Positions 1-64,000 of a stretch of DNA of 64,000 nucleotides are shown here, one piece after another. Within the stretch, counting starts at the first letter, position 1, and every line of letters begins with the position of its first letter. The position numbers and the translations under genes were made by a program. The stretch is from Anaerolineales bacterium. GTDB taxonomy: Bacteria; Chloroflexota; Anaerolineae; Anaerolineales; UBA11579. Where the stretch lies: positions 67,718-131,717 of the forward strand of contig JAJTXV010000005.1 in assembly GCA_021463845.1 (NCBI GenBank), in the 5' to 3' direction. The notes below the pieces were generated by a model. It ran no database searches. It was not told the origin of the DNA and saw only the letters and a program-made list of their open reading frames with translations.

Positions 1-2
1 AC

Positions 3-926
3 AGCGCCCGCCTGGTGGATGCGCTGGGGCGCATCAACCAGATCTCGCGCCAGGGCCACTCGCGCGCCGCCATGGAAGAAGCCTACGGCGCCTTGGAATT
101 CTCGCCAAGCTACCTGCCCCTGCATGTCCACATGGCCGAGCTGCTGCTGCTCAGCGACCGGCCGCAGCAGGCCACCGAGAAGCTGGCCATCGTGGCGCGG
201 GTCTATTCCGCCCGCGGCGACAAAGAGCGCGCCACCCAGACCTACGAGCGCATCGTCTCGGTCTCTCCGCTGGATGTGGATGCGCGCCTGCGCCTGATCG
301 AGCAGCTGGCCGCCAACGGCCAGCTGCAGCAAGCCGCCAGCCAGAACCTGGAACTGGCGGATGTGTACTACCGCCTGGCCCAGCTCGACAAGGCGCGCGA
401 CACCTACGAGAAAGCCCTGCGCTTGGCGCAGGGCGCCGAAGTGGACGCCGCCTGGAATGTGCAGGTGCTGCATCAGATGGCCGATATTGACCTGCAGCGT
501 TTGGATTGGCGTAAGGGCCTGCTGGTGTACGAGCAGATCCGCAGCCTGGCGCCGGATGACGAGACCGCCCGCCTGAACCTGGTGCAGCTCAACCTGCGCC
601 TTGGGCAGGAGGGCAAAGCCAACGGCGAGCTGGAGAACTATCTCTCCTACCTCAACAGCCGCGGGCGAGACGAAGAGGCTGGCACCTTCCTGGCCACTTT
701 GGTGGATGAGAACCCGCGCTTTACTCTGGGGCACCGCCGCCTGGCGGAGCACTATCAGCAAATGGGCAAACGCGGCGACGCCATCAAAGCCTGGAACACG
801 GTCGGCCAGCTGCTTGTAGAAGCTGGCGACCGCGAAGGCGCCAAGGTGGCCGTGCGCGCCATCCTGGCGCTCAACCCGCCCAACCCCGAACGCTACCAGC
901 AGTTCTTGCAGCGCCTCAGCAAGTAA
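3..926 (+). CDS. TPR-repeat protein, probably 5'-truncated by the window edge
   Basis: The frame is open from nt 3 with no upstream stop; the listed ORF starts at GTG 15. The translation is a run of ~34-aa helical repeats (e.g. AIVARVYSARGDKERATQTYERIVSVSP, LADVYYRLAQLDKARDTYEKALRLA) typical of TPR. Confidence 0.7.
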   Translation, partial: SARLVDALGRINQISRQGHSRAAMEEAYGALEFSPSYLPLHVHMAELLLLSDRPQQATEKLAIVARVYSARGDKERATQTYERIVSVSPLDVDARLRLIEQLAANGQLQQAASQNLELADVYYRLAQLDKARDTYEKALRLAQGAEVDAAWNVQVLHQMADIDLQRLDWRKGLLVYEQIRSLAPDDETARLNLVQLNLRLGQEGKANGELENYLSYLNSRGRDEEAGTFLATLVDENPRFTLGHRRLAEHYQQMGKRGDAIKAWNTVGQLLVEAGDREGAKVAVRAILALNPPNPERYQQFLQRLSK

Positions 927-946
927 TTCAATCGATTCGCCATTTT

Positions 947-1078
947 GTCATTCCGAACGAGGCCGAAGGCCGAAGAGGAATCCGTATACAGATAGTTTGT
1001 GCTGCCGCACATATGCTGCAATTCAAATCAGCCCTTAACGGATTCCTCACCACTCGCTGCGCTCGGGTTCGGAATGAC
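947..1078. repeat. Family-A nested inverted-repeat element (gtcattccgaacgag...gaggaatcc // ggattcctc...gttcggaatgac)
   Basis: The outer arms gtcattccgaac (947-) and gttcggaatgac (-1078) are reverse complements. So are the inner arms gaggaatccg (975-984) and cggattcctc (1039-1048). Related copies lie at 54010-54170 and 55911-56030. Confidence 0.8.
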
Positions 1079-1283
1079 AACATGGCTAGCCTTCGTGCCC
1101 CTCCTATTGTGCATCCAACCATACCGTGTCATTCTGACCGGGTTTGTACATCCACACCAGATCGCCGGACCCAGGTCAGGGAAGAATCCTTGCTGGCAAG
1201 TCTTCTGCGCTGAGCTTGAGTTATCCATTAGCGCAGTGAGGATCCCTCGCTACGCTCGGGATGCACAATCGGGAGCGCCGACA

Positions 1284-1958
1284 TTACAGCCCAAACACGC
1301 CGGGCAGCTCTGCCACGGACGGCAATATCAGGTCGGCGCCGGCCTGGCGCAACTCGTCCTCTTCCCCAAAGCCCGACAGCACGCCAATCGCCTGTGCCCC
1401 CGCCCGTTTGGCCGCCAGCACATCCACGACCGTATCCCCCACCATCACGCACTCGGCGGTCTGCACGCCAAACTGCGTGCAGGCGTGGTGCACCGGCTCG
1501 GCGGCGGGCTTGGTGCGCCGCGTGCTGAGTCCGTGCACCACCAGCGGGATGTGCGCCGCCAGCCCACTGGCCTGCAGAAAAGCGTGCGTGGCGCTGGCGC
1601 CGCGCACGGTGATCACCGCCAGCGGATAGCGCCCGCCCAGCGCAGCCACCGCGGCCGGGATGCCCGCGATCAGGTTCGGGTCCACCCGGCGCGGCCGCCT
1701 GCGGCGGGCGATGGCTTCCATCAAACGGCCCACCGGGCCGTCGAGCCCCAGCGCATCCAGCAGGCCGAGCGCATCATTGCCGGGCTTCTCCAAGCGCATC
1801 ACCATGCTGCGCGCCGCCTGCGGCGCACGCCGACCCAGCAGCGGACGCAGGGCGCGCTCGAACAGGCTGGCATAGTGGTCATCTGTATCGCGTAAGGTGC
1901 CATCCACATCCAGAAAGATGGCTTTGACCGCGGCGGGGTTAAAGGATTCGTTGGTCAA
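1284..1958 (-). CDS. HAD-superfamily hydrolase (phosphoglycolate phosphatase-like)
   Basis: 224 aa. HAD motif I is FLDVDGTL, and the C-terminal motif is MVGDTVVDVLAAKRAG. The length is typical of Gph-like HAD-IA enzymes. Confidence 0.85.
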   Translation of the reverse strand: MTNESFNPAAVKAIFLDVDGTLRDTDDHYASLFERALRPLLGRRAPQAARSMVMRLEKPGNDALGLLDALGLDGPVGRLMEAIARRRRPRRVDPNLIAGIPAAVAALGGRYPLAVITVRGASATHAFLQASGLAAHIPLVVHGLSTRRTKPAAEPVHHACTQFGVQTAECVMVGDTVVDVLAAKRAGAQAIGVLSGFGEEDELRQAGADLILPSVAELPGVFGL

Positions 1959-2016
1959 TACGTCCTCTGCGCTGATTTCAAAACGCGCGTTTCACGAATG
2001 GATTAAACTTGAACAT

Positions 2017-2379
2017 ATGAAACCAAAGCACATTCTAATCCTCGGCGATGCCGTATTGATCCTGGCCTTCATGTTGGTTGGCCTCAACTTTCACGACAGC
2101 GATTCGACCCGCCTGCTGCCCAACCTGATCCCGTTCGGTCTGGCCTGGGCGCTGGCCGGCTACTATCTCAACCAGTGGGCCGTACCCACCTGGCGCAGCA
2201 TCCTTACGGTGCTGCCGGCCATGCTGCTGGCCGCGCCGCTGGGCGCGGTGCTGCGCGCCGCCTGGCTGGGCGGCGTGGCCCTGCCGCTGTTCACCGCCAT
2301 CACCGCCGCCGGCCTGGCTGCGGTGCTAATGGCCTGGCGCGCCCTTTACCTGCTGGTGTTCGCCAAAAGGAAGCCTTGA
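2017..2379 (+). CDS. small 4-TM membrane protein (DUF3054-like)
   Basis: Internal ATG at 2017 (MKPKHILILGDAVLILAFMLVG...). The protein is hydrophobic with about four helices. The upstream part of the long ORF overlaps the HAD gene on the other strand. Confidence 0.5.
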   Translation: MKPKHILILGDAVLILAFMLVGLNFHDSDSTRLLPNLIPFGLAWALAGYYLNQWAVPTWRSILTVLPAMLLAAPLGAVLRAAWLGGVALPLFTAITAAGLAAVLMAWRALYLLVFAKRKP

Positions 2380-2984
2380 ACGAAGAGCAATGGATCAAGG
2401 ACGCCCAAGCCGGCGACCTTGACGCGTTCAACCGCCTGGTGATCAGTTACCAGGGCCTGGCCTACAACGTGGCCTACCGCCTGCTGGGCGATGACGCCAG
2501 CGCGCAGGACGCCACGCAGGACGCGTTCATCTCTGCCTATCGCAATCTGCGCAGCTACAAGGGCGGCTCCTTCAAGGCCTGGTTACTGCGCATCGTTACC
2601 AACGGCAGCTACGATGAGCTGCGCCGCCAAAAGCGCCGTCCGCAGCTGCCGCTGGAGCCCGAGCCGCTGGATGGCGAAGACGCGCCCGATCCGGCCTGGA
2701 TGGCCGACCCCGGCGAGAGCCCGGCCGAGCTGGCCGAACGGGTCGAGCTCAACGCCGCCATCCAGCGCTGCCTGAACCAGCTCGAAGATGAGTTCCGCAC
2801 CGCGGTGGTGCTGATCGATGTGCAGGGCATGGACTACAGCGAGGCGGCCGAGATCGTCAAGCGCCCGCTCGGCACAGTGAAGAGCCGCCTGGCGCGCGCC
2901 CGCAGCCGCATGCAAGAGTGCCTGCAGGGCTTTGCGGAACTATTGCCCGATAAATTTCGTCTTACTGGCGAAGGCAAACCATGA
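2376..2984 (+). CDS. ECF (sigma-70 family) RNA polymerase sigma factor
   Basis: In-frame TTG at 2376 preceded by aaaaggaag (RBS), overlapping the stop of the upstream gene. Region 2 is DLDAFNRLVISYQGLAYNVAYRLLGDDASAQDATQDAFISAY; region 4 is DYSEAAEIVKRPLGTVKSRLARAR. Confidence 0.85.
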   Translation: MNEEQWIKDAQAGDLDAFNRLVISYQGLAYNVAYRLLGDDASAQDATQDAFISAYRNLRSYKGGSFKAWLLRIVTNGSYDELRRQKRRPQLPLEPEPLDGEDAPDPAWMADPGESPAELAERVELNAAIQRCLNQLEDEFRTAVVLIDVQGMDYSEAAEIVKRPLGTVKSRLARARSRMQECLQGFAELLPDKFRLTGEGKP

Positions 2985-3601
2985 AAGCCGCCATCACTCT
3001 ACGTGACTATGAGCTGCTGTCTGCCCACCTGGACGGCCAGCTGGCGCCTGCAGAAACGCAGGCGCTCTTGGCGCGCCTGGATGCAGAGCCGCAGCTGGCT
3101 GCGGCTCTGGCGAGCCTGACGAAAGTACGTGCGCTGCTGCGCCGCGCCCCGCAGCGCCGCGTGCCCCGCAGCTTCATGCTCACCCCGCAGCAAGCCGGCC
3201 AACGCAGCGGGCTGGGCGCCTGGTCCGGCTTCAACTTTGCCAGCGCGATTGCCGCGCTGACCCTGATCTTCGTATTGGTCACCGACTTCTCGGTCAACGG
3301 CCTGCCCACTCCGCTCACAGCGCGTGCACCGGAAGCAGTAATGATGATGGCCGAGGCCCCACAAGCTGAGAGCTACGATGCGGGCGAGGCGGCCGGCAAC
3401 GGCCCCGCCAACCCGGTTGAAACGCTGGCGCTTGAGAACACCGCGGCGGACGAGACCCGCATGGCCGAGGAGCCTAGCCTGAAAGAAGCCCCCCTCACGC
3501 TGACCGGATGGGTGGCATATAACGCGCCCGTGCTCGAAGCGCTGCTGGCTTCGCTGGCGGTGATTGCCGGCCTGCTGGCCTGGCATCACCGGCGCAGATA
3601 A
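2981..3601 (+). CDS. putative anti-sigma factor (single TM)
   Basis: ATGA overlap with the sigma gene. The N-terminus YELLSAHLDGQLAPAETQALLARL resembles zf-HC2/RskA-type anti-sigma N-termini. There is a central TM helix and a second C-terminal hydrophobic segment. Confidence 0.6.
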   Translation: MKAAITLRDYELLSAHLDGQLAPAETQALLARLDAEPQLAAALASLTKVRALLRRAPQRRVPRSFMLTPQQAGQRSGLGAWSGFNFASAIAALTLIFVLVTDFSVNGLPTPLTARAPEAVMMMAEAPQAESYDAGEAAGNGPANPVETLALENTAADETRMAEEPSLKEAPLTLTGWVAYNAPVLEALLASLAVIAGLLAWHHRRR

Positions 3602-3634
3602 AAAACAAAGGCGGCAATGCCGCCTTTGTTTTTT
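3600..3634 (+). terminator. Rho-independent terminator (A-tract/hairpin/T-tract)
   Basis: Stem 3606-3614 caaaggcgg pairs with 3620-3628 ccgcctttg, followed by tttttt (3629-3634). An A-run sits 5' of the stem. Confidence 0.7.
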
Positions 3635-3651
3635 GAGTAATAATTCTGCGC

Positions 3652-5832
3652 ATGCCTGACGCGCTCAGCGGCTCCATTGAATACGTCACCTACTACAACG
3701 CCGAGAACGGCTTCAGCGTATTGCGCCTGAAGCCGGATGAGGACGCGCTGAGCCAGGATGCGGATGGCACGGTGGCCGTGACCGGCATTCTGCCCGAACT
3801 CACGGTGGGCGAGCATTTGGAAATGCAGGGCGAATGGGTCAAAGACCCGCGCTTCGGCATGCAATTCAAAGTGCAGAAGCTGCAGCAAACCCTGCCCACC
3901 ACGGTGGAGGGCATCCGCCGTTATCTGAGCTCCGGACTGCTCAAAGGCGTTGGCCCCACCATCGCCGGGCGCATCGTGGACCACTTCGGCGCCCAAACCA
4001 TCGAGATCATTGATAAGCAGCCCGAGCGCCTGCGCGAAGTAGCCGACATCGGCCCCAAGCGCCAGAAGCAGATCCTGAGCGCATGGGATGAGCAGCGCCA
4101 GGTGCGGGATGTGATGGTGTTCCTGAGCAGCCACGGCGTCAGCGCCAACCTGGCCACCAAGATCCACAAAGAATACGGCAACCGCGCCATGGAAGTGGTG
4201 AAGAAAGATCCCTACCGCCTGGCGCGTGACCTGCAGGGGGTGGGCTTCCTCACGGCAGACCGGATCGCCAAGTCCTTCGGCCTGCCGGCCGACCACCCGG
4301 CCCGCATGGAAGCCGGCCTGCTCTACACTCTGGCCGAGTTCACCGGCGAGGGTCACGTATATGCCCCGCGCCCGCAACTGCAGGCCCGCGCCACGGAGCT
4401 GCTGGGCACCGCCCAGCAGCCGGTCAGCGAGGCCATAGACCGCCTGGCCGCCCAGCAGCATGTAGTGCTGGAGGATGAGGCCATCTACCCGTCGGAAATG
4501 CACGCGGCTGAGCTGGGCCTGGTTGAGCTGCTGCAGGCATTGGCGAATGCGCCCAACAGCGCCACCGCCGACATGCCGCTGGCGCGCGACCCCGATGCGC
4601 TGAGTGACTTCACCCAGCTGGATACGCTGCAGCGCAAGGCGGTGCTCACCGCCTTGCGAGAGCCAGTGAGCATCCTCACCGGCGGCCCGGGCACCGGCAA
4701 GACCACCACGATGAAGACGCTCATCGGCGCGCTGGAGCTGGCCGGCAAGCGCTACGCGCTGGCCGCCCCTACCGGGCGCGCCGCCAAGCGGCTCTCGCAA
4801 ACCAGCAGCCAGCCCGCCAGCACCATCCACCGCCTGATCGGCTACACGCCCGGCGAAGGCCCTAAGTACAACGAAGACGAGCCGCTCAACATTGACCTGA
4901 TCGTCATCGACGAAGCTTCCATGCTGGATCTGCAGCTGACCTATACGCTGCTCAAGGCCATCCGCCCCGGCACGCACCTGTTGCTGGTGGGCGATGTGGA
5001 CCAACTGCCCTCGGTGGGGGCCGGCGATGTGCTGCGCGACCTGATCGCCAGCGCCCAGTACCCGGTGACCCGCCTGGAGACGATCTACCGCCAGGGCGAG
5101 AATTCCAACATTGTCAGCAACGCCCACGCCATGAACCGCGGCCAGCTGCCGCAGACCAGCAAGGACGCCGAGGGTGATTTCTTTATCGACGCGACCGACA
5201 ATGCCAAAGAAGCGAACGAGAAGATCGTAGCGCTGGTAAGCCAGCGCATCCCGGCCCGCTTCAAGCTCGACCCCTTGCAGCACATCCAGGTGCTCTCGCC
5301 CATGTACCGCGGCGAGGCGGGCGTGGCGGCGCTCAACGAGGCACTGCAAAAAGCGCTCAACCCGCCCAGCGCGCTCAAGCCGGAGCGCCGCCTGCACGGC
5401 CAGCTGCTGCGGGTGGGCGACCGCCTGATGCAGATCCGCAACAATTACGACAAGACCGTCTTCAATGGCGACATTGGACGGCTGGTGGAGATCGCTAGCG
5501 AGGAGCAAACCCTGACGGTGGATTTTGAGGGCCGCCGCGTGAGTTATGAGTGGAGCGAGGCTGACGAGCTGACTTTGGCGTATGCGATCACCGTGCACAA
5601 GGCGCAGGGCTCCGAGTTCCACTGCGTGGTGATGCCGGTGCTCAGCCAGCACTACATCATGCTGCAGCGCAACCTGCTGTACACGGGCGTTACGCGGGCG
5701 CAATCGCTGTGCGTGCTGGTGGGCAGCCGCAAAGCGATCGGCATGGCGGTCAACAACAACAAAGTAGCCCAACGCTGGACCGGGCTGGCGCGGCGGCTAT
5801 CTGGCGCTGGGCTACAATCGTCAGCGCAATGA
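3652..5832 (+). CDS. recD2: RecD2-type SF1B ATP-dependent DNA helicase
   Basis: 726 aa. Walker A is GGPGTGKTT, Walker B is LIVIDEASML, and further helicase motifs are LLLVGDVDQLPSVGAG and AITVHKAQGSEF. The N-terminal region is HhH-like. Confidence 0.9.
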   Translation: MPDALSGSIEYVTYYNAENGFSVLRLKPDEDALSQDADGTVAVTGILPELTVGEHLEMQGEWVKDPRFGMQFKVQKLQQTLPTTVEGIRRYLSSGLLKGVGPTIAGRIVDHFGAQTIEIIDKQPERLREVADIGPKRQKQILSAWDEQRQVRDVMVFLSSHGVSANLATKIHKEYGNRAMEVVKKDPYRLARDLQGVGFLTADRIAKSFGLPADHPARMEAGLLYTLAEFTGEGHVYAPRPQLQARATELLGTAQQPVSEAIDRLAAQQHVVLEDEAIYPSEMHAAELGLVELLQALANAPNSATADMPLARDPDALSDFTQLDTLQRKAVLTALREPVSILTGGPGTGKTTTMKTLIGALELAGKRYALAAPTGRAAKRLSQTSSQPASTIHRLIGYTPGEGPKYNEDEPLNIDLIVIDEASMLDLQLTYTLLKAIRPGTHLLLVGDVDQLPSVGAGDVLRDLIASAQYPVTRLETIYRQGENSNIVSNAHAMNRGQLPQTSKDAEGDFFIDATDNAKEANEKIVALVSQRIPARFKLDPLQHIQVLSPMYRGEAGVAALNEALQKALNPPSALKPERRLHGQLLRVGDRLMQIRNNYDKTVFNGDIGRLVEIASEEQTLTVDFEGRRVSYEWSEADELTLAYAITVHKAQGSEFHCVVMPVLSQHYIMLQRNLLYTGVTRAQSLCVLVGSRKAIGMAVNNNKVAQRWTGLARRLSGAGLQSSAQ

Positions 5833-7385
5833 AGCCGCGCACTTTCTATTACTTACTTGCCATCATTTCAGTGCTGGGCGGCCTGGCGGTGTACGTAGCC
5901 ACCAGCCAGTGGGGCCCCGGGCTGTCTACCGACGGAGCCCGCTATCTCTCCACCGCCGAGAGCCTGGCGGCCGGCCGCGGCCTGCTGGATTATCTCGGCG
6001 AGCCGCTGGTCAATTGGCCGCCGCTGTACCCGGCCATCGTGGCCCTGCTGCACAAGCTCAGCGGCGTTGACGTAATGGTTATCGCCCAGGTCATCAATAC
6101 CCTCACCTGGTCGGCCATCATCGCCCTGAGCGGTGTGTTCTTTACCCGCGCCCTGCCCGGCAAGTACACTTTTGCTCTGTTTGCTACGCTGGTGGTCGCC
6201 AGCAGCCGCGCCCTGGTGGAAATGTCAGCCAACGCCTCGTCTGACCCGCTGTTCATGTTGTGCATGCTGCTGTGGCTGCTGGCGGCGCAACAGTATGCAG
6301 CCACACGCAGCCCGCGCTATTTCTGGCAGATGGCGCTGCTGGCCGCGGCCGGCTGCTTCCTGCGCTACGCCGGCTCCTCGCTGGTGATGGCGGGTGGGCT
6401 GGTGGTGCTGTGGGCCTGGCGCAGCGATTTGCGCCAGGCGGTGCTGCGCGCCATCGCGTACGGGGCGGTATCGGCCGGGCCGATCGGCCTGTGGGCCGTC
6501 TTCCACAACTATCGCCTGACCGGCATCCTACTCGGCACTCACCAACCTTCGTATCCGCCCGGCCTGTTCGTGGCCGCGGTCGAGAAAGTGGCCAGCTGGT
6601 TCGTGCCCGAGCGCGTCCTGCTGATCGTGCCGCCGCTGGCTCTGTTCGGCCTGCTGTTGGCCGCGCTGGCGCTGCGCAGCACGCGCCAGCGCTGGGCGGC
6701 CTGGCTGCAACGCGTGCTGGCGGCGCCGTTGTTGCCAGCAGCCGCCTTCACACTGGTGTACGGGGCCATGTTGATCTTCACGATCAGCTATTCGGAGCAC
6801 CGCGTACCCGGCAGCCAGCGCCTGCATGCCGTGCTGCTGCCCTGCCTGCTGGTACTGGGCTATACACTGTATGAGCAGTTTGGCCCGCGGTTGCAAGGCG
6901 CCTGGCGGACGCTGGCGCTGGGGGCGGCCGCGGTGTGGCTGCTGTTCCCGCTCTTCCGCACGGCGGACTATGTGCGTAGCTCACATGCCGAGGGCGATGT
7001 GAGCTACTACAACCTATACAACACTCGCGCCCTGCGCCAATCCGAGCTCACTGCACACCTCAGCACTTTCCCGTTCCAGCCGGATGACAAGGTCTACAGC
7101 AACAACGAAGGCGCGGCCTGGTTCCTGCTGCGCCGCCGCATCTATCGACTGCCGCGCTACGACGGTGAGACCCAGGCCAGCCTGCAAACTGCCCTGGCCG
7201 AATTCGACGGCTGGCCGGCTGTGGATGACACCGCCTGGCTAATATGGTTCAGTGATGCGCTGGATTACAAACGAGACGTACCCACCCCGGAGCAGATGCA
7301 GGACAATATTCCTGCCAGCACGATGCGTGTGCTGAGCAACTACCGGAGTGGGTACGGAGAGATCTACGTACTGGATGTAGAGTAG
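5829..7385 (+). CDS. polytopic membrane protein, ArnT/PMT (GT39/GT83)-like glycosyltransferase
   Basis: ATG at 5829 overlaps the recD2 stop. There are more than 10 predicted TM helices, an N-terminal loop LSTDGARYLSTAESLAAGRG as in 4-amino-arabinose/mannosyl-transferase families, and a soluble C-terminal domain. Confidence 0.55.
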   Translation: MKPRTFYYLLAIISVLGGLAVYVATSQWGPGLSTDGARYLSTAESLAAGRGLLDYLGEPLVNWPPLYPAIVALLHKLSGVDVMVIAQVINTLTWSAIIALSGVFFTRALPGKYTFALFATLVVASSRALVEMSANASSDPLFMLCMLLWLLAAQQYAATRSPRYFWQMALLAAAGCFLRYAGSSLVMAGGLVVLWAWRSDLRQAVLRAIAYGAVSAGPIGLWAVFHNYRLTGILLGTHQPSYPPGLFVAAVEKVASWFVPERVLLIVPPLALFGLLLAALALRSTRQRWAAWLQRVLAAPLLPAAAFTLVYGAMLIFTISYSEHRVPGSQRLHAVLLPCLLVLGYTLYEQFGPRLQGAWRTLALGAAAVWLLFPLFRTADYVRSSHAEGDVSYYNLYNTRALRQSELTAHLSTFPFQPDDKVYSNNEGAAWFLLRRRIYRLPRYDGETQASLQTALAEFDGWPAVDDTAWLIWFSDALDYKRDVPTPEQMQDNIPASTMRVLSNYRSGYGEIYVLDVE

Positions 7386-7391
7386 CCGGAG

Positions 7392-9242
7392 CTAGCTGGC
7401 CGCGTCTTCGCTTTCCTGCGGTTCCTCAGCCACAAACTGACGCCAGTCGCCGTGCACGCCCTCTTCGGTCACGCCGAAGTAGAAGCGCAAGCCCCCATCC
7501 ACACGCTGCACAAAGTCATAGCGATCCTGCTGGCGCTGCACATAGTGCTTGAGCATGCCAAAGTCGCCGCGCCACTCTGCTTTCAGGCTGGCCTCTACTT
7601 TGGGCAGCCCGGCGTATTCAGTGATGGCGTAGTGCCACAGCTTGCGGGCTGACTTCTCAGTGACGTTGTTGACCACCATGTTGTTGCGCAGGTCACGCAC
7701 GATGTAGTAGGCCACGCCGTTGCGCTGCTCCTCGCTCACCACTTCCACCCCGGTGCGCGGGGCGTGCTCGGCGCGGGCCGGCAGCTCCGCCTTGGGCGGC
7801 TGCTCTGCCGCCGGCTGGGCCGCGGCTTGCGGCTTGCTGCCGCGGCCGTTCTGGCCGCCAGCGGCCTGGCCGCCTCGCCGCCCCCCGCGGCGGCCCTCTT
7901 TGGCCGGCTTGGCAGCCGGCTCTTCCACGCGCGGCGCAATGCCGGCCACCAGGCGCACGATCTCGTCGCGCACGGCCAGGCCGGTCTCGGCCTCGGTGCG
8001 CAGATAGATCTGGTTATCGTCCACCGCGTAGGGCGGATCATCACCGCGCGGCACGATCACGCGCAGCACGCTCTTGCCCTCGCTTTGCAGGCTGTCCACC
8101 GTGCAGGCCAGCGGCGGGCTGATGCGCTTGGCGATCTCCTGCTCCAGCTGGCGGATGGCCTGGCCGGAGTTGCGCACGCCGACGATCGGCTTGGTTTCGG
8201 CGCTCAGGCCCACGAACAGCGTGCCGCCGTTGGTGTTGGCGAAGGCGCACACATCCGCAATGATGGCGTTGAGGTTGCTGCGCCCGCCCATGCTCTCGTG
8301 AAACTCTTGGACGATGTTGCTGCCCTGCTCACGCGCCGAGCGGACGAAGTCGAAGTGAGCGCCTTCATCCTGCCGCTTGCTCTGGGCCGGGCGGGTGCGT
8401 GCAAAGTCATTGCTCTCGAACAACGTCTTCAAGGCTTCGAAACTCGGCGTGGGCAGCAGCACTTCAGTGATGCGCCCGCCGATGCCGAGGTTGTTGTGGC
8501 GCTTGGGGTCATTGTCCATGCGGTGCGCATCCGAGCCCTGGATCACATGCATGCGGCGCGGATACTCCGGCTTGATGCCGCTGAAGAAGGCTGCCGTGGA
8601 ATGGCGGCCGCGCTTGTCGAGGTCGGTCACCTCCAGGGCGTGCAGATGCGGATCCTGGGTATAGGCGATCTTGGTCTGCCCGCCGAAGTTGAAGCCGCGC
8701 ATCGCCACCCCGTTGGTGGAATTGGCGTGGGCGGCGATGACGATGCCGCCGGCCTCGTGGATGGCCTGGTAGGCGGTCAGCACATCCGCCGACGCGCCCA
8801 CGGTCACCGAGCCGGCCTCCAGTTGATTGGAGGGCACGTTCAAATCGAGCAGGATGTGCTCGATCTCGCGCAGGGGCTTCTTGGGGTCGAACAGGGCCAG
8901 CACGTGGAAGCCGAAGGTGGCGGTGAATTCAAAGCCGGGCAGCACCAGGATCTTGGCGCGCAGGCGTTCGTACTCCTTCAGGCGCTCCTCCTCCTCAGGC
9001 AGGATGCGTTTGAGGTTGCGCAGCATGCGCAACTGCTCGATCTCTTCCTCCATGCGGCGGTAGCCGCTGGCGGTGTTGTGGTCGGCAAAGCCGATGATGT
9101 CCAGCCCGCGCTGCTCTGCTTTGCGCAGAATGTCCAAATAGCTGATGCTGGGTTCCTGATAGTCGCTTGAGGCGGGGGTATGCAGATGCAGGTCCATTGC
9201 GTACCATTTCTTGCCTCCCCCGCGGTTCTTGTTGTCTCTCAC
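7392..9242 (-). CDS. multidomain protein: N-terminal PHP phosphoesterase + AlbA_2 (Schlafen-type) putative DNA-binding domain + RGG-rich linker + unknown C-terminal domain
   Basis: PHP motifs are [31 protein letters not shown] and GSDAHR. The AlbA_2-like segment is [19 protein letters not shown]...[17 protein letters not shown] low-complexity stretch [20 protein letters not shown] follows. Confidence 0.75.
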
Positions 9243-9273
9243 TGTGTCTCCGTAATAAATGCGGCGGCGCCGT

Positions 9274-9633
9274 TTATTGCTGCAGGCGGCGCGCCAATAA
9301 ATTCACCAGTTCATCTGGCATATAGGGTTTTTGCAAAAAGTCGTTGGCGCCGCGTTGCAGCGCCTCCTGGCGGTAATCAATGCCCGAGGTGAGCAGCACG
9401 TACACCGCCTCGAAGCCCGGCTGGGCGCGCAGCGCCTCCACCAGTTCGATGCCGTTGGCGCCGCGCAAATTCACATCGGCCACGATGGCGTCGGCCGGGC
9501 GGGCGCGCAGATCCTCGGCCAGCCTGCCAAACTCGGTCAGCCGGTTGACCCGGTAGCCTTCAATGCTGAGCAAATCGTGCACCAGTTGGTACAGCATCTC
9601 TTCATCTTCCAGGACCAGGATGGTTTTGGCCAT
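9274..9633 (-). CDS. stand-alone response-regulator receiver (CheY-like)
   Basis: 119 aa. It begins MAKTILVLEDEE and has the phospho-acceptor context AIVADVNLRG, then LLTSG and KP. There is no output domain. Confidence 0.85.
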   Translation of the reverse strand: MAKTILVLEDEEMLYQLVHDLLSIEGYRVNRLTEFGRLAEDLRARPADAIVADVNLRGANGIELVEALRAQPGFEAVYVLLTSGIDYRQEALQRGANDFLQKPYMPDELVNLLARRLQQ

Positions 9634-9635
9634 GG

Positions 9636-12307
<2,672 letters not shown>

Positions 12308-12308
<1 letters not shown>

Positions 12309-12748
12309 CAGGATGCTCTCACTTTCGGTAACGTCACAGTCAAAAATCCATCTTGGTAGGCAGCTTGAATGCGGTCGGTATTCACTTCACCCGGCAGCTG
12401 CACGGCGCTGAGGAATTCGCCAAAGCGCACTTCCATTTGGTAATAGGCGGCCTGTTCGGCCGGCTGCTGGCGCAGCCCGTACACCGCCATCTCGCGCCCC
12501 TCGATGGCAATGTTGAGCTCGGCCTCCTGCATGCCGGCCACCTCCACGCGCACCACGTAGGCCTGCTCGGTCTCGAGCAGGTCCGTGGGCGGGCGCCACA
12601 GGTGCGGCCGGGCCGCCCACTGGCGTGAGATGGCCGTCAGCCGGAATCGCACTTCCTGGGGGTTACCCCAGGCAGAGCGAGCGGTCAGTTTGTCTATTTC
12701 GGTTTCGTGCATGTACTGCGATGGCGTGCCCCGGTCAGGAGGCAGCAC
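12308..12748 (-). CDS. Hsp20/alpha-crystallin family small heat-shock protein
   Basis: The alpha-crystallin domain reads [23 protein letters not shown]...[16 protein letters not shown]...[13 protein letters not shown]. The stop overlaps the lon start. The start is uncertain (alternative ATG near 12712). Confidence 0.8.
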
Positions 12749-12775
12749 ACTTGCGCTGCGGCCGGGCCGCCGGCT

Positions 12776-13300
12776 TTAGGAAGCCAGGGCGGCCTTGGCG
12801 GCTTCCAGCACGGCAGCATAGTCCGGCTGGTCACCCAGGGCCTTCATGTAATCAGCGTAGGTTACCTTGCCCTTGCGGTCAACCACAAACACGGCGCGGC
12901 GCAGGATACGGCGGTCCTTGATCAGGGCGCCATACGATTCGCCAAAATTGGTGTCGTACGCGTCTGAATACGTGGTGACGCGTTCCACACCGTGCGCGGC
13001 GCACCAGTTGCTGAGCGCATACGGCAGGTCAGTGCTAACGGTGACGATCGCAATGTCAGGGTCCAGCGAGGCGGCTTCTTCATTGAAGCGCTTGGTCTCG
13101 GCCTCACACACGCTGGTATTCAGCGAGGGGACGGCCGCAATAATACGCACCTTGCCTTCGGTAGCTTTCAGCACATCCACCACTGTCCAATCCTTGGCGC
13201 GCAGCGTAAATTCAGGCGCCTGTTGGCCCACTTCAATATCGGGGCCTACAATGGTGACATCCTGCCCTGCCAGTTGCAATAAACCGTTACGTTCCATCAT
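12776..13300 (-). CDS. tpx: thiol peroxidase (atypical 2-Cys peroxiredoxin)
   Basis: 174 aa. The segment AVPSLNTSVCEAETKRFNEEA carries the peroxidatic Cys. Length and layout match Tpx. Confidence 0.9.
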   Translation of the reverse strand: MMERNGLLQLAGQDVTIVGPDIEVGQQAPEFTLRAKDWTVVDVLKATEGKVRIIAAVPSLNTSVCEAETKRFNEEAASLDPDIAIVTVSTDLPYALSNWCAAHGVERVTTYSDAYDTNFGESYGALIKDRRILRRAVFVVDRKGKVTYADYMKALGDQPDYAAVLEAAKAALAS

Positions 13301-13429
13301 TCTCCTATCCTAATGTTCAGGTCTTCTCAATATGCAATATAGACGCCGACCTGTACGCATATTTTACCCTTCAAAATACTCGCGATCACGCCGCGGCATG
13401 AAAGCCTGCGAGTGTAGAATTGCCGGGTC

Positions 13430-14623
13430 ATGCGCACCTTATCCTGGTGGCAACACCTCCTGCTGGCCGTGCTGGCTACCCTAGCGCTCTTTGCTATTTT
13501 CACTGTCTTTCAAATGCGCCTGCCCGACCCGGAGGCTTTCAGCCCGCAGGTGTTCTTCGTGGCGGCGGCCCTGCTGCTGGCTGGCACAGTGCGCATGGGG
13601 CCGCACCCGCTGCGCTGGGTGTACTGGCTGATCACTGGCTTGTGCATCTTCATCTTTCTGGACGAGATCGCCTACGGCGTGGAGCTGCTGGACTTCCAGC
13701 CCATCTACATTGAGCGTTACAACTTCTATATCCGCGATCTTCACAGCTCGATCGGCTCCCTGAGCGGCGTGCTGCAGGAGTGGCTGCCAGAGGCCGGGTG
13801 GAACCCGGCGCTGTTCGCTATCCTGATGCGCATCAGCGCCGGCGTGGGTCTGGGCCTGCTGGCGGTGTGGGCGCTGGCCCGCCACGGGCTGCAGGCCGCC
13901 AAGGAGGCGGCCTGGCAGGCGCGCATCCTGCGCCTGACGCTGTGGGCCAGCCTGCTCACCAGCCTCATCACGCTCGGCTATCTATTATGGCTGCCGGCTG
14001 ACCCCAAGAATGCGTTCCTGTTCGGCTTCTCACCGGCGCGCCTGACGGTAGTGGCCGGGCTAGCGCTGGCGGCAGCCCTGGCCGCCTGGCTTCTGCAGCA
14101 GCCAGCACGCTGGCCCGCCTTGCAAGCCCGCATCAGCGCTGTGCTGGGGCGGTATGCCCTGCTCGCCAGCCTGCTGCTGGCGGCGGTGGCGCTGGGCGGG
14201 TTGTATTACCAGATCGACGCCAGCTTCCATTTCCTGCCGGATGATCTGGTGCGCCTGCAGCGTATGATGCCGCCCGTGTTGTGGGCCATGGCGCAAGCGC
14301 TATTGCTCTGGCTGGCCGTCCAATTGTGGACCGGCCGCCTGCGCACGCCGGTCATTACGATGCTGCGCGATACGCAGCAGGCCTTTCACCAGCACCCTGC
14401 TTTCGTCTACGTGGCCTTTGGCCTGCTGGTGATCTTTGTAGCCCAGCTGATCGACCAGAACCTGCTCCCGCTGGACGATATGCTCTACACGCCCAACTAC
14501 CGCATCCAGCATTGGGCTGGTTGGACCGAGGAGACGCTGGAGATGATCGGCGCGTTCTTGTTCCTGATCGCGGCCTTCCTGGTGCCAGGCAAGCCTGCCC
14601 AACAAAAAAGCAGCCGCACGTAG
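13430..14623 (+). CDS. polytopic membrane protein, unknown function
   Basis: 397 aa with about 10 hydrophobic helices. I recognise no motif. Confidence 0.55.
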   Translation: MRTLSWWQHLLLAVLATLALFAIFTVFQMRLPDPEAFSPQVFFVAAALLLAGTVRMGPHPLRWVYWLITGLCIFIFLDEIAYGVELLDFQPIYIERYNFYIRDLHSSIGSLSGVLQEWLPEAGWNPALFAILMRISAGVGLGLLAVWALARHGLQAAKEAAWQARILRLTLWASLLTSLITLGYLLWLPADPKNAFLFGFSPARLTVVAGLALAAALAAWLLQQPARWPALQARISAVLGRYALLASLLLAAVALGGLYYQIDASFHFLPDDLVRLQRMMPPVLWAMAQALLLWLAVQLWTGRLRTPVITMLRDTQQAFHQHPAFVYVAFGLLVIFVAQLIDQNLLPLDDMLYTPNYRIQHWAGWTEETLEMIGAFLFLIAAFLVPGKPAQQKSSRT

Positions 14624-14637
14624 CGGCTGCTTTTTTT
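14604..14637. terminator. bidirectional Rho-independent terminator between convergent genes
   Basis: aaaaaa-gcagccgc(14610-14617)-acgta-gcggctgc(14623-14630)-ttttttt. It serves the + gene ending at 14623 and the minus-strand Ubl operon ending at 14653. Confidence 0.75.
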
Positions 14638-14652
14638 ATTCTCCGAAATCCA

Positions 14653-15789
14653 CTAGTCTTTCAGTTTGATACGCGGCCGCTTGCCGAAGGGCTTGCGGCG
14701 CGGTTTCCCGGCGCCCGCCTTCGGATTGGCCGCCCCCTGCCCCTGGCGCACCGCGCCAACGATCAGCGGCACGGCCACCAGCAGCGCCAGCACTCCCACG
14801 ATGGCAGCGAACTGCGGCCTGGCCGCAGGCTGCTCAACCTCGGGCACCAACCCACCCGGATTATAGCGTTCACCACTTTCCGCCACCGGTTCCCCGCCGC
14901 CGGCAGGCGCTAACGTCACACTGAGCGAGCGATTCACGCCGTCACGCAGCGCAGCGGGCGAAATGTAGCTGAGTTGGTATTCACTCTGCAGCGCATACGA
15001 GTAGCTCTCGTACAGCCGGGTCAGGCTGTCTTCATCTTCGACGTAGCCATACTGCCCGCCGGATTGCGCCGCCAAGTCTTGCAGGCCGGGCTCGTCAATA
15101 CCGCTCATGCGGTCGCCGCCCGGCGTGCCCAGCCCCACCGTGGAGATCGAGGCGCCTTCGTTCTGCACGCGGGCCACCACATCCGGCGCGGCCCACTGGC
15201 TGGAGTTATCCAGGCCATCGGTCAGCACGATGATGGCCTTGCGGCCCTGTACGCCTTCCAGTTCATCCAGCGCGGTCATCAGGGCATTGAACATGGCGGT
15301 GTCATCATCGCCCCGCAGACTGTCGATGGCGCTATGCAGCGCGGCCTGATCAGAGGTCAGCCCCTGCACCACCTGCACCTGCGTGTTGAACGAGATCAAG
15401 CCGCTCTGATCCTGCGGGCGCATGCGCTCCACGAATTGGTGCGCGGCCGCCTTGGCCGAATCCAGCTTGCCGTCCGGGTTCATGCTGCCGGAGACATCCA
15501 TCACCAGCATGGTGGTCAGCGCTTCCACTTCGCCAACCCCCTGGATCTGGTCGAGAGCGATAGGCTGGCCGTTCTCCATGATGACAAAGCGGCTCGGGTT
15601 GACCGGATAGGGGTTTCCGTCCGCGTCCGTCACCGAAACGAAGAACGTGACCCGCGGGAACTGCGAAGTGTCCACCTGGGTGATGCGTACTTGCAGGCCC
15701 TCCTCCTGTGCCAGCGGCGCGAAGGCCAGGCCGGACAGCAGATTGAGCGCCAGAATGAGTCCAAGCGTTAAACGAGTGAGTTTGTGCAT
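14653..15789 (-). CDS. secreted/membrane-anchored von Willebrand factor A (vWA) domain protein
   Basis: N-terminal signal peptide (LTLGLILALNLLSGLAFA). The MIDAS motif is MDVSGSM, followed by LTDGLDN. A C-terminal TM helix FAAIVGVLALLVAVPLIVGAV precedes the basic tail ...KRPRIKLKD. Confidence 0.85.
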   Translation of the reverse strand: MHKLTRLTLGLILALNLLSGLAFAPLAQEEGLQVRITQVDTSQFPRVTFFVSVTDADGNPYPVNPSRFVIMENGQPIALDQIQGVGEVEALTTMLVMDVSGSMNPDGKLDSAKAAAHQFVERMRPQDQSGLISFNTQVQVVQGLTSDQAALHSAIDSLRGDDDTAMFNALMTALDELEGVQGRKAIIVLTDGLDNSSQWAAPDVVARVQNEGASISTVGLGTPGGDRMSGIDEPGLQDLAAQSGGQYGYVEDEDSLTRLYESYSYALQSEYQLSYISPAALRDGVNRSLSVTLAPAGGGEPVAESGERYNPGGLVPEVEQPAARPQFAAIVGVLALLVAVPLIVGAVRQGQGAANPKAGAGKPRRKPFGKRPRIKLKD

Positions 15790-15791
15790 GC

Positions 15792-16649
15792 TTACCTCTT
15801 CTCGTGATAGACAAGTTGAGTGTTACCGACGCGGATAGCCTGCTCATCCAGCAAGCGGGCCTGCTCCACCTTGCGCCCGTTGATGAAAGTGCCCTTCTGG
15901 CTCATGTCGCGAATATTCATGTGGGTGTCGCCGCCGCTCAGCATGGCGTGCTGCGGGTCAATGTCAGGGTCAGGCAGCACAATGTCTGCCTTCAGGGCGC
16001 TGCTGCCCACATAGGCGGTAGGCCCATTGGCATGGATGAATTTGTCGAGCACGAACTCAGTGCCTTTGAGCTTGCCGCTCACCACTTCCAGCCAAGCCTT
16101 CGAAAGCAGCAGTACCACCAGCGCGATCAGCGCACCGATGGCGGCGCCCAGCAGGCCCAGGCCGATGGCCTTGCCAATGAGTGCATCCGCCAGGCGCGCC
16201 CGCGCCAGCTCCAGCAGGGCGCCGCCTACTGCGCCGCCCAGCAAGCCGCCCAGGGCGGGCTTCCACATCTGCGCCCCGCTGCTGAAACCCAGCCCGGCGC
16301 CGATGAAGCCGCCGAACACCGCCCAGCCCAGCGCGCGAGTCCAGGCTTCGCCGCCCAGGGTTTGGAAGGCGGCCTCCGCCAGCGGCAGGCCAATGGCGCC
16401 GCCCACCAGGCCGAACAGGCCGTTGGTCAGGCCGGCCCGCACCGCATAACCTGGGCTGCGCAGGGCGGCGCCTTCGCTCATGCCGATCAGGCTGCCGATG
16501 CAGAAGCCGATCAGCCCACCCACCACGACTTCACTGAGATAGACGTTCTGGGTGAACGACAGGCCCAGCACATTGCTGACCTGCCAGCCGATCAACCCGC
16601 CGATCGCCCCCAGCAGGGTGTAGTAATACAAACGTGTCATCCGGTTCAT
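15792..16649 (-). CDS. glycine-zipper membrane protein with C-terminal FHA domain
   Basis: The N-terminal ~190 aa are Gly-rich TM segments (GxxxG repeats). The C-terminal FHA domain reads YVGSSALKADIVLPDPDIDPQHAMLS...GTFINGRKV...IRVGNTQLV. The start overlaps the JAB stop (ATGA). Confidence 0.8.
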   Translation of the reverse strand: MNRMTRLYYYTLLGAIGGLIGWQVSNVLGLSFTQNVYLSEVVVGGLIGFCIGSLIGMSEGAALRSPGYAVRAGLTNGLFGLVGGAIGLPLAEAAFQTLGGEAWTRALGWAVFGGFIGAGLGFSSGAQMWKPALGGLLGGAVGGALLELARARLADALIGKAIGLGLLGAAIGALIALVVLLLSKAWLEVVSGKLKGTEFVLDKFIHANGPTAYVGSSALKADIVLPDPDIDPQHAMLSGGDTHMNIRDMSQKGTFINGRKVEQARLLDEQAIRVGNTQLVYHEKR

Positions 16650-17614
16650 TGTTTGTTCTCCGTTTGGGGATCGTGCGCAACCGGAGGCTGCGCGGGAGTT
16701 TTCGTCTCAGCCTGAGACTTTGTCTCAGCTTTGGGATGTGCGGGAGGCTTGACCTCAACGCGGGGCTTTGACTCTGCCTGAGGCTTCGCCTCAGGCTTGC
16801 GGGCCGCGTCCGCCTGCGGCTTGCGAGCCGCGGGCGTAGCCGTCACGGTTTTCACCTCGACCGGGCGCGTATCCGAGATCTCTGCGCGGCTGGGCTGAGG
16901 CTTAGGGCTGGCCGGCGGCTGCGCCGCCGCTGCAGCCGGTTTTGGCTGCGGCTCAGGCCGCAAGTTAGCCCAGTCCACCACGCTGTCCATGCTGCTGGAA
17001 TGCAGCTCGTAGAAGCCGCTGTAGCGGCGCGGCGACAGCTCGCCATCCTTACGCATGAACAAGCCGGCCTGGCGGGTATGCGGCTCGACCACCAGCGCCA
17101 CCTGCCAGGGCTGCGGAAAGAAGTGATCGTGCAGCCAGGTGTCATAGCCTGAAAGAAAAATGCCCATGCGCGGGTGGGTGTGATACCAGCCCACCACGCA
17201 CTTGTTCTCATACTGCTCTTCGAGGGCTGAGAGCATCGCCACCTGGCTGTCATGTGTAAAGGTAAGGAAGGTGCTGCCTGAGCGCACTTGCTGCGCCGGC
17301 AGCAGAGCTTCCACCACCACGAACTCCTTGCCAGCCCGCCCATCCCGGCACCAGCGCCCCGCCAGCCAGCCGCCGACCTCGTTGTCCATGTCACTGGCGG
17401 CGTGCAGCGCGATGGTCTTGATCACGCTCTGCGTGAAGAAGACCGGCAGCGCCGGCTGGGCGCTGTCCTCGCCTGCCGCCAGCCAGCGTTGGGAGCGGCT
17501 CAGCGGCAGGCGGGCACGGCGCGGGGCGCCGAGCGGGTTTTGCAAACCCTGCGGCTTCTTGGAGGCGGAGGTGGATGTGCTCATGGCATTGGCCTTGCGC
17601 TGCCGGGTGGCCAT
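16646..17614 (-). CDS. JAMM/MPN+ metalloprotease (JAB deubiquitinase-like) with Pro/Lys/Ala-rich tail
   Basis: The Glu lies in NEVGGWLAG. GWYHTHPRMGIFLSGYD gives H-x-H-x7-S-x2-D, the complete JAMM motif. The C-terminal ~110 aa are low complexity. Confidence 0.9.
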   Translation of the reverse strand: MATRQRKANAMSTSTSASKKPQGLQNPLGAPRRARLPLSRSQRWLAAGEDSAQPALPVFFTQSVIKTIALHAASDMDNEVGGWLAGRWCRDGRAGKEFVVVEALLPAQQVRSGSTFLTFTHDSQVAMLSALEEQYENKCVVGWYHTHPRMGIFLSGYDTWLHDHFFPQPWQVALVVEPHTRQAGLFMRKDGELSPRRYSGFYELHSSSMDSVVDWANLRPEPQPKPAAAAAQPPASPKPQPSRAEISDTRPVEVKTVTATPAARKPQADAARKPEAKPQAESKPRVEVKPPAHPKAETKSQAETKTPAQPPVAHDPQTENKQ

Positions 17615-17648
17615 GTTGCGAATGCAACATGGCCACCCAAATCAGCAA

Positions 17649-17915
17649 TTACCCGGCGGTGACGTCAGCCGTGATCATCAGGCGGTCGTCGGCGGGGACA
17701 CCGGCGGCCTCCAGGGTCTCGTCTTCCTTCAGCTCGCGGCCCAGGGCCTTGCTGTCCAGACGGTAGCCCATCGGGCGGCCGTCAGGACCGGTGGTGGGCA
17801 GCTCCAGCGTGGTGGCCAGCTCCGGGATCAGTTCCTTCACTTCCACATCATTGGGCACCTCAGCGGTGCGGCTGCCCCCAGACGGCAAAACTACGGTCAC
17901 AGGAATGTCAGGCAT
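17649..17915 (-). CDS. free ubiquitin-like beta-grasp protein ending ...TADVTAG-stop
   Basis: 88 aa with an AAGGAG RBS upstream. The strand/helix pattern is beta-grasp-like (IPVTVVLPSGGSRTAEVPNDVEVKELIPELATTLELP...). It is a paralogue of the N-terminal domain of the adjacent E2 fusion, and its terminal residue is Gly. Confidence 0.8.
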   Translation of the reverse strand: MPDIPVTVVLPSGGSRTAEVPNDVEVKELIPELATTLELPTTGPDGRPMGYRLDSKALGRELKEDETLEAAGVPADDRLMITADVTAG

Positions 17916-17950
17916 GTCTTAATCTCCTTTGCGTCTAGCAAAAATTTGGA

Positions 17951-18802
17951 TTACTTCAACTTGATGCGCGGCTTCGGCTTCGCCGAGGCGGGCGTCTTCT
18001 TCAGATGCACACGCTCCGGGCGCAAAAGCTCACGCGTATCCACAGGGAAGAATTTGGGATTCTTTTTGCGGTAGCCGCGGCTCCAACGGGCCGCCTCGGC
18101 ATCCCAAGGGAAGGGCGGCTTGGTGGGGTCATCGTGAAAGTTCTTGTACTGCACCATCTCGCCGATCATCAGCACCAGGCGGTCCAGCGAACGGCTGGCG
18201 GTCCACCAGGCTGCATCCACACACACTGTGCCATTCAGATGGTTGATGTTGGGGTGCCACACCGGCGTCAGCCACTTCATGCCCGGCCAGCGCTGCGGAT
18301 ACTGGTTGTGCAGATAGATCTCCACCTGGTGCTTGTCTCCCAGCATGGGCTCGCCTTTGTGATTGACCGCGATCACGCCTTTGCACTTATAGGTGACGAT
18401 GTAGGTCTCGGGCGGCATTTTTGGATTGGCCGAGATGGCCTTGAACTCGATGAGATCGCTCTGCGCGGCCAGCTCCTGCATGCGCTGCAAGTCCGCCTTC
18501 AGACGGCGGATGCGCGGGCTCTCGCCCAGCTTGACCGCGCCGGCGGTGATGTCCGCCGTCAGGATCAGGCGGTCCTCGGCGGGCACTTCTGCGCTCGCCA
18601 GCGTCTCGGTTTCCTTCAGCTCGCGGCCCAGGGCCTTGCTGTCCAGCCGGTAGCCCATCGGGCGGCCGTCTGGCCCTACCGTGGGCAGGCCGAGCAGCGA
18701 GATCAGCTCCACCACCAGCTCACGTACCGGGGCATCATCAGGCAGCTCGGCTTTGCGAGCGCCGCCGTTTGGCAGGATGATGGTCAATTCGATATCAGCC
18801 AT
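17951..18802 (-). CDS. Ubl::E2 fusion (N-terminal ubiquitin-like domain + UBC-fold ubiquitin-conjugating enzyme)
   Basis: Residues 1-87 resemble the free Ubl and end TADITAG. The E2 core is YLHNQYPQRWPGMKWLTPVWHPNINHLNGTVCVD, i.e. the eukaryote-type HPN triad plus the catalytic Cys. A GAGGAG RBS lies upstream. Confidence 0.9.
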   Translation of the reverse strand: MADIELTIILPNGGARKAELPDDAPVRELVVELISLLGLPTVGPDGRPMGYRLDSKALGRELKETETLASAEVPAEDRLILTADITAGAVKLGESPRIRRLKADLQRMQELAAQSDLIEFKAISANPKMPPETYIVTYKCKGVIAVNHKGEPMLGDKHQVEIYLHNQYPQRWPGMKWLTPVWHPNINHLNGTVCVDAAWWTASRSLDRLVLMIGEMVQYKNFHDDPTKPPFPWDAEAARWSRGYRKKNPKFFPVDTRELLRPERVHLKKTPASAKPKPRIKLK

Positions 18803-18819
18803 ACAATGCTCTCCTCAAC

Positions 18820-19683
18820 TCAATTCTGGAAGGCGTGCGGCACCTGGCACACGCCCGTGATCTCCCAGCAGTCTGCGTGGTGCCAGGTCTTGCAGACCTT
18901 GCAGATCTTGACGCCGCGCGGGTCGCGCTTGGTCACCGGCTCCAGGCAGTAGGGGCACATGTGGCGTTCCTGCGCGCTGAGCGTGATGCCGCTGCCGCGG
19001 GCCGCACGCTTGCGAGCCGGCCGCGCCGAGCGGATCTTGCGCGTGGTTGGCGTAGGCGTAAAGAACTTGGATATCCCAGCCCGAGCACGTTGCGCGAACG
19101 AAGGGCGCGCTGCACTGCGCGGTTGGCCGCGGCTCGGCTGCCGGCTGCGCGCCCGTGGCGCAGCCGGCGCAGAGCCAACGCTGACGCGCGGCCGGGGCGC
19201 AATGTTGACTTCTACGTCTACCTCCCCGCGCGGTTCCACCATCACGGTGCGGCGGCGCGGCGCCCAGGCCGCCTGGCCCGCGCCCACCGCCAGGCCCATG
19301 ACCAGCAGTTGAATGGCGGCATCCAGCGGTGTGGCGATGGCATAGCTGCGCAGCAGGTTCAGGCCCACGAAGCCCAGGGTCAGCGGGCTGAGCACCGCCA
19401 GGGCGATCAGCCCGGCGAAGGCGGCCGTAGCCGCCCGCAGGGCCGGGCTGCGCCCGGCCAGCACCCGGCGGCTCATGAAGCTGGCCGCCAGGCCGATGCC
19501 GATAATGACAACGAACTTGAGCAGGAACGGCGAGAAGCTGGTGGGCAGCACGAACAGCAGGGTCAGGCCCAGCCCCACCAGGGTGGCAAACAACACACAC
19601 AGGGTGATACGCCCAAGCGCGCTGTCTACGAACTTGCTTTCATCTCCCAGTAAAAATCGTCTCATCGCTACCGCTTGCATCAT
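18820..19683 (-). CDS. four-TM membrane protein with C-terminal RING/PHD-like zinc finger (putative E3)
   Basis: Four hydrophobic helices are followed by an Arg/Pro-rich linker. The finger is CPYC-x14-CKVC-x3-HH-x2-C-x6-C-x3-H (eight-ligand cross-brace pattern), matching my recollection of the TM-linked prokaryotic RING family (Pfam Prok-RING_1). Confidence 0.8.
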   Translation of the reverse strand: MMQAVAMRRFLLGDESKFVDSALGRITLCVLFATLVGLGLTLLFVLPTSFSPFLLKFVVIIGIGLAASFMSRRVLAGRSPALRAATAAFAGLIALAVLSPLTLGFVGLNLLRSYAIATPLDAAIQLLVMGLAVGAGQAAWAPRRRTVMVEPRGEVDVEVNIAPRPRVSVGSAPAAPRARSRQPSRGQPRSAARPSFAQRARAGISKFFTPTPTTRKIRSARPARKRAARGSGITLSAQERHMCPYCLEPVTKRDPRGVKICKVCKTWHHADCWEITGVCQVPHAFQN

Positions 19684-19686
19684 GGC

Positions 19687-21306
19687 TTAGTCGATCAGGT
19701 GCACCCGGCCGCTGGCCTGTGCTTCGCCCTGCACCGCCTCGCCCAGGCGCACGCGCGGGGCATGCAGGCCAGGCACGGCCTCATCAAAATCGTTGAAGTG
19801 CAGCGCGGTGGGCAAGTCACCGCTCAATTCATAGAAACGAAATTCTGCGCCATTTGTAGCGCGCACAATATGCAGCGGCGGCACCCCAACGCTGGCCAGC
19901 GTGCGCTCCAGGAAGTCTTCGCGGCCGGTGATGGTATGGGTCAGGTCAACCTCGCGCATCTCGCCGCAGCTGGGGCAGTGTCCTGCTTCGAAGCTCACGT
20001 CTGACAGCGGCTTGAGCACATGCTCCACCGTGTTGCAGGCGGCGCAATTGAGCGCCAGCACCAGCTCCTGATCCAGCTCCAGCACCGTGTCCGCCCCCAG
20101 GTCGCCGCGGGCGATCTCAAGCAGCTCGGCCAGCGTGTTGGCCTCGGCGCGCAGCGGCAGCTCGGTCACATCGCCATAGATCCAGTGGCTCTCGCACTCC
20201 GCATCCGGCAGGTAGGCGGTGGTGTGCATGAAATTGGTGTAGCCGTTGTAGTGCAACACCTTGCCCGGCTCGACCGGCATGTTGTGGATCAGCTTGAGCG
20301 CCTCTTGCGATTGCATCGCGCCGATGATCGAAGCGATCGTCGGCGTGGTGGGCACCTTGCCCAGCAGAATATTCTGGCGCGCCAGCAGCGGGCAGGAGTA
20401 GCGCATGGCCAGGTCACGGCGGGCCTGCTCGGTCAGCGTGCATTCAAAGCACGCGCCTTCGCCAGGCACAAAGACGCGCGCCAGGCCGAGCAGTTCTTGA
20501 ATTGCGCCATCGACCCACGGCTTGTTCATCCAATGCGCAAAGCGGTTGACCGCCAAGCGCGCCTCGCGGTTGTCCAGACAGCCCACGATGACGTCCATGC
20601 GGCGGAACACGCCCAGGCCAATATCGGTGGTGACGTCGCCGTGCAGGTACTGCACGCGCACATCCGGGTTGATCTCCACTGCCCGCGCCGCGGCCAACTG
20701 GGCTTTCTCGCGGCCGCGATCTTTCTCGCGGAACAGAATCGAGCGGCTCAGGTTGGCCGCTTCCACTTTGTCAAAGTCCACAATGTACAGATTGCCGATG
20801 CCCATCAGGGTCAGATTCTTGATGACCTCGTTGCCCAGCGCCCCGGCTCCCACCACCATCACACGGGCGTTCTGCACCTTCTCGCGCTCCCACCAACTGA
20901 TGAACTCGAAGGTGCCCAAACGGTCAGACTTGAGGTTGGGGATGTGCAGCGGTTTCTCTTTGGCCACCGGCAGCCGCTTGGGGCCGTCGGCCGCTTTGCG
21001 CTTCTGCGCCCACTTGGCGGGCGCGGGCGGCGCAACCTCGGCCGCCAGTTGGCGCGCCTTGAGCATGCGCGCCGAGCTCAGCTCATTTACGAACCAGCCC
21101 ACGCCCTGCTGCGCATCCAGCAGCCCGGCTTCGGAAAGGATCTTGAGCGCCTCGCGCAGCGAGGAGCGCCCGACCCCCAGCTCCTTGATGAGGTCACGCT
21201 CAGCTGGCAGCTGGCTGCCGGCCGGGTATTGGCCCTGCAGCAGGCCGGAGGCCAGGCGGCCGGCGACAAGTTCGGGGACGGATTTGCGCGGGATGGAATT
21301 GGGCAT
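19687..21306 (-). CDS. GntR-type winged-HTH fused to ThiF/E1-like ubiquitin-activating (adenylating) enzyme
   Basis: The N-terminal segment LPAERDLIKELGVGRSSLREALKILSEAGLLDAQQGVGWFV is a GntR HTH. The E1 core includes VMVVGAGALGNEV, VDFDKVEAANLSRSILF and LDNREARL. There are CxxC pairs (CFEC, CAAC, CPSC), a candidate catalytic Cys in RYSCPLL, and a possible C-terminal UFD-like domain. Confidence 0.9.
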   Translation of the reverse strand: MPNSIPRKSVPELVAGRLASGLLQGQYPAGSQLPAERDLIKELGVGRSSLREALKILSEAGLLDAQQGVGWFVNELSSARMLKARQLAAEVAPPAPAKWAQKRKAADGPKRLPVAKEKPLHIPNLKSDRLGTFEFISWWEREKVQNARVMVVGAGALGNEVIKNLTLMGIGNLYIVDFDKVEAANLSRSILFREKDRGREKAQLAAARAVEINPDVRVQYLHGDVTTDIGLGVFRRMDVIVGCLDNREARLAVNRFAHWMNKPWVDGAIQELLGLARVFVPGEGACFECTLTEQARRDLAMRYSCPLLARQNILLGKVPTTPTIASIIGAMQSQEALKLIHNMPVEPGKVLHYNGYTNFMHTTAYLPDAECESHWIYGDVTELPLRAEANTLAELLEIARGDLGADTVLELDQELVLALNCAACNTVEHVLKPLSDVSFEAGHCPSCGEMREVDLTHTITGREDFLERTLASVGVPPLHIVRATNGAEFRFYELSGDLPTALHFNDFDEAVPGLHAPRVRLGEAVQGEAQASGRVHLID

Positions 21307-21334
21307 GGTGTGGGCGGCTCTTTATTGTGGTTTG

Positions 21335-21347
21335 TTGGTCAGACCAA
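21335..21347. promoter_or_regulatory. perfect palindrome TTGGTC-A-GACCAA, candidate GntR/FadR-type operator
   Basis: It lies 29-41 nt upstream of the E1-fusion start codon, in the divergent intergenic region. It matches the generic GntR operator form (GT-Nx-AC) and the TGGTC.GACC core known for FadR. Confidence 0.45.
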
Positions 21348-21460
21348 TATACCACGCCGCCCTATCAAGTCAATACAGCTTAGCTTTCAATTCTGTCAGC
21401 CACTAGGCTGAGAGGAATTGGCAGACCGCGAACGTTACGCTATTCACAAACGGAGGGACT

Positions 21461-22411
21461 ATGAAGATCGTTCTGGCAGGCGGCAGCGGACAGGTCGGCA
21501 CCTTGCTGGCCCGGCACTACCACGCCAAAGGCGACGAGGTGACGGTACTGACCCGCCGCCCCACCACGATGCCCTGGCGCACCGCACACTGGGACGCCGA
21601 GACCCTCGGTCCCTGGGCCCAGGAGCTGGAGGGCGCCGACGCAGTCTTCGGCCTGGCCGGCCGCAGCGTGAACTGCCGCTACACGCCCAAGAACAAACGC
21701 CTCATCATGGATTCGCGGGTAGATTCCACCAGCGTCCTCGGCCAGGCGATCGCGCAAGCCACCCGCGCGCCGCGCGTGTGGATCCAGGCGAGCACTGCCA
21801 CCATTTATGGCCACAGCTACAACCGTCCCAACAATGAAGACGGCGCCCTAGGCGGCGAGGAGCCGGACGCGCCGCATGCCTGGCGCTTCAGCATTGATGT
21901 CGCCAAAGCCTGGGAGCAGGCCGCCGACGCGGTCGAAACGCCGCGCACCCGCAAGGTCATCACGCGCACCGCCCTGACCCTCAGCCCGGACCGCGGCGGC
22001 ATCTTCGACACCCTGCTGAGCCTGGTGCGCCGCGGCCTGGGCGGCCGGGTGGCCAGCGGCCGCCAGATGGTCTCGTGGCTGCACGACGCTGACTACATCG
22101 CCGCGGTGGATTGGCTGATAGCCAACCAACACATGAGCGGCATCGTCAACCTGGCCGCGCCCAACCCGCTGCCGATGGACGATTTCATGCGCACCCTGCG
22201 CCGCGCCTGGGGCATGCCCATCGGCCTGCCCTCCACCCGCTGGATGCTGGAGATCGCATCATTCTTGATGCAAACAGAAACGGAGCTGATCCTCAAGAGC
22301 CGCTATGTGCTGCCCGGCCGCCTGCTGGCCGAAGGCTTTGAGTTCCAGTATCCGCTGTGGCCTATTGCGGCTGAGGACTTATGCACGCGCTGGCGAGCAA
22401 GGTCTATGTAA
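21461..22411 (+). CDS. SDR-fold epimerase family protein (YfcH/TIGR01777-like, DUF1731 C-terminus)
   Basis: MKIVLAGGSGQVGTLLARH is a Rossmann GxxGxxG motif. The protein is 316 aa, with a GGAGGG RBS upstream. Confidence 0.8.
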   Translation: MKIVLAGGSGQVGTLLARHYHAKGDEVTVLTRRPTTMPWRTAHWDAETLGPWAQELEGADAVFGLAGRSVNCRYTPKNKRLIMDSRVDSTSVLGQAIAQATRAPRVWIQASTATIYGHSYNRPNNEDGALGGEEPDAPHAWRFSIDVAKAWEQAADAVETPRTRKVITRTALTLSPDRGGIFDTLLSLVRRGLGGRVASGRQMVSWLHDADYIAAVDWLIANQHMSGIVNLAAPNPLPMDDFMRTLRRAWGMPIGLPSTRWMLEIASFLMQTETELILKSRYVLPGRLLAEGFEFQYPLWPIAAEDLCTRWRARSM

Positions 22412-22420
22412 CGCTCTAAA

Positions 22421-22498
22421 CCAGATTGCTTCGCTTCGCTCGCAATGACAAAATAGGATTGTGGAGTTTCGTTACTCGGCGCAGCCGAGTAGAAACTC
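22421..22498. repeat. family-B half-site (attgcttcgcttcgctcgcaatgac) followed by a family-C hairpin (gagtttcgttactcggc-gca-gccgagtagaaactc)
   Basis: The family-B sequence recurs in the opposite orientation at 36917 and 37081. Family-C hairpins recur at 33364, 51936 and 54194. Confidence 0.75.
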
Positions 22499-22526
22499 TA
22501 TAAGCACGCCCGTAGGGCGTGCGGAG

Positions 22527-22600
<74 letters not shown>

Positions 22601-22626
22601 GTATGCTTAATTATACAGGCGGGGGT

Positions 22627-23043
22627 TCATTCAGCCGGCAGCACCGGGCGGATGCCGCGGTACACCCGGGCGCCCGAAATCGTGCGCAGGATCGTCTGCG
22701 CCGGGCGGCCGAGCTGCTCGCCCAGCTCTTCGGAGCTGAGCGGCTGGTTGCCGTTCATCAGGAAGGCGCGGAAGATGCTTTCCACCAGGGATACGCCGTC
22801 CTCGTTGCCCTGGCGAGCGTAGTGGCCCATCAGCAAGAATTGCAGAATATTGACGCGCTTCACTTCAGCGGTGGCCGGGTCGACCCAGTCCACCTGCTCC
22901 TCGCCGCTGATGTCGGCCAGGCTGGCTTCCTGTTCGCTGCCCAGCAGGCCGCGCAGGTACACGCGCCACTCGCGGTCATTCTCGCGCCACCAGTCGAAAT
23001 CGATCTGGAACGGCGTATCGGCCATGGGTTTGATCAGGCTCAT
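22627..23043 (-). CDS. hypothetical protein (138 aa)
   Basis: Protein-like composition. It overlaps the upstream 521-aa gene by 4 nt. No motif recognised. Confidence 0.55.
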   Translation of the reverse strand: MSLIKPMADTPFQIDFDWWRENDREWRVYLRGLLGSEQEASLADISGEEQVDWVDPATAEVKRVNILQFLLMGHYARQGNEDGVSLVESIFRAFLMNGNQPLSSEELGEQLGRPAQTILRTISGARVYRGIRPVLPAE

Positions 23044-24605
23044 TCGGCTGCCTCCGCATTGCGGAAGTGCAGATGGCCCACGTGCTCAAAACGAGCGTCG
23101 CTGGCCAGCAGCGCCAGGATGCGGCCCGGCGGGCAGCGCAGGGTCAGGTTGACGGCCGAGTACACCTCGGCGGCGTGCACGTTGCCCTGCAGACTCAGCT
23201 TGGCCAGCTCCTTCAGCGTCTGGGCCACAACACTTTCCAGGCCGGCAGGCTGGTTGGCGCGCTTCTCCCAAATGGCGTCGATCGCGGCCATCTCGCCGGG
23301 CAGATGGATCATCATGCGCTCGTCAAACGCGCCGTTGACCTGCTGCTTCAGCGTAGCGTACACTACGCCGCCGTCCGCCCCCACCAGCGCCGTGCGCACC
23401 CACTCCTTGCTGGAGCGGTGCGCATCGCTCGAGACGATGATCTCGCCCGGCTGCTCGCCGCGGCGCAAGCGCACCAGGCTGCCCGGCATCAGACCGTGCT
23501 TGGCCAGCCACTCACGCAGGCCATAGATGTAACGCTGCGGGCGCACCACCCAACCGGGGAAGGTCTCGCCGCTCTTTTCGTCAATAAAGGTGAAGCGCAC
23601 GCGGGGCGACTCGATGGCGCTGGGGAACAGCTTGGCCATCTTGGGGGTCAGCGGCAGGCTGCCGACCCGCCAATGCGGGAATATGAGCGCCACATCCACC
23701 ACTTCGGGGGCATTGTCATCCAGCAAATTATGGAAGGACAGCTCATCGTCCAGGCTGCGCACCAGGTCGCGCATGTCTTCGCTCAGCGGGCTGGGGTCAA
23801 AGCCCACCGGCGTGTAGCGCAAATGCACGGGCACTTTCTGCACCGCATCCGGCTCCAGGCGGCGCAGGAACCAGGCCACTTCGCCGGTCGAGCCGACTTC
23901 GTCGAAGCGGTCGTCGTGCTGCAGGGCCAGGTCCAGCGAGAACTCGGCCAACTTGGGGTTGACCCCATCCGGCAGCTCGACCTCGCCCAGCAGTTGGCTG
24001 GTGGGCAGCGGGCCGCCGCCGGCCATATCCAGGATCGCCTCGGCCACATTGAGCTGGCCGGGGTCTACGTCAACAATGAGGGCTTTGGGGAACCAGCGGC
24101 CGGCAATGTACACAAACTCCGGGCTGGATTGCAGCGCTTCCACCAGCACCGGCAGGATCTCTTTGGCATGCTGCTTGCCCTCGGCCATCGCATCCACCTC
24201 GCCGCCCTCCTGCTTGGGCGGGTCGTTGAGGGCATGCTGTGCCAGGCGGGCGGCGAACTCCCGCGTGCTGCCGTCTTCCATCGCCACGCTGATGACCTCG
24301 AAGCGATCGCCGCTCAGCACAGCCGCCGGGCGCACGGCACTCACCCGCCCGCCGGCATTCTTGAGCGCGGGGAAGTAGACCTTATCGCCCGCGGCATAGG
24401 TTTCCTTGGGCAGGTAGGCCTTTTCGGCTTCGCCGTCTTTGGGCTGCGGGCGCGGGTTGGTGATGCGGTTGGCGATCAGCTGCACCGCCAGCGCCTCCGG
24501 CCCGAGGGGAGTCTCATGCTCCAGCAGGTATGCGGACAGAAACTCGAGATCTGCGTCTTCGATGGAGAAGTTTTGCCAGTCGATGGGGTCTGTGCTTACA
24601 AACAT
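23040..24605 (-). CDS. hypothetical protein (521 aa)
   Basis: Long ORF with balanced amino-acid composition. The antisense ORF (23067-24650) is Arg/Ala/Gly-biased. The C-terminal ~70 aa (...AEVYSAVNLTLRCPPGRILALLASDARFEHVGHLHF) loosely resemble a winged-helix (HARE-HTH-like) module; this is weak. Confidence 0.6.
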   Translation of the reverse strand: MFVSTDPIDWQNFSIEDADLEFLSAYLLEHETPLGPEALAVQLIANRITNPRPQPKDGEAEKAYLPKETYAAGDKVYFPALKNAGGRVSAVRPAAVLSGDRFEVISVAMEDGSTREFAARLAQHALNDPPKQEGGEVDAMAEGKQHAKEILPVLVEALQSSPEFVYIAGRWFPKALIVDVDPGQLNVAEAILDMAGGGPLPTSQLLGEVELPDGVNPKLAEFSLDLALQHDDRFDEVGSTGEVAWFLRRLEPDAVQKVPVHLRYTPVGFDPSPLSEDMRDLVRSLDDELSFHNLLDDNAPEVVDVALIFPHWRVGSLPLTPKMAKLFPSAIESPRVRFTFIDEKSGETFPGWVVRPQRYIYGLREWLAKHGLMPGSLVRLRRGEQPGEIIVSSDAHRSSKEWVRTALVGADGGVVYATLKQQVNGAFDERMMIHLPGEMAAIDAIWEKRANQPAGLESVVAQTLKELAKLSLQGNVHAAEVYSAVNLTLRCPPGRILALLASDARFEHVGHLHFRNAEAAE

Positions 24606-24670
24606 TGTGAAACAGCGGCGAGATTATACATCAAACAGAGTGAACAGTGAGGAGAAAGGCAAAAGCACGC

Positions 24671-24743
24671 GAGAAGTAAGAATGCAGAAGTCAGAACCAG
24701 CTCGCTTTACTTCTAACTTCTCACTTCTGCATTCTTACTTGGT
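24671..24743. repeat. family-F hairpin (aagtaagaatgcagaagt ... acttctgcattcttactt)
   Basis: 18-nt perfect arms at 24674-24691 and 24723-24740. A closely related sequence (attctgacttctgcattctcactt) lies at 33470-33497. Confidence 0.75.
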
Positions 24744-24762
24744 TTGCGGTTAAACTCATCCC

Positions 24763-24993
24763 ATGGCTAACACGCCCAACTTCGTCAAGCTCCTCACCCT
24801 GCACGACCCGGCCCAGGCCGAGGTGCTGCGCGGCCTGCTGGAGGCGCAGGGCATGCAGGTCCTGCTCTCCAAGGAAGCCATCGCCCAGGTGTACGGCACC
24901 TTCGTCGGCAGCATGGGCGAGATCGAGCTGTACGTCTCGGCGGCGGATGAGGCCGCGGCCAAGGGGCTGGTGGACGAGGTGATTGGTAAGTAG
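24763..24993 (+). CDS. small DUF2007-like putative signal-transducing protein
   Basis: 76 aa. LLTLHDPAQAEVLRGLLEAQGMQVLL...ELYVSAADEAAAKGLV matches the typical DUF2007 pattern. Confidence 0.65.
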   Translation: MANTPNFVKLLTLHDPAQAEVLRGLLEAQGMQVLLSKEAIAQVYGTFVGSMGEIELYVSAADEAAAKGLVDEVIGK

Positions 24994-24994
24994 G

Positions 24995-27655
24995 TTACGA
25001 AAACTTCAGAGGCTCCAGAGCCACCAAGTCTTCAAATTCATCCGGCTTTAGCTTGGTAAATTCCTCTTGCAAAATTTTGTGAAAGACCCACTGGGTTGCT
25101 GTTAACTTTGAGGCGTTTTCGCACCAAGCAATTGCGGCGCGATCTTTATGCTGCACGTCCAAATCTTCTCGCCCCTTGGTCTCAATTAGGTGATGGACTC
25201 CATCTTTCGTTACCGCAACAAAATCCGGATGATAAGCCCTTAGATTCGCTCGGCTATCAATGTACGGAATCGAAAAGTGCAAATAATCTTCCGAAAGCTT
25301 TGCAAAGCTAACCACTTCGCTCGCTCCTTCAAGAAATCGGCAAAAGTCATATTCGAATGTATTGCCAGCCGCGCATAAATTGAAGACTGTTTTATTGGCT
25401 TTAAGCGTGGACTTGCTCCAGGGAAAAGGCTCAGTAGAGGAAACAGGCAGACCGTCGTTCTCTAGCTGAGGCTCATTCTGCTGCACAACCCGTTCCCGGA
25501 GAACTTGCACAAATGCCTTTTCGGTAACAAACTCTGCCACGCCGCTGGAAATAGCCTGTATCATTTGAGGAGTATCGAGGTCAACTTTTTCGCCAAAAGC
25601 GTAGTCTTGGAGAAACTCGCGTATCTTCGGCACTAAGGCCGCAAACTGCGAAGGCAGCTTAAGTGTGGATGCAATCCGCTTGGCATAGTAGCCAATGACT
25701 TCCTGAGAGGTACCTACCTCCGGAATTTTGTATTCCCGTTCAATCATTTTTTGAAGAGTAATAATGTCATAGCCCTCGTAGCGGAATAATTTCGCCGCTT
25801 CATCATCCTGCTTCTTGGGCAAGGTAGGAACACTAATTTTGGAGACATCCAGGGCAGCAATCTCGTCAGTCAATGTAGTTTTGCGGGTCAAGATAGGCGA
25901 AATCACAGGGAGGACGATGTCTCTGTCTAGTTTTTTAGGGTCGGGATAAATACCCTCAATTTTGGGAGGCTCTTTGTCCAAATCAACGGTATCGAATTCA
26001 AGGCCCTCAATCTTTTCGAGGTCTTCGACGAACTTGATGAACTTGTCGTTGCCAATTACGTCCAACGTCTCCTGATAAGTGCTTTCCTCACCCACTCTGG
26101 CGCCGCGGAACATGAGGCGCAGCCCACGGCCGATTGCCTGCTCAGGCAAGATGTTCGCCTTCGACGTATAAGGTCGCAGCCCCACGACCACTGTTACGCT
26201 TTGTACATCCCAGCCTTCGCGCAGCATAAGTACGCTGACTACACAGTTGACCGGGCTTTTGGGATCATCAATTTCTTTCGCGATAAGGCGGGCTTCTTCT
26301 ACGTCTTTTTTTCTAACTTCGCCAGTAGTGTCGGTATGGATAACGCTCAACTTATCGCCGCCAAACTCATCGGGGTATTTGCTTCTTAGATAATCTCCCA
26401 CTTCGTCCGCATCAGCTACGCTGTTCATCATAATGAACAGCACAGGCTTGCGGCGGAAACCCATCAGCTTGTCGCGGTATTCCTGCCAGCGCTTAACGCC
26501 CGCGGTAAGGTACATCTGATACTTTTGGCTGGCTATGTCAGAACGGCGCTCTCGCAAACCCTTCGCGACTCCCTTGAACGGACGTTTGACAACGCGATCC
26601 ATAATAGCTTGCTTCAGCGGGTAGTCATAAACCGTCCATGGAAACAAGGCGCCTTTAGAAAACCGCGGAGTAGCAGACATGTCCAGTTGCACTACGCCGG
26701 GTTGCTTTTTGGCTTCCAGTCCTTCGTGCAGTCGCCGAATGGTGCGGCTCCATTCGCTATCTTCTTCATGTGTATGGTGAGCCTCATCATTGGCTACCAG
26801 CACTCTATTGCCACGTTCCAAAACACGCTCAAAAAACGGATCCGGCTCGTCCAAATTCGGCCGCGGTTTTGGGCCAAGCACACTTTGCAGCGCGTCCGGC
26901 TCCGCATCTGGCCTGCTACGAGCTTCATATAGCTGTTGAATATTGGTTACATACAGCGCCCCTTGCGAATGGGCGCGTTCAGGCTCACCACGCATGTAGC
27001 TCTGGTGATCCCAGTAGATTCGTAACTCCGGGGGGATTACCGGATCCTGGGTGAAAATCCGCCCTCCCTCGAAATCATTTTTAAGACGCTCAAAAACAAT
27101 GACGTTAGGCGCGATCAAGAGCGTGGTTGCGGCAAAGCGAGCCGGGTCTTCCACGGCGTTAAAGTACTGCCAAGCGATGGCCAGAGATATGACCTTGGTC
27201 TTGCCCGTCCCGGTCGCCAGCTTGAGGCAGTAGCGCGGGAATAAATCATATTGAAGCAATCTCAGGTCTTTTTGGGTGGAGTAGCTCTCAATCAATTCTT
27301 TGGAGCGGAACTTCCCAGCGACCTCATACAGGTAAACAATGGTTTCAATGGCCTCGCGTTGAAAGGGATGGTAGCTAAACCGTTGCCCATTCGGGAGAAA
27401 GTGGTCGTTGAAGAACCAGTGATTAAGCAGCTTTTCTGTTGTATCTGTAATGCCGGGATAATCTCGTTTGCGCCATTCCTGGACGGCCTCTTGAATTTTT
27501 GGTACGCACGGCGCAGTAGTCACCTCGGCAGTGAACATCTTGCCCTGTGCCGCGGCAGGCTTTGCCTTGCGTACAGCCTTCTTGCGCATCGGTGCCGCCT
27601 TGGGAATTGCACGCTTGGCTTTTGCTTTTGCCTGCTTTGCCTTCTTCTTCGCCAT
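24995..27655 (-). CDS. type III restriction enzyme Res subunit (SF2 helicase + PD-(D/E)xK nuclease)
   Basis: 886 aa. Walker A is LATGTGKTKV, DEAH box is VANDEAHH, and a helicase C motif is LREGWDVQSV. The C-terminal nuclease motif is YHPDFVAV...HLIETKGRED. The gene is AT-rich relative to its flanks and lies directly downstream of the methyltransferase gene. Confidence 0.85.
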   Translation of the reverse strand: MAKKKAKQAKAKAKRAIPKAAPMRKKAVRKAKPAAAQGKMFTAEVTTAPCVPKIQEAVQEWRKRDYPGITDTTEKLLNHWFFNDHFLPNGQRFSYHPFQREAIETIVYLYEVAGKFRSKELIESYSTQKDLRLLQYDLFPRYCLKLATGTGKTKVISLAIAWQYFNAVEDPARFAATTLLIAPNVIVFERLKNDFEGGRIFTQDPVIPPELRIYWDHQSYMRGEPERAHSQGALYVTNIQQLYEARSRPDAEPDALQSVLGPKPRPNLDEPDPFFERVLERGNRVLVANDEAHHTHEEDSEWSRTIRRLHEGLEAKKQPGVVQLDMSATPRFSKGALFPWTVYDYPLKQAIMDRVVKRPFKGVAKGLRERRSDIASQKYQMYLTAGVKRWQEYRDKLMGFRRKPVLFIMMNSVADADEVGDYLRSKYPDEFGGDKLSVIHTDTTGEVRKKDVEEARLIAKEIDDPKSPVNCVVSVLMLREGWDVQSVTVVVGLRPYTSKANILPEQAIGRGLRLMFRGARVGEESTYQETLDVIGNDKFIKFVEDLEKIEGLEFDTVDLDKEPPKIEGIYPDPKKLDRDIVLPVISPILTRKTTLTDEIAALDVSKISVPTLPKKQDDEAAKLFRYEGYDIITLQKMIEREYKIPEVGTSQEVIGYYAKRIASTLKLPSQFAALVPKIREFLQDYAFGEKVDLDTPQMIQAISSGVAEFVTEKAFVQVLRERVVQQNEPQLENDGLPVSSTEPFPWSKSTLKANKTVFNLCAAGNTFEYDFCRFLEGASEVVSFAKLSEDYLHFSIPYIDSRANLRAYHPDFVAVTKDGVHHLIETKGREDLDVQHKDRAAIAWCENASKLTATQWVFHKILQEEFTKLKPDEFEDLVALEPLKFS

Positions 27656-27657
27656 CC

Positions 27658-29661
27658 CTAAATGCTCACTTTGATTACTTTCGTGGTGTCGTTGCCGAGG
27701 ATATCAATTACTTTGACCATTACCGTGTATGTGCCCGCTTCCTCATAAACATGGCCAGTCTTTAACTGTAAGCTCGGCTCCTGTCGAGTGCGATAGGTCT
27801 GCCATTGATTATGGAAAGTATCTGCCTTGTTATCCCAGTCCACCGCCCAATAATCGATCCACTGCGACCAGTGTTTGATCGCTTTTTGCACATCATCCGG
27901 CACATCATCCGGCGGAATCGTGAAATCTTTCAATTCGAGGAACAGCTCGCTTTTCTTAACCCTTGTATCCACTGCCAGCGCCGCCAACTCAAAGAATTTG
28001 ACATCCCCCTGTTCTACCGCCTTGGGATCCATTACTTCACGGGGGATTTTGAGGCAGCGCAGGTTGATGCCAGCATCTCTGGCCTGTTGGATACCCACCT
28101 CATTAATTTCAAATGCAAAATCCCAACCCAACACATCTACTGCAGCCTCTTTGGGAGCATCTTTGCCAGTACCAATGGCTTTTTTAAACTCGATAGCGAT
28201 CTGGGTAATGTCACCCAGTGCGACGGGGGAATCTACTGAGCCGACATGCACCATACGGCCACCTTTGATACCGTGCAGCCAGGCATAGCCCTCAATGGGC
28301 CGCGCCGAATAAAGTTCAAGAAGGAAATTGCGATAGTCCTTTTGTAGGGCTTCGGCGCGCTTCTTGCTACCGAATTCCACTGTTTGCCAGGCTTGACGCT
28401 CGTATTTGCCAAGATTCTGAACGACAAACGGCTTCACATCGGTAATCCCCAACAGGCGCTTACGGGCGGTATGGATAGCAAAACGGCCAAGGTCACAAGC
28501 AATCCAACGACGGTCCAGCTTTTCGGCGACGGCTGCCGTCGTACCTGAGCCACTAAAGCAATCGAGAACAACATCACCTTCAACCGAAGCTAAGGAAATA
28601 ATTCTCTCAAGTAGTGCTTCACTTTTTTCTGTTGGATAACCAGTCTTAGACGCATAGACAGGTATACCCGACCAGATAGTGTCAGCAATCCTGAGTTCTG
28701 CTGGTTCTCTCCAGTACTGGGGGCGCCCTTCATTAGACGACCTTCTTATAAACTCTAGGTTACTTCCAGTATCTCTCCAGTATTCTACAAGTGTTCTTCC
28801 TCCAGATTCTTTTAGGAACTTTTCGTAATTTGCAACAGCTTGTAGTGCTCTTTCCTCTCGCCACACCCACTGTCCCGTAGTTGGCGTGATTCCGAAGAGC
28901 TCATATCGCATAGTTGGGCGATCAGCAGTGCTCCAGAAGTGGTGCCAATGACCTTCTAGGTTCCCTGGATTATGTTTTTCTATCCAAAAAGCTTCGAAAC
29001 GCGTTTCTGGTTTTTTTGTGTACCAAAAAAGAACATCATGCCTCACTTGAAGTTTCTGTATCTCTTTGAATTGTTGCTGCAAATTCTTAACAGCTCGCCC
29101 CGGAAGAATAATTTCATTTCTGAAATTGTCAGGGCCGAAGATTCCGTCCAATACAACCTTTATATAATAGGCGACATGGTAGTCTAGATGAACAAAGATA
29201 CTGCCTTTGTCAGTTAGTAGCTCAGAAAGAATTAGAGCTGTTTCGTTGAACCATGTAAGATAAGAATCAAGACCCCGTCCCCACGTATCTCGATATGCCT
29301 TTAATTCAACTGCACTAGGCTCCTTCCTAAAAGTTGCCCCATCGTCGAGAGTTCCTTCAGGCGCCTCTGGAACAGTTGCGGTATAAGAAAAGTCTGCTCC
29401 TACATTAAAAGGCGGATCAATATAGATTAGATCTACCTTCCCTGCGAACCCATCCAGCAAAGAGGGCAATACATACTTCTTGTCCCCCCAGATCAGGCGA
29501 TTGCGCCACTCGGTCTGCCTACCGCCGAAATCGAGTGACATTTGGCGCTGCTGCACACTCTCGCTAACCGTTTCTACGGTTTGAAAAGGTAGTTTCACCC
29601 GCAATGGGGCTACGCGGTTGCCATCCTTGTCGTATTTTCCATCCCAAATTAGTTCGACCAT
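27658..29661 (-). CDS. beta-class DNA methyltransferase (type III Mod-like) with C-terminal PKD-like domain
   Basis: The start is taken at the internal ATG (MVELIWDGKYDKDG...). Motif IV (LIYIDPPFNVGADF) precedes motif I (VLDCFSGSGTTAAVAEKL), which is the beta-class order. The C-terminus TGHVYEEAGTYTVMVKVIDILGNDTTKVIKVSI is PKD-like. Confidence 0.85.
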   Translation of the reverse strand: MVELIWDGKYDKDGNRVAPLRVKLPFQTVETVSESVQQRQMSLDFGGRQTEWRNRLIWGDKKYVLPSLLDGFAGKVDLIYIDPPFNVGADFSYTATVPEAPEGTLDDGATFRKEPSAVELKAYRDTWGRGLDSYLTWFNETALILSELLTDKGSIFVHLDYHVAYYIKVVLDGIFGPDNFRNEIILPGRAVKNLQQQFKEIQKLQVRHDVLFWYTKKPETRFEAFWIEKHNPGNLEGHWHHFWSTADRPTMRYELFGITPTTGQWVWREERALQAVANYEKFLKESGGRTLVEYWRDTGSNLEFIRRSSNEGRPQYWREPAELRIADTIWSGIPVYASKTGYPTEKSEALLERIISLASVEGDVVLDCFSGSGTTAAVAEKLDRRWIACDLGRFAIHTARKRLLGITDVKPFVVQNLGKYERQAWQTVEFGSKKRAEALQKDYRNFLLELYSARPIEGYAWLHGIKGGRMVHVGSVDSPVALGDITQIAIEFKKAIGTGKDAPKEAAVDVLGWDFAFEINEVGIQQARDAGINLRCLKIPREVMDPKAVEQGDVKFFELAALAVDTRVKKSELFLELKDFTIPPDDVPDDVQKAIKHWSQWIDYWAVDWDNKADTFHNQWQTYRTRQEPSLQLKTGHVYEEAGTYTVMVKVIDILGNDTTKVIKVSI

Positions 29662-29841
29662 GTGCGGATTATAAGGCAGTTGGTGTCCAACACCTTGACA
29701 CCCTGCTCCAATCACGCAGCCTGCGCGCAATTATTGGTATACCGCCTGCATGCCTACCTTTAGGGAATACAGCTTTTCCAGATATCTTTTTAGCTGCACC
29801 CCCTACCCCCACCCACAAAACGAACAACATCTTCTCTACTC

Positions 29842-31215
29842 TTACGGATAAATGCGGTTAAGCCAGTCCATCGGCTCCACCGAGACGCCGCCCACCCACA
29901 CCTCCCAGTGCAGATGCGCGCCGGTGATGCGCCCGGTGGCGCCCACCAGGCCGATCACCTGGGTGGTCTGCACTTGGTCGCCCACATTCACCAGAATTTG
30001 CGACTGGTGGAAGTAGCCGGTGTACACGCCCCAGCCGTGGTCAATGATGGTCACATTGCCGCGCACATCCAGCGGGCCGGCAAACACCACCGTGCCCGGC
30101 GCCGGCGCCCAGATCTCGATCCCCACCCCGCCGCCAAAATCCACGCCGTAGTGGTAGTTCTCGTATTCGCCATTGTTGTAGCTGCGGTGGATGCCGAAGC
30201 TGGAGTTGATCACATTGATATACGGGTGCGGCGCGCCCCAATACCCGGCCCAGCGCTTTTCGGGCGTGGCGGCCATCACCATGTCGTAGACCTGCTGCAT
30301 CTCGCGCTCCGAGAGTTCCGGGTTGAGCAGCGCCGGGTCGTTGACGGTCAGCGTCTCGCTCTCGTAGCCGCCGCTGGCGATGCGCACCGGCTGCGTGAAC
30401 GAGAACGGCGTGCCATCGGCCAGCGTGCCCGCCAGCGTCAAGTCAAAGGTGCCGGTCTCGGCATACAGCGGAATGCCCTGCAAGGCCACCTGCTGGCTGT
30501 CAGATTCTGGGAAGAAATTGAGCGGGAAGCCGAAGAACTCGCCGCCCATCTGGATATCGGGGTCGGTGACGGCGTTGATCACCACGGTGCGCCCCTGTAC
30601 AAAACCGATGCCCTCGACCTCAACGAACTGGACGCCGCTAGGCAGGCCGCCGGGGCCAGGCGCCTGGCGACCGGGGGTGAACACCACATCGCCCGGCACG
30701 GCCCATGCGCCGGGCAGCTGGTTGTACGCCATCAGCGCCCAGGGGTTGTCGCCGCTGGCCGCGGCCAGCTCCCACAGGGATTGGCCGGCGGCCACCACGC
30801 TGCGGGCGCTGCCGGTCAGCTCGCCGTGGTCGCTGGCCAGCATGGCCGGGAAGCCGTAGTACATCTGCTCCGGGCTGGTGAGCTGATTGAGCCGCGCCAT
30901 ACCCTCGTCGGAGAGCAGGTAGCGGCGTTTGAGGCTCAAGTAATTGTCGCCCAGGGCCACATTCTGGAAGAACAGCGTGCCCTCCACCCAGTCGATCCCG
31001 GGGATGATGAGCACATCGCCCACATTCAGGGCGTTGGGGTTGGCCAGCTCGCTGGCGGCGATGATGTCGTTGATGGGCACATTGAAGCGCAGCGCAATGC
31101 TGGAGAGAGTATCGCCGGGCTGCACGGTGTAGCGCACGCCCTCCTCTTCTTCCTGCTGGGCGTAGACGGGTTGAACAGCCGTGGCTAACAGCAGGATGGC
31201 GACAAGTGCAACCAT
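29842..31215 (-). CDS. secreted LysM + M23 family metallopeptidase
   Basis: Signal-like N-terminus MVALVAILLLATAVQPVYA. The LysM domain is YTVQPGDTLSSIALRFNVPINDIIAASEL...GDVLIIP. The M23 motifs are HYGVDFGG and GATGRITGAHLHWEV. The start is uncertain because the longer ORF (to 31437) runs through a repeat and overlaps the upstream gene. Confidence 0.85.
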   Translation of the reverse strand: MVALVAILLLATAVQPVYAQQEEEEGVRYTVQPGDTLSSIALRFNVPINDIIAASELANPNALNVGDVLIIPGIDWVEGTLFFQNVALGDNYLSLKRRYLLSDEGMARLNQLTSPEQMYYGFPAMLASDHGELTGSARSVVAAGQSLWELAAASGDNPWALMAYNQLPGAWAVPGDVVFTPGRQAPGPGGLPSGVQFVEVEGIGFVQGRTVVINAVTDPDIQMGGEFFGFPLNFFPESDSQQVALQGIPLYAETGTFDLTLAGTLADGTPFSFTQPVRIASGGYESETLTVNDPALLNPELSEREMQQVYDMVMAATPEKRWAGYWGAPHPYINVINSSFGIHRSYNNGEYENYHYGVDFGGGVGIEIWAPAPGTVVFAGPLDVRGNVTIIDHGWGVYTGYFHQSQILVNVGDQVQTTQVIGLVGATGRITGAHLHWEVWVGGVSVEPMDWLNRIYP

Positions 31216-31280
31216 GACCGTCTTTGCGAGCCGCTTTGCGGCGAAGCAATCCCCAAGGTGGTTTGCAAAACTAGCCAGGG

Positions 31281-31339
31281 GATTGCTTCGGGGCTGAAAG
31301 TTGCATGAAAATGCAACTTTCAGCACTCCTCGCAATGAC
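31281..31339. repeat. family-B variant hairpin (gattgcttcg...gctgaaagttgcat-gaaa-atgcaactttcagc...ctcgcaatgac)
   Basis: Perfect inner hairpin at 31293-31324. The termini are shared with the 53947-53994 palindrome and the 36917/37081 copies. Confidence 0.7.
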
Positions 31340-31375
31340 AGTTGGGGGAGCAACCCTCGTAATGACACGAAGAGG

Positions 31376-31744
31376 CTAAATATCTTCAAACGCAATCTGG
31401 TCACCAAGTTGGAATTCGGCATAGCGGCTCGGCGCACACTCTATCACATAGCGCGCCGCTGTGCGGGGCAGCAGCACGCTGCGCCAACGCCGTGCCAATT
31501 GAACGTCAACGACGTTCAATTGGCTGTCCAGCCACACCACGCACAGATCGAACGCCATGCCCAGCATATGGATGCTGGCGCCCGCCCGGCTCTCGGCCGG
31601 CTCGGCCAGCACCAGGCCCTCGCCAGCCGCCAGCCGGCGCCGGAAGGCCAGCCCGCGCAGCTTATCGAAGAAGCCATCAGCAAAGCCCGCTTGCAGCGGG
31701 CTTTTTAGCGGGCGGGTGCGGTTATGTATGCTTACTTGACGCAT
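31376..31744 (-). CDS. DUF192 domain protein
   Basis: 122 aa. The segment GLAFRRRLAAGEGLVLAEPAESRAGASIHMLGMAFDLCVVWLD follows the DUF192 pattern (G..f...l....Gml......ihm.gm.fplD). Confidence 0.7.
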   Translation of the reverse strand: MRQVSIHNRTRPLKSPLQAGFADGFFDKLRGLAFRRRLAAGEGLVLAEPAESRAGASIHMLGMAFDLCVVWLDSQLNVVDVQLARRWRSVLLPRTAARYVIECAPSRYAEFQLGDQIAFEDI

Positions 31745-31774
31745 GTGGGGATAGCTGCCGCCGCAGCGTGCAGC

Positions 31775-32185
31775 TTAGTTACCAGTTTCGGCGGCCTGGC
31801 CCTGGCGTTCCAGTACCGCTTCTACGCGGTCCACCAGTTCCTGCAGGCTGAACGGCTTGGAAATGTAATCATCCACCTTGGCAATGTGCAGGCCAAGCAC
31901 TTTATCAATGTTCTGGGCCTTGGCAGTCACCACGACCACGGGAATGTGCTCGGTGGCCGGGTCCGCCTTGAGCTGCTGGTAGACCTGCCAGCCGTCCATC
32001 TCAGGCATCATCAGGTCCAGCAGCACAATATCGGGCAGCTCAGCCCGGATCAGCTCCAGGCCGCGCACGCCGCCATTGGCCCCCAGCACTTCGAATCCCC
32101 TGCGTCCAAGGATGAGCCGGATGAGATCGATCATCTCCTGCTCGTCCTCAACGCATACAACTTTGCGGGTCTGCTGGTCTGCCAT
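31775..32185 (-). CDS. stand-alone response-regulator receiver
   Basis: The start is taken at MADQQTRKVVCVEDEQ. The phospho-acceptor context is IVLLDLMMPEMDG, followed by VVVTAKA and KPF. Confidence 0.8.
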   Translation of the reverse strand: MADQQTRKVVCVEDEQEMIDLIRLILGRRGFEVLGANGGVRGLELIRAELPDIVLLDLMMPEMDGWQVYQQLKADPATEHIPVVVVTAKAQNIDKVLGLHIAKVDDYISKPFSLQELVDRVEAVLERQGQAAETGN

Positions 32186-32372
32186 GGCTAGTTGAAAGAG
32201 TCTACCACGCAGCGGATTATGACCCAGTAGTACGATAGTAAGCGAACAAAACAATTAGCAAACAGTAATTTTTTGGTTGTGTTCGCCTCGGGCAGCTGAG
32301 TGCCTGGCAATTGCGCAACACTATCTAGGCTATAATGCCCGCCGTTATATTGGCTTATAAAAGGAAAACTCA

Positions 32373-32930
32373 ATGATCGATGTAAATGACCTGCGCAAGG
32401 GGGTGACCTTTGAAGAAGACGGTCACCTGTTCAAAGTTCTGGAATATTCGCACAACAAGCCTGGCCGCGGCAGCGCCACCATCCGCATCAAGGCCCGCAA
32501 CCTGCGCACCGGCGCCATCACCGAACGCACTTGGAACTCCGGCATGCGCGTGCAAGACGTGCGGCTGGACTTCCACAATGTCCAGTTCCTCTACAAGGAC
32601 GGCGACAACTACATCTTCATGGATCACGAGACCTTTGAGCAGCCCGCTCTGCCCTCTGAGGTGCTGGGCGACTCGGCCCCCTACCTCAAAGCCGGCATGG
32701 ACGCCAAGCTGACCTTCTACGGCGAGGAGCCGCTGGACGTGGAGCTGCCCACCACCGTGGACCTGGAAGTGACCCAGGCGGAGATCGCCGTGCGCGGCGA
32801 CACCGCCACCGGCGTGAACAAGCTGGTGACCACGGAGACCGGCCTGCAGGTGCAGGTGCCAGCCTTCGTCAACCAGGGCGATACCATCCGAGTCGACACC
32901 CGCACGGGTGAGTACGTCACGCGAGTTTAA
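32373..32930 (+). CDS. efp: translation elongation factor P
   Basis: 185 aa. It begins MIDVNDLRKGVTFEEDGHLFKVLEYSHNKPGRGSATIRIKARNLRTG. An AAAGGAAAA RBS lies upstream. Confidence 0.95.
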   Translation: MIDVNDLRKGVTFEEDGHLFKVLEYSHNKPGRGSATIRIKARNLRTGAITERTWNSGMRVQDVRLDFHNVQFLYKDGDNYIFMDHETFEQPALPSEVLGDSAPYLKAGMDAKLTFYGEEPLDVELPTTVDLEVTQAEIAVRGDTATGVNKLVTTETGLQVQVPAFVNQGDTIRVDTRTGEYVTRV

Positions 32931-32937
32931 TCTTGCC

Positions 32938-33013
32938 GCAGATAAACGCAGATGAACGCTGATACTGCTTTCTATCTGCGGCGTTGCGCAGCAACGCACT
33001 TTATCTGTGGATA
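32938..33013. repeat. family-E repeat cluster (cagataaacgcagatgaac ... tatctgcgg ... ttatctgtgg)
   Basis: It shares the ttatctgtg/cagataaac core with 40184-40203, 41086-41131 and 49079-49098. Confidence 0.65.
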
Positions 33014-33023
33014 GAATTCCCTC

Positions 33024-33353
33024 ATGATCACTCCTGCCGGCCGCGAGTGCCGCCATTTCCACGGCGACTACTTCCGCGGCCGAAACATTGAGCGCTGCCG
33101 CTTGCTGGATGCCTATCGGCTGCCCTGGACGCCCGACCTGTGCACAGACTGCCCAGTGCCCGAGATCCTGGCCGCCAACGCCTGCGAGCATCAATCACTG
33201 GTGCCGCGCATCCACAAGCCGCTGTTCTTCATGAAGCCCGCCGTGCAGGTCACCGCTGAATGCAGTCAGTGCCAATGCACGGTCGAGGAGCCCCGCATCG
33301 GCTGCGGCCAGTGCCACCCATTGCCGGGTGTGTTTGTGGTGGGACCCGAGTGA
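33024..33353 (+). CDS. small Cys-rich protein (zinc-ribbon-like), hypothetical
   Basis: 109 aa with paired Cys motifs (CTDC, CSQCQC, CGQC) plus an N-terminal C...H.H...C. No family recognised. Confidence 0.4.
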   Translation: MITPAGRECRHFHGDYFRGRNIERCRLLDAYRLPWTPDLCTDCPVPEILAANACEHQSLVPRIHKPLFFMKPAVQVTAECSQCQCTVEEPRIGCGQCHPLPGVFVVGPE

Positions 33354-33363
33354 GGCTGGTGCT

Positions 33364-33497
33364 GCGTTACTACTCGGCTGCGCCGAGTAGTAACGCCAAC
33401 GCGTGGCGGAAGCCACGCAAGATTTCAGAATTAAGAAGTAAGAATTTCGTTGCATGCAAGCATCACTTCATAATTCTGACTTCTGCATTCTCACTTG
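33364..33497. repeat. composite of a family-C hairpin (gcgttactactcggctgcgccgagtagtaacgc + gcgtggcggaagccacgc) and a family-F copy
   Basis: Hairpins read directly from the sequence. The same C module followed by aacgccaacgcgtgg recurs at 54194-54255. Confidence 0.7.
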
Positions 33498-33535
33498 CAT
33501 TTTGAGCTACACTCAACTCTTCGCTCACTTCCATC

Positions 33536-34429
33536 ATGACTCCCCGAACTAAAGCCATTTGGCTCACTCTCCTCGTCACCTTCCTGTGGTCCACCTCGTG
33601 GGTGCTGATCAAGATCGGCCTGGGCCAGATCCCGCCCCTGCTGTTCGCCGGGTTGCGCTACGGTCTGGCCTTCGTGATCATGCTGCCATGGCTGCTGCGC
33701 CCCGCCGCCCGGCGGGAGCTGGCTGGCCTGCAGCGCAATGACCTCATTGCACTGGCCTTGCTGGGCCTTGTAATGATCGCCATCACGCAAGGCGCCCAGT
33801 TCATTGCGCTGGCACATATACCCGCCCATACTCTGAGCCTGCTGCTTAGCCTCAGCACCTTGTCGATCGCTTTCCTCGGCGTACTGTTCCTGGGCGAGCA
33901 TTTGCACGGCCGCCAGTGGATGGGCGTGGCCGTCACGCTGATCGGCGCTTTCATTTACTTCGGCCGCCTCGGCGCGGTCTCCATGTTTGGGCTGGCAGTC
34001 GGCGTGCTCAACCTGCTAGCCACTTCCATCGGAGCCATCCAGGGCCGGGCGCTTAACCGGCAGGCCAAGCTCTCCGCCCTCACCGTCACCGGTGTGAGCA
34101 TTGGCGTGGGCTCCGCCGCCCTGCTGGCGCTCGGCTTGCTCACCGAGCCGTGGCCTACCCTCAGCGGGCGTGAGTGGCTGATCATCATCTGGCTGGCCGC
34201 GGTCAATACGGCTTTCGCATTCACGTTGTGGAATCACACCATGCGCACCCTGCCCGCCGCCGAATCCGGCGTGATCAACAACACCATGCTGATCCAGATC
34301 GCCATCCTGGCCTGGGTCTTCCTGGGCGAGCGCATCACGCCCATGCAGGGCGTGGGCTTGCTCCTAGCCGCGGCGGGCACCGTATTGGTGCAGTGGAAGC
34401 GGCGCAGCGCACAGATTCCCAAAACCTAG
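33536..34429 (+). CDS. EamA/DMT-superfamily transporter
   Basis: 297 aa with ten TM helices in two EamA-like halves (LWSTSWVLIKIGL... and LAAVNTAFAFTLWNHTMRTL). Confidence 0.85.
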   Translation: MTPRTKAIWLTLLVTFLWSTSWVLIKIGLGQIPPLLFAGLRYGLAFVIMLPWLLRPAARRELAGLQRNDLIALALLGLVMIAITQGAQFIALAHIPAHTLSLLLSLSTLSIAFLGVLFLGEHLHGRQWMGVAVTLIGAFIYFGRLGAVSMFGLAVGVLNLLATSIGAIQGRALNRQAKLSALTVTGVSIGVGSAALLALGLLTEPWPTLSGREWLIIIWLAAVNTAFAFTLWNHTMRTLPAAESGVINNTMLIQIAILAWVFLGERITPMQGVGLLLAAAGTVLVQWKRRSAQIPKT

Positions 34430-34500
34430 CCAAATTAGCCCGTATCCCTGCCGTACAGGCTGGGTTATAAAGTTAACCAGCTCCACGAAGGGCATCAAAA

Positions 34501-35757
34501 ATGAAAAAACGTATCGTAATCACCGGCTTGGGCTGTCTAAGCCCGCTTGGCAATGACATCGAAAGTTCCTGGAAGAACGCCGTGGCTGGCGTCTCCGGCG
34601 CAGGCCGCATCACCCACTACGACCCCACTGGCTACAAAACCCAGATCGCCTGCGAGGTCAAAGGCTTCGATGGCGCCGCACTCTACGGCACGCGTGAAGC
34701 CCGCCGCATGGACCGTTTCACCCAGCTCGGTGTCGCCGCCGCCCAGCAAGCCGTGCAGGATGCTGACCTCAAGATCACCGACGAGAACCGCCTGCGCATC
34801 GGCGCCATTGTGGGCACCGGCATCGGCGGCGCTCACACGCTTTACGAGCAGATCAAGACCCTAGTGGAAAAAGGGCCTGACCGGGTCAGCCCGTTCATGG
34901 TGCCGATGATGCTGGCCGACACGGTCGGCGGCATGATCGCCATCCATATGCAGATCCAAGGCCCCAACTTCGCCGTGGTGACTGCCTGCGCCACTGGCAC
35001 CAATGCCCTCGGCGAAGCCGCCGAGGTCATCCGCCGCGGCCAGGCCGACGTGATGCTGGCGGGCGGCTCGGAAGCCGCCATCGTCCAGCCCTCCGTGGCC
35101 GGCCTGGGCAACATGACCGCCCTTAGCACCCGCAACGATGACCCGCTGCACGCCTCGCGCCCCTTCGATAAAGAACGTGACGGCTTTGTAATGGGCGAAG
35201 GCGCCGCAGTGCTAGTGCTCGAGTCACTTGAGCACGCCCTCAAGCGCGGCGCCCGCATCCTGGGCGAGGTGCTTGGGTACGGCAGCACCAACGATGCCTT
35301 CCACATCTCCGCCCCGTCTGAGAATGGGCGCGGCGCAGCCGACTGCATGCGCATGGCTCTCAACGACGCCGGCGTCCAGCCCGAAGAGATCGATTACATC
35401 AACGCCCACGGCACCAGCACCCCGCTGAACGACAAGAGCGAGACCGCCGCCATCAAGACCGTCTTCGGGGAGCGGGCTTATGACATGGCCATCTCCTCCA
35501 CCAAGTCCATGACCGGCCACTTGATGGGCGCCGGCGGTGCGCTGGAGGCCGTGTTCTCACTACTGGCCATGCGTGACGGCATCGTGCCGCCCACCATCAA
35601 CTATGAAGTCCCCGACCCCGAGTGTGACCTCAACTACACGCCCAACACCGCCGTTCGCAAAGAGATGAACACCATCATGTCGAACTCCTTTGGTTTTGGC
35701 GGCCACAATGCCACCATCATCCTGGGCTCGGCGCAGGATGTGAAAGCAGCCGCCTGA
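34501..35757 (+). CDS. fabF: 3-oxoacyl-ACP synthase II
   Basis: 418 aa. The active-site Cys is in [10 protein letters not shown], the His residues are in [11 protein letters not shown] and [11 protein letters not shown], and the C-terminus includes [10 protein letters not shown]. Confidence 0.95.
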
Positions 35758-36860
35758 TGCCCTACGCACACGTCACCGGCTGGGGAATGTCCGTGCCAGA
35801 GAAAGTCATGACCAATGACGATCTGGCCAAGATCGTAGAGACCAACGACGCCTGGATCCGCGAGCGCACCGGCATTGCCGAGCGCCGCATCGCCGCCAAA
35901 GGGCAGACCACCGCCTCGCTGGCCGCCGAGGCCGCCATCAATGCCCTGCGTGTCGCCAAGCTGCCGCCCAACGAGCTTGACCTCATCATCGTCGCCACCT
36001 CTTCGCCCGAGCACCTGTTTCCTTCCACAGCCAGCCTGGTGCAAGACCGCATAGGCGCTGACCACGCTGGCGCCTTTGACCTCTCGGCAGCCTGCACGGG
36101 CTTTATCTACGCGCTGAGCATGGCTTCGCAGTCCATCCGCAGCGGCGCCATCAAGAGCGCCCTCATCATCGGCTCCGAGACGCTCTCGCGCCTGGTGAAC
36201 TGGAACGACCGCACCACCTGCATCCTGTTTGGCGATGGCGCGGGCGCCTTCGTGCTGCAAGCTTCCGAGGAGCCGGGCGGCGTGCTGTCCTCCGTGCTGC
36301 GCTCGGACGGTTCCGGCGGCGATTTGCTCACCATCCCTGCCGGCGGCAGCGCCAAGCCCGCCTCGCAAGCCACCATTGATGCGGGCCAGCACTTCATTCA
36401 CATGAACGGCAATGAGGTCTTCCGCTTCGCCACTCGCGTAATGGCAGCGGCTTCCAAGGAAGCCATGGACAAGGCTAACCTGGCCGTGGAGGATGTGGCC
36501 CTCATCGTGCCGCACCAGGCCAACCTGCGCATCATCCAAGCCGCCGCCCGCGGCCTCAAGCTGCCCATGGAACGCTTCATGGTCAATATTGACCGCTACG
36601 GCAACACCTCCACCGCCTCCATCCCCATCGCGGTGTGTGAAGCCGTGGAAGAGGGCCTGCTGCGCAAGGGCGATAACTCCGTCCTGGTGGGTTTCGGCGC
36701 CGGGCTGACCTGGGGCTCGCTGGCCCTGCAATGGACCGGGCCCTTTGAGCAGGCCGAGCCGATCCGCATGCGCCGCTACACGCGCTTCGCCTGGCTGCGC
36801 TCGCTCATGCGCCGCATCTGGCGCCGCATCGAGGGCCTGCTGTGGGGCCGCCGCGGCTAA
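35757..36860 (+). CDS. fabH: 3-oxoacyl-ACP synthase III with ~40-aa Arg/Trp-rich C-terminal extension
   Basis: Motifs are DLSAACTGFIYAL (Cys), VPHQANLRI (His), YGNTSTASIP (Asn) and GFGAGLTWG. The extra tail is RRYTRFAWLRSLMRRIWRRIEGLLWGRRG. Confidence 0.9.
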   Translation: MPYAHVTGWGMSVPEKVMTNDDLAKIVETNDAWIRERTGIAERRIAAKGQTTASLAAEAAINALRVAKLPPNELDLIIVATSSPEHLFPSTASLVQDRIGADHAGAFDLSAACTGFIYALSMASQSIRSGAIKSALIIGSETLSRLVNWNDRTTCILFGDGAGAFVLQASEEPGGVLSSVLRSDGSGGDLLTIPAGGSAKPASQATIDAGQHFIHMNGNEVFRFATRVMAAASKEAMDKANLAVEDVALIVPHQANLRIIQAAARGLKLPMERFMVNIDRYGNTSTASIPIAVCEAVEEGLLRKGDNSVLVGFGAGLTWGSLALQWTGPFEQAEPIRMRRYTRFAWLRSLMRRIWRRIEGLLWGRRG

Positions 36861-36885
36861 GCCACAGCCAACTAGCAAACCAAAA

Positions 36886-36912
36886 CACGCTGCCTTCGGC
36901 AGCGTGTTTTTT
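36886..36912 (+). terminator. Rho-independent terminator after fabH
   Basis: cacgctgcc-ttcg-ggcagcgtg followed by tttttt. Confidence 0.7.
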
Positions 36913-36916
36913 ATCC

Positions 36917-37209
36917 GTCATTGCGAGCGAAGCGAAGCAATCTGGTTTGCAGTCACTCGCTGCATATGAACCACAAAGACACAAAGGGCACAAAGAATAT
37001 GCATCGTCATCTGCATCATTATGCAACGCGGGTCTCACTGAAACCCAGCCACGACTACAAACCTCTCGCATACCGTCTTTGTCATTGCGAGCGAAGCGAA
37101 GCAATCTGGTTTTGCATTTATCCGTGACAAAGATTCTTTCAGGGAGCTCTGGACGCAACGCGGGTCTCACTGAAACCCGGCCATGACTGCAAACCTTCGC
37201 ATACCGTCT
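36917..37209. repeat. two tandem ~164-nt composite repeat units (family B head + gcaacgcgggtctcactgaaaccc... tail; unit 1 also carries a family-D 29-mer)
   Basis: Units start at 36917 and 37081 with gtcattgcgagcgaagcgaagcaatctggttt. Both end with gcaacgcgggtctcactgaaaccc[a/g]gcca[c/t]gact[a/g]caaacct..cgcataccgtct. The 29-mer at 36969-36997 is the exact reverse complement of 49039-49067. Confidence 0.8.
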
Positions 37210-37403
37210 GGAGGGGGTTCTACGCTGCTTCGCAGCGTCGGGGGAACTGGTAACACGAAGTGTAGTTCCCCCTAAGCGGGGTCACAGGGGCAGAGCCCCT
37301 GAAAAAGCAAAAAGACTTCTTCAGCTTTGTTTTACGAAATCCCAAGTTTTTCTCTGAAAAGGTCTCCCGGGAACGCCGTCAACCCGAGCGGGGTAATACC
37401 AGT

Positions 37404-38060
37404 ATGAAGAACGCAAAAACCTGGATACGTACGCACTGGCGTGGCGTGCTGCTCAACACCCTCGGCTTGATCGCCCTGCTGACCCTCCTCAGGCTGCCGC
37501 GCGCCTCACAGTTTAGCGGAGTCAGCGAGCCAATGATCGCGGCCGGCATCTGGGCCGCTCGCTTTCTGCTCATCACCCTGGCGATCACACCGCTCAACAC
37601 GGTCTTCGGCTGGCGCAGCCTGCTGCGCTTACGCCGTACGGCCGGCTTATGGACCTTTGCGTTCGCTGCGCTGCACTTCGCGTACTACGTCATGGACAGC
37701 AAAAGTTGGGCAGCCTACCCGATCCCAAACTTGGCGGCTGGCATCGGCCTGGCCGCCTTGCTCATCCTCGCTGCGCTGGCAGTCACATCCACCAACGCAG
37801 CCCAGCGCCGCCTGGGCAAATGGTGGGCGCGGCTGCACAAGCTCGTCTATGCGGCTGGCGTTCTGGGCCTGGTGCACGGGCTGCTCGAGACCGGGCACAA
37901 GTTCGTCGCCATGAACCAGCCCGAAGCGGCTACTGAGATCTGGCTATATCTTGGGTTGCTGACCGCGTTGTTGGCCGCCCGCATCCCCGTTGTCCGCAGA
38001 CACCTTGCAAGCCTGCGTCACAAGCGGCGCACGTCTGCCATGCCTGCAGAGACAGCCTGA
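37404..38060 (+). CDS. ferric-reductase-like transmembrane protein (MsrQ/YedZ-like)
   Basis: 218 aa with six TM helices and conserved His positions (ALHFAYYV, LHKLVYAAGVLGLVHG), as in the heme-binding YedZ family. No msrP partner lies adjacent. Confidence 0.5.
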   Translation: MKNAKTWIRTHWRGVLLNTLGLIALLTLLRLPRASQFSGVSEPMIAAGIWAARFLLITLAITPLNTVFGWRSLLRLRRTAGLWTFAFAALHFAYYVMDSKSWAAYPIPNLAAGIGLAALLILAALAVTSTNAAQRRLGKWWARLHKLVYAAGVLGLVHGLLETGHKFVAMNQPEAATEIWLYLGLLTALLAARIPVVRRHLASLRHKRRTSAMPAETA

Positions 38061-38156
38061 CACTTCACGAGTGAGTTGGGCTGGTTCGCGGCCGTTGACC
38101 ATGCGCTAACCACGGCACAGCCCTGCCGTAAGAAATCTATAAGAAGTAGGCGCGTT

Positions 38157-38186
38157 TTGAACAAGAGGGGGCTGGGTTGGTATAAT
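38157..38186 (+). promoter_or_regulatory. candidate sigma-70-type promoter for ftsH (-35 TTGAAC, 18-nt spacer, -10 TATAAT)
   Basis: TTGAAC at 38157-38162 and TATAAT at 38181-38186. A GGAGG RBS at 38208-38212 sits 6 nt before the TTG start at 38219. Confidence 0.35.
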
Positions 38187-38218
38187 CCCGCGATTGTTCT
38201 AGTATCCGGAGGCCCAGT

Positions 38219-40105
38219 TTGAACAGCCCTCGTAGTCGAGTATCCCTTATCTATATCCTCTTCATCGCCGCGCTGGCTTTCTTTTTGGTGTTCAGCTTCC
38301 AGCAGCAATCCGGCGCACAAGAGACCCTGACCCTTAACCAGGCCGTCGCAGACATCAAAGCCGGGCAGATCAGCCGCCTGGTGACCGATGAGGAAACCCT
38401 GCGCCTGGTCTACAAAGACGGCACCGAGCGCACCGCTCTGCGCGAACCCGGCCAGACCACCGTCCAGCAGCTGCTGGACCTGGGCGTCACGGCCGAGGAG
38501 TTGAGCGCGCAGAACCTTGAGCTCGAAGTGCGTCCCCCCAGCGCGTGGCTCGGCATCCTCACCGTCCTCACCTATCTTGGGCCGCTGATCTTCGTCGGCC
38601 TCATTTTCTGGTTCGTCATGCGCCAGGCCCAGGGCAGCAACAACGCCGCCATGTCGTTCGGCAAGTCGCGCGCTCGCATGTTCTCTGGCGAGAACCCCAC
38701 TGTCACCTTCAATGACGTGGCCGGCGCCGATGAAGCCAAGGTAGACCTGCAGGAAATTGTAGAGTTCCTCAAAGAGCCTGAGAAGTTCATCGCCCTCGGC
38801 GCGCGCATTCCCAAAGGTGTGCTGCTGGTGGGCCAGCCCGGTACAGGCAAGACCCTGATGGCCAAAGCCGTCTCCGGCGAAGCCGGCGTGCCGTTCTTCT
38901 CCATCTCCGGCTCTGAATTCGTAGAAATGTTCGTGGGCGTCGGCGCCAGCCGCGTGCGTGACCTGTTCGACCAGGCCAAGCGCCACTCCCCTTGCATCAT
39001 CTTCATCGACGAAATTGACGCCGTGGGCCGCCAACGCGGCGCCGGCCTCGGCGGCAGCCACGACGAACGTGAGCAGACCCTCAACCAGATGCTGGTGGAG
39101 ATGGACGGCTTCGACACTGATACCAACATCATCATGATCGCCGCCACCAACCGCCCCGACATTCTGGACCCGGCTCTGCTGCGCCCCGGCCGCTTTGACC
39201 GCCGCGTCACAATGGATCCGCCCGATGTCAAAGGCCGTGAAGCCATCCTCAAAGTGCATGTGCGCGGCAAACCGCTGGCCAAGGAAGTCAAGCTGGCCAC
39301 CCTGGCCCGCGCCACGCCCGGCTTTGTGGGCGCTGACCTGGAGAACCTGGTCAACGAAGCTGCCATCCTTTCTGCTCGCCGCAACAAGAAGACCATCGGG
39401 CAGGATGAACTGGAACAATCGGTTGAGCGCGTGATGCTGGGCGGCCCTGAGCGCCGCAGCAAGATCATCAGCCCCGAAGAGAAGCTGATCGTGGCCTATC
39501 ACGAAGCCGGCCACGCCATCGTGGGCCATGTACTGCCGAACGCCGACCCGATCCACAAGATCACCATCGTGCCGCGCGGCCAGGCCGGCGGTTACGTGCT
39601 GGCCCTGCCCGACGAAGACCGCGACATGGTCAGCCGCAACAAGCTGATGGAGCGCATGGTCATGGCCCTCGGCGGCCGCGCCGCTGAGGAGCTGGTGTTC
39701 GACGACATCACCTCCGGCGCCTCCAGCGACATCCAGACCGTCACCAACATCGCCCGCCAGATGGTGATGCGCCTCGGCATGAGCGAGAAGCTCGGCACGC
39801 GGGTCTACGGCCAGAAGGAAGAGCTCGTCTTCCTGGGCCGCGAGATCTCAGAGCAGAAGGACTACTCTGAAGCCATTGCAGAAGAGATCGACCGTGAAGT
39901 CCTGAAGCTGGTCACCACTGCATACGCTCACGCCAAGAAGATTCTGACCAAGTACCGCAAGGAACTCAAGAAGATCGCCGAGAAGCTGGTGGAAGTCGAA
40001 ACCATCTCTCGCGAAGAGTTCGAGAAGCTGATGCCTGTCGCCAGCAAGCGCGTCGGCGGTACCCCGGTGTTCGTCGGCGCTACCAACGGCCGCAGCGCCA
40101 AGTAA
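38219..40105 (+). CDS. ftsH: ATP-dependent zinc metalloprotease FtsH
   Basis: 628 aa with two N-terminal TM helices. Walker A is GQPGTGKTL, Walker B is IIFIDEIDA, the SRH region is present, and the zinc motif is HEAGHAIVG. Confidence 0.97.
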
Positions 40106-40129
40106 GCATCACAAACCAACAAACCAAAA

Positions 40130-40156
40130 GGCCAGGCGTTTCGCCTGGCCTTTTTT
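40130..40156 (+). terminator. Rho-independent terminator after ftsH
   Basis: ggccaggcg-ttt-cgcctggcc followed by tttttt. Confidence 0.75.
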
Positions 40157-40216
40157 AATTCACATCGGCATCCTTTGATTTCTTTATCTGTGTTCATCTG
40201 TGGTTAAAATCCTTCT

Positions 40217-41095
40217 ATGAATCGCTTCCTCCAACGACTGGCCGACCCGCGCCCCATTCTGCTCGATGGCGCTACGGGCACCGAGCTGCAGCACCGCGGC
40301 ATCGACACCAGCACGCCGATCTGGAGCGCGCTGGCCCTGCTCGAGTCGCCCAAGCTGGTCGAGCAGGTACACCGTGACTATCTCGACGCCGGCGCCGAAG
40401 TCATCATCACCAACACCTTCCGCACCCACCGCCGCAACCTGGAGCAAGTTGGCCTGGGCGAGGAAGCCGGCCGCCTAACCACGCTGGCGGTGGCCATTGC
40501 CCAGGCGGCGGTGCGCGCCAGCGGCAAGCCCGCCTTTGTGGCCGGCGGCATTGCCCCGCTGGAGGACAGCTACACCATGGCGCCTCTGCCGCGCGAAGTC
40601 TATCTGCGCGAGCACGGCGAGATCGCCCGCACGCTGGCCGCCGCCGGCGTGGACCTTCTGCTGCTCGAAACCATGAAAGACATCGCCGAAACGGAAGCCG
40701 CCGCCGAGGCGGCCAAAGCGACTGGGCTGCCCTTCGGCGTCAGCTTTATCTGCAAACTGGATGGCCGCCTGTTCTCGGGCGAAAGCATCGCCGATGCGGT
40801 GCGGGCCATCGAGCCGCACGGCCCGGCCTTCGTGGGCATCAACTGCACCGCCGCGCCGTACCTACACAACGCCCTGCGCGAGCTGCGTGCTGCCACCACT
40901 CTACCTCTGTGCGCTTATGCCAACCCCAGCGAGACCGAGGACTATGTGAACTGGGACCCCACCGCCGCTGAGCAGCCCGAAGGCTATGCTGAGTTTGCCC
41001 GCCAGTGGCTAGCGGATGGCGCCAAGATCATTGGCGGTTGCTGCGGCACCACGCCGGAGCATATTGCTCATTTGAAAGAGATCATCCACAGATAA
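40217..41095 (+). CDS. homocysteine S-methyltransferase family protein
   Basis: 292 aa. It has ILLDGATGTEL, the zinc-ligand Cys contexts GINCTA and IIGGCCGTTPEHI. Confidence 0.85.
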   Translation: MNRFLQRLADPRPILLDGATGTELQHRGIDTSTPIWSALALLESPKLVEQVHRDYLDAGAEVIITNTFRTHRRNLEQVGLGEEAGRLTTLAVAIAQAAVRASGKPAFVAGGIAPLEDSYTMAPLPREVYLREHGEIARTLAAAGVDLLLLETMKDIAETEAAAEAAKATGLPFGVSFICKLDGRLFSGESIADAVRAIEPHGPAFVGINCTAAPYLHNALRELRAATTLPLCAYANPSETEDYVNWDPTAAEQPEGYAEFARQWLADGAKIIGGCCGTTPEHIAHLKEIIHR

Positions 41096-41141
41096 ACACA
41101 GATACATCAGGTTTATCTGTATCATCTATTGAGCCTAGAAC

Positions 41142-41837
41142 ATGGATCACTTCCGCAACGTCTACACCAACAAAGCCGCCGCCTATCACGAGCTGATCGC
41201 CGCCGAAGATGCAGATGGCAACCTGCGAAAGGCGCTGGAAAGCACCGCGCCTTTCGCAGGCGCACGCGTGCTCGATCTTGGCAGCGGCAGCGGGCGCATC
41301 CCGCTGCTGCTGCGCGGGCTGGACTGCACGATCGTGGCCTCAGACCTGCACTACGCCATGTTGGTAGAGCAGCAAGCCCAGCAAACTGCGGCGGGCGGCC
41401 GCTGGCCGCTGGTGCAAGCCGACGGCCGCGCTACGCCCTTCACCAGCGGCTGGGCCGACGTGGTCACCGCCGGCTGGGCCTTCGGCCACCTGGTGGGTTG
41501 GTATCCCGACGCCTGGCAGCAGCAGGCCGGCCGCGCCATCGCCGAAATGCGGCGCACGGCCAAACCTGGCGGCATGCTCATCATCATGGAGACGCTGGGG
41601 ACCGGCGTGCTGCAGCCCGCCCCGCCCCACGCTGGGCTGGCATCGTACTACGCCTGGCTGGAGAACGAACACGGCTTCGTGCGCACCACCGTGGCGACGG
41701 ACTACAATTTTGGCAGCGTAGACCGCGCCGTGGAGCTATGCAGCTTCTTCTTCGGCGAGGAGATGGCCGAGCGCGTGCACTCCAACGGCTGGAGCCGCGT
41801 GCCGGAGTTCACGGGCGTGTGGAGTAAATCTATTTGA
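41142..41837 (+). CDS. class I SAM-dependent methyltransferase
   Basis: Motif I is ARVLDLGSGSGRI; a post-I acidic residue and motif II-like ADVVTAGWAF follow. Confidence 0.8.
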   Translation: MDHFRNVYTNKAAAYHELIAAEDADGNLRKALESTAPFAGARVLDLGSGSGRIPLLLRGLDCTIVASDLHYAMLVEQQAQQTAAGGRWPLVQADGRATPFTSGWADVVTAGWAFGHLVGWYPDAWQQQAGRAIAEMRRTAKPGGMLIIMETLGTGVLQPAPPHAGLASYYAWLENEHGFVRTTVATDYNFGSVDRAVELCSFFFGEEMAERVHSNGWSRVPEFTGVWSKSI

Positions 41838-42444
41838 GACTTGTTTTTCCCCCAAGTGCTTTTGACACAGGTTCGAACAGTTTCTTATTCGAAGCGAAGA
41901 ACCATTCTTCGTGGATGTTCAGTGTCTCTAGCACTAAATAGCCAGCGCTTCTGAACAGAATAGCGGCCAACAACAACATAGCCAGAATAGCAACATGAAC
42001 AACACTAAGGTTCATTATCCCAAGGCGAAGAACTGCATCAGCAAGGAGAAACAGAAAAGCAAAAGATGTAGTCATTGAAAGAGCCCAGTGCGACAACAAG
42101 AATCGCCAAGTTCGAGCCACATGCTCTAGGAAATGTTCCGGAACGTCTTTGCTATAAAGAGTGAGATTCCATATAAGAAAGGCGTTTTTACGGGATAGCT
42201 TGCTTCCCTTCCTACTGCATTCCTGAATAACTCTATCGATAATTACTCGCCCTTGTCTCCAATGCCCCCGATTACCGGAAGCTTCAAAAATGAGCCGGAA
42301 TAGTTGATGTGCCATGTATCCAATTAATGGGCTTGTTGCAACTAAACCAATTACCTCCGCTTCATTCAGTGGCATTCCTGTCCAAAACAACAATGAGGCA
42401 ATAACGACTAAGCCAGGCAAAGAGAAGTACAAAAGTTCATACAT
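41830..42444 (-). CDS. hypothetical membrane protein, AT-rich orphan
   Basis: 204 aa with about 5 TM segments. G+C is visibly lower than in neighbouring genes. It starts 6 nt after the mutS stop and overlaps the 3' end of the convergent methyltransferase gene by 8 nt. Confidence 0.5.
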   Translation of the reverse strand: MYELLYFSLPGLVVIASLLFWTGMPLNEAEVIGLVATSPLIGYMAHQLFRLIFEASGNRGHWRQGRVIIDRVIQECSRKGSKLSRKNAFLIWNLTLYSKDVPEHFLEHVARTWRFLLSHWALSMTTSFAFLFLLADAVLRLGIMNLSVVHVAILAMLLLAAILFRSAGYLVLETLNIHEEWFFASNKKLFEPVSKALGGKTSLK

Positions 42445-42450
42445 TTCTAT

Positions 42451-45030
42451 TTATCCTTTGATATGTTTTCTCTTCCACTCCGCCAGCTTGTTCAGCGCCT
42501 CGATCGGCGACAAGCCGTCCAGGTCTAATTTCCTGAGCTCCTCGACCAGCGGGTGCTCCAAGGCGAACAGCGGCGCTTGCTGTTCGCGGACGGCCAACCC
42601 GCCGCCAGCCGCCGGTTGCTGCCCGTTCGATTCCAGTTCGGCCAGGATCTCTTGCGCGCGTGCCAGCACGGGGCGCGGCAGCCCGGCCAGCTGGCCTACA
42701 TGGATCCCATACGAGCGGTCCGCCCCGCCGGCTACGATCTTGTGCAAGAACACCACGCTGTCGTCGGCCTCGCTGACCGCCACGTTGTAATTGCGCACCC
42801 CCGGCAGGCTGGCGGCCAGCGCGGTCAGCTCGTGATAGTGAGTGGCGAACAGCGTGCGCGCCCGCAGGCGCGGCTCGTTGTGAATATGCTCGATCACCGC
42901 CCAGGCGATCGAGAGGCCATCGTAGGTGCTGGTGCCGCGGCCGATCTCGTCCAATATCAACAGGCTGCGCGAAGTGGCATGGTTGAGGATGCTGGCGGTC
43001 TCGACCATTTCGACCATGAAGGTGGAGTGCCCAGCATGGATCTCGTCCTGTGCCCCAATACGCGTGAAGATACGGTCCACCAGACCGATCTCGGCCTGCT
43101 CGGCGGGCACAAAGCTGCCCATCTGCGCCAGCAGCACGATCAACGCCACCTGGCGCAGATATGTGGACTTGCCGCTCATGTTTGGCCCCGTGATCAGGCG
43201 CACACACTCACCGTCTTCGAAGACGGTGTCATTGGGCACAAAGCGCTCCTGCGCCGGCAGCAAGCGCTCCACCACCGGGTGACGGCCGGCAATGATTTCT
43301 AGCGACCCATCGCTTTTAACGACGGGGCGCACGTAGCCCTGCAGCGCGGCCACCTCAGCCAGGGCGGCCAGCACATCCAGCGTGGCCAGCGCACGGGCGC
43401 AGGCCAGCAGCGGTTCGGCCGCCGCGGCCAGTTGGCTGCACAATTCCTTGAACGCCCGCGTCTCCACCGCCACTATGCGCTCTTCGGCGTTGAGTACCTG
43501 GGTTTCCACATCTTTCATTTCGGGCGTGATGTAGCGCTCGGCATTGACGAGCGTTTGCTTGCGAATGTACTCGGCGGGCAAGTTGCCGTCATCCTTGGCC
43601 TTGGTGACCTCGATGTAATAGCCGTGCACTTTGTTGTAGCCGACTTTGAGCGACTTAATGCCAGTGCGCTCGCGCTCGGCCGATTCCAGATTGGCGATCC
43701 ATTCGCGGGCCTGGCTAGTAGCGGCCATCAGCTCATCCAGTTCGCTGGAATGGCCGGCGCGGATGACGCCCATATGGCCCAGCACCGCCGGGGGCTCATC
43801 GGCCAGCGCAGACTGCAGCAGCTTCAATTCATTCGCACACTCTGACAAACCGACCAGAAGACTAGCGACTGGAGATTTGAGACCCTTGGTGAGCTTAAGC
43901 ACCGCTGGCACAGCCTCCAGCGTAATGCGCATGGCGGCCAGATCGCGCGGCTGGGCCGTGCCGCCCAACACACGGTTCACCAAGCGCTCCAAGTCACCCA
44001 GCGGCTTGAGAGCCGTGCGCAGCTCGGCGCGGCGCATACCGTCGCCGTGCAGCCAAGCCACGCCCTCCTGGCGGGCATGGATGGCGTCCAGGTCCAGCAG
44101 CGGCTTGCCTACCCATTGGCGCAGCAAGCGCCGACCCATCGGCGTGATGGCGCGGTCCAGCGTGCCCAGCAGCGAGCCGGCCAGTTCGCCACGCAAAGTC
44201 TCGGTCAGCTCCAAATTGCGCCGCGCCGAGGCATCCAGGTTCATGAATTCGTCAAGTGTGTAGGCGCGCAAGCTGCTCAGCAGGCTCAGGCTCTTGGGCT
44301 GGGTCTCCTGCACGTATTGCAGCAGCGCCCCCGCCGCCCGTGCCGCCAGCAGGCGCTCCTCCAGCCCATAGCTCTTCAGGCTCTTGGCCTTGAAGTGCGC
44401 TAACAACGCATCCCGGGCGCGGGCCGGCTCAAAACGGTAGGCTGGCCACGGGCTGCCGTGGCCCGGCAGTCCAGCCAGCGGCTCTTTCTCCACATGCAGG
44501 GTCTCGGCCGGCGCCAGACGGCCCAATTCCGCCCGCAGGGCAGCCGCGTCCAACTCCGTGGCGGCAAACTCACCCGTGGTCAGGTCGGCATAGGCCAGGC
44601 CGGCCCAGCCTTCGTGCACCAGGGCTGCCGCGAGGTAATTGTTGGCGTCGCCGGGCAGCAGGCCGGGCTCCACCACCGTGCCGGGGGTGACGATGCGCAC
44701 GACTTCGCGCGGCATTAGGCCCTTGACCGGCTCCGTGCCGACCTGCTCACAGATGGCCACATGGTGGCCGCGCTCGATCAGCCGCGCAAGGTAGCTCTCG
44801 GCGGCGTGGTGCGGCACACCCGCCATGGGAATGCGCGTGCCCTTGGCCACATTGCGCGAGGTGAGCACAATATCCAGCTCTTTGGCCACCAGCTCGGCAT
44901 CTTCGTCAAAGGTCTCGTAAAAGTCCCCCAGCCGGAAGAACAAAATAGTCCCGGGATACTGGCGCTTGATATCCAAATATTGCTGGCGTACCGGGGTGAT
45001 GTTCTCGTCATTGCCATTTGGCAAGCTCAT
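42451..45030 (-). CDS. mutS: DNA mismatch repair protein MutS
   Basis: 859 aa. It has the N-terminal mismatch-binding TPVRQQYLDIKRQYPGTILFFRLGDFYETF, Walker A GPNMSGKST, LILDEIGRGTSTYDG, and FATHYHEL. Confidence 0.97.
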   Translation of the reverse strand: MSLPNGNDENITPVRQQYLDIKRQYPGTILFFRLGDFYETFDEDAELVAKELDIVLTSRNVAKGTRIPMAGVPHHAAESYLARLIERGHHVAICEQVGTEPVKGLMPREVVRIVTPGTVVEPGLLPGDANNYLAAALVHEGWAGLAYADLTTGEFAATELDAAALRAELGRLAPAETLHVEKEPLAGLPGHGSPWPAYRFEPARARDALLAHFKAKSLKSYGLEERLLAARAAGALLQYVQETQPKSLSLLSSLRAYTLDEFMNLDASARRNLELTETLRGELAGSLLGTLDRAITPMGRRLLRQWVGKPLLDLDAIHARQEGVAWLHGDGMRRAELRTALKPLGDLERLVNRVLGGTAQPRDLAAMRITLEAVPAVLKLTKGLKSPVASLLVGLSECANELKLLQSALADEPPAVLGHMGVIRAGHSSELDELMAATSQAREWIANLESAERERTGIKSLKVGYNKVHGYYIEVTKAKDDGNLPAEYIRKQTLVNAERYITPEMKDVETQVLNAEERIVAVETRAFKELCSQLAAAAEPLLACARALATLDVLAALAEVAALQGYVRPVVKSDGSLEIIAGRHPVVERLLPAQERFVPNDTVFEDGECVRLITGPNMSGKSTYLRQVALIVLLAQMGSFVPAEQAEIGLVDRIFTRIGAQDEIHAGHSTFMVEMVETASILNHATSRSLLILDEIGRGTSTYDGLSIAWAVIEHIHNEPRLRARTLFATHYHELTALAASLPGVRNYNVAVSEADDSVVFLHKIVAGGADRSYGIHVGQLAGLPRPVLARAQEILAELESNGQQPAAGGGLAVREQQAPLFALEHPLVEELRKLDLDGLSPIEALNKLAEWKRKHIKG

Positions 45031-45116
45031 GGTGAAATTTTAACGGCATTTGTAAGTGAGAAGGAGAGTGGTTGCAACAACAATGACTAGTAAACCCAAG
45101 CCTCTTGCGACTCTTG

Positions 45117-45977
45117 TCAAAGTCTGATGCTTTCAGCAGTTTCCTTATCATGCCAGTTACGCAATCTATTTACTAGGGCTCCCGCCCCATCCTCAAAATT
45201 TGCCAATTTAAACTGCGTTTTGTCCTGCAGAAAGAGTATTACAGCAAACTTTCGTCCCCTATCAAAAATACTGCCCATTCGATCTATACGCAGTTCAATC
45301 GCCAGGATTTCTTTGGACGTCAGGGTTATAGGTGGGCCAATGAGAGGCTCCAGCAACAAGCTGTGCCTAATCATTGAAACTTTGCGGTAAGCGCGTATAA
45401 ACGGAGCAGCAACTCGAACTCCTACAGGCAAGAACAAGATTAAAGACAAGAGCCATGAAGCAGAGTTTTCCAACAGAAATAGAATTGAGCACAACATCAA
45501 TAAAATCAAGGCTCCGGAGCTTATTCCTAAGAATGTCCTGTCGAGAACAATTGACTTCTCGGCAGCATTCCAAATCTCCGGTACATATTTACGGATTTGC
45601 TCATTAAGGTCTTCAAAATCCCCCAGATTTGTAGATACAAGAAACTTTCTCTGGTGATTTCGATCAAATAAAATATAACCAGTACTGCCCAATCCCCTAA
45701 ATCCTCCAACTTCAGACCAGGCCATCTGGCGGTTTTGCATCAAAACAGTTTGCTGTAATCCATATTCATTTACCATAAGTTTATAGTTTATGAAATAGCC
45801 AGCATAAATAACAGCTCCAATTCCAAGCACAAAGCCAATTACTACTAGCCAGCTCTCCGCCCTAACCAATTGGAGTGAAGTGTATAAGCCGATTGCCGAC
45901 CAAAAAACCACCGAGACTTGCCGCCAAGGCGTATAGCTGTACGTAACGCTGTCTGCGGAGGGAGATTGCTTCTTCAC
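45117..45977 (-). CDS. hypothetical membrane protein, AT-rich orphan
   Basis: 286 aa. Two pairs of TM helices are each followed by a soluble ~70-aa segment (possible bacterial PH-like modules; weak). G+C is visibly low. Confidence 0.5.
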   Translation of the reverse strand: MKKQSPSADSVTYSYTPWRQVSVVFWSAIGLYTSLQLVRAESWLVVIGFVLGIGAVIYAGYFINYKLMVNEYGLQQTVLMQNRQMAWSEVGGFRGLGSTGYILFDRNHQRKFLVSTNLGDFEDLNEQIRKYVPEIWNAAEKSIVLDRTFLGISSGALILLMLCSILFLLENSASWLLSLILFLPVGVRVAAPFIRAYRKVSMIRHSLLLEPLIGPPITLTSKEILAIELRIDRMGSIFDRGRKFAVILFLQDKTQFKLANFEDGAGALVNRLRNWHDKETAESIRL

Positions 45978-46061
45978 ATGACCCCAATCTTCAGTATTTT
46001 ATAACACGCTAACTTGACGGCCCAGAATCGCCTTATAATCAAATCACTATATTCTTGAGAA

Positions 46062-47174
46062 ATGGAGGTTCAGACAATGGCCAGCGTAACGTATGACCAT
46101 GTCGTAAAGCGTTTTGGTGACGTCCTCGCCGTAAACGACTTGAATATTCACGTAGAGGACAAAGAATTTTTGGTGCTGGTTGGCCCCTCCGGCTGTGGCA
46201 AGTCCACTGCCCTGCGCCTGCTAGCCGGCCTGGAGGAGATCTCCTCCGGCGAGATTCGCATCGGTGACCGGGTGGTCAATGACCTGGCGCCCAAAGACCG
46301 CGACATCGCCATGGTGTTCCAATCCTACGCCTTGTACCCACACATGTCGGTCTTTGACAACATGGCCTTTGGTCTGCGCCTCCGTAAGATGGAAAAGGCG
46401 GAGATCAAGCGCCGGGTAGACAACGCCGCCGCCATCCTGGGTATCCAGGAGCTGCTGCAGCGCAAGCCGCGCCAGCTCTCCGGCGGCCAGCGCCAGCGTG
46501 TGGCCGTGGGCCGCGCCATTGTGCGTGAACCCAACGTCTTCCTGCTCGACGAGCCGCTCTCCAACCTGGACGCCAAGCTGCGCGTGCAAACCCGCGCCCA
46601 GATCAGCAAGCTCCACCAGGACCTGCAAACCACCTTCATTTATGTGACCCATGACCAGGTGGAGGCCATGACCATGGCCACTCGCATCGCCGTGATGAAT
46701 CACGGCGTGCTGCAGCAGATCGACACCCCGCACAACCTGTACGAGCACCCGGCCAACAAGTTCGTGGCCGGCTTCATCGGCTCGCCCGCCATGAACTTCT
46801 TTGACGCCAAGCTGGTCAAGGACGGCGGCAAGCTGATCGCCGATGCCGGCGCATTCCAGGTCGAGGCGCCCAAGGGCAACAAGGCCGCCGAGGCTTATGC
46901 CGGCAAGTCCGTCACCCTCGGCATCCGCCCTGAGGACATCCACAACGCCAAGTTCACCCCGGCCGACATCACCCCGGCCAAGGTGGAAGCCAAGGTGGAT
47001 ATCGTCGAGCTGATGGGCAACGAGATCGTGGCCTACCTCAAAGCAGCCGACACGGACTTTGTGGCCCGCGTTGACCCCCGCTCCGAGTACAAGGTCGGCG
47101 ACAAGGCCCAGGTGGTCTTCAACACCAGCAACCTGCACCTGTTCGACAAGGAAACCGAGCAGGCCATCCGCTAA
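46062..47174 (+). CDS. sugar-type ABC transporter ATP-binding protein (MalK/UgpC family)
   Basis: Walker A is GPSGCGKST, the signature is LSGGQRQRVA, and Walker B is FLLDEPLSNLD. A C-terminal TOBE-like regulatory domain is present. The start is at 46062 or the ATG at 46077. No permease genes lie adjacent. Confidence 0.9.
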   Translation: MEVQTMASVTYDHVVKRFGDVLAVNDLNIHVEDKEFLVLVGPSGCGKSTALRLLAGLEEISSGEIRIGDRVVNDLAPKDRDIAMVFQSYALYPHMSVFDNMAFGLRLRKMEKAEIKRRVDNAAAILGIQELLQRKPRQLSGGQRQRVAVGRAIVREPNVFLLDEPLSNLDAKLRVQTRAQISKLHQDLQTTFIYVTHDQVEAMTMATRIAVMNHGVLQQIDTPHNLYEHPANKFVAGFIGSPAMNFFDAKLVKDGGKLIADAGAFQVEAPKGNKAAEAYAGKSVTLGIRPEDIHNAKFTPADITPAKVEAKVDIVELMGNEIVAYLKAADTDFVARVDPRSEYKVGDKAQVVFNTSNLHLFDKETEQAIR

Positions 47175-47195
47175 GTCTGCCCGTTTGTGATATAC

Positions 47196-47243
47196 ACGGC
47201 GTACGGTCACGCACAAGTGCGTCACCGTACGCCGTTTTGTTTT
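47196..47243 (+). terminator. long-stem terminator after the ABC ATPase gene
   Basis: acggcgtacggtcacgcac / gtgcgtcaccgtacgccgt form a 19-bp stem with one mismatch, followed by tttgtttta. Confidence 0.65.
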
Positions 47244-47256
47244 ATCGAGGAGTGCT

Positions 47257-48465
47257 ATGCCTTACGACTACGTTCCTGACCTGCTCATCAAATCCACCAG
47301 CAAGATCGTCTTGCTGATATTGGACGGCCTCGGCGGCCTGCCGCTGGTGCCCGGCGGCCCCACCACCCTCGAAGCCGCCCAGACCCCCAACCTGGACCGC
47401 CTGGCCGCGGAAGGCACCCTGGGGCGCACCATCCCGGTGCGCCACGGCGTCACCCCCGGCTCCGGCCCGGCCCACCTGGCCCTGTTCGGCTACGACCCAC
47501 TGCACTACCCCGTGGGCCGCGGCGTGATGGAAGCGCTGGGCGTGGGCCTCGAGGTCGGCCCGGGCGCAGTGGCGGCGCGCGGCAACTTCTGCACGCTGGA
47601 TGCCGACGGCAACATTATGGACCGCCGCGCCGGCCGCATCTCCTCAGAAGAAGCCGCACCCATCGTGGAAGAGCTCAAGAAGATCGAGATCCCCGGCGTC
47701 AGGATCGAAGTGCGCCATGTCAAGGAATACCGCTTCGCGGTGGTGATGCATGCCGACGGCCTGCAAGGGGAAATCGACGACACAGACCCGCAGGCCACCG
47801 GCGCCAAGCCGCTGCCCGCCGTGGCGCGGGATGCCGCTTCGGCTAAAACGGCCGAGCTGTTCAACCAATGGATCGCCGAGGCGCACAAACGCATGGCCAG
47901 CCAACCCAAGGCCAATGGCATCACCCTGCGCGGCTTCGGCGGCGATCCGCAGCTGCCCAGCTATCAGGATGCCTACGGCCTCAAGGCCGCCTGCGTGGCG
48001 GTGTACCCGATGTACCGGGGCGTCTCCAAGCTGGTCGGCATGCAAACCATCCTGTTCGACGGCGAAAGCCCGGCCGACGAATTCGCCGCGGCAGCCAAGG
48101 TGTGGAACGACTACGACTTTTTATTCATCCACATCAAAAAAACCGACAGCATGGGCGAGGATGGCAATTTTGACGGCAAGGTCAAGGTGATCGAAAGCGT
48201 GGACCAGGCTCTGCCGGCCCTGCTGGCGCTCAAGCCGGATGTGCTGATGGTCACGGGTGACCACAGCACGCCAGTCAAGATGCGCAGTCACTCGTGGCAC
48301 CAGGTGCCGCTGCTGTTCTGGGCGCCGGAGCGCGGCCTGCCCGATGAACAGACCCGCTTCGGCGAGCGGGCCTGCATGCACGGCGGCCTGGGCACCATCC
48401 CGGCCACCGAGCTGATGGCGCTGGCCTTGGCCCACGCCGGCCGCCTGGAAAAATTCGGCGCGTAG
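47257..48465 (+). CDS. apgM: cofactor-independent phosphoglycerate mutase, archaeal type
   Basis: 402 aa. It has LLILDGLGG, metal/phospho-Ser region motifs, and VTGDHSTP. The length and pattern fit ApgM rather than GpmI. Confidence 0.8.
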   Translation: MPYDYVPDLLIKSTSKIVLLILDGLGGLPLVPGGPTTLEAAQTPNLDRLAAEGTLGRTIPVRHGVTPGSGPAHLALFGYDPLHYPVGRGVMEALGVGLEVGPGAVAARGNFCTLDADGNIMDRRAGRISSEEAAPIVEELKKIEIPGVRIEVRHVKEYRFAVVMHADGLQGEIDDTDPQATGAKPLPAVARDAASAKTAELFNQWIAEAHKRMASQPKANGITLRGFGGDPQLPSYQDAYGLKAACVAVYPMYRGVSKLVGMQTILFDGESPADEFAAAAKVWNDYDFLFIHIKKTDSMGEDGNFDGKVKVIESVDQALPALLALKPDVLMVTGDHSTPVKMRSHSWHQVPLLFWAPERGLPDEQTRFGERACMHGGLGTIPATELMALALAHAGRLEKFGA

Positions 48466-48486
48466 CAATAGACACAGGAGACACAT

Positions 48487-48990
48487 ATGGCTTGGGCATT
48501 GATCATTCTGCGCATCATTCACATCTTTGCCGGCGTGCTGTGGGTCGGTGCAAGCTACACCATGGCGCTTTTCGTCACCCCCACGGTGAAAGCGCTCGGC
48601 GCTGACGGCCAGAAATTCATGCAGACAATGGCAGAGACGGGCAAGATATCAAAACGCTTGGGCATGGCCGGCGGGCTGACCCTACTGTCTGGCCTGCTGC
48701 TGTATGGCCTGCTGTTCCACGGCCTGGCCCCGCTTAATACCGGCACTGGCCTGGCGCTGACCCTGGGCGGCCTCTTCGGCATTCTGGCAGGCTATGCAGG
48801 CGGGCGTACCGGCGGCTACGTCAAGCAGATCCAGGCGCAGGCCGCTGAGCTGGCCTCCGGCCCCAAGCCGGAAGTGCAGGCGCGCATCGCCGCCCTGCAG
48901 GAGCAGATGGCCCGCAACAGCGCCATCGCCACCATCCTGATGACGCTCTCGCTGCTCGGCATGGTGCTGTCCGAATATTTTGTAATTTAG
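48487..48990 (+). CDS. small 4-TM membrane protein, unknown function
   Basis: 167 aa with four hydrophobic helices. No motif recognised. Confidence 0.5.
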   Translation: MAWALIILRIIHIFAGVLWVGASYTMALFVTPTVKALGADGQKFMQTMAETGKISKRLGMAGGLTLLSGLLLYGLLFHGLAPLNTGTGLALTLGGLFGILAGYAGGRTGGYVKQIQAQAAELASGPKPEVQARIAALQEQMARNSAIATILMTLSLLGMVLSEYFVI

Positions 48991-49002
48991 AGTTAAAAGC
49001 TA

Positions 49003-49067
49003 AACCACAAAGGGCACAAAGAACTGCTTTTAAGTTTTTTCTTTGTGCCCTTTGTGTCTTTGTGGTT
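49003..49067. terminator. family-D hairpin acting as a likely bidirectional terminator between convergent genes
   Basis: aaccacaaagggcacaaagaa (49003-49023) pairs with ttctttgtgccctttg..tgtggtt (49039-49067), with a T-run in the loop. The right arm is an exact reverse-complement copy of 36969-36997. Confidence 0.6.
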
Positions 49068-49734
49068 AGTTTTGATTTTTATCTGTGTTCATCTGTGGGC
49101 GGAATCCGCGCCACAGCCCCAGCCCACCCAACAACGAGAGCCCGCCGAGGGTCAGGAACACATCCTGCCAGAAGCGCATCGGGAACAGGCGGATCAGCGT
49201 ATCCGAATACAGGAACAGCCAGCTGTCGCCTTCAAAGAAGATCCCGTGAAATTCAGTAAATAGCCAGTCAAAGCTCAGCGCGATCAGCACCAGCAGCGCC
49301 AAGATCAGCGCCACCGTCAGCGCTCCGCCCTGCCCTAGGGCGGCACGGAACTCGGCCAGCAGGCCCAGGCGCCAGGCGGCGACGCCCAGCGCCGCCAGCG
49401 TCAGCAGTGCGCCGACCCAGACCCGCAGCGCGGCCTGGGTCAATACCTTGACGTCATACATGTGGCTTAGCTCGCGCTCGTTGTAGAGCGGGGTGCCGTC
49501 TTCGAAAGTTTGGTCGCCCAGGAAGCTGATGTCCTCATCGTTCATCAAATAATCCAGCGCCAGGGGTGCATAACGCAAGCGCTCAGCCTGGGTCATGCCG
49601 TAGGCATCCTCAGGGAAACCGGGCATGTGATATTCAATGTTCACGAAGAGCGGAGTCAGTAGCAGCCGAGTGGCGGTGAGCACGATCACGACGGGCACGA
49701 GGACTGGGATGAGGATGCGAATGAGTTGCTTCAT
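49066..49734 (-). CDS. TIGR01906/DUF1461-family integral membrane protein
   Basis: The start is taken at MKQLIRILIPVLV, overlapping the upstream stop. LLTPLFVNIEYHMPGFPED...MTQAERLRYAPLALDYL fits the family pattern. The last ~11 codons lie inside a family-E repeat. Confidence 0.7.
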   Translation of the reverse strand: MKQLIRILIPVLVPVVIVLTATRLLLTPLFVNIEYHMPGFPEDAYGMTQAERLRYAPLALDYLMNDEDISFLGDQTFEDGTPLYNERELSHMYDVKVLTQAALRVWVGALLTLAALGVAAWRLGLLAEFRAALGQGGALTVALILALLVLIALSFDWLFTEFHGIFFEGDSWLFLYSDTLIRLFPMRFWQDVFLTLGGLSLLGGLGLWRGFRPQMNTDKNQN

Positions 49735-51284
49735 TGCAGACTCTCCACTTCGCCAGACAGCACGAAGCGCAGAACCATACTGTTGATGATCCACTCGATC
49801 GGCGAGCGGTCATCGGTGAGCACCTGGCCGCCGCTAGGTGTTTCGCGCTGATTTTGTAGCGTGCGCTGCATGGCCGCCAACAGCAGGGGGTGGCTGCCAT
49901 CGGCTGCCAGCCGGTCATAGTTGGCTTGCAGGTCTTCAAAGCGGGTGGGCTGCACCGTGGCATACACCAGCGAGTTGAAAGTATCCGGAATGTCCATCAC
50001 ATGCACGCTGGGAAATACCTCCGAGAGCGTCGCCACCAGCGCGTCGATCAAGCGCCGGTCATTCGGGGCGCGGCCCACATTGATGGCCAGCACGCCGTCC
50101 GCCGTCAGGCGTTCGCGGCACAGGGTGAAAAATTCCACCGTGGTGAGGTGCGGCGGGATGTACGGCGGGCGGTAAGCGTCGATCTCGATCAGCGAATAAG
50201 TGCGCTGGCTGTGCTCCAAACCCCAGCGGCCATCCACCGCCACGGCGTTGAGGTTGGGCATGGTCATGCCAAAGTATTCGCGCCCTACCGCAATGATGTC
50301 AGGGTCGATCTCGTAGCCGTCCATCGGCACGTCTTCGCCCAGCACGGCCGTGGCGCCGCGGGCGCTGGTGCCCGCCGCCAGGCCGATGATGGCGATGGCT
50401 GAGACCTGCTCGGGCCTATAGTCCGGGTTGAAGAACGGGCCAACCAGAAACTGCTCCCACGGCCCTTGGAAATCGAGAATATCGGGATGATAGATGGAAT
50501 GCACACCCTGGCCCTCATTGAGGCGCAGGTAGCGCACGCCGTTGAACTCCAGCACCTGGATGTAGTTGTAGGCGGTCTCGTCTTCGTAGATCTGGCCGGC
50601 GGTGGCCTTCAGGTTGCCCTGCGCCCAGATGGCCGCCAACGCCGCCAGCAGCAGCGGCAGCGTCAGCCAGCCGGCGGCCTTGCGCCAGCTGACCGAGAGC
50701 CCCAGCCCCACCAGCCCCACAGCCATCAGCGCGAAGCTGAAAATGAGGATGGTGACCGTGCTGCCGAAGACCGGTATGAGCACCAGCACCGGCAGAAAAG
50801 TGCCGATGACCGAGCCCAGCGTGGAGAAAGCATAGATGCGGCCCGAGGTGCGGCCGGCTTCTTTTTGGTCTGTGATGGCGAGACGGATCGCGAACGGCGA
50901 GGCCGTGCCCATCAGCGTGATCGGCACGATGAACAGGACCAGCACCGAGACCAGCGAGCCGGCCAGCACGCCGACCTGCAGCTGGTCGAACGCGTCGGCC
51001 GCGGCGCGCAACACCGGGCGCGCCACCAGCGGCACGATGCCGGCGGTGAACCCAGCCCAGATCTGGATCTTGTAGAAGGTCTCGAAATGCGGTGAGCGGT
51101 CTGCCCAGCGGCCTCCGATAAAGTAGCCGAGGGTGAGATAGATGAGGATGAGGCCAATGATGCTGGCCCACACGAGGTTGCTGGTGCCGAACACATTCCC
51201 CAGCAGGCGCGAGGCGGTTAGCTCGACCCCCAGCGTGGTGAGGCCAGAGGCGAAGACAGCGAAGGTGAGATAGCGTCGGGTCAT
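49731..51284 (-). CDS. fused polytopic membrane domain + spermidine-synthase-like (class I MTase fold) protein
   Basis: The N-terminal ~210 aa contain about 7 TM helices. The C-terminus has IIGLAAGTSAR and IEIDAYRPPYIPPHLTTVEFF, as in SpeE-like proteins. Confidence 0.8.
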   Translation of the reverse strand: MTRRYLTFAVFASGLTTLGVELTASRLLGNVFGTSNLVWASIIGLILIYLTLGYFIGGRWADRSPHFETFYKIQIWAGFTAGIVPLVARPVLRAAADAFDQLQVGVLAGSLVSVLVLFIVPITLMGTASPFAIRLAITDQKEAGRTSGRIYAFSTLGSVIGTFLPVLVLIPVFGSTVTILIFSFALMAVGLVGLGLSVSWRKAAGWLTLPLLLAALAAIWAQGNLKATAGQIYEDETAYNYIQVLEFNGVRYLRLNEGQGVHSIYHPDILDFQGPWEQFLVGPFFNPDYRPEQVSAIAIIGLAAGTSARGATAVLGEDVPMDGYEIDPDIIAVGREYFGMTMPNLNAVAVDGRWGLEHSQRTYSLIEIDAYRPPYIPPHLTTVEFFTLCRERLTADGVLAINVGRAPNDRRLIDALVATLSEVFPSVHVMDIPDTFNSLVYATVQPTRFEDLQANYDRLAADGSHPLLLAAMQRTLQNQRETPSGGQVLTDDRSPIEWIINSMVLRFVLSGEVESLQ

Positions 51285-51311
51285 GGGACGATTATAGAGT
51301 GCTTATGTATT

Positions 51312-51809
51312 TCAGCCGTCGCGCTGGTATAGGAACAAGGTCAAGTCGATGTTTCCCGGCGAATGGCCAAAGTTGGTCAGCATCACCGCGCATTCGCTGC
51401 GGTGCTGCATGCCGTGGTTGACCACATGCCACAGACAGTGCCACAGCGTGCGCTTCACCGTCCAGCCTTCGTCGTCAAAAGTGATCGTGGCTGCCAGATC
51501 CGCCTCGCTGAGAGTATTGATGTATGCCCACATCTCTGCCTCGTCCTGCTCCCAGCGCGCCCGCATGGCAGCCACATCCGGAAACTGCTCCCCTACGAGC
51601 ACGTCAAATTTCGACACTTGATGTAGATAGACGCCCCGCCAGCCGTGCTCACCATCCAGAATATGGGCTAGCGTGCTGCGCAAGCCGCCCCAGCTGAAGG
51701 GGGCAGGCTGGGCGAACTGCTCGGCGCTCAGCGCTTCGGCTTTGGAGAGCAACAGCTTATTGGCCCAGTAGTTGTATTCGTACATATCCCGGATGGCAGC
51801 AAGGTTCAT
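51312..51809 (-). CDS. DinB-family metal-dependent protein
   Basis: The start is taken at MNLAAIRDMYEYNYWANKLLL. His residues lie at LAHILDGEHGW and HVVNHGMQHRSE, giving a four-helix DinB pattern. Confidence 0.8.
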   Translation of the reverse strand: MNLAAIRDMYEYNYWANKLLLSKAEALSAEQFAQPAPFSWGGLRSTLAHILDGEHGWRGVYLHQVSKFDVLVGEQFPDVAAMRARWEQDEAEMWAYINTLSEADLAATITFDDEGWTVKRTLWHCLWHVVNHGMQHRSECAVMLTNFGHSPGNIDLTLFLYQRDG

Positions 51810-52035
51810 GTTCTCTCCAAAGCGGATGAATAAGGGATTATAGCTTTGAGCTCCGGTGAACTCGCCTACCTCAGTGTCATTCCGGCCAGTTTCTGCACCC
51901 ACACCAAGACCGATGAAACCCAGCCCAAGGAAGAAGCGTTATTCGGCACCAGCCGAATAGCTTCTACAAACGCTGCGTAGCAGCGTACATTGCAGCGTAG
52001 ATTTCACACTTTCCCCGCTATCATGGTTATAGAGA

Positions 52036-52551
52036 GTGATGGTAGTGGCCACCAAGCCTGACTTCGAAACCCTGGTTGACGCCCACAGCGGCGAACTGTT
52101 CGGCTACCTGTGGCGCCTGTTGGGCGACGAAGCCGAAGCGCAGGACTGTTTGCAGGACGCCTATCTGCGCGCTTACAAGGCCTACCCGCGCGCCGAGCCT
52201 GACAATCTGCGCGCCTGGCTCTACAAGATCGCCACCAATACGGCCCGCACCCGCCAGCAGCGCAACGGCCGCCGCGCCAGCCAACAGGCCGAGCTGCACG
52301 AGCAGCACGCCTCCGGCGAGGCGCCGGTCGAGACCCAGGTGCTGCAGCGCCTGAGCGCCGCGGCCGTACGCGCCGCGGTGAGCCAGCTGCCCGGCCAGCA
52401 GCAGGCCGCCCTGCTGCTGCGCAAGTATCAGGGCCTGGAATACGCCGAGGTGGCCGCCGCGCTCAATTGCAGCGAGCCGGCCGCCCGCGCCCATGTCTAC
52501 CAGGCGCTCAAAAAGCTGCGCGTCCACTTTAGCGAGGAAGACTATGACTAA
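52036..52551 (+). CDS. ECF sigma factor
   Basis: Region 2 is SGELFGYLWRLLGDEAEAQDCLQDAYLRAY; region 4 is EYAEVAAALNCSEPAARAHVYQALKKLR. Confidence 0.85.
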   Translation: MMVVATKPDFETLVDAHSGELFGYLWRLLGDEAEAQDCLQDAYLRAYKAYPRAEPDNLRAWLYKIATNTARTRQQRNGRRASQQAELHEQHASGEAPVETQVLQRLSAAAVRAAVSQLPGQQQAALLLRKYQGLEYAEVAAALNCSEPAARAHVYQALKKLRVHFSEEDYD

Positions 52552-53212
52552 GCCAAACACCAATCCCTGGCTGGAGCACAAGGCACCCGCCAGCACTCCC
52601 CTCGAACACGCCCTCGACGCGGCCTACGCCGCCGGCCCAAACGCGCCCGCCGCCCAACGGGCGCAGGCCGCCGTACGCCAGACCCTGGCCGCCCAGGCTG
52701 GCCCGCCCATGTACTACGACCTAGTGCAAGACACGCCGCTCGGCCCGCTGTGGATCGCCGTCGGCGCGCATGGCCTGCTGGCCATCGAATACGAGAGCAG
52801 CGAGGACAGCTTGCGCAGCTACCTGCGCAAGCTGGGCGGCCAGCCGCTGCGCTCCGCTGACAAGGTCGCCGCGGCCGCCAAGCAAGTGCGCACTTACCTG
52901 TTCGGCGACTCGCAAGCGGTTGACCTGCCGGTAGACCTCAGCCATCTCACCCCCTTCCAGCAGCGCGTCCTGCAAGAGACGCGCCGCGTGCCGCGCGGCC
53001 AGGTGCGCACCTATATGCAAATCGCCAACAGCATCGGCAATCCCAAGGCCGTGCGCGCCGTGGGCCAGGCCCTGCGCCACAACCCCATCCCCATCGTGGT
53101 GCCTTGCCATCGGGTCGTCGCCTCAGACGGCACGCTGGGTGGCTACGGCGGCAAAATGCGTGACCAGCGCAAGCTCAGCCTGCTCAAGCTCGAAGGCGTA
53201 AGCTTCGCGTGA
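52544..53212 (+). CDS. ogt: methylated-DNA--protein-cysteine methyltransferase with ~55-aa N-terminal extension
   Basis: TPFQQRVLQETRRVPRGQVRTYMQIA...NPIPIVVPCHRVV contains the PCHR active site. The ATG at 52544 overlaps the sigma gene by 8 nt. Confidence 0.85.
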   Translation: MTKPNTNPWLEHKAPASTPLEHALDAAYAAGPNAPAAQRAQAAVRQTLAAQAGPPMYYDLVQDTPLGPLWIAVGAHGLLAIEYESSEDSLRSYLRKLGGQPLRSADKVAAAAKQVRTYLFGDSQAVDLPVDLSHLTPFQQRVLQETRRVPRGQVRTYMQIANSIGNPKAVRAVGQALRHNPIPIVVPCHRVVASDGTLGGYGGKMRDQRKLSLLKLEGVSFA

Positions 53213-53934
53213 GCGCCAGTGGCTGGTTGATCGCCGCCTGCGCCGCGCTCAGCGCCGTGATGGCGGCCGGCCTGGCTGTCTTCGGCCTGCTCAACTTTGG
53301 CGGCGCCGAGGCGGCCACCGCATTGATGGCCGCCAGCCTGTGGCTCACCTGGGTGCTGGCCGGCGGCGTGGCCGCGCGCCGCCTGCGCCAACGGCTGCGG
53401 GCGCGCCTGCAGCAGCTGCCAGGCAACTGGCAGCTGCATTTCGTGCTGTTCGCCACGCTGCTGGCCCTGGCAGAGGAAGCCATCACCACCACGCTCACCA
53501 ACCTGGCTCCGGCCCTCGGCTCGCAGGTGGGCGTTGCGTACATCACCGCCTCCAGCAGCTATCTGGAGGTGGTGCTGTACAACAGCGTGATCGTCTTCGT
53601 GCCCATGTTCATCGTGTGGGCCTGGCTGCTGCGCCGCTATGCCTTCAGCCCCAATGCCGTGCTGCTGTTATTTGGCATCACTGGCGTGTTGGCCGAGGCC
53701 ATCTACGGCGGAGCGCAGGCGCTGTTGGCCGCGCCGTTCTGGATCCTGGTCTATGGCCTCATGGTGTATCTGCCTGCCTACACACTGGCGCAGGGCCGCG
53801 GGGCGCTGCCGCCGCGCAGCTGGCACTACGCGCTGGCCGTGCTGCTGCCCTTGGCCGCCGCCGCCGTTATGGCGCTGCTAGTGTTGACTCTGTCGCCGCA
53901 CCTGCCGCACTTCGGCCCTGATTTCACGAAGTAG
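53209..53934 (+). CDS. polytopic membrane protein, unknown function
   Basis: The GTG start overlaps the ogt stop (GTGA). 241 aa with about 6 TM helices. Confidence 0.5.
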   Translation: MSASGWLIAACAALSAVMAAGLAVFGLLNFGGAEAATALMAASLWLTWVLAGGVAARRLRQRLRARLQQLPGNWQLHFVLFATLLALAEEAITTTLTNLAPALGSQVGVAYITASSSYLEVVLYNSVIVFVPMFIVWAWLLRRYAFSPNAVLLLFGITGVLAEAIYGGAQALLAAPFWILVYGLMVYLPAYTLAQGRGALPPRSWHYALAVLLPLAAAAVMALLVLTLSPHLPHFGPDFTK

Positions 53935-53946
53935 CTAAATCCCGCG

Positions 53947-53994
53947 GTCATTGCGAGAGAGGTTGCATGTCAATGCAACCTCTCTCGCAATGAC
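53947..53994. repeat. 48-nt near-perfect (22-bp arms) palindrome, family B (gtcattgcgagagaggttgcatg-tc-aatgcaacctctctcgcaatgac)
   Basis: Read directly from the sequence; the arms are fully complementary. Confidence 0.85.
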
Positions 53995-54009
53995 GAGAGT
54001 CAAAGTTCT

Positions 54010-54170
54010 GTCATTCCGAACGAGCAGCATAGTGCCGCGCAGCGGCACTTGCGCGAGGAGGAATCCTTTAGGCCATTGCTAAAACTACTAGACTTTGGTT
54101 GTCCTAAAGGATTCCTCGGCTGGCTCACCCTCTGGACTGGCAAATTTTCAAAATGCCGCCTCGGAATGAC
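54010..54170. repeat. family-A nested inverted-repeat element
   Basis: Outer arms gtcattccgaacgag / cctcggaatgac. Inner arms gaggaggaatcctttagg / cctaaaggattcctc. Confidence 0.8.
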
Positions 54171-54193
54171 AAAACGGGCCGACAGACCACCAG

Positions 54194-54255
54194 GCGTTGC
54201 GGTATTCGGCGAAGCCGAATAGCAACGCCAACGCGTGGGCGTTTTTTGCCCACGC
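54194..54255. repeat. family-C composite hairpins (gcgttgcggtattcggc-gaa-gccgaatagcaacgc + gcgtgggcgttttttgcccacgc)
   Basis: Two consecutive hairpins with the same architecture as 33364-33418. Confidence 0.75.
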
Positions 54256-54338
54256 AACGCGTGCTAACATATCTCTGACGTAATATCCCGCCCGCCGCAC
54301 TCATCTAATCAATATTCCGCACACGAAAGCGAGCAATC

Positions 54339-55304
54339 ATGACCCCCACCCTCGGCATCCACCACATCACCGCCATCGGCTCTGACCCCCAGCGCCTCGT
54401 CGACTTCTACACCCAGATCCTCGGCCTGCGCCTGGCCAAGAAGACCGTCAATCAAGATGACGTCAGCGCCTATCACCTCTTCTTCGGTGACCGTGAGGGC
54501 GGCCCGGGCATGGACCTGACCTTCTTCACCTTCATGCCGCCCACGCCCGGCAGCCGTGGCAACGGGCTGGTCACCAACATCAGCCTGGCCGTGCCAACCG
54601 GCGCCCTGCCGTTCTGGAAAGAGCGCTTCGATACACTGGGCGTCAAACACGAAGGCATTACGACCCAGCTCGGCTGGCAGCGCATCGTCTTCTACGATTA
54701 CGATGACCAGCGCCTCGAGCTGGTGGAAGTGGACCCGGCTAACTTTGACGACACGCATCTGTGGACCACGCCCGAAGTCGGCGCAGACCACGCCATCCGC
54801 CAGTTCCACTCCGCCCTGCTCAGCGTGCACGACAAGGCCCTCGTCAAGCCGATCCTGTTGGCCTTCGGCTACGCAGTTGAGAGCAGCGAAGGCAACCTGA
54901 CCCGCTACCACCTACCCGGCCAGCAGCGTGCCGAATTCGTAGAGCTGGAAGAAGACCCCAGCAAACCGGCCGGCTTCAATGCCTCCGGCACCGTGCACCA
55001 CATCGCTTTCTCGGTGGCCGACGAGGCCGCCCAGCAAGCCGTGCGCCAAAGCATCGCCGGCATGGGCCTCTATCCCACCAAAATGATCGATCGCTTCTAT
55101 TTCAAATCCGTCTACTTCCGCACACCGGCCGGCATCCTGTTCGAGCTGGCTACCATGGGGCCGGGCTTCACTGCCGACGAGCCGCTCGAAACCCTGGGCG
55201 AGAAACTCTCGCTCCCGCCCTTTCTGGAACCACATCGTGCCCAGATCGAAGCCGGCCTGACCCCGGTCACCGTGCGCCCGCTGCCACAAGGGTTGCCAAA
55301 CTGA
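54339..55304 (+). CDS. VOC-superfamily ring-cleaving dioxygenase (MhqO/MhqA-like)
   Basis: 321 aa with duplicated glyoxalase/VOC modules. It begins GIHHITAIGSDPQRLVDFYTQILGLRLAKKTVNQDD; a second module contains TVHHIAFSV. Confidence 0.8.
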   Translation: MTPTLGIHHITAIGSDPQRLVDFYTQILGLRLAKKTVNQDDVSAYHLFFGDREGGPGMDLTFFTFMPPTPGSRGNGLVTNISLAVPTGALPFWKERFDTLGVKHEGITTQLGWQRIVFYDYDDQRLELVEVDPANFDDTHLWTTPEVGADHAIRQFHSALLSVHDKALVKPILLAFGYAVESSEGNLTRYHLPGQQRAEFVELEEDPSKPAGFNASGTVHHIAFSVADEAAQQAVRQSIAGMGLYPTKMIDRFYFKSVYFRTPAGILFELATMGPGFTADEPLETLGEKLSLPPFLEPHRAQIEAGLTPVTVRPLPQGLPN

Positions 55305-55900
55305 TGAGCGAATTCATCCACACCCATCAAGACAACAACGCCCCCCACACGCTGTTCCTGTTGCACGGCACCGGCGGCGACGAGCACGACCTCATTCCGC
55401 TGGTCGAGCCGGTGCGTGAGCGCTACAACATCGTGGGCCTGCGCGGCAACGTATCCGAGGGCGGCATGCCGCGCTTCTTCGCCCGCCTGGCCATGGGCGT
55501 GTTCGACATGGCCAGCATCGAGGCCGAGACCGGCAAGCTGGCCGCCTTCCTGGCCCGCTGGTACGCCGAGCACAACACCGATGCCAAATCGGCCACCTTT
55601 GTGGGCTACTCCAACGGCGCAAACATGATCCTGGCCACCCTGTTCCGCCACCCAAGCGTGATCACCAACGCGGCCCTGCTGCACAGCATGCTCCCCTTCG
55701 ACCCGCCCCAGCTCAATCTGATGAGCAAGCGCTTCCTGGTCACCTATGGCGAGCGCGACCCGCTCATCCCCGCCGCCGAGGCACTCAACGTGGCCGCCGT
55801 GCTGCGCGCCGGCGGCGCCGACGTAGACTCCTTCGCCCACCCCGGCGGCCACGAGCTGACCCACACCGAACAAGCCGCCCTGCTGGAATTTTTGGTCTAG
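55304..55900 (+). CDS. alpha/beta hydrolase, phospholipase/carboxylesterase family (MhqD-like)
   Basis: LFLLHGTGGDEHDL is followed by the nucleophile elbow GYSNGAN and a C-terminal HPGGHEL. The start overlaps the stop of the upstream dioxygenase. Confidence 0.8.
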   Translation: MSEFIHTHQDNNAPHTLFLLHGTGGDEHDLIPLVEPVRERYNIVGLRGNVSEGGMPRFFARLAMGVFDMASIEAETGKLAAFLARWYAEHNTDAKSATFVGYSNGANMILATLFRHPSVITNAALLHSMLPFDPPQLNLMSKRFLVTYGERDPLIPAAEALNVAAVLRAGGADVDSFAHPGGHELTHTEQAALLEFLV

Positions 55901-55910
55901 CTGTATTTTT

Positions 55911-56030
55911 GTCATTCCGACGAGGCCAAAGGCCGAAGAGGAATCCTTTAGGTCATTGCAAACTCGCTTGAATTTGTTATGACCTAAAGGATTCCTCACC
56001 CACTCGCTTTCGCTCGGGGTTCGGAATGAC
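55911..56030. repeat. family-A nested inverted-repeat element
   Basis: gtcattccgacgaggccaaaggccgaagaggaatcctttagg ... cctaaaggattcctcacccactcgctttcgctcggggttcggaatgac. Confidence 0.8.
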
Positions 56031-56124
56031 GCAAAATAGCTGACTAGTAGTTTTTAATCTCTATTCTCCAATCTCGCCTTCGCCCTTAGCCATTGCGTAT
56101 AATTCCCTCTCTGAAAGAGAGACT

Positions 56125-58851
56125 ATGCCCAAGACTGCCAACCAGATCCGCCAGGACTATCTAGACTTCTTCATTAAACGCGGCCACACCGAGGTGCCCT
56201 CCTCCTCGCTGGTGCCGGGCGGCGACGCCACCTTGCTGTTCACAAACTCCGGCATGGTGCAATTCAAAGACGTCTTCCTCGGCACAGACAAGCGCAACTA
56301 CAACCGCGCCGTGGACTCGCAGAAATGCCTGCGCGTGGCTGGCAAACACAACGACCTTGAAGATGTGGGCCTGGACGACACGCACCACACCTTCTTTGAG
56401 ATGCTGGGCAACTGGTCCTTCGGCGACTATTACAAAAAAGAGGCCATCGCCTGGGCTTGGGAACTGCTGACCCAGACATGGGGTTTGCCCGCCGACCGGC
56501 TGTACGCCTCCGTGTTCAAGGATGACCAGGGCGAGATCGAGACCGACAAAGAGGCCGCCGACAACTGGCTAGCCCAGCCCGGCTTCGTGCCCGAACACCT
56601 CGTATATTACGGCCGCAAAGACAACTTCTGGGAGATGGCCGACACCGGCCCCTGCGGCCCCAACAGCGAGATCTATTACGATTTTGGCCCGGAGTATGGC
56701 AAGATCCAAAAGAACGCCGATGGCGAGCTGGCGCTCGACAGTCCGCGCTTTGTCGAGATCTGGAATTTAGTTTTCATCCAATACAATCGCACTGGCCCCA
56801 AGGAGCTCAAGCCGCTGCCTGCCAAGCATGTCGATACTGGCATGGGTCTGGAGCGCATCGTCTCCGTATTGCAGCAGGCCAAGGGCAACTATCGCACTGA
56901 CCTGTTCACGCCGCTGATCGCCAAGGTGCAGCAGCTGGCCGGGCAGACCGACGCCGAGCGCGATGCCAACTTCACGCCCTACCGCGTGATCGCCGATCAT
57001 GCCCGCGCCGCCACCTTCCTGATCGCCGAAGGCGTGGTGCCCGGCAACGTCGGGCGCAACTACGTAGCCCGCATGATCATCCGCCGCGCCGCCCGCTTCG
57101 GCACCAAGCTCGGTCTCACTGAGCCGTTCATGGCCGAGGTGGCCGAAGCCATCATCGAACACTACGGCGAGGCCTACCCTGAACTGGTCAAGAACCGCAA
57201 GGCCATCCTGGATGGGCTGACGCGGGAAGAAGAACAGTTCCAGCGCACCGTCGAAAGCGGCATGGCGAAATTGGACGCGCTGTTCGCCGGCCTGCCTGCC
57301 GGCGGCACGCTGGATGGCGCACAGGCCTTTGACCTGTACGCCACCTACGGCCTGCCGTTGGAGCTGACCCGCGACGTAGCCCGCGAGCGCGGCTACGGCG
57401 TGGACGAGGCCGGCTTCCACGCCGCCATGGAGCAGCACCGCACCGCCTCCGGCGCCGGCCAGGCCATGGGCGCGCTGGGCGGCGAGCAGGCCGAAGCCTT
57501 TGCCGCCATTGTGCAGCAACTGCAGGCCGAGAAGAAACTGAGCGACAAGGGCGTGAAGTACGACCCCTACGAAGACCTGGACGAACTGGAAGCCAAGGAA
57601 GAAGTATTGGCGCTGGTGAAGGATGGGCAGCCACTCCAACAAGCCGCCGAGGGCGACACGGTGGCCGTGATACTGCCAGAGACGCTCTTCTACATCGCCG
57701 CCGGCGGCCAGGTGAGCGACACTGGCGTCATCCAGGCGGCCGACGGCAGCTGGGCCATCCAGGTACGCGAGATGCAGCAGCCCGCGGCCGGCGCCATCGT
57801 CCACATCGGCGAAGTGGTGAGCGGCACGCCCAAGGTTGGCGACAAGGTCATCGCCCGCGTGGATGCCCGCCGCCGCCAGGACATCATGCGCAACCATACC
57901 GCCACGCATCTGCTGCACGCTGCGCTGCACCAGGTGGTAGGCGAGCACGCCCGCCAGGCGGGCTCGCTGGTGGCGCCCGACCGCTTGCGCTTTGACTTCA
58001 ACAATCCTGAAGCCGTCAGCAAAGACGCCCTCTCGCAGATCGAAGACCAGGTCAATGCCTGGGTGTTGGACAACTACGAGCTTGAGAAAGAAACAAAATC
58101 GCTGGAGCAAGCCAAGCAGGAAGGCGCCACCGCCCTCTTCGGCGAAAAGTATGGCGAGAAAGTGCGCACCATTGCCATCGGCAACGAAGACGCGCCGTTC
58201 TCGTATGAGCTGTGCGGTGGTACACACGTGGAGCACACCGGCGACATTGGCCTGTTCCTCATCGTCAGCGAAGGCAGCGCCGCCGCCGGCATCCGCCGCA
58301 TCGAAGCCGTGACCGGCCGCGAAGCGTATGCGCTAGCCAAGGCGCGCAACGCCGCCCTACAAGAGGCGGCCCGCGCCCTCAAGACCACGCCAGATGACGT
58401 GCCCGCCAAGACAGCCGCACTGCAAAGCGAGCTCAACCAGATCACCAAGGAGCTGGGCGCGGCCCGCCGCGCCCAGGCGCAAGAAAGCCTGGGCGACCTG
58501 CTGACCAATGTGCCGCAAGTCTCCGGCGTGTCCGTGCTGGCCGCCGCCGTGCCCGGCGCCGACACTGACGCATTGCGCGCCCTGGCCGATAAGTTTCGCC
58601 AGCAGCACAGCAGCGGCGTAGCCCTGCTGGCTGCTGTGGCGGATGGCAGCGTCACACTCATCGCCGCCGTCACCAAAGACCTAGTCGCCCGCGGCCTGCA
58701 GGCCGGCGAGCTTGCCAAGCAAGCCGCCGCCATTCTCGACGGCCGCGGCGGCGGCAAGCCAGAGCTGGCCCAGGGCGGCGGCACCGACAACGGCAAGCTG
58801 GACGAAGCGCTGGCGGTGGCAACCACTTGGGTGGCCGAAAAACTGGGTTGA
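56125..58851 (+). CDS. alaS: alanine--tRNA ligase
   Basis: 908 aa. It has FFIKRGHTEVPSSSLVP, FTNSGMVQFK, HHTFFEMLGNWSFGDYYK, the editing-domain HTATHLLHAAL, and a C-terminal DHHA1-like GGGG region. Confidence 0.97.
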   Translation: MPKTANQIRQDYLDFFIKRGHTEVPSSSLVPGGDATLLFTNSGMVQFKDVFLGTDKRNYNRAVDSQKCLRVAGKHNDLEDVGLDDTHHTFFEMLGNWSFGDYYKKEAIAWAWELLTQTWGLPADRLYASVFKDDQGEIETDKEAADNWLAQPGFVPEHLVYYGRKDNFWEMADTGPCGPNSEIYYDFGPEYGKIQKNADGELALDSPRFVEIWNLVFIQYNRTGPKELKPLPAKHVDTGMGLERIVSVLQQAKGNYRTDLFTPLIAKVQQLAGQTDAERDANFTPYRVIADHARAATFLIAEGVVPGNVGRNYVARMIIRRAARFGTKLGLTEPFMAEVAEAIIEHYGEAYPELVKNRKAILDGLTREEEQFQRTVESGMAKLDALFAGLPAGGTLDGAQAFDLYATYGLPLELTRDVARERGYGVDEAGFHAAMEQHRTASGAGQAMGALGGEQAEAFAAIVQQLQAEKKLSDKGVKYDPYEDLDELEAKEEVLALVKDGQPLQQAAEGDTVAVILPETLFYIAAGGQVSDTGVIQAADGSWAIQVREMQQPAAGAIVHIGEVVSGTPKVGDKVIARVDARRRQDIMRNHTATHLLHAALHQVVGEHARQAGSLVAPDRLRFDFNNPEAVSKDALSQIEDQVNAWVLDNYELEKETKSLEQAKQEGATALFGEKYGEKVRTIAIGNEDAPFSYELCGGTHVEHTGDIGLFLIVSEGSAAAGIRRIEAVTGREAYALAKARNAALQEAARALKTTPDDVPAKTAALQSELNQITKELGAARRAQAQESLGDLLTNVPQVSGVSVLAAAVPGADTDALRALADKFRQQHSSGVALLAAVADGSVTLIAAVTKDLVARGLQAGELAKQAAAILDGRGGGKPELAQGGGTDNGKLDEALAVATTWVAEKLG

Positions 58852-59261
58852 TGAAGAAATACTTCACCGCCCGAAACCTACTTCTTCTGTTGGTTACTGT
58901 ATTCTTCGGCAGCATCATCTGGTCAATGGGCTATGAGACCCTGCTGCCCTTGCTGCGCGCCGAGCAGTGGCCTGTCTTCATTGCCAATCTGGTTGGCCTG
59001 CCGCTCATACTCATCGGCACAGCGGTCATGCTATGGGGCTTTTGGGTCTTTCTGCGTGACGTAGCAACTCTATACAACTCGGCCGGCTGGCACCAAGCCC
59101 AACAAGGCCGCGCCAACCACCAACTCGGCGGTGGCGAACGCAAGGCCGCTCAACGCCAGGCGCAAGGCCTGGCGTTAGCGCACATGCGGCCCGGCTTGCT
59201 GATGCTCGTGGGCGGCATTGCCCTGATCGCTATCGGCGGCTACGTCAGCAGGCTGGGCTAA
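58851..59261 (+). CDS. small membrane protein, unknown function
   Basis: The ATG at 58851 overlaps the alaS stop by 1 nt. There are three hydrophobic helices. Confidence 0.45.
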   Translation: MKKYFTARNLLLLLVTVFFGSIIWSMGYETLLPLLRAEQWPVFIANLVGLPLILIGTAVMLWGFWVFLRDVATLYNSAGWHQAQQGRANHQLGGGERKAAQRQAQGLALAHMRPGLLMLVGGIALIAIGGYVSRLG

Positions 59262-59371
59262 CCAATTCGAGCTGGCTGCACCCAGCCAAGCCATCCAAAA
59301 ATCGCTACACTTGCAGCCTGCACAGTTGCCGGCCGCCAACTGGCCGCATTCTTGCATATACCAAAGCGCAT

Positions 59372-59734
59372 ATGGTCACCCGCTACGCTATTTTCGGCCT
59401 CACCATCCTGCTCGGCCTGATCGCCAGCCTGTACCTGGGCTGGGAGCTGCGCCCGCTGTCGGCGGCCGACGCCGACCCCAGCCTGCTGCGCGAGGATTAC
59501 GCCGCCGACTACGCCCTGATGGCTGCCGAAGCCTACGCGGCTGACGGCAACCTCGACCGGGCCATTGACCATCTTGAATTCCTCAACGCCGGCAACGCCC
59601 TGCTGCCCCTGGTGAATGCCATGGAGTTTGGCCAGGCGCACGGTTACTCCCAATCCGATCTTGACTTACTTGCCGACCTGGCCAGCGCCCTGCGCGACCA
59701 GGTGCCCAGCCTCTCCCACACGCCCACGCCATGA
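59372..59734 (+). CDS. N-terminally anchored hypothetical protein
   Basis: 120 aa with a single TM helix followed by EDYAADYALMAAEAYAADGNLDRAIDHLEFL. It is a paralogue of the N-terminus of the next gene. Confidence 0.45.
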   Translation: MVTRYAIFGLTILLGLIASLYLGWELRPLSAADADPSLLREDYAADYALMAAEAYAADGNLDRAIDHLEFLNAGNALLPLVNAMEFGQAHGYSQSDLDLLADLASALRDQVPSLSHTPTP

Positions 59735-60510
59735 TGGCCAAAGAGCAATCCAAGCGGCGTCCGCCGCTCTATCTGGTGACAGGCCTGGTGCTTGGCCTGC
59801 TCTTCGGCTGTATGCTTTCCTTTATCGCCTTCCCCCTGCAGGTGGCCAGCGTTGGCCCCAGCCATCTGGCTGACGATCATCAGGACCAGTACCGTCTCAT
59901 GATCGCGCTGGCTTACGCCTCCAGCGGCGACATTAGCCGGGCGCAAGCGCGCCTTGACCAACTGGGCGACCCAGACCCGGCCCGGGCGCTGAGCGCCCAA
60001 GCGCAGCTGGCGCTGGGCAACAGCGCCACACAGCGTGAAGCACGCGCCCTCGCCAGCCTGGCGCGCGATCTCGAGACCTTCCAAGCCAGCGCGCAGTCCA
60101 CCTCGGTGGCGATCAACACACCCAACCCCGATGAGGCCGGCGCCGCGCCGACGCCCTTCGTGGCCGACGAGAGCGGCGTGTATACACTCAGCAGCCGCGA
60201 GCTGCTGTGCGAAAGCAGCGAAGCGCCGCCGCTGGTCAAGATATTTATCTTTGACGAGAACGGGCAGGCCCAGGCCGGAGTGCGCCTGGCGATGAGCGAT
60301 GGCAGCGACAGCAGTGAATTCTTTACCGGCGCCCGCCCTGAATTTGGCCCCGGCTATGCTGAATACGAAATGACGCCCGGCGAGACCTACATCCTTTCGA
60401 TCACAGGCACGGAAACGCTGGCAGGCCTGCAGCCGGCCGCCTGCATCACCGAAGCCGGTGACCCTGCCTGGGGCGCCTGGCTGCTGCTGTTCAACCGCGC
60501 CAAAGACTAG
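59731..60510 (+). CDS. N-terminally anchored hypothetical protein (paralogous N-terminal module + extra C-terminal domain)
   Basis: 4-nt overlap with the previous gene. A TM helix is followed by DQYRLMIALAYASSGDISRAQARLDQL, matching the module in 59372-59734. Confidence 0.5.
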   Translation: MMAKEQSKRRPPLYLVTGLVLGLLFGCMLSFIAFPLQVASVGPSHLADDHQDQYRLMIALAYASSGDISRAQARLDQLGDPDPARALSAQAQLALGNSATQREARALASLARDLETFQASAQSTSVAINTPNPDEAGAAPTPFVADESGVYTLSSRELLCESSEAPPLVKIFIFDENGQAQAGVRLAMSDGSDSSEFFTGARPEFGPGYAEYEMTPGETYILSITGTETLAGLQPAACITEAGDPAWGAWLLLFNRAKD

Positions 60511-60578
60511 TGGGGTTAGAATTTCCAGCACTCTTCCCGTTTTAAGTGGGCAAAAGAGAGAGCTGAGACCAGTATCGT

Positions 60579-62186
60579 ATGAACAAAAGCACATCCAACA
60601 AACCGGCGAAGCGATCGACCACTGTTTGGCTACTGCTCCTGGCCAGCTTGCTGTACTTTGTTCTCCTGGCCTTGCCAAATGCAACCGGCGCCCGTGATGT
60701 TGACATGCTTTCCATCTTTGAGGTGGATGAATATGCTCAGTATGAGCATGTCGTACGCATGGTCAGCGGCGGTGAAAGTCTTGTCGATAGTTTGCGCAAG
60801 TTTGTCGCCTACGAGCACTATTTTTATGGCTATCCATTCTATTTTTTCTCAGCCGTCAGCATATTGCCGCTGCGCTGGCTGCTGGGCGCAGATTTGCATG
60901 CGCATACGGCCACGATCGTTCTGGTGCTGCGCCAGCTCATCAACGTAGCGCCCAACCTGCTCAGTGTGTGGCTGCTTACATATACGGCCACTCAGTTTCG
61001 CTCAGTCTTCAAGACCATTGTGATTTTTGCGCTGCTGCTGCTATTACCCGCTTTGATGGGCAACAGCTTATGGTGGCACGCAGATGGTCTGGCGTTGCTC
61101 TTCATGGCGCTGGGGTTCTTCCTTCTGCGGCTGGATGGGTTGCGTTTCCAACGCTACTTCTGGCTGGCCGCTGCGGCGGCAGGTGTAGGCTTGGGCATCA
61201 AATATATCGGCGCGCTTTTCGTGCTGGTGATTCCGCTATATCTGTCCCTGGGTGTGCGCCAGTCGCGCCTGAGCTGGCGCCAGGCCGCAGCTCGCGGCTT
61301 GGGCTTTGTCGCCATCATGCTGGCTGTGTTCGTGCTCACCAACCCGCTCCTGTTGCTGCCCCAGCGGGCTGACCTGATCGCCAATCAGCGCCTGCAATTC
61401 GAGCAGACCAGTCAGGGCATCTTTGCCAGCCGGCCAGACTTCCTGGAGGCTGGCCGCCTGCCGGGCTGGCTTACGGCCAACTTTGGCACGGCCGCCTTCC
61501 TGGCGCTGCTGGCGGCGGCGCTGGCCGCCGGCTGGCTGCAAGGTGGCCGCCAGCGGGCGGAAGCCGCCCTGCTTGCAGCCTGGCTGCTGCCCAACCTGCT
61601 GGTGATGCTCAACGCATCGTCCATGCGGGTGCACTATTGGTTGCAGATCTTCATGCCCGCCATGATGGCGCTGGTCTTCATCCTGCCGGACAAGCTGGAG
61701 TTCAAATTCCAGCCGCGCCCCCGCGCGTTACTACAATGGGCAGCACTGCTGCTGATCGCTGTACAAGCGGGCCTGTTCGCGCAGGAAAGCAGCCGACATT
61801 ACCAGCAGACCTTGCACCGCGAGGACACTTCTCCCAGTTTGCAGTTCTACCGGACAGTGCACCCTACTCTGCTGGCGAATGGCGAGCAGCACATTTACCG
61901 CGACTGGAAGGTGTATTTCCCGTCGGACGCGCAGTTCTCAGTCTTCCTTGATTGGGAGCTGGGCAGCCACGACATGTTGGCTGAAGAACAGCCTGATGTG
62001 CTTCTGCTCGAGCGCGAGAACGTGGAATTCTATGGCGCGGAAGACTACCTCGATACCTCGCCCGACCCTGGACGGCTGGAGCCGATGCACCGCTTCTACC
62101 GGGACGCGCTGCAAAACCAGATCCCTAGCTATACGCTAGTCTATGAAGATGCGTTTGGTTTGGTCTTCGTCCGGCAGCAGCACTAG
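60579..62186 (+). CDS. polytopic membrane protein, GT39/ArnT-like glycosyltransferase
   Basis: 535 aa with more than 10 TM helices and an early acidic loop (FEVDEYAQYEHV). A soluble C-terminal domain follows. The architecture resembles 5829-7385. Confidence 0.55.
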   Translation: MNKSTSNKPAKRSTTVWLLLLASLLYFVLLALPNATGARDVDMLSIFEVDEYAQYEHVVRMVSGGESLVDSLRKFVAYEHYFYGYPFYFFSAVSILPLRWLLGADLHAHTATIVLVLRQLINVAPNLLSVWLLTYTATQFRSVFKTIVIFALLLLLPALMGNSLWWHADGLALLFMALGFFLLRLDGLRFQRYFWLAAAAAGVGLGIKYIGALFVLVIPLYLSLGVRQSRLSWRQAAARGLGFVAIMLAVFVLTNPLLLLPQRADLIANQRLQFEQTSQGIFASRPDFLEAGRLPGWLTANFGTAAFLALLAAALAAGWLQGGRQRAEAALLAAWLLPNLLVMLNASSMRVHYWLQIFMPAMMALVFILPDKLEFKFQPRPRALLQWAALLLIAVQAGLFAQESSRHYQQTLHREDTSPSLQFYRTVHPTLLANGEQHIYRDWKVYFPSDAQFSVFLDWELGSHDMLAEEQPDVLLLERENVEFYGAEDYLDTSPDPGRLEPMHRFYRDALQNQIPSYTLVYEDAFGLVFVRQQH

Positions 62187-64000
62187 GGCACTACGTCCAT
62201 CTGGCCCCAATTTTTGCCGATCTTGACTTCAGTCTGCAGCGGCACGCTGAGCTGATACGCGTTGCTCATCTCTTCGCGCACCAGGGCGGCGGTCTGCTGC
62301 AGCTCGCCGTCCGGCACTTCCAGCACCAGCTCGTCGTGCACCTGCAGCAGCATGCGCCCGCCCAGCTTGGCCTCAGTCAGCGCCGCATCCACGCGCAGCA
62401 TGGCCAGCTTCATGATGTCAGCCGCCGTGCCCTGAATGGGACTGTTGATCGCTTCGCGTTCCAGCCGGCTCTTGAGCACGTAATTTGTGCCCTCTTTCAG
62501 GCCCAGAAACTGACGGCGGCGGCCCAACAGAGTCTCGATGTAGCCGAGCTGGGCAGCCTTCTTTTTCGTGCCGTCAATGTAGGCGCGCACCCCAGGGAAC
62601 TTTTCAAAGTACGCCTTCACAAAATTCTCGGCCTCGGCCAGGGTGAGATCGGTGCTGCGCGTGAGCCCGAACGGGCTCATGCCATAGATCAAGCCAAAAT
62701 TCACCGCCTTGGCGTTGCGGCGCTGCTCGCCGGTGACTTGCTCCGGCGCGATGCCCAGGATGGCGGCGGCGGTGGTGATGTGAATGTCTTCGTTGTTGCG
62801 GAAAGCATTCAGCATCGCCTCGTCCTGGGCGATATGAGCCACAATGCGCAGCTCCACCTGCGAATAGTCCACCGCCAGCAGCTTGTGTCCCGGGGCGGCG
62901 ATGAAAGCGCGGCGCACGCGGCGGCCCAGCTCGGTGCGGATGGGAATGTTCTGCAGATTAGGCTCGCTGGATGCGATACGCCCGGTGACCGTGCCGGCCT
63001 GGTTGTACGAAGTATGCACGCGGTTGGTGGCCGGGTTGACCACCAGCGGCAGCGCATCCACATAGGTGGTCTTGAGCTTGGACAGCTCGCGATGCGTGAG
63101 GATCAGATCCACCATCGGGTGCTGCTCGCTCATCGCCTCGAGAATATCCGCCGAGGTCGAATAGGCGCCCGAGGCGGTCTTGCGCACGCCGGGCGGCGGG
63201 GGCAGCTTGAGGCGGTCGAACAGCATGTGGGCCAGCTGCTGGGGAGAGCTGAGGTTGAACTCCTCGCCCACCTGCTGGTAGACCTCTGTGCCGATGCGCT
63301 CGAGATCCTTGTTGAGCTCGGCGCCCATGCTGGCGAGGAACTCGGTATCCAGCATGATGCCGGCCATTTCCATATCCGAGAGCACGCGCACCAGCGGCAT
63401 CTCGATCTCGTCAAAGAGCTTCTCACCCTTGACGGCTTTGATACGCTCGGTCAGCACCGGCTGCAAACGCAGCACCACTTCGGCATCAGCGGCAGCGTAC
63501 TCGGCCGCCTGCTGGATGGGCACTTGCGCCATGGTGATCTGCTTGCGGCCCTTGCCCAGCAGGTCCTGAATTTCGGTCATCTCATTGTTCAGGCGCACCC
63601 ACACCAGGCCCTTGAGCCCCAGGTTGCGCGAGCCGCTGTCGGCCACCCACTCGGCAACCATGCTGTCCATGCTCAACGGCTGGACGCGCAGGCCGTGCCG
63701 GGCCAGCACCACATAGTCAAAGCTGAGGTTGTGGCCAAACTTGGGAATGCTGAGATCGGTCAGGGGGCCTTGCAGCGCGGCGACCACAGCCTCGATCGGC
63801 AGCTGAAGGCCAAGCATGCGCTCATGCCCGACCGGGATGTAATAGCCCTTGCCTTCTTCCACGGAGAACGAGATACCCACCAGGTCAGACTGCATATGGC
63901 TGGTGCTGCTGGTCTCAGTGTCAAAGGCAATGTACTTGGCGCCAGCCAGGGTCTTGGCCAGCGCGGCCAGCGCCTCGGGCGTATCGACGACTTCAACGTC
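62183..64000 (-). CDS. polA: DNA polymerase I (C-terminal 3'-5' exo-like + polymerase domains; N-terminus lies beyond the window)
   Basis: The frame stays open to nt 64000 (upstream reads ...YIAFDTETSSTSHMQSDLVGISF). Motif A is LLAVDYSQVELRIVAH, motif B is RRNAKAVNFGLIYG, and motif C is LLQVHDELVLE. Confidence 0.95.
   Translation of the reverse strand, partial: DVEVVDTPEALAALAKTLAGAKYIAFDTETSSTSHMQSDLVGISFSVEEGKGYYIPVGHERMLGLQLPIEAVVAALQGPLTDLSIPKFGHNLSFDYVVLARHGLRVQPLSMDSMVAEWVADSGSRNLGLKGLVWVRLNNEMTEIQDLLGKGRKQITMAQVPIQQAAEYAAADAEVVLRLQPVLTERIKAVKGEKLFDEIEMPLVRVLSDMEMAGIMLDTEFLASMGAELNKDLERIGTEVYQQVGEEFNLSSPQQLAHMLFDRLKLPPPPGVRKTASGAYSTSADILEAMSEQHPMVDLILTHRELSKLKTTYVDALPLVVNPATNRVHTSYNQAGTVTGRIASSEPNLQNIPIRTELGRRVRRAFIAAPGHKLLAVDYSQVELRIVAHIAQDEAMLNAFRNNEDIHITTAAAILGIAPEQVTGEQRRNAKAVNFGLIYGMSPFGLTRSTDLTLAEAENFVKAYFEKFPGVRAYIDGTKKKAAQLGYIETLLGRRRQFLGLKEGTNYVLKSRLEREAINSPIQGTAADIMKLAMLRVDAALTEAKLGGRMLLQVHDELVLEVPDGELQQTAALVREEMSNAYQLSVPLQTEVKIGKNWGQMDVVP

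Follow-up and report, generated by a model that had tools for sequence, protein, structure and literature searches.

A predicted eukaryote-style protein-tagging operon as a conserved, apparently self-regulated trait of Anaerolineales

Results

Organization and apparent self-regulation of the operon

The window analysed here (64,000 nt of contig JAJTXV010000005.1) carries a minus-strand operon of seven genes, and all seven open reading frames lie where a first-pass annotation of the same DNA had placed them. Judged by sequence, the parts make up a full eukaryote-style set: an E1, an E2, a membrane RING E3, two ubiquitin-like (Ubl) tags and a removal protease. The genes and their control region are as follows.

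14653-21306, minus: seven-gene operon
19687..21306, minus: GntR-HTH::E1, 539 aa (Pfam ThiF 7e-54, GntR 4e-17)
18820..19683, minus: 4-TM RING protein, 287 aa; start may be Met7 (19665)
17951..18802, minus: Ubl::E2 fusion, 283 aa (Pfam YukD 9e-10 and UQ_con 4e-11, above gathering score)
17649..17915, minus: free Ubl, 88 aa (Pfam YukD 2e-12), ending ...TADVTAG-stop, the mature form as translated
16646..17614, minus: JAMM/MPN+ metalloprotease, 322 aa (Pfam JAB and Prok-JAB, each 3e-8)
15792..16649, minus: multi-TM FHA protein with Gly-rich helices (Pfam Yop-YscD_cpl 7e-12, FHA 1e-9); start overlaps the JAB stop (ATGA)
14653..15789, minus: vWA protein, 378 aa, with signal peptide and C-terminal TM (Pfam VWA_2 2e-19; TIGR03436 89 bits, above its cut-off)
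21346..21373, minus: sigma-70-like promoter, TTGACT-16-TATATT, extended TG, 10/12 consensus positions matched
21328..21353, no strand: operator-like palindrome, core TGGTCTGACCA (minus-strand reading) at 21336-21346, outer arms GGTAT / A(A/T)ACC

From the ORF coordinates, the intergenic gaps are 2, -4, 34, 35, 17 and 3 nt in ascending order of position, which agrees with the range of -4 to 35 nt first reported, and the ATGA overlap of the JAB and FHA genes is real. No other promoter-like site lies in 14300-21500, and many related loci show a similar TTGAC..TATAAT arrangement. The FadR-type palindrome, TGGTCNGACCA, adjoins the -10 box, some 30 nt before the ATG of E1, and agrees with the operator consensus of the FadR subfamily, TKGT-N3-ACMA (PMC4494728). 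Its core is exact in 54/68 related loci, with one mismatch in a further 8. In 1.07 Mb of sequence the exact core occurs 54 times, once per locus and every time upstream of E1. Since the E1 itself bears a GntR domain, this implies autoregulation, and the operon is apparently self-regulated through that domain and the palindrome.

Components of the predicted cascade

Domains and sites of the E1, the RING protein, the Ubl::E2 fusion and the protease are listed below.

21088-21267, minus: E1 GntR domain, aa 14-73
20194-20904, minus: E1 ThiF adenylation domain, aa 135-371
20392-20394, minus: E1 candidate catalytic Cys305 in RYSCPLL
19690-19707, minus: E1 C-terminal motif RVHLID
19267-19620, minus: RING protein TM helices, aa 22-139
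18835-18963, minus: RING protein C-terminal binuclear finger, aa 241-283
18539-18802, minus: Ubl of Ubl::E2, aa 1-88, ending TADITAG
18053-18520, minus: UBC core of Ubl::E2, aa ~95-250, containing HPNINHLNGTVC
18221-18223, minus: E2 Cys194
17954-17968, minus: terminal RIKLK of the Ubl::E2 tail, which also has the motif ERVHLKK
17126-17431, minus: JAB domain of the protease, aa 62-163

The assignment of the first gene to the ThiF/E1 adenylating enzymes is borne out by its Pfam match, and its best solved relatives are eukaryotic (UBA7/Uba1/UBA5/SAE2), with UBA7/Uba1 at 8.5e-32 ahead of ThiF/MoeB. The protein has three CxxC pairs, and 65 orthologs retain both the GntR domain and all 9 cysteines. 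An independent gene call at two related loci (L082 and L084) also places GntR and ThiF in one protein. The winged helix is best matched in NCBIfam by NanR, LldR, GlcC, FadR and PdhR. Thus the E1 resembles FadR-subfamily GntR regulators in its N-terminal winged helix and in the palindrome at its promoter, although those regulators usually carry a ligand-binding domain where the adenylating enzyme stands here. We know of no described GntR::E1 fusion. The GntR domain and the palindrome had been missed in the first-pass annotation, as had two features described below, a C-terminal motif common to three of the proteins and the degeneracy of the FHA domain.

For the third gene, the reading as a Ubl fused to a UBC fold with HPN and catalytic Cys holds. 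The nearest E2 structures in the PDB are eukaryotic UBE2K/N/D (best UBE2K, 2e-9), and 44 orthologs show no variation in HPN, the Cys or the TADITAG junction, which distant Ubl::E2 fusions keep as [TVI]-A-G-[AS]; the active-site region is of low confidence in the predicted structure. The E2 family comprises about 1900 clusters and merges wholly into one cluster at 50% identity. Its other members include fusions to TIR (in distant members) and to JAB domains, a conflict-system signature that counts against a housekeeping reading, and three distant representatives are E2::FHA fusions. The free Ubl of 88 aa does stop directly after TADVTAG, as proposed, and 74 orthologs all end in TAD[VI]TAG*. Lys56 is invariant too. 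It shares 60/88 residues (68%) with the fused copy. In a structure comparison of the Ubl domain, the nearest beta-grasp fold is Caldiarchaeum Ub (29% identity, TM 0.66-0.75), and the bacterial BilA Ubl (8tyx) is also among the matches.

The second protein was described as a RING-like finger on four TM helices. Its ligand pattern, C-x2-C-x14-C-x2-C-x3-HH-x2-C-x6-C-x3-H, stands, with all eight ligands invariant across 58 orthologs, 56 of which match Prok-RING_1; the copy in the window scores 22.1 bits, below the Pfam cut-off of 29.1. Solved relatives of the RING profile are marginal (L37ae zinc ribbon 0.02, TRIM5 RING 0.024), and Foldseek found no match for the full-length model. In that AF2 model (mean pLDDT 77) there are four confident helices and a finger at about 90, joined by a disordered basic linker. 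The protease has the E...HxHx7SxxD site of a JAMM/MPN+ enzyme, as was claimed for it, with HTHPxxxxxxxSxxD conserved; its best PDB matches are AMSH (5e-8), a Caldiarchaeum Rpn11-like protein (3.5e-7), Rpn11 and CSN5. Its C-terminal tail is Pro/Lys/Ala-rich and lineage-specific.

FHA and vWA proteins and a shared C-terminal motif

15810-16088, minus: FHA domain, aa 188-280, cytoplasmic and non-canonical
15010-15513, minus: vWA domain, aa 93-260, MIDAS intact
14749-14814, minus: TM of the vWA protein, aa 326-347 (hydropathy)
14656-14673, minus: vWA protein, terminal RIKLKD of its cytoplasmic tail

The last two genes encode FHA- and vWA-domain membrane proteins, as first annotated, and both are part of the conserved operon. 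The FHA protein has 1665 homologs (about 1700 clusters), nearly all of exactly 285 aa. Its FHA domain lacks the canonical phosphothreonine-contact residues, GR, SRxH and SxNG being replaced by GS, DPQH and SQKG, so the phospho-dependent sensing suggested for it is unsupported. The vWA domain, which is probably outside the cell, retains DxSxS, T and D of the MIDAS; its gene is present at 72/80 loci and missing from the L084/L085 lineage.

The motif [RK]-[IV]-x-[LIF]-x-[DK] ends E1, E2 and the cytoplasmic vWA tail. It was found in 54/76 E1, 68/81 E2 and 52/69 vWA sequences. Of the background ORFs, 2/418 have it, as do 0-1 sequences in the remaining four families. It is retained in the lineage without vWA and in distant E2 relatives. 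Acidic forms of the tail motif occur in distant relatives (P0343).

Such tails, being basic and partly hydrophobic, could also fit a system in which the Ubl is put on a non-protein membrane acceptor, such as an envelope precursor or the head group of a lipid, much as Atg8 is joined to PE; the TM-RING and the tails would then hold E1 and E2 at the bilayer. Three of the seven proteins are in the membrane, and the Ubl has one Gly at its end, as Atg8 and Atg12 do. However, the HPN oxyanion motif of the E2 is canonical for lysine-directed UBCs, the acidic tails speak against plain anionic-lipid binding, and the operon has nothing like Atg3/Atg7/Atg12-5-16. We therefore regard a lipid acceptor as quite improbable.

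The FHA domain bears on another alternative, in which the Ubl is mainly a non-covalent assembly factor of an FHA-protein membrane complex, as in type VIIb secretion, with E1, E2 and JAB modulating or maturing it. The Ubl belongs to the Pfam family YukD, and in the T7SSb YukD-YukB(FHA) pair a YukD-family Ubl likewise accompanies a membrane protein with phosphothreonine-independent FHA domains, which it binds non-covalently, stabilizing the membrane machine (PMC12637312). There, however, YukD is a permanent subunit with no E1, E2 or E3 (PMC12637312), whereas the Anaerolineales Ubl exposes its Gly and is encoded with a complete cascade. Joint conservation of the invariant Ala-Gly end, the E1 Cys, the E2 HPN and Cys, the JAMM site and the eight RING ligands makes a thioester cascade hard to avoid, and EssC/WXG100 secretion genes were not found nearby. 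A mainly non-covalent role is thus very improbable.

Conservation and genomic context

Of 321 matching stretches in a species-representative genome collection, the best 80 carry titles from Anaerolineales, Anaerolineae or Chloroflexota, except one 'Eisenbacteria' bin. The seven-gene order recurs in 80/80 related Anaerolineales loci where the contig permits, save in the one lineage without the vWA gene. Flanking genes differ between loci and there is no conserved eighth gene among them. The seven-gene arrangement is far from chance. Identity to the window is 77-98% for Ubl, 69-94% for E2 and 60-95% for E1, about the conservation of the neighbouring Lon protease (79-92% at the loci). The neighbourhood check proposed at first-pass annotation came out in favour of the operon, which is not sporadic but common to the whole lineage, a conserved fixture of it. 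Neighbours include rplKAJL and Lon/HSP20. A low-GC island resembling a restriction-modification system (helicase and DNA-methylase) lies 3.7 kb from the operon, and a distant relative is found on a mobilizable cyanobacterial plasmid. We found neither a phage copy nor a close plasmid copy.

Alternatively, the operon might serve in defence or conflict, akin to Bil, type II CBASS or vWA-MoxR-FtsH; such an anti-phage system would sense infection or envelope damage via vWA/FHA and tag invader or self proteins. Every characterised bacterial E1/E2/Ubl/DUB system is defensive (PMC10557695), and Ubl::E2, RING, E1 and JAB occur inside vWA-centred conflict systems (Kaur 2020, PMC7159879). The TIR fusions, the plasmid-borne relative and the island, which also tells against a housekeeping reading, point the same way. 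Against it stand the fixed lineage-wide gene order, strong purifying selection at Lon-like identity, the housekeeping neighbours and the lack of a phage copy. Neither the operon nor its conserved flanking region encodes a MoxR, FtsH, EAD1, caspase or TIR effector, and PADLOC gave only generic JAB and E1 domain matches at the locus. Overall, defence seems unlikely, and a housekeeping or regulatory role is the most likely reading of the sequence evidence.

Discussion

Relation to known systems

Burroughs, Iyer and Aravind reportedly predicted bacterial Ubl/E1/E2/RING/JAB neighbourhoods in 2011 (Pfam Prok-RING_1, Prok-JAB), and are said to have been the first to propose such systems as the conjugation machinery of YukD-like Ubls. 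In the Caldiarchaeum system the RING is reportedly small and soluble, and the Ub precursor reportedly needs trimming. Its Ub/E1/E2/small-RING/Rpn11 operon, from Caldiarchaeum subterraneum, was reconstituted in vitro (PMC5654768; Rpn11 processing, PDB 6fnn/6fj7). The five core activities are in common, E1 and E2 are eukaryotic-type, and the Ubl fold and JAB match. However, that system is archaeal, whereas the Anaerolineales operon is bacterial and lineage-wide; its Ubl is of the YukD family, mature as made and present in a second, E2-fused copy, and it adds a 4-TM RING, membrane partners with FHA and vWA domains, and a GntR-HTH::E1 that has an operator to itself.

Within bacteria the operon falls in the class predicted in 2011, its RING orthologs being Prok-RING_1 members. 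Later papers called such operons 'rare' or 'sparsely distributed', and mobile; here the operon is a fixed lineage feature. The vWA-MoxR-FtsH systems of Kaur 2020 (PMC7159879) also combine Ubl::E2, a separate E1, RING, JAB and vWA in an operon. Unlike them, the present operon has no MoxR, double-AAA+ FtsH protein, EAD1 adaptor or caspase effector, its vWA is a membrane protein with intact MIDAS rather than a beta-propeller fusion (PMC7159879), and it is strongly vertically conserved.

CBASS requires a CD-NTase and an effector. Bil (BilABCD), type II CBASS Cap2/Cap3 and Bub are alike in E1-like, E2-like, Ubl and JAB/peptidase logic, but are without a RING E3. In Bil, the E2 works with a CEHH motif and the E1 is an inactive/active pseudo-dimer (review), while Bub forms Ser/Tyr oxyesters and has a DUF6527 protein; none of these features, nor those of CBASS, is seen in the Anaerolineales operon.

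Our literature search turned up no functional work on a RING-dependent cascade in bacteria. Novelty is limited: prediction had already covered the class with its YukD-like Ubls, Ubl::E2 fusions and RING E3s (Burroughs 2011 for such operons, Kaur 2020 for Ubl::E2 with RING). Among the texts that could be searched, none was seen to mention the operator, the C-terminal motif common to E1, E2 and vWA, or the degenerate pocket of the FHA domain.

Proposed mechanism and significance

We consider it probable that the operon encodes a membrane-assembled, complete Ubl conjugation system, inherited vertically in Anaerolineales/Anaerolineae; conjugation and its dependence on RING we infer from the conserved sites. 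A single promoter would transcribe all seven genes. The E1, predicted to homodimerize via its ThiF domain as in ThiF/MoeB-type enzymes, would bind the palindrome at the -10 box by its winged helix and so autorepress the operon. The free Ubl would be made ready for use with its Ala-Gly end, and the JAMM protease probably frees the second Ubl by cutting at the conserved ..TAG|A junction, as JAB release was proposed for similar fusions (Kaur 2020, PMC7159879). Gly88 would be adenylated by E1, and the Ubl then loaded on Cys305 and handed to Cys194 of the eukaryote-type HPN E2. The 4-TM RING protein may hold E2~Ubl at the cytoplasmic membrane face, where lysines of targets close to the membrane would receive the Ubl, and the protease would undo the tagging. 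The beta-strand-like C-terminal motifs may dock E1, E2 and the vWA tail on a common partner, for which the candidates are the Ubl itself (SIM-like, as with SUMO) or the multi-TM protein, by way of its non-canonical FHA domain. A link of E2 with FHA is favoured by the distant E2::FHA fusions and by the FHA binding of YukD in T7SSb (PMC12637312). A predicted eukaryote-style tagging system would thus be a conserved, apparently self-regulated trait of a bacterial lineage.

Gene content and layout of the operon

The first-pass annotation had described seven minus-strand genes encoding a ubiquitylation cascade together with FHA and vWA proteins. We recovered the seven open reading frames at exactly the same positions, and the Pfam search that it had proposed as a check assigned all seven proteins, the FHA and vWA proteins included and the RING protein only below cut-off.

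Genes of the operon and their Pfam matches
14653-15789, minus strand: vWA protein, VWA_2 2e-19
15792-16649, minus strand: FHA protein, Yop-YscD_cpl 7e-12 and FHA 1e-9
16646-17614, minus strand: JAB, JAB and Prok-JAB both 3e-8
17649-17915, minus strand: free Ubl, YukD 2e-12
17951-18802, minus strand: Ubl::E2, UQ_con 4e-11 (above the curated cut-off) and YukD 9e-10
18820-19683, minus strand: TM-RING, Prok-RING_1 22.1 bits versus a cut-off of 29.1
19687-21306, minus strand: E1, ThiF 7e-54 and an N-terminal GntR helix-turn-helix 4e-17

From vWA to E1 the intergenic gaps are 2, -4, 34, 35, 17 and 3 nt, and the junction sequence caATGAac bears out the overlap of the JAB and FHA genes as ATGA. The seven-gene finding is real and had been correctly read; the GntR domain of the E1 was absent from the first-pass annotation.

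E1, E2, Ubl and JAB proteins

The E1, previously read as a ThiF-type adenylating enzyme, a reading that the ThiF match supports, is nearest among all solved structures to the eukaryotic UBA7, Uba1, UBA5 and SAE2 (8.5e-32), with ThiF and MoeB ranking well behind (about 1e-20 to 1e-16). Its candidate catalytic Cys305 is 100% conserved in orthologs, and the protein has the adenylation domain with a predicted catalytic Cys of the Ubl-E1-E2-RING-JAB class. The fusion of a Ubl to an E2 with HPN and Cys was likewise recovered, with a UQ_con score of 43 bits (cut-off 27) beside the YukD match. Its E2 core is nearest to UBE2K, UBE2N and UBE2D among solved structures (2e-9), in an alignment that spans WHPNI...G.VC.D, and residues H183, P184, N185 and C194 are invariant across orthologs, as would be expected for the UBC-fold E2 of this class, with HPN and a predicted catalytic Cys.

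The AF2 model of Ubl::E2 has a mean pLDDT of 65 and is poor over the E2 active site, so that the identity of the E2 rests on sequence and the fold matches come from the Ubl half only. The nearest fold is that of Caldiarchaeum ubiquitin (29-30% identity, TM 0.66-0.75), followed by SUMO, UBX, ubiquitin and bacterial BilA; the search of the Ubl against PDB sequences gave no match. The free Ubl had been noted to stop right after TADVTAG, and its TAG end before the stop is invariant in 74 orthologs, always as the last residues of TAD[VI]TAG. The fused Ubl is 68% identical to the free one and ends in TADITAG, which is invariant and leads into a variable linker, and the junction is retained in distant Ubl::E2 fusions as [TVI]-A-G-[AS]. 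A beta-grasp Ubl whose C-terminal Gly is exposed, or could be exposed by cleavage, is among the products of the operon, as in the Ubl-E1-E2-RING-JAB class.

The nearest solved relatives of the JAB protein are AMSH, the Caldiarchaeum Rpn11-like protein, Rpn11 and CSN5. The motif E...HxHx7SxxD, on which its assignment as a JAMM protease had been based, is conserved, as in a predicted JAMM/MPN+ peptidase of the class. The conservation of both the free Ubl end and the fused TAG junction suggests that JAB would cut Ubl::E2 after the Gly of the junction and free the fused Ubl; JAB release of Ubl from similar Ubl::E2 fusions was proposed by Kaur et al. 2020 (PMC7159879). The last part of the window JAB (aa about 220-322, 16646-16960) is a low-complexity tail of ~100 residues rich in Pro, Ala, Lys and Glu, with a short 24-nt tandem repeat at 16787-16832; this tail is missing in more than half of the orthologs, whose median length is 222 aa.

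RING protein

The claim of a RING/PHD-like finger stood in part. Its eight ligands (C243, C246, C261, C264, H268/269, C272, C279, H283) are invariant in 58 orthologs, 56 of which match Prok-RING_1 (best 2e-8), but the window copy, at 22.1 bits, falls under the cut-off and no solved relative is significant. In the AlphaFold model of TM-RING (mean pLDDT 77), four TM helices are joined by a basic, disordered linker to a C-terminal finger at pLDDT of ~90, made of two short hairpins and one helix. In the model H-x2-C, the third ligand pair, is located at the helix N-terminus, a predicted placement consistent with a cross-braced treble clef. Because its TM helices dominate, the full-length model found nothing significant in Foldseek, and the RING-domain profile found only marginal matches among PDB sequences (L37ae 0.02, TRIM5 RING 0.024).

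FHA domain

Canonical FHA domains contact phosphate through the Arg of GR, the Ser of SxxH and the Asn of NG. In alignments to GarA and Rv1747, the phosphothreonine residues GR, SRxH and SxNG are replaced in the operon's protein by GS, DPQH and SQKG, and the replacements are conserved in its orthologs, nearly all of which are 285 aa long. The FHA match stands at the level of the fold, outside the canonical phosphothreonine-binding type. Phospho-dependent FHA signalling is unsupported, since the phosphothreonine-contact residues are replaced.

Conservation and genomic setting

Homologues of the E2 fall into 1883 protein clusters; the top 120 are 74-100% identical to it, and the named ones among them all come from Anaerolineales/Chloroflexota MAGs. 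The whole Anaerolineae E2 family forms one cluster at 50% identity. A relative is encoded by 321 stretches in the one-genome-per-species GTDB contigs, and the best 80 of these loci are labelled Anaerolineales, Anaerolineae or Chloroflexota, bar one 'Eisenbacteria' bin that may be misbinned. The neighbourhood conservation that the first-pass annotation had asked about was borne out, with the order E1-RING-Ubl::E2-Ubl-JAB-FHA-vWA kept in 80/80 loci as far as the contigs reach, and independent gene calls with precomputed Pfam domains gave the same seven architectures, GntR+ThiF included. Across the 80 loci, identity to the window protein is 77-98% for Ubl, 69-94% for E2, 60-95% for E1, 48-97% for FHA, 42-85% for vWA, 42-73% for JAB and 27-82% for RING. 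Lon is 79-92% identical to the window copy in the loci that also carry it, and therefore the rate of change in Ubl, E2 and E1 is about as low as in Lon. Flanking genes are shared only by the closest relatives, several loci directly follow nusG-rplKAJL, and no eighth gene is conserved across the 80 loci, where the largest recurrent neighbour family, a generic ABC ATPase, is present in 14/80. A search of the phage collection gave no match to the operon, and the only plasmid match was a distant (30%) E1-Ubl-Ubl-E2-JAB operon of Crinalium that has no RING. It is the pattern of a module that is under constraint and passed on vertically, not of a mobile island.

The Crinalium locus (L081, 6239-9716, on the mobilizable Crinalium epipsammum plasmid pCRI9333.03) encodes an E1 without GntR domain, an 82-aa Ubl-like protein, an 85-aa protein with a weak YukD match, an E2 and a JAB, and adjoins a type IV coupling protein gene. 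In a divergent Anaerolineales lineage (loci L084 and L085) the operon has six genes, with FHA last and no vWA. Peroxiredoxin, HSP20 and Lon genes lie downstream of the operon in the window, on its strand (9636-13300); since this linkage is limited to the ~10 closest relatives, it is probably local synteny and not coupling to proteolysis. Upstream, 521-aa and 138-aa open reading frames at 22627-24605 (minus strand) are kept as a pair in ~10 close relatives; at one locus (L001) the 138-aa frame ends ~290 nt before E1, and in the window an epimerase gene (21461-22411, plus strand) lies between. A 397-aa frame (13430-14623, plus strand), convergent with vWA, is present in 5 loci at 34-43% identity; like the 521-aa frame it has no Pfam match. 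The 616-aa product of a gene at 7392-9242 (minus strand) has a Schlafen AlbA_2 domain and also matches PHP weakly. GC falls from ~0.64 to 0.49-0.54 over about 24000-30000, where the products of two large minus-strand genes (24995-29730) are an 886-aa ResIII/Helicase_C protein and a 690-aa N6_N4 DNA methylase; the stretch resembles a restriction-modification-like island gained by horizontal transfer and is 3.7 kb away from the operon.

Promoter-like site and putative operator

The sole sigma-70-like site in 14300-21500 is TTGACT-16-TATATT at 21373-21346, and the palindrome TGGTCTGACCA at 21336-21346 abuts its -10 box, ~30 nt before the E1 ATG. The 1.07 Mb of related loci contain 54 copies of TGGTCNGACCA, where chance would give about one; each copy stands in a different locus, immediately upstream of the E1 gene. 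With the one-mismatch version in 8 more loci, 62/68 loci have the palindrome with at most one mismatch, and its outer GGTAT/ATACC arms are conserved too. The palindrome fits TKGT-N3-ACMA, the consensus of FadR-subfamily GntR regulators (PMC4494728). The E1 helix-turn-helix is most similar to NanR, LldR, GlcC, FadR and PdhR. A predicted winged helix and a promoter palindrome as putative operator are both present, as in a FadR-type GntR autoregulated operon. ThiF-type enzymes are homodimers, and for this reason a GntR::E1 fusion would offer two winged helices to the promoter-overlapping palindrome. The obvious reading, we infer, is that the operon is autorepressed by its E1.

Shared C-terminal motif and its possible partner

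Three proteins of the operon have similar chain ends, ...PRIKLK in E2, ...PRIKLKD in vWA, where it lies on the cytoplasmic tail past the C-terminal TM helix, and ...GRVHLID in E1 (GKIKLKD in relatives). An end of the form [RK][IV]x[LIF]x[DKGSE] is present in 54/76 E1, 68/81 E2 and 52/69 vWA proteins, compared to 2/418 background open reading frames and no RING, Ubl or JAB protein, and many chains have a further copy 12-15 residues before the terminal one. The motif is kept in E2 relatives at just 35-48% identity, sometimes in 3-4 copies or in an acidic, SIM-like form.

Several roles were considered. An acceptor-lysine site is ruled out because the Lys is not conserved, as in E1 forms such as RVHLID. 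A plain polybasic membrane anchor is weakened by acidic distant versions such as DDFEIVILDDDEDFDIVVLR in a distant E2 relative (P0343). Docking on the vWA protein is ruled out by the lineage of L084/L085, in which the E1 and E2 motif persists where the vWA gene is missing. The tail may be a C-terminal degron. The alternation of its aliphatic residues suggests a strand by which the three proteins would dock on one shared partner, for which the candidates are the Ubl, as with SUMO-interacting motifs, and the FHA domain. Charge complementarity between Ubl and tail over distant fusions gave rho -0.24 (n=9, p=0.53). The FHA domain as partner is supported by E2::FHA fusions in three distant representatives, by the lost phosphothreonine residues and by the non-covalent binding of YukD to FHA domains in Bacillus type VIIb secretion (PMC12637312).

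In the RING protein, the stretch GITLSAQE (aa about 232-240, 18964-18990) precedes the finger, and orthologs have a basic stretch and then [IV]-x-[LF]-[ST] at this place (AVYLS, KVSIA, HVHLT). The tail motif of E1, E2 and vWA may thus have a fourth copy here, inside the chain.

Comparison with known systems

Burroughs, Iyer and Aravind reportedly predicted bacterial Ubl/E1/E2/RING/JAB operons in 2011, with YukD-like Ubls as the likely conjugated tags. Type II CBASS has a CD-NTase and an effector beside an E1-E2 fusion, whereas the operon and its flanks contain neither CD-NTase nor effector; in PADLOC only E1 and JAB matched, partially and at domain level, to Cap2/Cap3 models, and nothing matched at system level. 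Kaur et al. 2020 (PMC7159879) described Ubl::E2, E1, RING and JAB within vWA-MoxR-FtsH ternary conflict systems, which are defined by a MoxR AAA+, a double FtsH-type AAA+, and an EAD1-tagged Ubl and effector. This operon differs, as no MoxR, double FtsH-type AAA+, EAD1 or caspase was found in it, in the window flanks or among recurrent neighbours of the 80 loci. Bil (BilABCD) consists of four genes, with no E3, an E2 with CEHH and an E1 with inactive and active adenylation domains (PMC10557695, PMC11354881), in contrast to the RING gene, the HPN...C of the E2 and the single ThiF domain of the E1 here. Bub (6E/DUF6527) is marked by the DUF6527 protein BubE and by Ser/Tyr oxyester chemistry with no catalytic Cys (PMC11601596), whereas the operon has no DUF6527 match in Pfam and its orthologs keep the putative catalytic Cys residues. 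The RING gene is a further difference, since Bil, type II CBASS and Bub have none.

Distant E2 relatives (representatives P0357, P0373, P0383, P0350, P0382, P0385, P0342 and P0364) have, beside the three FHA fusions, the arrangements YukD-E2-YukD-TIR, TIR-JAB-E2 and YukD-TIR-JAB-E2 as well as double zinc ribbons. By predicted domain content, the E2 family spans conflict-type and other architectures. The operon may have a defence role, given that the wider family includes TIR- and JAB-fused forms.

Significance

The operon is a variant of a predicted, experimentally untouched kind, and is distinguished by its lineage-wide conservation, the GntR::E1 fusion with its own putative operator, the membrane-embedded RING with FHA/vWA, and the shared putative docking motif. 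RING-type operons were called 'rare' and uncharacterised by Chambers et al., and the searchable literature to mid-2026 contained no functional study of a bacterial RING-type Ubl cascade, no report of RING-dependent Ubl conjugation demonstrated in a bacterium and nothing relevant on Anaerolinea and ubiquitin; the only reconstituted prokaryotic E1/E2/RING cascade found there is archaeal. The characterised bacterial systems Bil, CBASS and Bub have no E3 and act in phage defence. The operon encodes a predicted cascade that is complete, has E1, E2, Ubl and JAMM of eukaryote type, and is fixed in an abundant lineage. Natural sequence variation is at hand in the several hundred stretches matched among species-representative genomes and in metagenomic variants numbering thousands, experimental material would be available if cultured relatives carry the operon, and the GntR::E1 with conserved putative operator and the shared tail motif are concrete, cheap entry points.

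Tentatively, and with the odds against it, we suggest that in Anaerolineae a vertically inherited housekeeping Ubl pathway tags membrane or envelope proteins, as the bacterial equivalent of membrane-RING ubiquitylation in eukaryotes (ERAD, receptor down-regulation), that the E1 also serves the operon as transcription factor and couples Ubl-charging state to expression, and that a Ubl/FHA hub is where the cascade is brought together by SIM-like C-terminal strands of E1, E2 and the transmembrane vWA receptor. If the role is housekeeping and not defence, membrane Ubl regulation would not be limited to eukaryotes and archaea, and the operon would bear on the origin of the eukaryotic ubiquitin system.

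What the first reader, a model, noticed from the sequence alone, without database searches (positions are those of the whole stretch)
17649..18802. Duplicated Ubl: a free copy and a copy fused to the E2, both ending TAD(V/I)TAG, with a 59/60-nt identical block
Seen: the free Ubl (88 aa) and residues 1-87 of the E2 fusion are clear paralogues. They share GPDGRPMGYRLDSKALGRELKE.ETL...VPA.DRL..TAD.TAG. At the DNA level, 17724-17783 and 18611-18670 are identical at 59 of 60 positions, while the flanking codons have diverged. The free copy terminates exactly after Ala-Gly. In the fusion the same TAG is followed by AVKLGESPRIRRLK and the UBC domain. Inference: (a) the identical block suggests recent gene conversion or strong constraint on that surface; (b) the JAMM protease may cleave after TAG to release a second Ubl from the E2, analogous to Ub-precursor processing, or the fused Ubl may act in cis as a non-covalent regulator; (c) the reactive C-terminus is Ala-Gly rather than the Gly-Gly of ubiquitin.
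Basis: partly seen in the sequence, partly recalled or inferred. Interest (0 to 1): 0.66.

Follow-up and report, generated by a model that had tools for sequence, protein, structure and literature searches.

The report
Ubiquitin-like protein duplicated, one copy E2-fused
An Anaerolineales bacterium carries a complete eukaryote-style ubiquitin-tagging operon with two sister tag proteins, one free and one fused to the E2 enzyme; the fused one is probably cut loose by the operon's own protease, and the near-identical DNA block they share is ordinary strong conservation, not a recent copying event.

Summary
An 88-aa free Ubl (17649-17915, -) and residues 1-88 of a Ubl::E2 fusion (17951-18802, -) are paralogues. 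Both end in TAD(V/I)TAG, at Gly88 rather than Gly87. They share a block identical at 59 of 60 nt.

Both genes sit in a seven-gene operon: GntR-E1, membrane RING-like E3, Ubl::E2, Ubl, JAB, membrane FHA, vWA. That operon is conserved in order in all 80 Anaerolineales genomes fetched. Fused and free Ubls form two separate, old orthologue groups.

The block encodes the motif GPDGRPxxYRLDSKALGREL, invariant or nearly so in both paralogues in every genome. Seventeen of its 19 degenerate codons are the window's preferred codon. Paralogue blocks compared between different genomes differ by as few as 2 nt. Constraint therefore explains the identity, and recent gene conversion is not needed.

Comparative evidence favours cleavage after Gly88:
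- The TAG tail is invariant, and the next residue is always A, G or S.
- The linker that follows is variable.
- Relatives have free Ubls with short extensions after AG.
- Relatives have unfused E2s starting just after the linker.
- Some operons have E1 and JAB but only the fused Ubl.

Cleavage itself is untested. The operon type was predicted in 2011 and, as far as I could find, has not been characterised experimentally.

The parts
19687..21306 (-). E1: N-terminal GntR winged-helix domain (res 14-73), ThiF adenylation domain (res 135-371, GAGALG at 153), and a Cys-rich C-terminal region (CFEC 286, CAAC 421, CPSC 444; candidate catalytic Cys305).
   Evidence: Pfam ThiF 7e-54 and GntR 3.9e-17. 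Best PDB sequence matches are the active adenylation domains of UBA7 and UBA1, 8.5e-32. Motif positions.
18820..19683 (-). Membrane-anchored RING-like E3: about 5 hydrophobic segments, then a C-terminal C243-x2-C246...C261-x2-C264-x3-H268-H269-x2-C272-x6-C279-x3-H283 module.
   Evidence: Pfam Prok-RING_1 matches at 1.5e-4, 22.1 bits, below the 29.1-bit cutoff. The Cys/His pattern is conserved in 71 orthologues. Hydrophobic segments.
17951..18802 (-). Ubl::E2 fusion, 283 aa.
   Evidence: Pfam YukD 9.2e-10 plus UQ_con 4e-11. The same architecture is seen in more than 100 close database relatives.
18539..18802 (-). Fused Ubl domain, residues 1-88, ending TADITAG (Gly88 codon 18539-18541).
   Evidence: The AF2 model shows a beta-grasp fold at pLDDT 75-90. 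Foldseek's closest structures are Caldiarchaeum ubiquitin, ubiquitin and SUMO.
18521..18538 (-). Junction linker AVKLGE (res 89-94). Length and sequence vary among orthologues, but the first residue is always A, G or S. This is the proposed JAB cleavage site, between Gly88 and Ala89.
   Evidence: linker of 4-8 or more residues; residue after Gly88 is A 56, G 11, S 9 of 76. In the AF2 model residues 85-90 have pLDDT below 50.
17954..18520 (-). UBC E2 core, residues 95-283, with H183-P184-N185 and catalytic Cys194. It begins with the SPRIRRLK helix.
   Evidence: A profile search against PDB aligns WHPNINHLNGsVCVD with UBE2K WHPNISSVTGAICLD. HPN and C194 are invariant in 51 sequences. Unfused relatives start at this position.
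17649..17915 (-). Free Ubl, 88 aa, ending TADVTAG followed by a stop. It has its own AAGGAG ribosome-binding site.
   Evidence: Pfam YukD 2.1e-12. The stop follows Gly88 directly in 75 of 76 orthologues. Sequence read.
17724..17783 (-). Conserved block, free copy (codons 45-64, DGRPMGYRLDSKALGRELKE).
18611..18670 (-). Conserved block, fused copy (codons 45-64).
16646..17614 (-). JAB/JAMM metallopeptidase with Glu79 and H145-x-H147-x7-S155-x2-D158, followed by a low-complexity P/A/K/E-rich tail.
   Evidence: Pfam JAB 2.9e-8 and Prok-JAB 3.2e-8. Best PDB matches are AMSH, Caldiarchaeum Rpn11-like, Rpn11 and CSN5. Motif positions.
15792..16649 (-). Membrane protein with a C-terminal FHA domain.
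   Evidence: Pfam FHA 1.2e-9 and Yop-YscD_cpl 7e-12. Present in the same position in the related loci.
14653..15789 (-). vWA protein: signal or transmembrane segment, vWA domain with MIDAS DVSGS at 98, C-terminal transmembrane segment, and a basic tail.
   Evidence: Pfam VWA_2 2.3e-19. Features. Conserved position in the related loci.
21346..21373 (-). The only sigma-70-like promoter match in 14300-21700 (TTGACT-16-TATATT with TG), about 40 nt upstream of the E1 start.
   Evidence: The count is no higher than in shuffles, so the position is only suggestive.
17954..17971 (-). C-terminal PRIKLK motif of the E2.
19690..19710 (-). C-terminal GRVHLID motif of the E1.
14656..14676 (-). C-terminal PRIKLKD motif of the vWA protein.

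Best explanation
The two genes encode an old pair of paralogous ubiquitin-like modifiers. They belong to a complete ubiquitin-type conjugation operon inherited vertically in Anaerolineales: E1, UBC-type E2, membrane RING-like E3, JAB peptidase, plus membrane FHA and vWA partners.

The shared 60-nt block encodes the most constrained surface of the Ubl, GPDGRPxxYRLDSKALGREL. That surface is most likely the one read by the machinery both paralogues share (E1, E2, JAB). The block is nearly identical at the DNA level because the amino acids are fixed and both copies use the preferred codon almost everywhere.

Proposed mechanism:
1. The free Ubl is made ready to use, with Gly88 as its C-terminus.
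2. The Ubl::E2 protein is a pro-protein. The JAB peptidase cuts between Gly88 and the small residue that follows, releasing a second Ubl and an E2 with a free N-terminal helix.
3. The E1 adenylates Gly88 and passes the Ubl as a thioester to E2 Cys194.
4. The membrane RING-like protein directs transfer to lysines of still unknown targets.
5. The JAB peptidase also reverses conjugation.

Shown here: the domain identities, intact catalytic motifs, conservation patterns and operon architectures. Inferred: cleavage, activation, conjugation and the targets.
For: - Anatomy and motifs.
- Operon order E1, RING, Ubl::E2, Ubl, JAB, FHA, vWA recurs across the 80 related loci wherever the contig reaches. 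The Ubl pair is present wherever the region can be read.
- Fused and free Ubls are reciprocally monophyletic, 76 of 76 each. Both are strongly conserved: mean orthologue identity 77% for fused and 81% for free.
- Block: the amino acids are invariant or nearly so in both paralogues. 17 of 19 degenerate codons are the top codon. Cross-genome paralogue comparisons give as few as 2 differences. The block also shows higher codon identity than the rest of the gene between distant orthologues, 0.45 versus 0.38.
- Processing, junction features: the fused tail is TADITAG in 74 of 76 and TTDITAG in 2. The next residue is only A, G or S. The linker varies in length and sequence. The junction is flexible in the AF2 model.
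- Processing, free relatives: free Ubls carry short extensions after x-A-G: STRG, GGCRG, MNSLG, NS and CPQGGK.
- Processing, unfused E2s: they begin at SPRxRRL and have a Ubl gene directly upstream.
- Processing, fused-only operons: operons with E1, JAB and Ubl::E2 have no other Ubl in a six-frame HMM search (L083, L084, L087, L088).
- Processing, permanently fused relatives: some distant Ubl-E2 proteins lack AG altogether (P0149, P0175, P0208). The tail is therefore not needed for the fusion itself.
- Precedent: Caldiarchaeum Rpn11 cuts its ubiquitin precursor exactly after the terminal glycine (PMC6043591). BilC cleaves a BilA-GFP fusion, pre-processing BilA to expose its C-terminal glycine (PMC10557695).
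Against: - There is no biochemical or proteomic evidence for cleavage, activation or conjugation in this family.
- The fused copy has been kept as a distinct orthologue group with its own helix-1 face, for example Ser35/Leu36 against Thr35/Ser36. That would also fit a dedicated role as a cis domain.
- Permanently fused Ubl-E2 relatives without AG exist.
- The fused-only operons are read from contigs of 4-18 kb, so a free Ubl gene elsewhere in those genomes cannot be excluded.
- Three free relatives end in Gly after the extension (STRG, GGCRG, MNSLG). In those proteins the reactive glycine might be the last residue rather than the AG glycine.
- The RING-like domain scores below Pfam's cutoff.
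Confidence: 0.55

Rival explanations
1. The fused Ubl is never released. It acts in cis as a non-covalent domain of the E2. It might dock the E2 onto the E1 or the E3, bind the E2 backside, or bind Ubl-recognising partners. Only the free Ubl would then be conjugated.
For: The fused copy is a separate, long-maintained orthologue group with its own conserved helix-1 residues. Distant relatives P0149, P0175 and P0208 have an N-terminal Ubl joined to the E2 without any AG. The fusion is stable in every genome sampled.
Against: The seven-residue tail ending in AG is invariant in the fused copy, and it is followed by a small residue and a variable linker. Fused-only operons still carry an E1 and a JAB. 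Free homologues upstream of unfused E2s look like precursors. A purely structural domain has no obvious need for an intact activation tail.
Confidence: 0.35
2. The 59/60 block results from a recent gene conversion between the two copies in this lineage.
For: Codon identity of 18 of 19 is far above the 8.4 expected from codon usage. In the window the two blocks differ by 1 nt, while each differs by 3-7 nt from its orthologues in the five closest genomes. Across 76 genomes, within-genome codon identity is slightly higher than cross-genome identity, +0.049 in the block.
Against: The same small within-genome excess occurs outside the block (+0.025), as a shared genomic codon usage would give. Cross-genome paralogue comparisons are nearly as close: 2 nt to L008, 3 to L010 and L036. 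In this clade any paralogue pair differs by about 2-7 nt, so 1 nt is the tail of that distribution (rough Poisson estimate from my own arithmetic: P about 0.09 for a mean near 4). In both copies 17 of 19 degenerate codons are simply the preferred codon. Outside the block the copies group strictly by type.
Confidence: 0.1
3. The operon is a mobile anti-phage defence system of the Bil or CBASS type, and the Ubl pair serves to tag phage proteins.
For: Experimentally studied bacterial Ubl conjugation systems act in defence (PMC10557695). Distant relatives of this E2 are fused to TIR domains (P0149, P0208) or lie next to an EAD8-TPR protein.
Against: The operon is found in one fixed order in 80 of 80 fetched Anaerolineales loci. 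A scan of one genome per species gave 321 confirmed matches. Flanking synteny is shared among close relatives. This pattern indicates vertical inheritance. PADLOC models match only the generic JAB and E1 domains, not the Ubl, E2, RING, FHA or vWA proteins.
Confidence: 0.15

Closest known systems
Prokaryotic E1/E2/RING/JAB operons with YukD-like Ubls, predicted by Burroughs, Iyer and Aravind (Mol Biosyst 2011). The Pfam Prok-RING families come from this work. I cite it from memory of the abstract; the paper could not be opened here.
   Same: The same parts list: ThiF-type E1, UBC E2 with an HPN motif, a treble-clef RING-like protein, a JAB peptidase and a Ubl that matches Pfam YukD. The prediction that YukD-like Ubls are conjugated fits this operon.
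   Different: I could not check whether that paper describes the free-plus-fused pair, the AG terminus or the constant FHA and vWA partners. In the papers I could search, I found no experimental study of this family.
Caldiarchaeum subterraneum and Asgard ubiquitin operon (Ub, E1, E2, small RING, Rpn11-like). Reconstituted in PMC5654768; precursor processing shown in PMC6043591.
   Same: A compact operon with all five activities. The Ub precursor is trimmed by the JAMM peptidase to expose the terminal glycine. The Ubl model here is structurally closest to Caldiarchaeum ubiquitin, and the JAB protein matches CsRpn11.
   Different: This system is bacterial. The terminus is Ala-Gly, not Gly-Gly. 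There are two Ubl paralogues, and for one of them the 'propeptide' is the whole E2. The RING-like protein is membrane-anchored, the E1 carries a GntR domain, and FHA and vWA membrane proteins are constant partners.
BilABCD (Bacterial ISG15-like) systems, PMC10557695.
   Same: Separate E1, E2, Ubl and JAB-type peptidase. The peptidase pre-processes the Ubl and cleaved a Ubl-GFP fusion.
   Different: The gene order differs and Bil has no E3. Bil is a sparsely distributed defence system. PADLOC models do not match the Ubl or the E2 here.
Eukaryotic ubiquitin precursors (polyubiquitin; Ub fused to ribosomal proteins eL40 and eS31). Established textbook knowledge.
   Same: A modifier is translated as an N-terminal fusion and released by cleavage after its terminal glycine, giving equal amounts of modifier and partner.
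   Different: The partner here would be the modifier's own E2, and cleavage has not been demonstrated.
YukD/EsaB of type VII secretion systems.
   Same: The sequence family: Pfam YukD at 48.1 and 39.6 bits against a 27-bit cutoff.
   Different: YukD was reported not to be covalently conjugated to other proteins (stated in PMC1779556). It is linked to ESAT-6 secretion genes, and none are present in this operon.

Membership tests
Prokaryotic E1/E2/RING/JAB/YukD-like-Ubl operon (Burroughs et al. 2011 type) | ThiF-family E1 resembling the adenylation domains of canonical eukaryotic E1s | tested here: met
   Pfam ThiF 7e-54. Best PDB matches are UBA7 and UBA1 at 8.5e-32.
Prokaryotic E1/E2/RING/JAB/YukD-like-Ubl operon (Burroughs et al. 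2011 type) | UBC-fold E2 with an HPN motif and a catalytic cysteine | tested here: met
   UQ_con 4e-11. HPN 183-185 and C194 align with the UBE2K active site and are invariant in 51 sequences.
Prokaryotic E1/E2/RING/JAB/YukD-like-Ubl operon (Burroughs et al. 2011 type) | RING-type binuclear treble-clef E3 in the same operon | tested here: inconclusive
   Prok-RING_1 scores 22.1 bits against a 29.1-bit cutoff. An eight-ligand Cys/His pattern is conserved in 71 orthologues. No reliable structure model was obtained.
Prokaryotic E1/E2/RING/JAB/YukD-like-Ubl operon (Burroughs et al. 2011 type) | JAB/JAMM peptidase with an intact metal site | tested here: met
   Pfam JAB and Prok-JAB. Glu79 and HxH-x7-S-x2-D at 145-158.
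Prokaryotic E1/E2/RING/JAB/YukD-like-Ubl operon (Burroughs et al. 2011 type) | YukD-like beta-grasp Ubl with a C-terminal glycine | tested here: met
   Both copies match Pfam YukD above the cutoff. The AF2 model is a beta-grasp. The free copy ends in Gly in 75 of 76 orthologues.
Prokaryotic E1/E2/RING/JAB/YukD-like-Ubl operon (Burroughs et al. 2011 type) | Actual covalent conjugation of the Ubl to targets | not testable with these tools
   This needs biochemistry or proteomics.
BilABCD | Gene order Ubl-E2-DUB-E1 without an E3; proteins recognised by defence-system models | tested here: not met
   The order here is E1, RING, Ubl::E2, Ubl, JAB. PADLOC gives no hit for the Ubl or the E2.
Type II CBASS (Cap2/Cap3) | E1-E2 fusion protein acting on a CD-NTase | tested here: not met
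   E1 and E2 are separate genes, and none of the operon's seven proteins is a CD-NTase. The PADLOC E1-E2 models match only the E1 adenylation part.
Bub (6E/DUF6527) operons | Diverged DUF6527-type E2 | tested here: not met
   The E2 matches the canonical Pfam UQ_con family and eukaryotic E2 structures.
YukD/EsaB of type VII secretion | Linkage to ESAT-6/FtsK-type secretion genes; not conjugated | tested here: not met
   The sequence family is matched, but the neighbours are E1, E2, RING and JAB, with no secretion genes in the operon.
Ubl precursors processed by a JAMM peptidase (CsUb-pre, BilA) | Residues beyond the reactive glycine that the cognate peptidase removes | tested here: inconclusive
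   The sequence signature is present: an invariant tail, a small next residue, a variable linker, relatives with 2-6 residue extensions, and fused-only operons. Cleavage itself was not tested.

The most novel reading that the evidence does not exclude
Ubl::E2 is a dual zymogen. One cut by the JAB peptidase both matures a second, functionally distinct modifier and unmasks the E2's N-terminal helix, which E2s use to bind E1 and E3. Anaerolineales would then run a two-modifier, membrane-anchored ubiquitin system, comparable to ubiquitin and NEDD8 in having two related tags. It would be a vertically inherited cellular signalling pathway coupled to an extracytoplasmic vWA sensor and an FHA protein. 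E1, E2 and the vWA tail would be assembled through the C-terminal RIKLK-type peptide they share.
Probability: 0.2. Interest if true: 0.75.

Novelty: new member of a known kind. Interest (0 to 1): 0.5.

Why it matters
Most experimentally studied bacterial ubiquitin-like conjugation systems are sporadic phage-defence modules without an E3. This one has all five eukaryote-style activities, and its E1, E2 and JAB are most similar to the canonical eukaryotic enzymes. It is kept in one fixed order across a whole bacterial order. That argues for a cellular rather than a defence role, and it gives a tractable bacterial counterpart to the archaeal systems used to discuss the origin of ubiquitin signalling. 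One comparative survey stated that none of the bacterial genomes it analysed contained a complete ubiquitin toolkit (PMC4327156).

If the E2 is indeed the 'propeptide' of a Ubl, that would be a new form of precursor logic that ties modifier supply to E2 supply.

Tried and rejected
- Single-sequence AlphaFold2 of Ubl::E2 gave an unusable model, pLDDT 37. With a 51-sequence alignment, the Ubl domain and the first E2 helix were usable, but the E2 active-site region stayed below pLDDT 50. I therefore draw no conclusion on whether the Ubl packs against the E2.
- A PDB sequence search with the free Ubl returned only a spurious tenascin match.
- PADLOC gave nothing beyond generic JAB and E1 hits.
- Burroughs et al. 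2011 and the 2012 Frontiers in Bioscience review are not held in the library. What they say about this operon is cited from memory only.
- Literature searches for an experimental study of a Ubl-E2 fusion or of an Anaerolinea ubiquitin system found none.
- I tested gene conversion as the cause of the block in four ways and rejected it as the main cause: codon usage expectation, clade distance matrices, within- versus cross-genome comparison, and GC-matched cross-genome comparison.
- I considered an RNA element in the block. It is unlikely: Rfam found only one tRNA in the window, and in other genomes, mostly lower-GC ones, block identity falls as low as 38-50 of 60.
- The apparent absence of the free Ubl in L065 is due to a masked run of N.
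Full report
**Observation**

On the minus strand, 17649-17915 encodes an 88-aa protein ending TADVTAG followed by a stop. 17951-18802 encodes a 283-aa protein. Its first 88 residues align without gaps to the free protein and end TADITAG. They are followed by AVKLGESPRIRRLKA and a UBC domain.

The stretches 17724-17783 and 18611-18670 match at 59 of 60 positions. The one difference is a synonymous Arg52 codon. The repeat finder reports the wider 182-nt repeat at 80% identity.

**Surroundings**

Both genes lie in a tightly packed minus-strand operon from 21306 to 14653. In order:
- E1 with an N-terminal GntR winged helix and a ThiF domain.
- A protein with about five membrane segments and a C-terminal Cys/His module that matches Prok-RING_1 below Pfam's cutoff.
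- Ubl::E2.
- The free Ubl.
- A JAB/JAMM peptidase with Glu79 and HxH-x7-S-x2-D.
- A membrane protein with a C-terminal FHA domain.
- A vWA protein with a MIDAS motif, flanked by an N-terminal signal or membrane segment and a C-terminal membrane segment.

Both Ubls match Pfam YukD above the cutoff. The E2 has HPN (183-185) and Cys194, aligned with the active site of UBE2K. The E1's best solved relatives are the active adenylation domains of UBA7 and UBA1. The JAB's best solved relatives are AMSH, the Caldiarchaeum Rpn11-like enzyme, Rpn11 and CSN5. The only promoter-like site on the operon strand lies just upstream of the E1 gene.

**Conservation**

A scan of one genome per species found 321 confirmed matches to the fusion protein. 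The best 80 are almost all annotated as Anaerolineales or other Chloroflexota assemblies. All 80 loci show the same gene order as far as the contig reaches. The pair 'Ubl::E2 followed by an 88-aa Ubl' is present wherever the region can be read. Three loci end at a contig edge, and one has a masked run of N inside the free Ubl gene.

In a neighbour-joining tree of 152 Ubl sequences, fused and free copies form two pure clades of 76. Outside the block, orthologues in the window's clade differ at about 6-35 of 204 nt and paralogues at about 58-79. The duplication therefore predates the radiation of these genomes, and the genes as wholes do not evolve in concert. Both copies are under strong purifying selection: mean orthologue identity is 77% for fused and 81% for free.

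**The identical block**

The block encodes part of GPDGRPxxYRLDSKALGREL. This motif is invariant or nearly so in both paralogues in all genomes.
- Under independent draws from the window's codon usage, 8.4 of 19 degenerate codons should match. 18 do (P about 4e-6).
- However, 17 of the 19 are the window's most frequent codon in both copies.
- In other genomes the block matches at 38-57 of 60 positions, with the highest values mostly in GC-rich genomes.
- The window's block is almost as close to the other paralogue in different genomes: 2 differences to L008, 3 to L010 and L036, and 2-7 within its own clade.
- Across 76 genomes, within-genome codon identity exceeds cross-genome identity by 0.049 in the block and by 0.025 outside it. 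A shared genomic codon usage would give this pattern.
- Distant orthologues also share more codons in the block than outside it, 0.45 against 0.38.

I conclude that the block reflects fixed amino acids plus preferred codons. A small recent conversion tract in this lineage cannot be excluded but is not needed.

**The C-terminus and the junction**

In 76 genome pairs the fused copy ends TADITAG (74) or TTDITAG (2), and the free copy ends TAD(V/I)TAG.
- The stop codon follows Gly88 in 75 free copies. One (L075) continues with CPQGGK.
- In the fusion, the residue after Gly88 is always A, G or S.
- The next 4-8 or more residues vary in length and sequence, up to a conserved [STN]PRxRR[LM] helix start.
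- In the AlphaFold2 model built on 51 sequences, residues 1-84 form a confident beta-grasp, residues 85-90 fall below pLDDT 50, and a helix begins at residue 96.
- Foldseek places the Ubl nearest to Caldiarchaeum ubiquitin (27-30% identity), ubiquitin, SUMO and a bacterial Bil Ubl.

**Wider family**

A search of 1.8 billion representative proteins gave 1657 hits. Sequences and contexts show the following architectures:
- E2s without a Ubl that begin exactly at the SPRxRRL helix. Where the short contig extends upstream (L082, L085), a Ubl gene lies directly upstream, with tails TAG-STRG and TAG-GGCRG.
- A free Ubl plus Ubl::E2 in the opposite order (L086 with TAG-MNSLG; L089 with VAG-NS).
- Ubl::E2 or Ubl-Ubl-E2 proteins that keep x-A-G at each junction.
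- Operons with E1, a RING-like protein, Ubl::E2 and JAB in which a six-frame HMM search finds no other Ubl (L083, L084, L087, L088). L088 also carries a vWA-Prok-RING fusion and an FHA protein.
- A few distant Ubl-E2 proteins whose N-terminal Ubl has no AG at all (P0149, P0175, P0208).

The AG tail is thus not required for the fusion as such. Where it is kept, it looks like a processing site.

**Mechanism**

The best-supported reading is that Ubl::E2 is a pro-protein. The JAB peptidase cuts after Gly88 and releases a second modifier and the E2. The E1 adenylates Gly88 of either Ubl and passes it to Cys194 of the E2. The membrane RING-like protein directs transfer to lysines of unknown targets, and the JAB peptidase also removes the tag.

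There is direct precedent for the processing step. Caldiarchaeum Rpn11 removes nine residues from its ubiquitin precursor, cutting exactly after the terminal glycine (PMC6043591). BilC cleaves a BilA-GFP fusion, pre-processing BilA to expose its C-terminal glycine (PMC10557695).

Shown here: domain identities, intact catalytic motifs, conservation patterns and operon architectures. Inferred: cleavage, activation, conjugation, targets and biological role. The shared invariant block is most simply the surface that both paralogues present to the common machinery.

**Rivals**

1. The fused Ubl stays attached and works in cis. This is favoured by its separate, long-kept identity and by the AG-less fusions. 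It is disfavoured by the invariant tail, the small next residue, the variable linker and the fused-only operons.
2. Recent gene conversion caused the block. This is disfavoured as set out above.
3. The operon is a mobile defence system. Some distant relatives carry TIR domains or sit next to an EAD8-TPR protein. This operon, however, is order-wide with fixed synteny, and PADLOC does not recognise it.

**Comparison with what is known**

The parts list matches the prokaryotic E1/E2/RING/JAB operons with YukD-like Ubls predicted by Burroughs, Iyer and Aravind in 2011. I cite that paper from memory because it could not be opened. A 2023 preprint still lists the RING-containing bacterial operon families as uncharacterised. 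A 2015 survey reported that none of the bacterial genomes it analysed contained a complete ubiquitin toolkit.

The operon works like the Caldiarchaeum ubiquitin operon and like Bil in its processing logic. It differs in the Ala-Gly terminus, the two paralogues, the E2 serving as 'propeptide', the membrane-anchored RING-like protein, the GntR-E1 fusion, and the constant FHA and vWA partners. It is not a Bil, CBASS or Bub system. By context it is also not a type VII secretion YukD.

**Verdict**

The operon is a new member of a predicted but experimentally unstudied kind of system. It comes with a specific, testable pro-protein hypothesis and with natural controls among its relatives.

Noticed in passing
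window 17954-17971 (E2), 19690-19710 (E1), 14656-14676 (vWA), all on the minus strand: The E1, Ubl::E2 and vWA proteins all end in the same short basic-hydrophobic motif: GRVHLID, PRIKLK and PRIKLKD. A second, similar copy often lies about 10 residues upstream. Of the 328 window ORFs of at least 60 aa, only these three end this way, and the motif is conserved in the sampled orthologues. It may be a shared docking or membrane-binding peptide, possibly one that binds the very acidic Ubls.
   Followed up: partly
window 21085-21267 (-), E1 residues 14-73: The E1 carries an N-terminal GntR-type winged-helix domain. Most Anaerolineales orthologues appear to keep it, judging by their length of about 540-590 aa. 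The shorter E1s of distant relatives (about 400 aa) lack the extra length. This could mean the operon regulates its own transcription, or that the domain has been reused for another purpose.
   Followed up: no
P0149 (624 aa) and P0208 (437 aa): Distant relatives of this E2 are fused to TIR domains. P0149 reads Ubl (no AG), E2, YukD-type Ubl ending VAG, then a Cys-initiated segment (CFLESARVLLPDG...) and a TIR domain. The Cys-initiated segment resembles the start of a Hint/intein-type autoprocessing domain. That resemblance is my impression from the sequence and was not tested.
   Followed up: partly
L088 9430-10989 and 11018-11938: A distant operon with a Ubl-Ubl-E2 protein also encodes a vWA protein fused to a Prok-RING_1 domain, and an FHA protein. 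The link between vWA, FHA, RING and this E2 family is therefore old and not specific to Anaerolineales.
   Followed up: partly
L075 free Ubl, about 7255-7277: This is the only one of 76 free Ubls that reads past Gly88 (TADITAG-CPQGGK). It may be a natural precursor form or a sequencing error.
   Followed up: no
window 16646-16960 (-), JAB residues about 215-322: The JAB protein has a C-terminal tail of about 100 residues rich in Pro, Ala, Lys, Glu and Gln. The tail is present only in the window's close relatives. JAB length ranges from about 215 to 380 aa among orthologues.
   Followed up: no
window 9636-13300 (-): Genes for Lon protease, Hsp20 and a peroxiredoxin lie downstream of the operon. 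Hsp20 and the peroxiredoxin keep this position in several of the closer relatives (L001, L002, L006, L007, L011, L013, L014, L022, L034). These are stress-related neighbours, but there is no evidence of a functional link.
   Followed up: no
window 22527-22600 (-) and 24995-27655 (-): The first is a tRNA gene, the only Rfam match in the window. The second is an 886-aa helicase of the type III restriction res-subunit kind (ResIII plus Helicase_C). Between them lie two uncharacterised genes (138 and 521 aa) that accompany the operon only in close relatives.
   Followed up: no

Follow-up and report, generated by a model that had tools for sequence, protein, structure and literature searches.

An E1-like activating enzyme fused to a GntR-type winged helix is a candidate repressor of its own ubiquitin-like conjugation operon in Anaerolineae

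Why should the activating enzyme of a ubiquitin-like (Ubl) conjugation pathway carry a DNA-binding domain, and what might that domain recognize? The question is raised by a locus in a 64,000-nucleotide stretch of an Anaerolineales genome (the window), where a single open reading frame on the minus strand (19687-21306), the first gene of its operon, holds both a GntR and a ThiF domain by Pfam and encodes 539 amino acids from an ATG at 21306. An initial annotation of this DNA had described an E1 enzyme joined by a basic linker to a GntR-type helix-turn-helix, had pointed to a FadR-like palindrome just upstream of the gene, and had proposed that the enzyme may autoregulate its operon.

The N-terminal domain is a GntR-type winged helix-turn-helix (wHTH; residues 10-73, 21088-21279, minus strand). 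The GntR profile (PF00392) matches residues 14-73 with an E-value of 3.9e-17 and 62.1 bits against a cut-off of 27, covering profile positions 5-64 of 64, and the AlphaFold2 model (pLDDT 83-88) places helices at residues 10-23, 36-43 and 47-59, the last being the recognition helix, and strands at residues 63-66 and 70-73, giving three helices and a two-strand wing. The best PDB sequence matches of this domain are all FadR-subfamily regulators, namely an Rv0494/FadR chimera, PdhR, FadR and NanR, and residues of the DNA-contact type (E36, R37, R47, R51, E52, V69, G70 and W71) are invariant in 59 family members. When the wHTH codons were compared with those of the five closest orthologues, 19-27 synonymous changes were counted against 4-8 non-synonymous ones, an excess which argues that the domain is translated and that the true start codon does not lie downstream of it. 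The domain is followed by the linker (residues 76-135, 20902-21081, minus strand), with 13 lysines or arginines against five acidic residues and with pLDDT values below 50 at residues 92-117 and 128-136, where it is predicted to be disordered. In the conservation profile its first half is variable and disordered and its second half (GPKRLPVAKEKPLHIPNLK...) is conserved; this second half is also common to E1 relatives without the GntR domain.

The remainder of the protein is an E1 rather than the FCD domain (PF07729), for which Pfam gave no match in the fusion. The ThiF/E1 adenylation domain occupies residues 135-371 (20194-20904, minus strand; PF00899, E-value 7e-54) and includes GAGALGN (153-159), D177, the NLSRS arginine finger (185-189) and the LDNREAR magnesium site (244-250). 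Cysteine pairs are present at C286/C289 and C444/C447, the former constituting a C286-x2-C289 zinc motif, and all of these motif residues are invariant in 59 sequences. A candidate catalytic cysteine, C305 (codon 20392-20394), assigned by position only, follows C286-x2-C289 within an invariant RYSCPLLAR in the flexible crossover loop (298-320). A Foldseek search with the E1 core returned ThiF (TM-score 0.82) followed by UBA5, MoeB and UBA3, and its PDB sequence matches were UBA7, UBA1 and UBA5. Because every ThiF/E1 catalytic motif is invariant, the fusion partner is probably a working E1 enzyme, and by analogy with ThiF, MoeB and UBA5 it is probably a single-domain, homodimeric one. Beyond the core, a beta-rich C-terminal domain (residues about 376-505, 19792-20181, minus strand; AlphaFold2 pLDDT about 90, mean column identity 0.71) may serve in E2 docking.

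The arrangement is not peculiar to this genome. The GntR-ThiF fusion was found in more than 120 homologous protein clusters, with both domains in nearly all of them, so that the E1-GntR fusion and basic linker of the initial annotation are borne out by the reading frame, the Pfam domains, the residue count and the clusters alike. The fusion is kept in 80 species-level Anaerolineae genomes at 63-95% identity and, on these sequence comparisons, is conserved and under purifying selection. The initial annotation also treated such a fusion as not known for any E1-like enzyme. In one respect this holds, as a literature search covering GntR-ThiF/E1 fusions, prokaryotic RING operons and YukD operons found no description of the architecture, which the 2009 E1 and 2011 RING-finger surveys might record. 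In another respect it does not, since automated JGI protein names already label the architecture; the fusion is thus unstudied rather than unseen.

The genes that follow the fusion, which we presume to be under the same control, extend over 14653-19683 on the minus strand and make up an operon of seven in all. In order they encode a Prok-RING protein (18820-19683; Prok-RING_1 at 22.1 bits, below the cut-off of 29.1), a YukD-type Ubl fused to an E2 (17951-18802), a second YukD-type Ubl (17649-17915), a JAB protein (16646-17614), an FHA protein (15792-16649) and a vWA protein (14653-15789), all assigned by Pfam. The operon therefore contains Pfam matches for a Ubl, an E1, a UBC-type E2, a RING-type finger (sub-threshold) and a JAB protease, and the gene order E1-RING-Ubl::E2-Ubl-JAB-FHA-vWA is identical in every one of the 80 orthologous loci for which the contig is long enough. 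PADLOC returned generic E1-E2 (CBASS Cap2-type) and JAB profile matches, to the ThiF and JAB cores alone, and none for the other five operon proteins. On the other side of the promoter region lies a divergent SDR-like gene (21461-22411). This neighbour is conserved in only four of the 80 loci, and we therefore assign the upstream site described below to the E1 operon and reject it as a general regulator of the SDR-like gene.

Is there a sequence at this locus that such a wHTH might recognize? The palindrome of the initial annotation, TTGGTCAGACCAA (TTGGTC-A-GACCAA; TTGGTC-T-GACCAA on the gene strand), does lie at 21335-21347, 29-41 nucleotides from the ATG, and is the candidate core operator. 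The bare palindrome was rejected as chance-defying evidence. The window contains 38 perfect 6-1-6 palindromes, as compared to about 16 expected, and the 11-mer core with one mismatch allowed turned up in 49 of 100 shuffles; a second exact copy of the core lies inside an open reading frame elsewhere in the host genome. Among the 38, the one at 21335-21347 is alone in having the GGTNNNACC core. The weight of the evidence is instead carried, as far as comparative data go, by the conservation of the site. The pattern TGGTC(T)GACCA-NN-A-N-ACCA is present in all 81 promoters compared (the window and 80 orthologous loci), amid flanking intergenic DNA that is essentially random, and palindrome positions -5 to +5 are invariant or nearly so. 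The refuting case named in the initial annotation, orthologous loci devoid of the palindrome, was thus not observed.

The fit to known operators is close. The candidate operator has the Ny-GT-Nx-AC-Ny form of GntR-family operators. Within the FadR subfamily the consensus is TKGT-N3-ACMA, and a further half-site stands 7-12 nucleotides off centre (PMC4494728); PdhR has the box AATTGGTnnnACCAATT (PMC7660256). The site TGGT-CTG-ACCA obeys the subfamily rule, with GT and AC three nucleotides apart, and resembles a PdhR-like GGTnnnACC with an extra half-site, in agreement with the earlier description of the palindrome as FadR-like. In contrast, the 6-1-6 palindrome taken there as the unit proved to be only the conserved core of a larger and asymmetric one, TGGTCTGACCA plus an invariant A.ACCA box 8 nucleotides downstream. 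In the window the extended candidate operator is a 29-bp inverted repeat, GTGGTTTGTTGGTC A GACCAATATACCAC, at 21327-21355, with 14-nucleotide arms that are 86% complementary and with four TGGT/ACCA half-sites. Of the two outer boxes, the promoter-distal one (21328-21333; A.ACCA when read on the gene strand) is invariant across loci, whereas the promoter-proximal mirror, which in the window overlaps the -10 hexamer, is only 30-68% symmetric, and the central base is a T on the gene strand in 77 of the 81 loci. A central T and one invariant outer box are not predicted by a pure dimer-palindrome model, and this asymmetry might stem from overlapping promoter elements or from a more elaborate assembly.

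Strand asymmetry also fits an element that acts as RNA, and the conserved sequence could in principle be a 5′-UTR hairpin or a protein-binding leader that controls translation or stability. The motif would be transcribed in most loci, where its centre lies 15-17 nucleotides past the -10 hexamer, and it ends about 10 nucleotides ahead of the start codon, adjoining the Shine-Dalgarno region. However, in the subclade of the window the -10 hexamer overlaps the left arm, so that the whole hairpin could not be transcribed there. In addition, the region folds no better than shuffled sequence (z = -0.96), it has no Rfam match, its positions are invariant without covariation, and the outer arms are unpaired in one to two thirds of loci, while ordinary GntR/FCD genes are preceded by the same box and promoter layout. 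An RNA role was therefore rejected on the grounds of family, fold and covariation, and we give it scarcely any credence.

The placement of the site is as constrained as its sequence. A promoter scan revealed a sigma70-like promoter at 21346-21373 on the minus strand, with a -35 hexamer TTGACT (21373-21368), a 16-nucleotide spacer and a TG-extended -10 hexamer TATATT (21351-21346), which matches at 10 of 12 positions and is the sole match in the region; its -10 hexamer overlaps the operator by 2 nucleotides. Matches to sigma70 at 9 or more of 12 positions were found for 74 of the 81 orthologous promoters, and in these 74 loci the site lies downstream of the promoter, centred either 5 or 15-17 nucleotides past the -10 hexamer. 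Across loci it is placed between the -10 box and the E1 start codon. In the host genome it extends over the predicted transcription start and into the -10 hexamer, and in most relatives it is located about 8-10 nucleotides downstream of the predicted start. Such a constrained position after the -10 hexamer is typical for a repressor. The sole metatranscriptome in which the locus was found consists of contigs from a 95-97% identical strain; these cover either side of the promoter at similar depth and give no 5′ end that could be used.

Might the protein nevertheless bind the site as an activator or dual regulator? Sequence by itself does not tell repression from activation, and some FadR-subfamily proteins, including FadR, activate certain promoters. 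Yet in every locus with a recognisable promoter the site either overlaps the -10 hexamer together with the predicted start or is placed near +8 to +10, and a protein bound in either place normally hinders RNA polymerase. Moreover, with 9-12 of 12 positions in agreement with the sigma70 consensus, these promoters should need no activator. We therefore consider activation a slim prospect, and repression the likelier reading.

We also asked how many such sites a genome contains. Each of the 80 loci has exactly one, with no other in 927 kb, and in a 201-genome sample of the class every positive genome had one site, as compared to a single control hit. In the 2.33-Mb host genome the extended-site weight matrix scored 43 bits at the operator and 12.3 bits at the next best position, making the site unique there. 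Thus no wider regulon was found, either with the extended matrix over the host genome or within and beside the operon in the 80 loci. These observations bear on the further suggestion that the wHTH keeps E1 tethered to DNA. Ubl would then be activated or conjugated at the chromosome, with RNA polymerase or DNA-bound proteins as possible targets, and transcriptional control would be a side effect or absent. A long, flexible and basic linker could indeed let the enzyme reach around a DNA anchor. Nonetheless, each genome has just one high-scoring site, and this site invariably occupies the promoter of the operon itself, in the interval from the -10 hexamer to the start codon. Such a pattern is a signature of autoregulation rather than of a targeting platform; autoregulation is favoured for this reason, and tethering as the main purpose of the domain appears very unlikely. 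On this comparative evidence the autoregulation proposed in the initial annotation is supported.

If the wHTH and the site belong together, they should also be absent together, and the E1 orthologues of one sister family (50-58% identity) are informative here. These proteins are without the GntR domain, their genes are not first in the operon, and the site is absent: it is present at 80 of 80 GntR-E1 loci and at none of five GntR-less controls, a contrast that amounts to fewer independent events than the counts suggest, given the relatedness of the loci and the origin of all the controls in one family. More distantly, among the best 150 representatives at 50% identity, the GntR region is represented in just one full-length protein and in two fragments. 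The others are mostly 380-420 residues long, start at the equivalent of residue 113-135 and have no DNA-binding domain. In seven longer relatives within this set no helix-turn-helix was found; one has a C-terminal JAB domain and six have ThiF only, with one weak overlapping Shikimate_DH match.

In other genomes of the class the same box occurs with ordinary regulators. Upstream of the genes for three standalone GntR+FCD proteins, whose wHTH domains are 36-44% identical to that of the E1, promoter and operator are laid out in the same way, which identifies the box as a GntR operator type. An autoregulated FadR-type gene appears to have contributed its promoter, operator and wHTH, all in a single block, to the leading gene of the Ubl operon, and the comparison thereby shows a possible origin for such a fusion. 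The same observations raise the alternative that a different protein, a FadR/FCD-type GntR regulator, binds the box in trans and that the wHTH of E1 is used otherwise, for example as a peptide or Ubl clamp of the MccB or PaaA type. For example, one genome (G106) encodes both a standalone FCD regulator and GntR-E1, and in another (G150), where no GntR-E1 was found, the same operator type stands upstream of an unrelated aldo-keto-reductase-like gene, so that other regulators are evidently able to use the box. As to a clamp, the relatives of the E1 core by structure and sequence include MccB and PaaA, whose N-terminal domains are winged-helix RRE/peptide clamps.

Several findings argue against this alternative. 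The host genome has two GntR paralogues, one HutC-like and one FCD-type, the latter with a different box, GTATAC, upstream of its own gene; no FCD regulator there bears the operator box at its own promoter, no second extended site exists, and no other candidate binder was found among these paralogues. Box and wHTH occur together in 80 of 80 loci and are both missing from the GntR-less orthologues. The domain itself scores as GntR and not as PqqD/RRE, of which Pfam gave no match, and the weaker overlapping matches in relatives are only to DNA-binding helix-turn-helix families (HTH_11). Finally, the arginine and glutamate positions of the recognition helix and the glycine of the wing are invariant. 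Binding by another protein, with a clamp role for the wHTH, is thus improbable.

The aggregate data make it likely that the fusion is a "trigger enzyme" with two functions, E1 activity and repression of its own seven-gene operon through the conserved candidate operator; judged by site placement and conservation, the enzyme very probably switches its own operon off. We infer DNA binding, the sign of regulation and the dimer geometry, and the following course of events is proposed. A FadR-subfamily-type wHTH and a catalytically complete single-domain E1 would form one bifunctional protein in which E1 stands in for the FCD effector and dimerisation domain of ordinary FadR-type regulators. The two winged helices of one E1 dimer would bind the TGGTC-N-GACCA palindrome, with a second dimer, or additional contacts, on the flanking TGGTAT/ATACCA boxes. 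With the site at the -10 hexamer and predicted start, or a short way past that start, bound E1 would be expected to block RNA polymerase and hence repress the whole operon, which would constitute negative autoregulation. More speculatively, DNA binding might respond to the enzymatic state of the E1, as it does to biotinyl-AMP in BirA; the relevant states would be loading with ATP, Ubl-adenylate or thioester, modification of the E1 itself, or its recruitment to RING, FHA or vWA proteins. In one such version, possible but rather doubtful, E1 would be a dimeric, BirA-like sensor that occupies the operator in one catalytic state only, either when it remains loaded with Ubl-adenylate or thioester through saturation of E2 or substrate or, conversely, when idle, and that leaves it when engaged by RING, FHA or vWA proteins or when modified by Ubl.

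The locus presents a defined regulatory circuit made up of a single protein, a single 29-bp site and a single promoter. This circuit is conserved throughout the clade to which the cultured Pelolinea submarina belongs, and bacterial ubiquitin-like conjugation systems are under active study. If the E1 binds the operator, a new enzyme class would join the trigger enzymes and a new type of effector domain the GntR family, and the conditions of derepression would provide a handle on the signal that turns the pathway on, and hence on its physiological role. If the sensor reading is also true, the charging state of an activating enzyme would directly determine transcription of the Ubl cascade that it serves, in a new GntR subfamily with a protein modifier as its "effector" and with the first E1 known as a transcription factor.

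How does this compare to known regulators? The fusion shares its wHTH type with the FadR-subfamily proteins PdhR, LldR, FadR and NanR, and its candidate operator has the GGT-N3-ACC core of the PdhR box (PMC7660256) and, like an autoregulatory site of that subfamily, occupies the promoter of the regulator gene itself. The outer boxes, which are TGGTAT-like, are reminiscent of the GGTATA repeats of NanR, which are bound by several dimers (PMC8012715). Unlike these regulators, however, the fusion has the all-helical FCD domain replaced by about 400 amino acids of E1 and C-terminal beta domain, with no FCD-type small-molecule pocket. In overall design it is similar to MocR, GabR and PdxR, in which a GntR wHTH and a long linker precede a large enzyme-fold domain used for dimerisation and signal sensing (subfamilies in PMC4494728). 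In MocR proteins that partner is a PLP aminotransferase fold whose catalysis is largely lost, whereas here it is a ThiF/E1 fold with all catalytic motifs invariant.

A possible functional parallel is BirA, which is adenylate-forming, attaches its product to a protein lysine, carries an N-terminal winged helix and binds one operator. BirA is a class II aaRS-like ligase that activates a vitamin, while the fusion is a Rossmann-type E1 whose predicted activated substrate is a protein, the Ubl. Together with PutA, NadR and RbkR, BirA belongs to the trigger enzymes, each combining an enzyme and a repressor of its own pathway in one polypeptide (PMC8249747, PMC5397151), as proposed here for the fusion.

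The operon is likewise of a known kind, in that prokaryotic E1/E2/RING/JAB operons combine a Ubl, a single-domain E1, a UBC-type E2, a RING-type finger and a JAB/Rpn11 protease as is observed here. Such ubiquitin-like operons were reportedly surveyed by Burroughs, Iyer and Aravind in 2011. The paper on the archaeal Caldiarchaeum Ubl system mentions no regulator fused to the E1 (PMC5654768). Transcription factors encoded with Ubl-conjugation operons, as in the present case, include CapW/BrxR and CapH+CapP with Bub operons (PMC11601603) and PafBC with the Pup ligase (PMC5656591). Those factors are separate WYL- or XRE-type proteins that respond to DNA damage, whereas the factor described herein is of the GntR type and is fused to the activating enzyme itself.

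The first gene of a seven-gene operon on the minus strand, here called E1, has an ATG start and encodes a protein of 539 aa (19687-21306) in which Pfam recognizes a GntR-family winged helix (wHTH; PF00392, residues 14-73, 62 bits, E 3.9e-17) followed by a ThiF/E1 domain (PF00899, residues 135-371, E 7e-54), with 13 K/R versus 5 D/E in the segment between them. These matches and this charge count agree with the initial annotation, which had read a GntR HTH, a basic linker and a ThiF/E1 core in one open reading frame, and the sequence also bears out the palindrome it had reported, TTGGTCAGACCAA, at 21335-21347, 29-41 nt upstream of the E1 start codon. By Pfam, GntR::E1 is followed on the same strand by genes for a Prok-RING membrane protein (18820-19683), a YukD-Ubl::E2 fusion (17951-18802), a YukD-Ubl (17649-17915), a JAB protein (16646-17614), an FHA membrane protein (15792-16649) and a vWA protein (14653-15789). 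In a bioreactor metatranscriptome (run X18, compared over window positions 14400-21800), contigs of a 95-97% identical strain span the greater part of the operon with even coverage, interrupted at about 16660-17430, over the low-complexity tail of the JAB gene; this hints at in situ expression of the operon, although DNA carry-over may be the source of these contigs.

When 5.8 billion proteins were searched with E1, more than 120 clusters matched it at 63-100% identity; nearly all have both Pfam domains and a length of about 540-570 aa. Those bearing the name of a source organism are Anaerolineae, including the cultured Pelolinea submarina, and one 472-aa match with ThiF only, from a 1.8-kb contig, is probably truncated. 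Among 1.84 billion 50%-identity representatives, a full HMMER scan found the fusion as a single cluster, with one full-length representative and fragments; essentially all other E1 relatives were 380-420 aa long and aligned only from E1 residue 113-135 on, and no HTH was found on scanning seven longer ones. A one-genome-per-species scan gave 145 E1 relatives, and 80 of these loci were retrieved for comparison. As far as the contigs extend, the gene order E1, RING, Ubl::E2, Ubl, JAB, FHA, vWA is kept in 80/80, and the divergent upstream neighbour of E1 is common to just four. The fusion is present in orthologous operons, where the initial annotation had proposed looking for it. Within E1, mean column identity is 0.74 for the wHTH, on par with the C-terminal domain (0.71); residues E36, R37, R47, R51, E52, V69, G70 and W71 are invariant among 59 diverse members; and wHTH codons differ from those of the five closest orthologues by 19-27 synonymous and 4-8 non-synonymous changes. 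Therefore, the wHTH is a translated part of E1 under selection, which answers the earlier worry that the true start codon might lie downstream of the HTH. The second half of the linker, GPKRLPVAKEKPLHIPNLKSDRLGTFEFISWWE (20902-20990, residues ~106-135), is nearly invariant and has low AlphaFold2 confidence; this segment is also found at the N-terminus of GntR-less E1 relatives, and is therefore part of the enzyme and not a spacer.

Every hallmark position of the enzyme half is invariant across the family: the nucleotide loop (GAGALGN), Arg finger (NLSRS) and Mg site (LDNREAR), two CxxC pairs, and C305 in a RYSCPLLAR block that is itself invariant. C305 lies in a low-confidence loop (298-320) of the AlphaFold2 model and, from its position as in single-domain E1s, is a candidate catalytic cysteine. 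In the model (mean pLDDT 74.9), the wHTH and the beta-rich C-terminal domain are predicted with confidence, the linker (92-136) is disordered and the E1 core has a Rossmann fold. The nearest neighbours of the core are ThiF (TM 0.82), UBA5, MoeB, UBA3 and MccB by Foldseek, and UBA7, UBA1 and UBA5 by sequence. Single-domain E1s of the ThiF/UBA5/MoeB type act as homodimers; by analogy, we infer that an E1 homodimer would offer two wHTHs, like the FCD dimer of FadR-type regulators.

The bare palindrome is no more than chance would provide, and it is context and conservation that set the site apart. The window (1-64000) holds 38 perfect 6-1-6 palindromes versus about 16 expected from length alone, an excess that may be an effect of its 61% G+C composition. 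The 11-mer core of the palindrome, with one mismatch allowed, was present in 49 of 100 shuffles, and the host genome has a second exact copy within a coding region. Among the 38, this palindrome alone has the GGTNNNACC core; a 29-bp inverted repeat (21327-21355) is centred on it, and a position-weight matrix gave the extended site 43 bits against 12.3 bits for the runner-up position in the 2.33-Mb genome. Upstream of the E1 -35 element, the divergent intergenic region contains another short inverted repeat, CTGTCAGCC / GGCTGAGAG (21393-21414; arms of 9 nt, gap of 4 nt), which may be part of the promoter of the neighbouring SDR-like gene; a portion of it, CTGACAGAA, is found again in L002 and L003, the closest two relatives.

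The core motif served as the anchor for aligning the 200 nt that precede the E1 start in the window and at the 80 loci. Across these 81 promoters, gene-strand positions -5 to +5 read TGGTC-T-GACCA, invariant or nearly so, and positions +8 and +10 to +13 (A.ACCA) are also invariant; the intergenic DNA around the site carries 0-0.5 bit per position. The promoter-side mirror box TGGTAT is kept in part (24-55/81 loci), and the site of one family, f39, forms a perfect palindrome of 27 bp, TGGTATTCTGGTCAGACCAGAATACCA. The search for a conserved palindrome at orthologous loci, also suggested initially, was thus positive in 80/80: each has one site above threshold, always upstream of E1, and no further sites above threshold occur in 927 kb. 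The initial annotation had considered that the wHTH might instead tether E1 to DNA for targeting, a role that agrees poorly with the presence of a single site per genome, located at the promoter of the operon itself.

A sigma70-like promoter lies ahead of the site (in the window TTGACT, 16 nt and a TG-extended TATATT), with a match of at least 9/12 in 74 of the 81 loci. In nine loci, the window included, the palindrome centre falls 5 nt past the last -10 base, so that the site shares bases with the -10 hexamer and with the predicted start. The centre falls 15-17 nt past that base, roughly at +8 to +10, in 63 loci, and the difference in spacing between the two promoter classes is about one helical turn. 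A role of the conserved sequence at the RNA level is unlikely: its left arm is part of the -10 hexamer in the window's subclade, its fold is no better than that of shuffles (z = -0.96), it has no Rfam match, and its conserved positions are invariant, without covariation. Two features are left unexplained by a simple dimer-palindrome model, namely the central T on the gene strand (77/81 loci) and the invariance of the downstream outer box versus the loose upstream mirror.

By sequence, the solved proteins nearest to the wHTH are an Rv0494/FadR chimera (3e-12), the GntR-family protein 6az6 and PdhR (1.4e-8), then FadR and NanR. Operators of the FadR subfamily are palindromes of TKGT/ACMA boxes with 3 nt between GT and AC, often joined by a weaker extra half-site, 7-12 nt away from the centre (PMC4494728). 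The E1 site, TGGT-CTG-ACCA with an ACCA box centred ~11 nt off centre, fits this rule exactly. Similarly, ATTGGTCTGACCAA in the window resembles the E. coli PdhR box AATTGGTnnnACCAATT (PMC7660256), and the TGGTAT outer boxes are reminiscent of the GGTATA repeats occupied by three NanR dimers (PMC8012715). FCD, the domain defining the FadR subfamily, is absent; the E1 fusion therefore lies outside that subfamily, as a GntR protein whose partner domain is new. With the N-terminal 120 residues of E1 as the tblastn query, two other GntR proteins were found in the host genome, one of which appears HutC-like (sequence inspected by eye, no Pfam scan), the other being FCD-type with a different palindrome, GTATAC, upstream of its own gene; neither paralogue has an E1-type box.

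In a class sample of 201 genomes, a strict 19-nt pattern occurred in 12, one copy each, and the reversed pattern, used as control, gave one match. Full-length GntR-E1 is encoded by seven of the 201; the pattern is directly upstream in six, and in the seventh the contig stops short of the promoter. A natural control comes from f50, a sister family of Anaerolineae (L101-L105, from genomes G092, G191, G130, G163 and G049), in which five genomes have E1 orthologues at 50-58% identity that start at the equivalent of residue 112-123 (tblastn); the E1-type motif is absent at the E1 operons of all five. These operons are smaller (for example L103:3598-8067). Their E1 lacks the GntR domain and does not head the operon, and downstream of it come a free Ubl and an unfused E2, then a JAB, a gap or unassigned gene of ~1 kb and a second JAB; tblastn detected no RING, FHA or vWA in them. 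Some 60-130 nt upstream of the GntR-less E1 of L103 (G130:C1) lie two short tandem arrays, (GTGGTCTGTGGTCA)x2-like and (TTCGTAA)x4.

Three pattern matches lie upstream of standalone GntR + FCD regulators of 238-253 aa, whose wHTHs are 36-44% identical to that of E1 and whose promoters share its layout of -35, -10, box, ~20-50 nt and start codon. Because box, layout and a related wHTH are shared, the box is predicted to be the operator through which FadR-type regulators of a local clade control their own genes, and promoter, operator and wHTH appear to have passed to the E1 fusion as a set. The other three matches are in a coding region, upstream of a TetR-like gene and upstream of an aldo-keto-reductase-like gene. 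At locus L097 the pattern (7039-7057; G165:C22:10438-10456) is intergenic, between a TetR-family gene (minus strand, ORF 6304-6996) and a 2-hydroxyacid-dehydrogenase-like gene (plus strand, from 7043). Locus L098 has an exact E1-type operator, TGGTCAGACCACCATACCAC (1001-1019; G150:C1:789127-789145), 98 nt upstream of the aldo-keto-reductase-like gene; the complete genome G150 yielded no GntR-E1 at E <= 1e-60, and presumably some FadR-type regulator uses the box there.

We consider it probable that the protein is an active E1 that would also repress its own operon, seated on the promoter and start region; repression as the sign of regulation is suggested solely by where the site lies. BirA also has an N-terminal winged helix; it is an enzyme that forms an adenylate and modifies protein, and the adenylate acts as co-repressor. 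By analogy, DNA binding by E1 might be modulated by its loading state, or by the membrane RING/FHA/vWA proteins when they capture it, although we put this forward only tentatively. No mention of an HTH or GntR domain on an E1 was found in the literature searched, which did not cover Burroughs, Iyer and Aravind 2011 and Burroughs et al. 2009, the surveys most likely to depict such an architecture; both domains are already labelled by automated annotation (JGI names). How an enigmatic, eukaryote-like ubiquitin operon is regulated thereby becomes a matter for a simple bench test. The fusion can be viewed as a GntR regulator whose partner domain is an enzyme, comparable to MocR, and also as a putative trigger enzyme, comparable to BirA.
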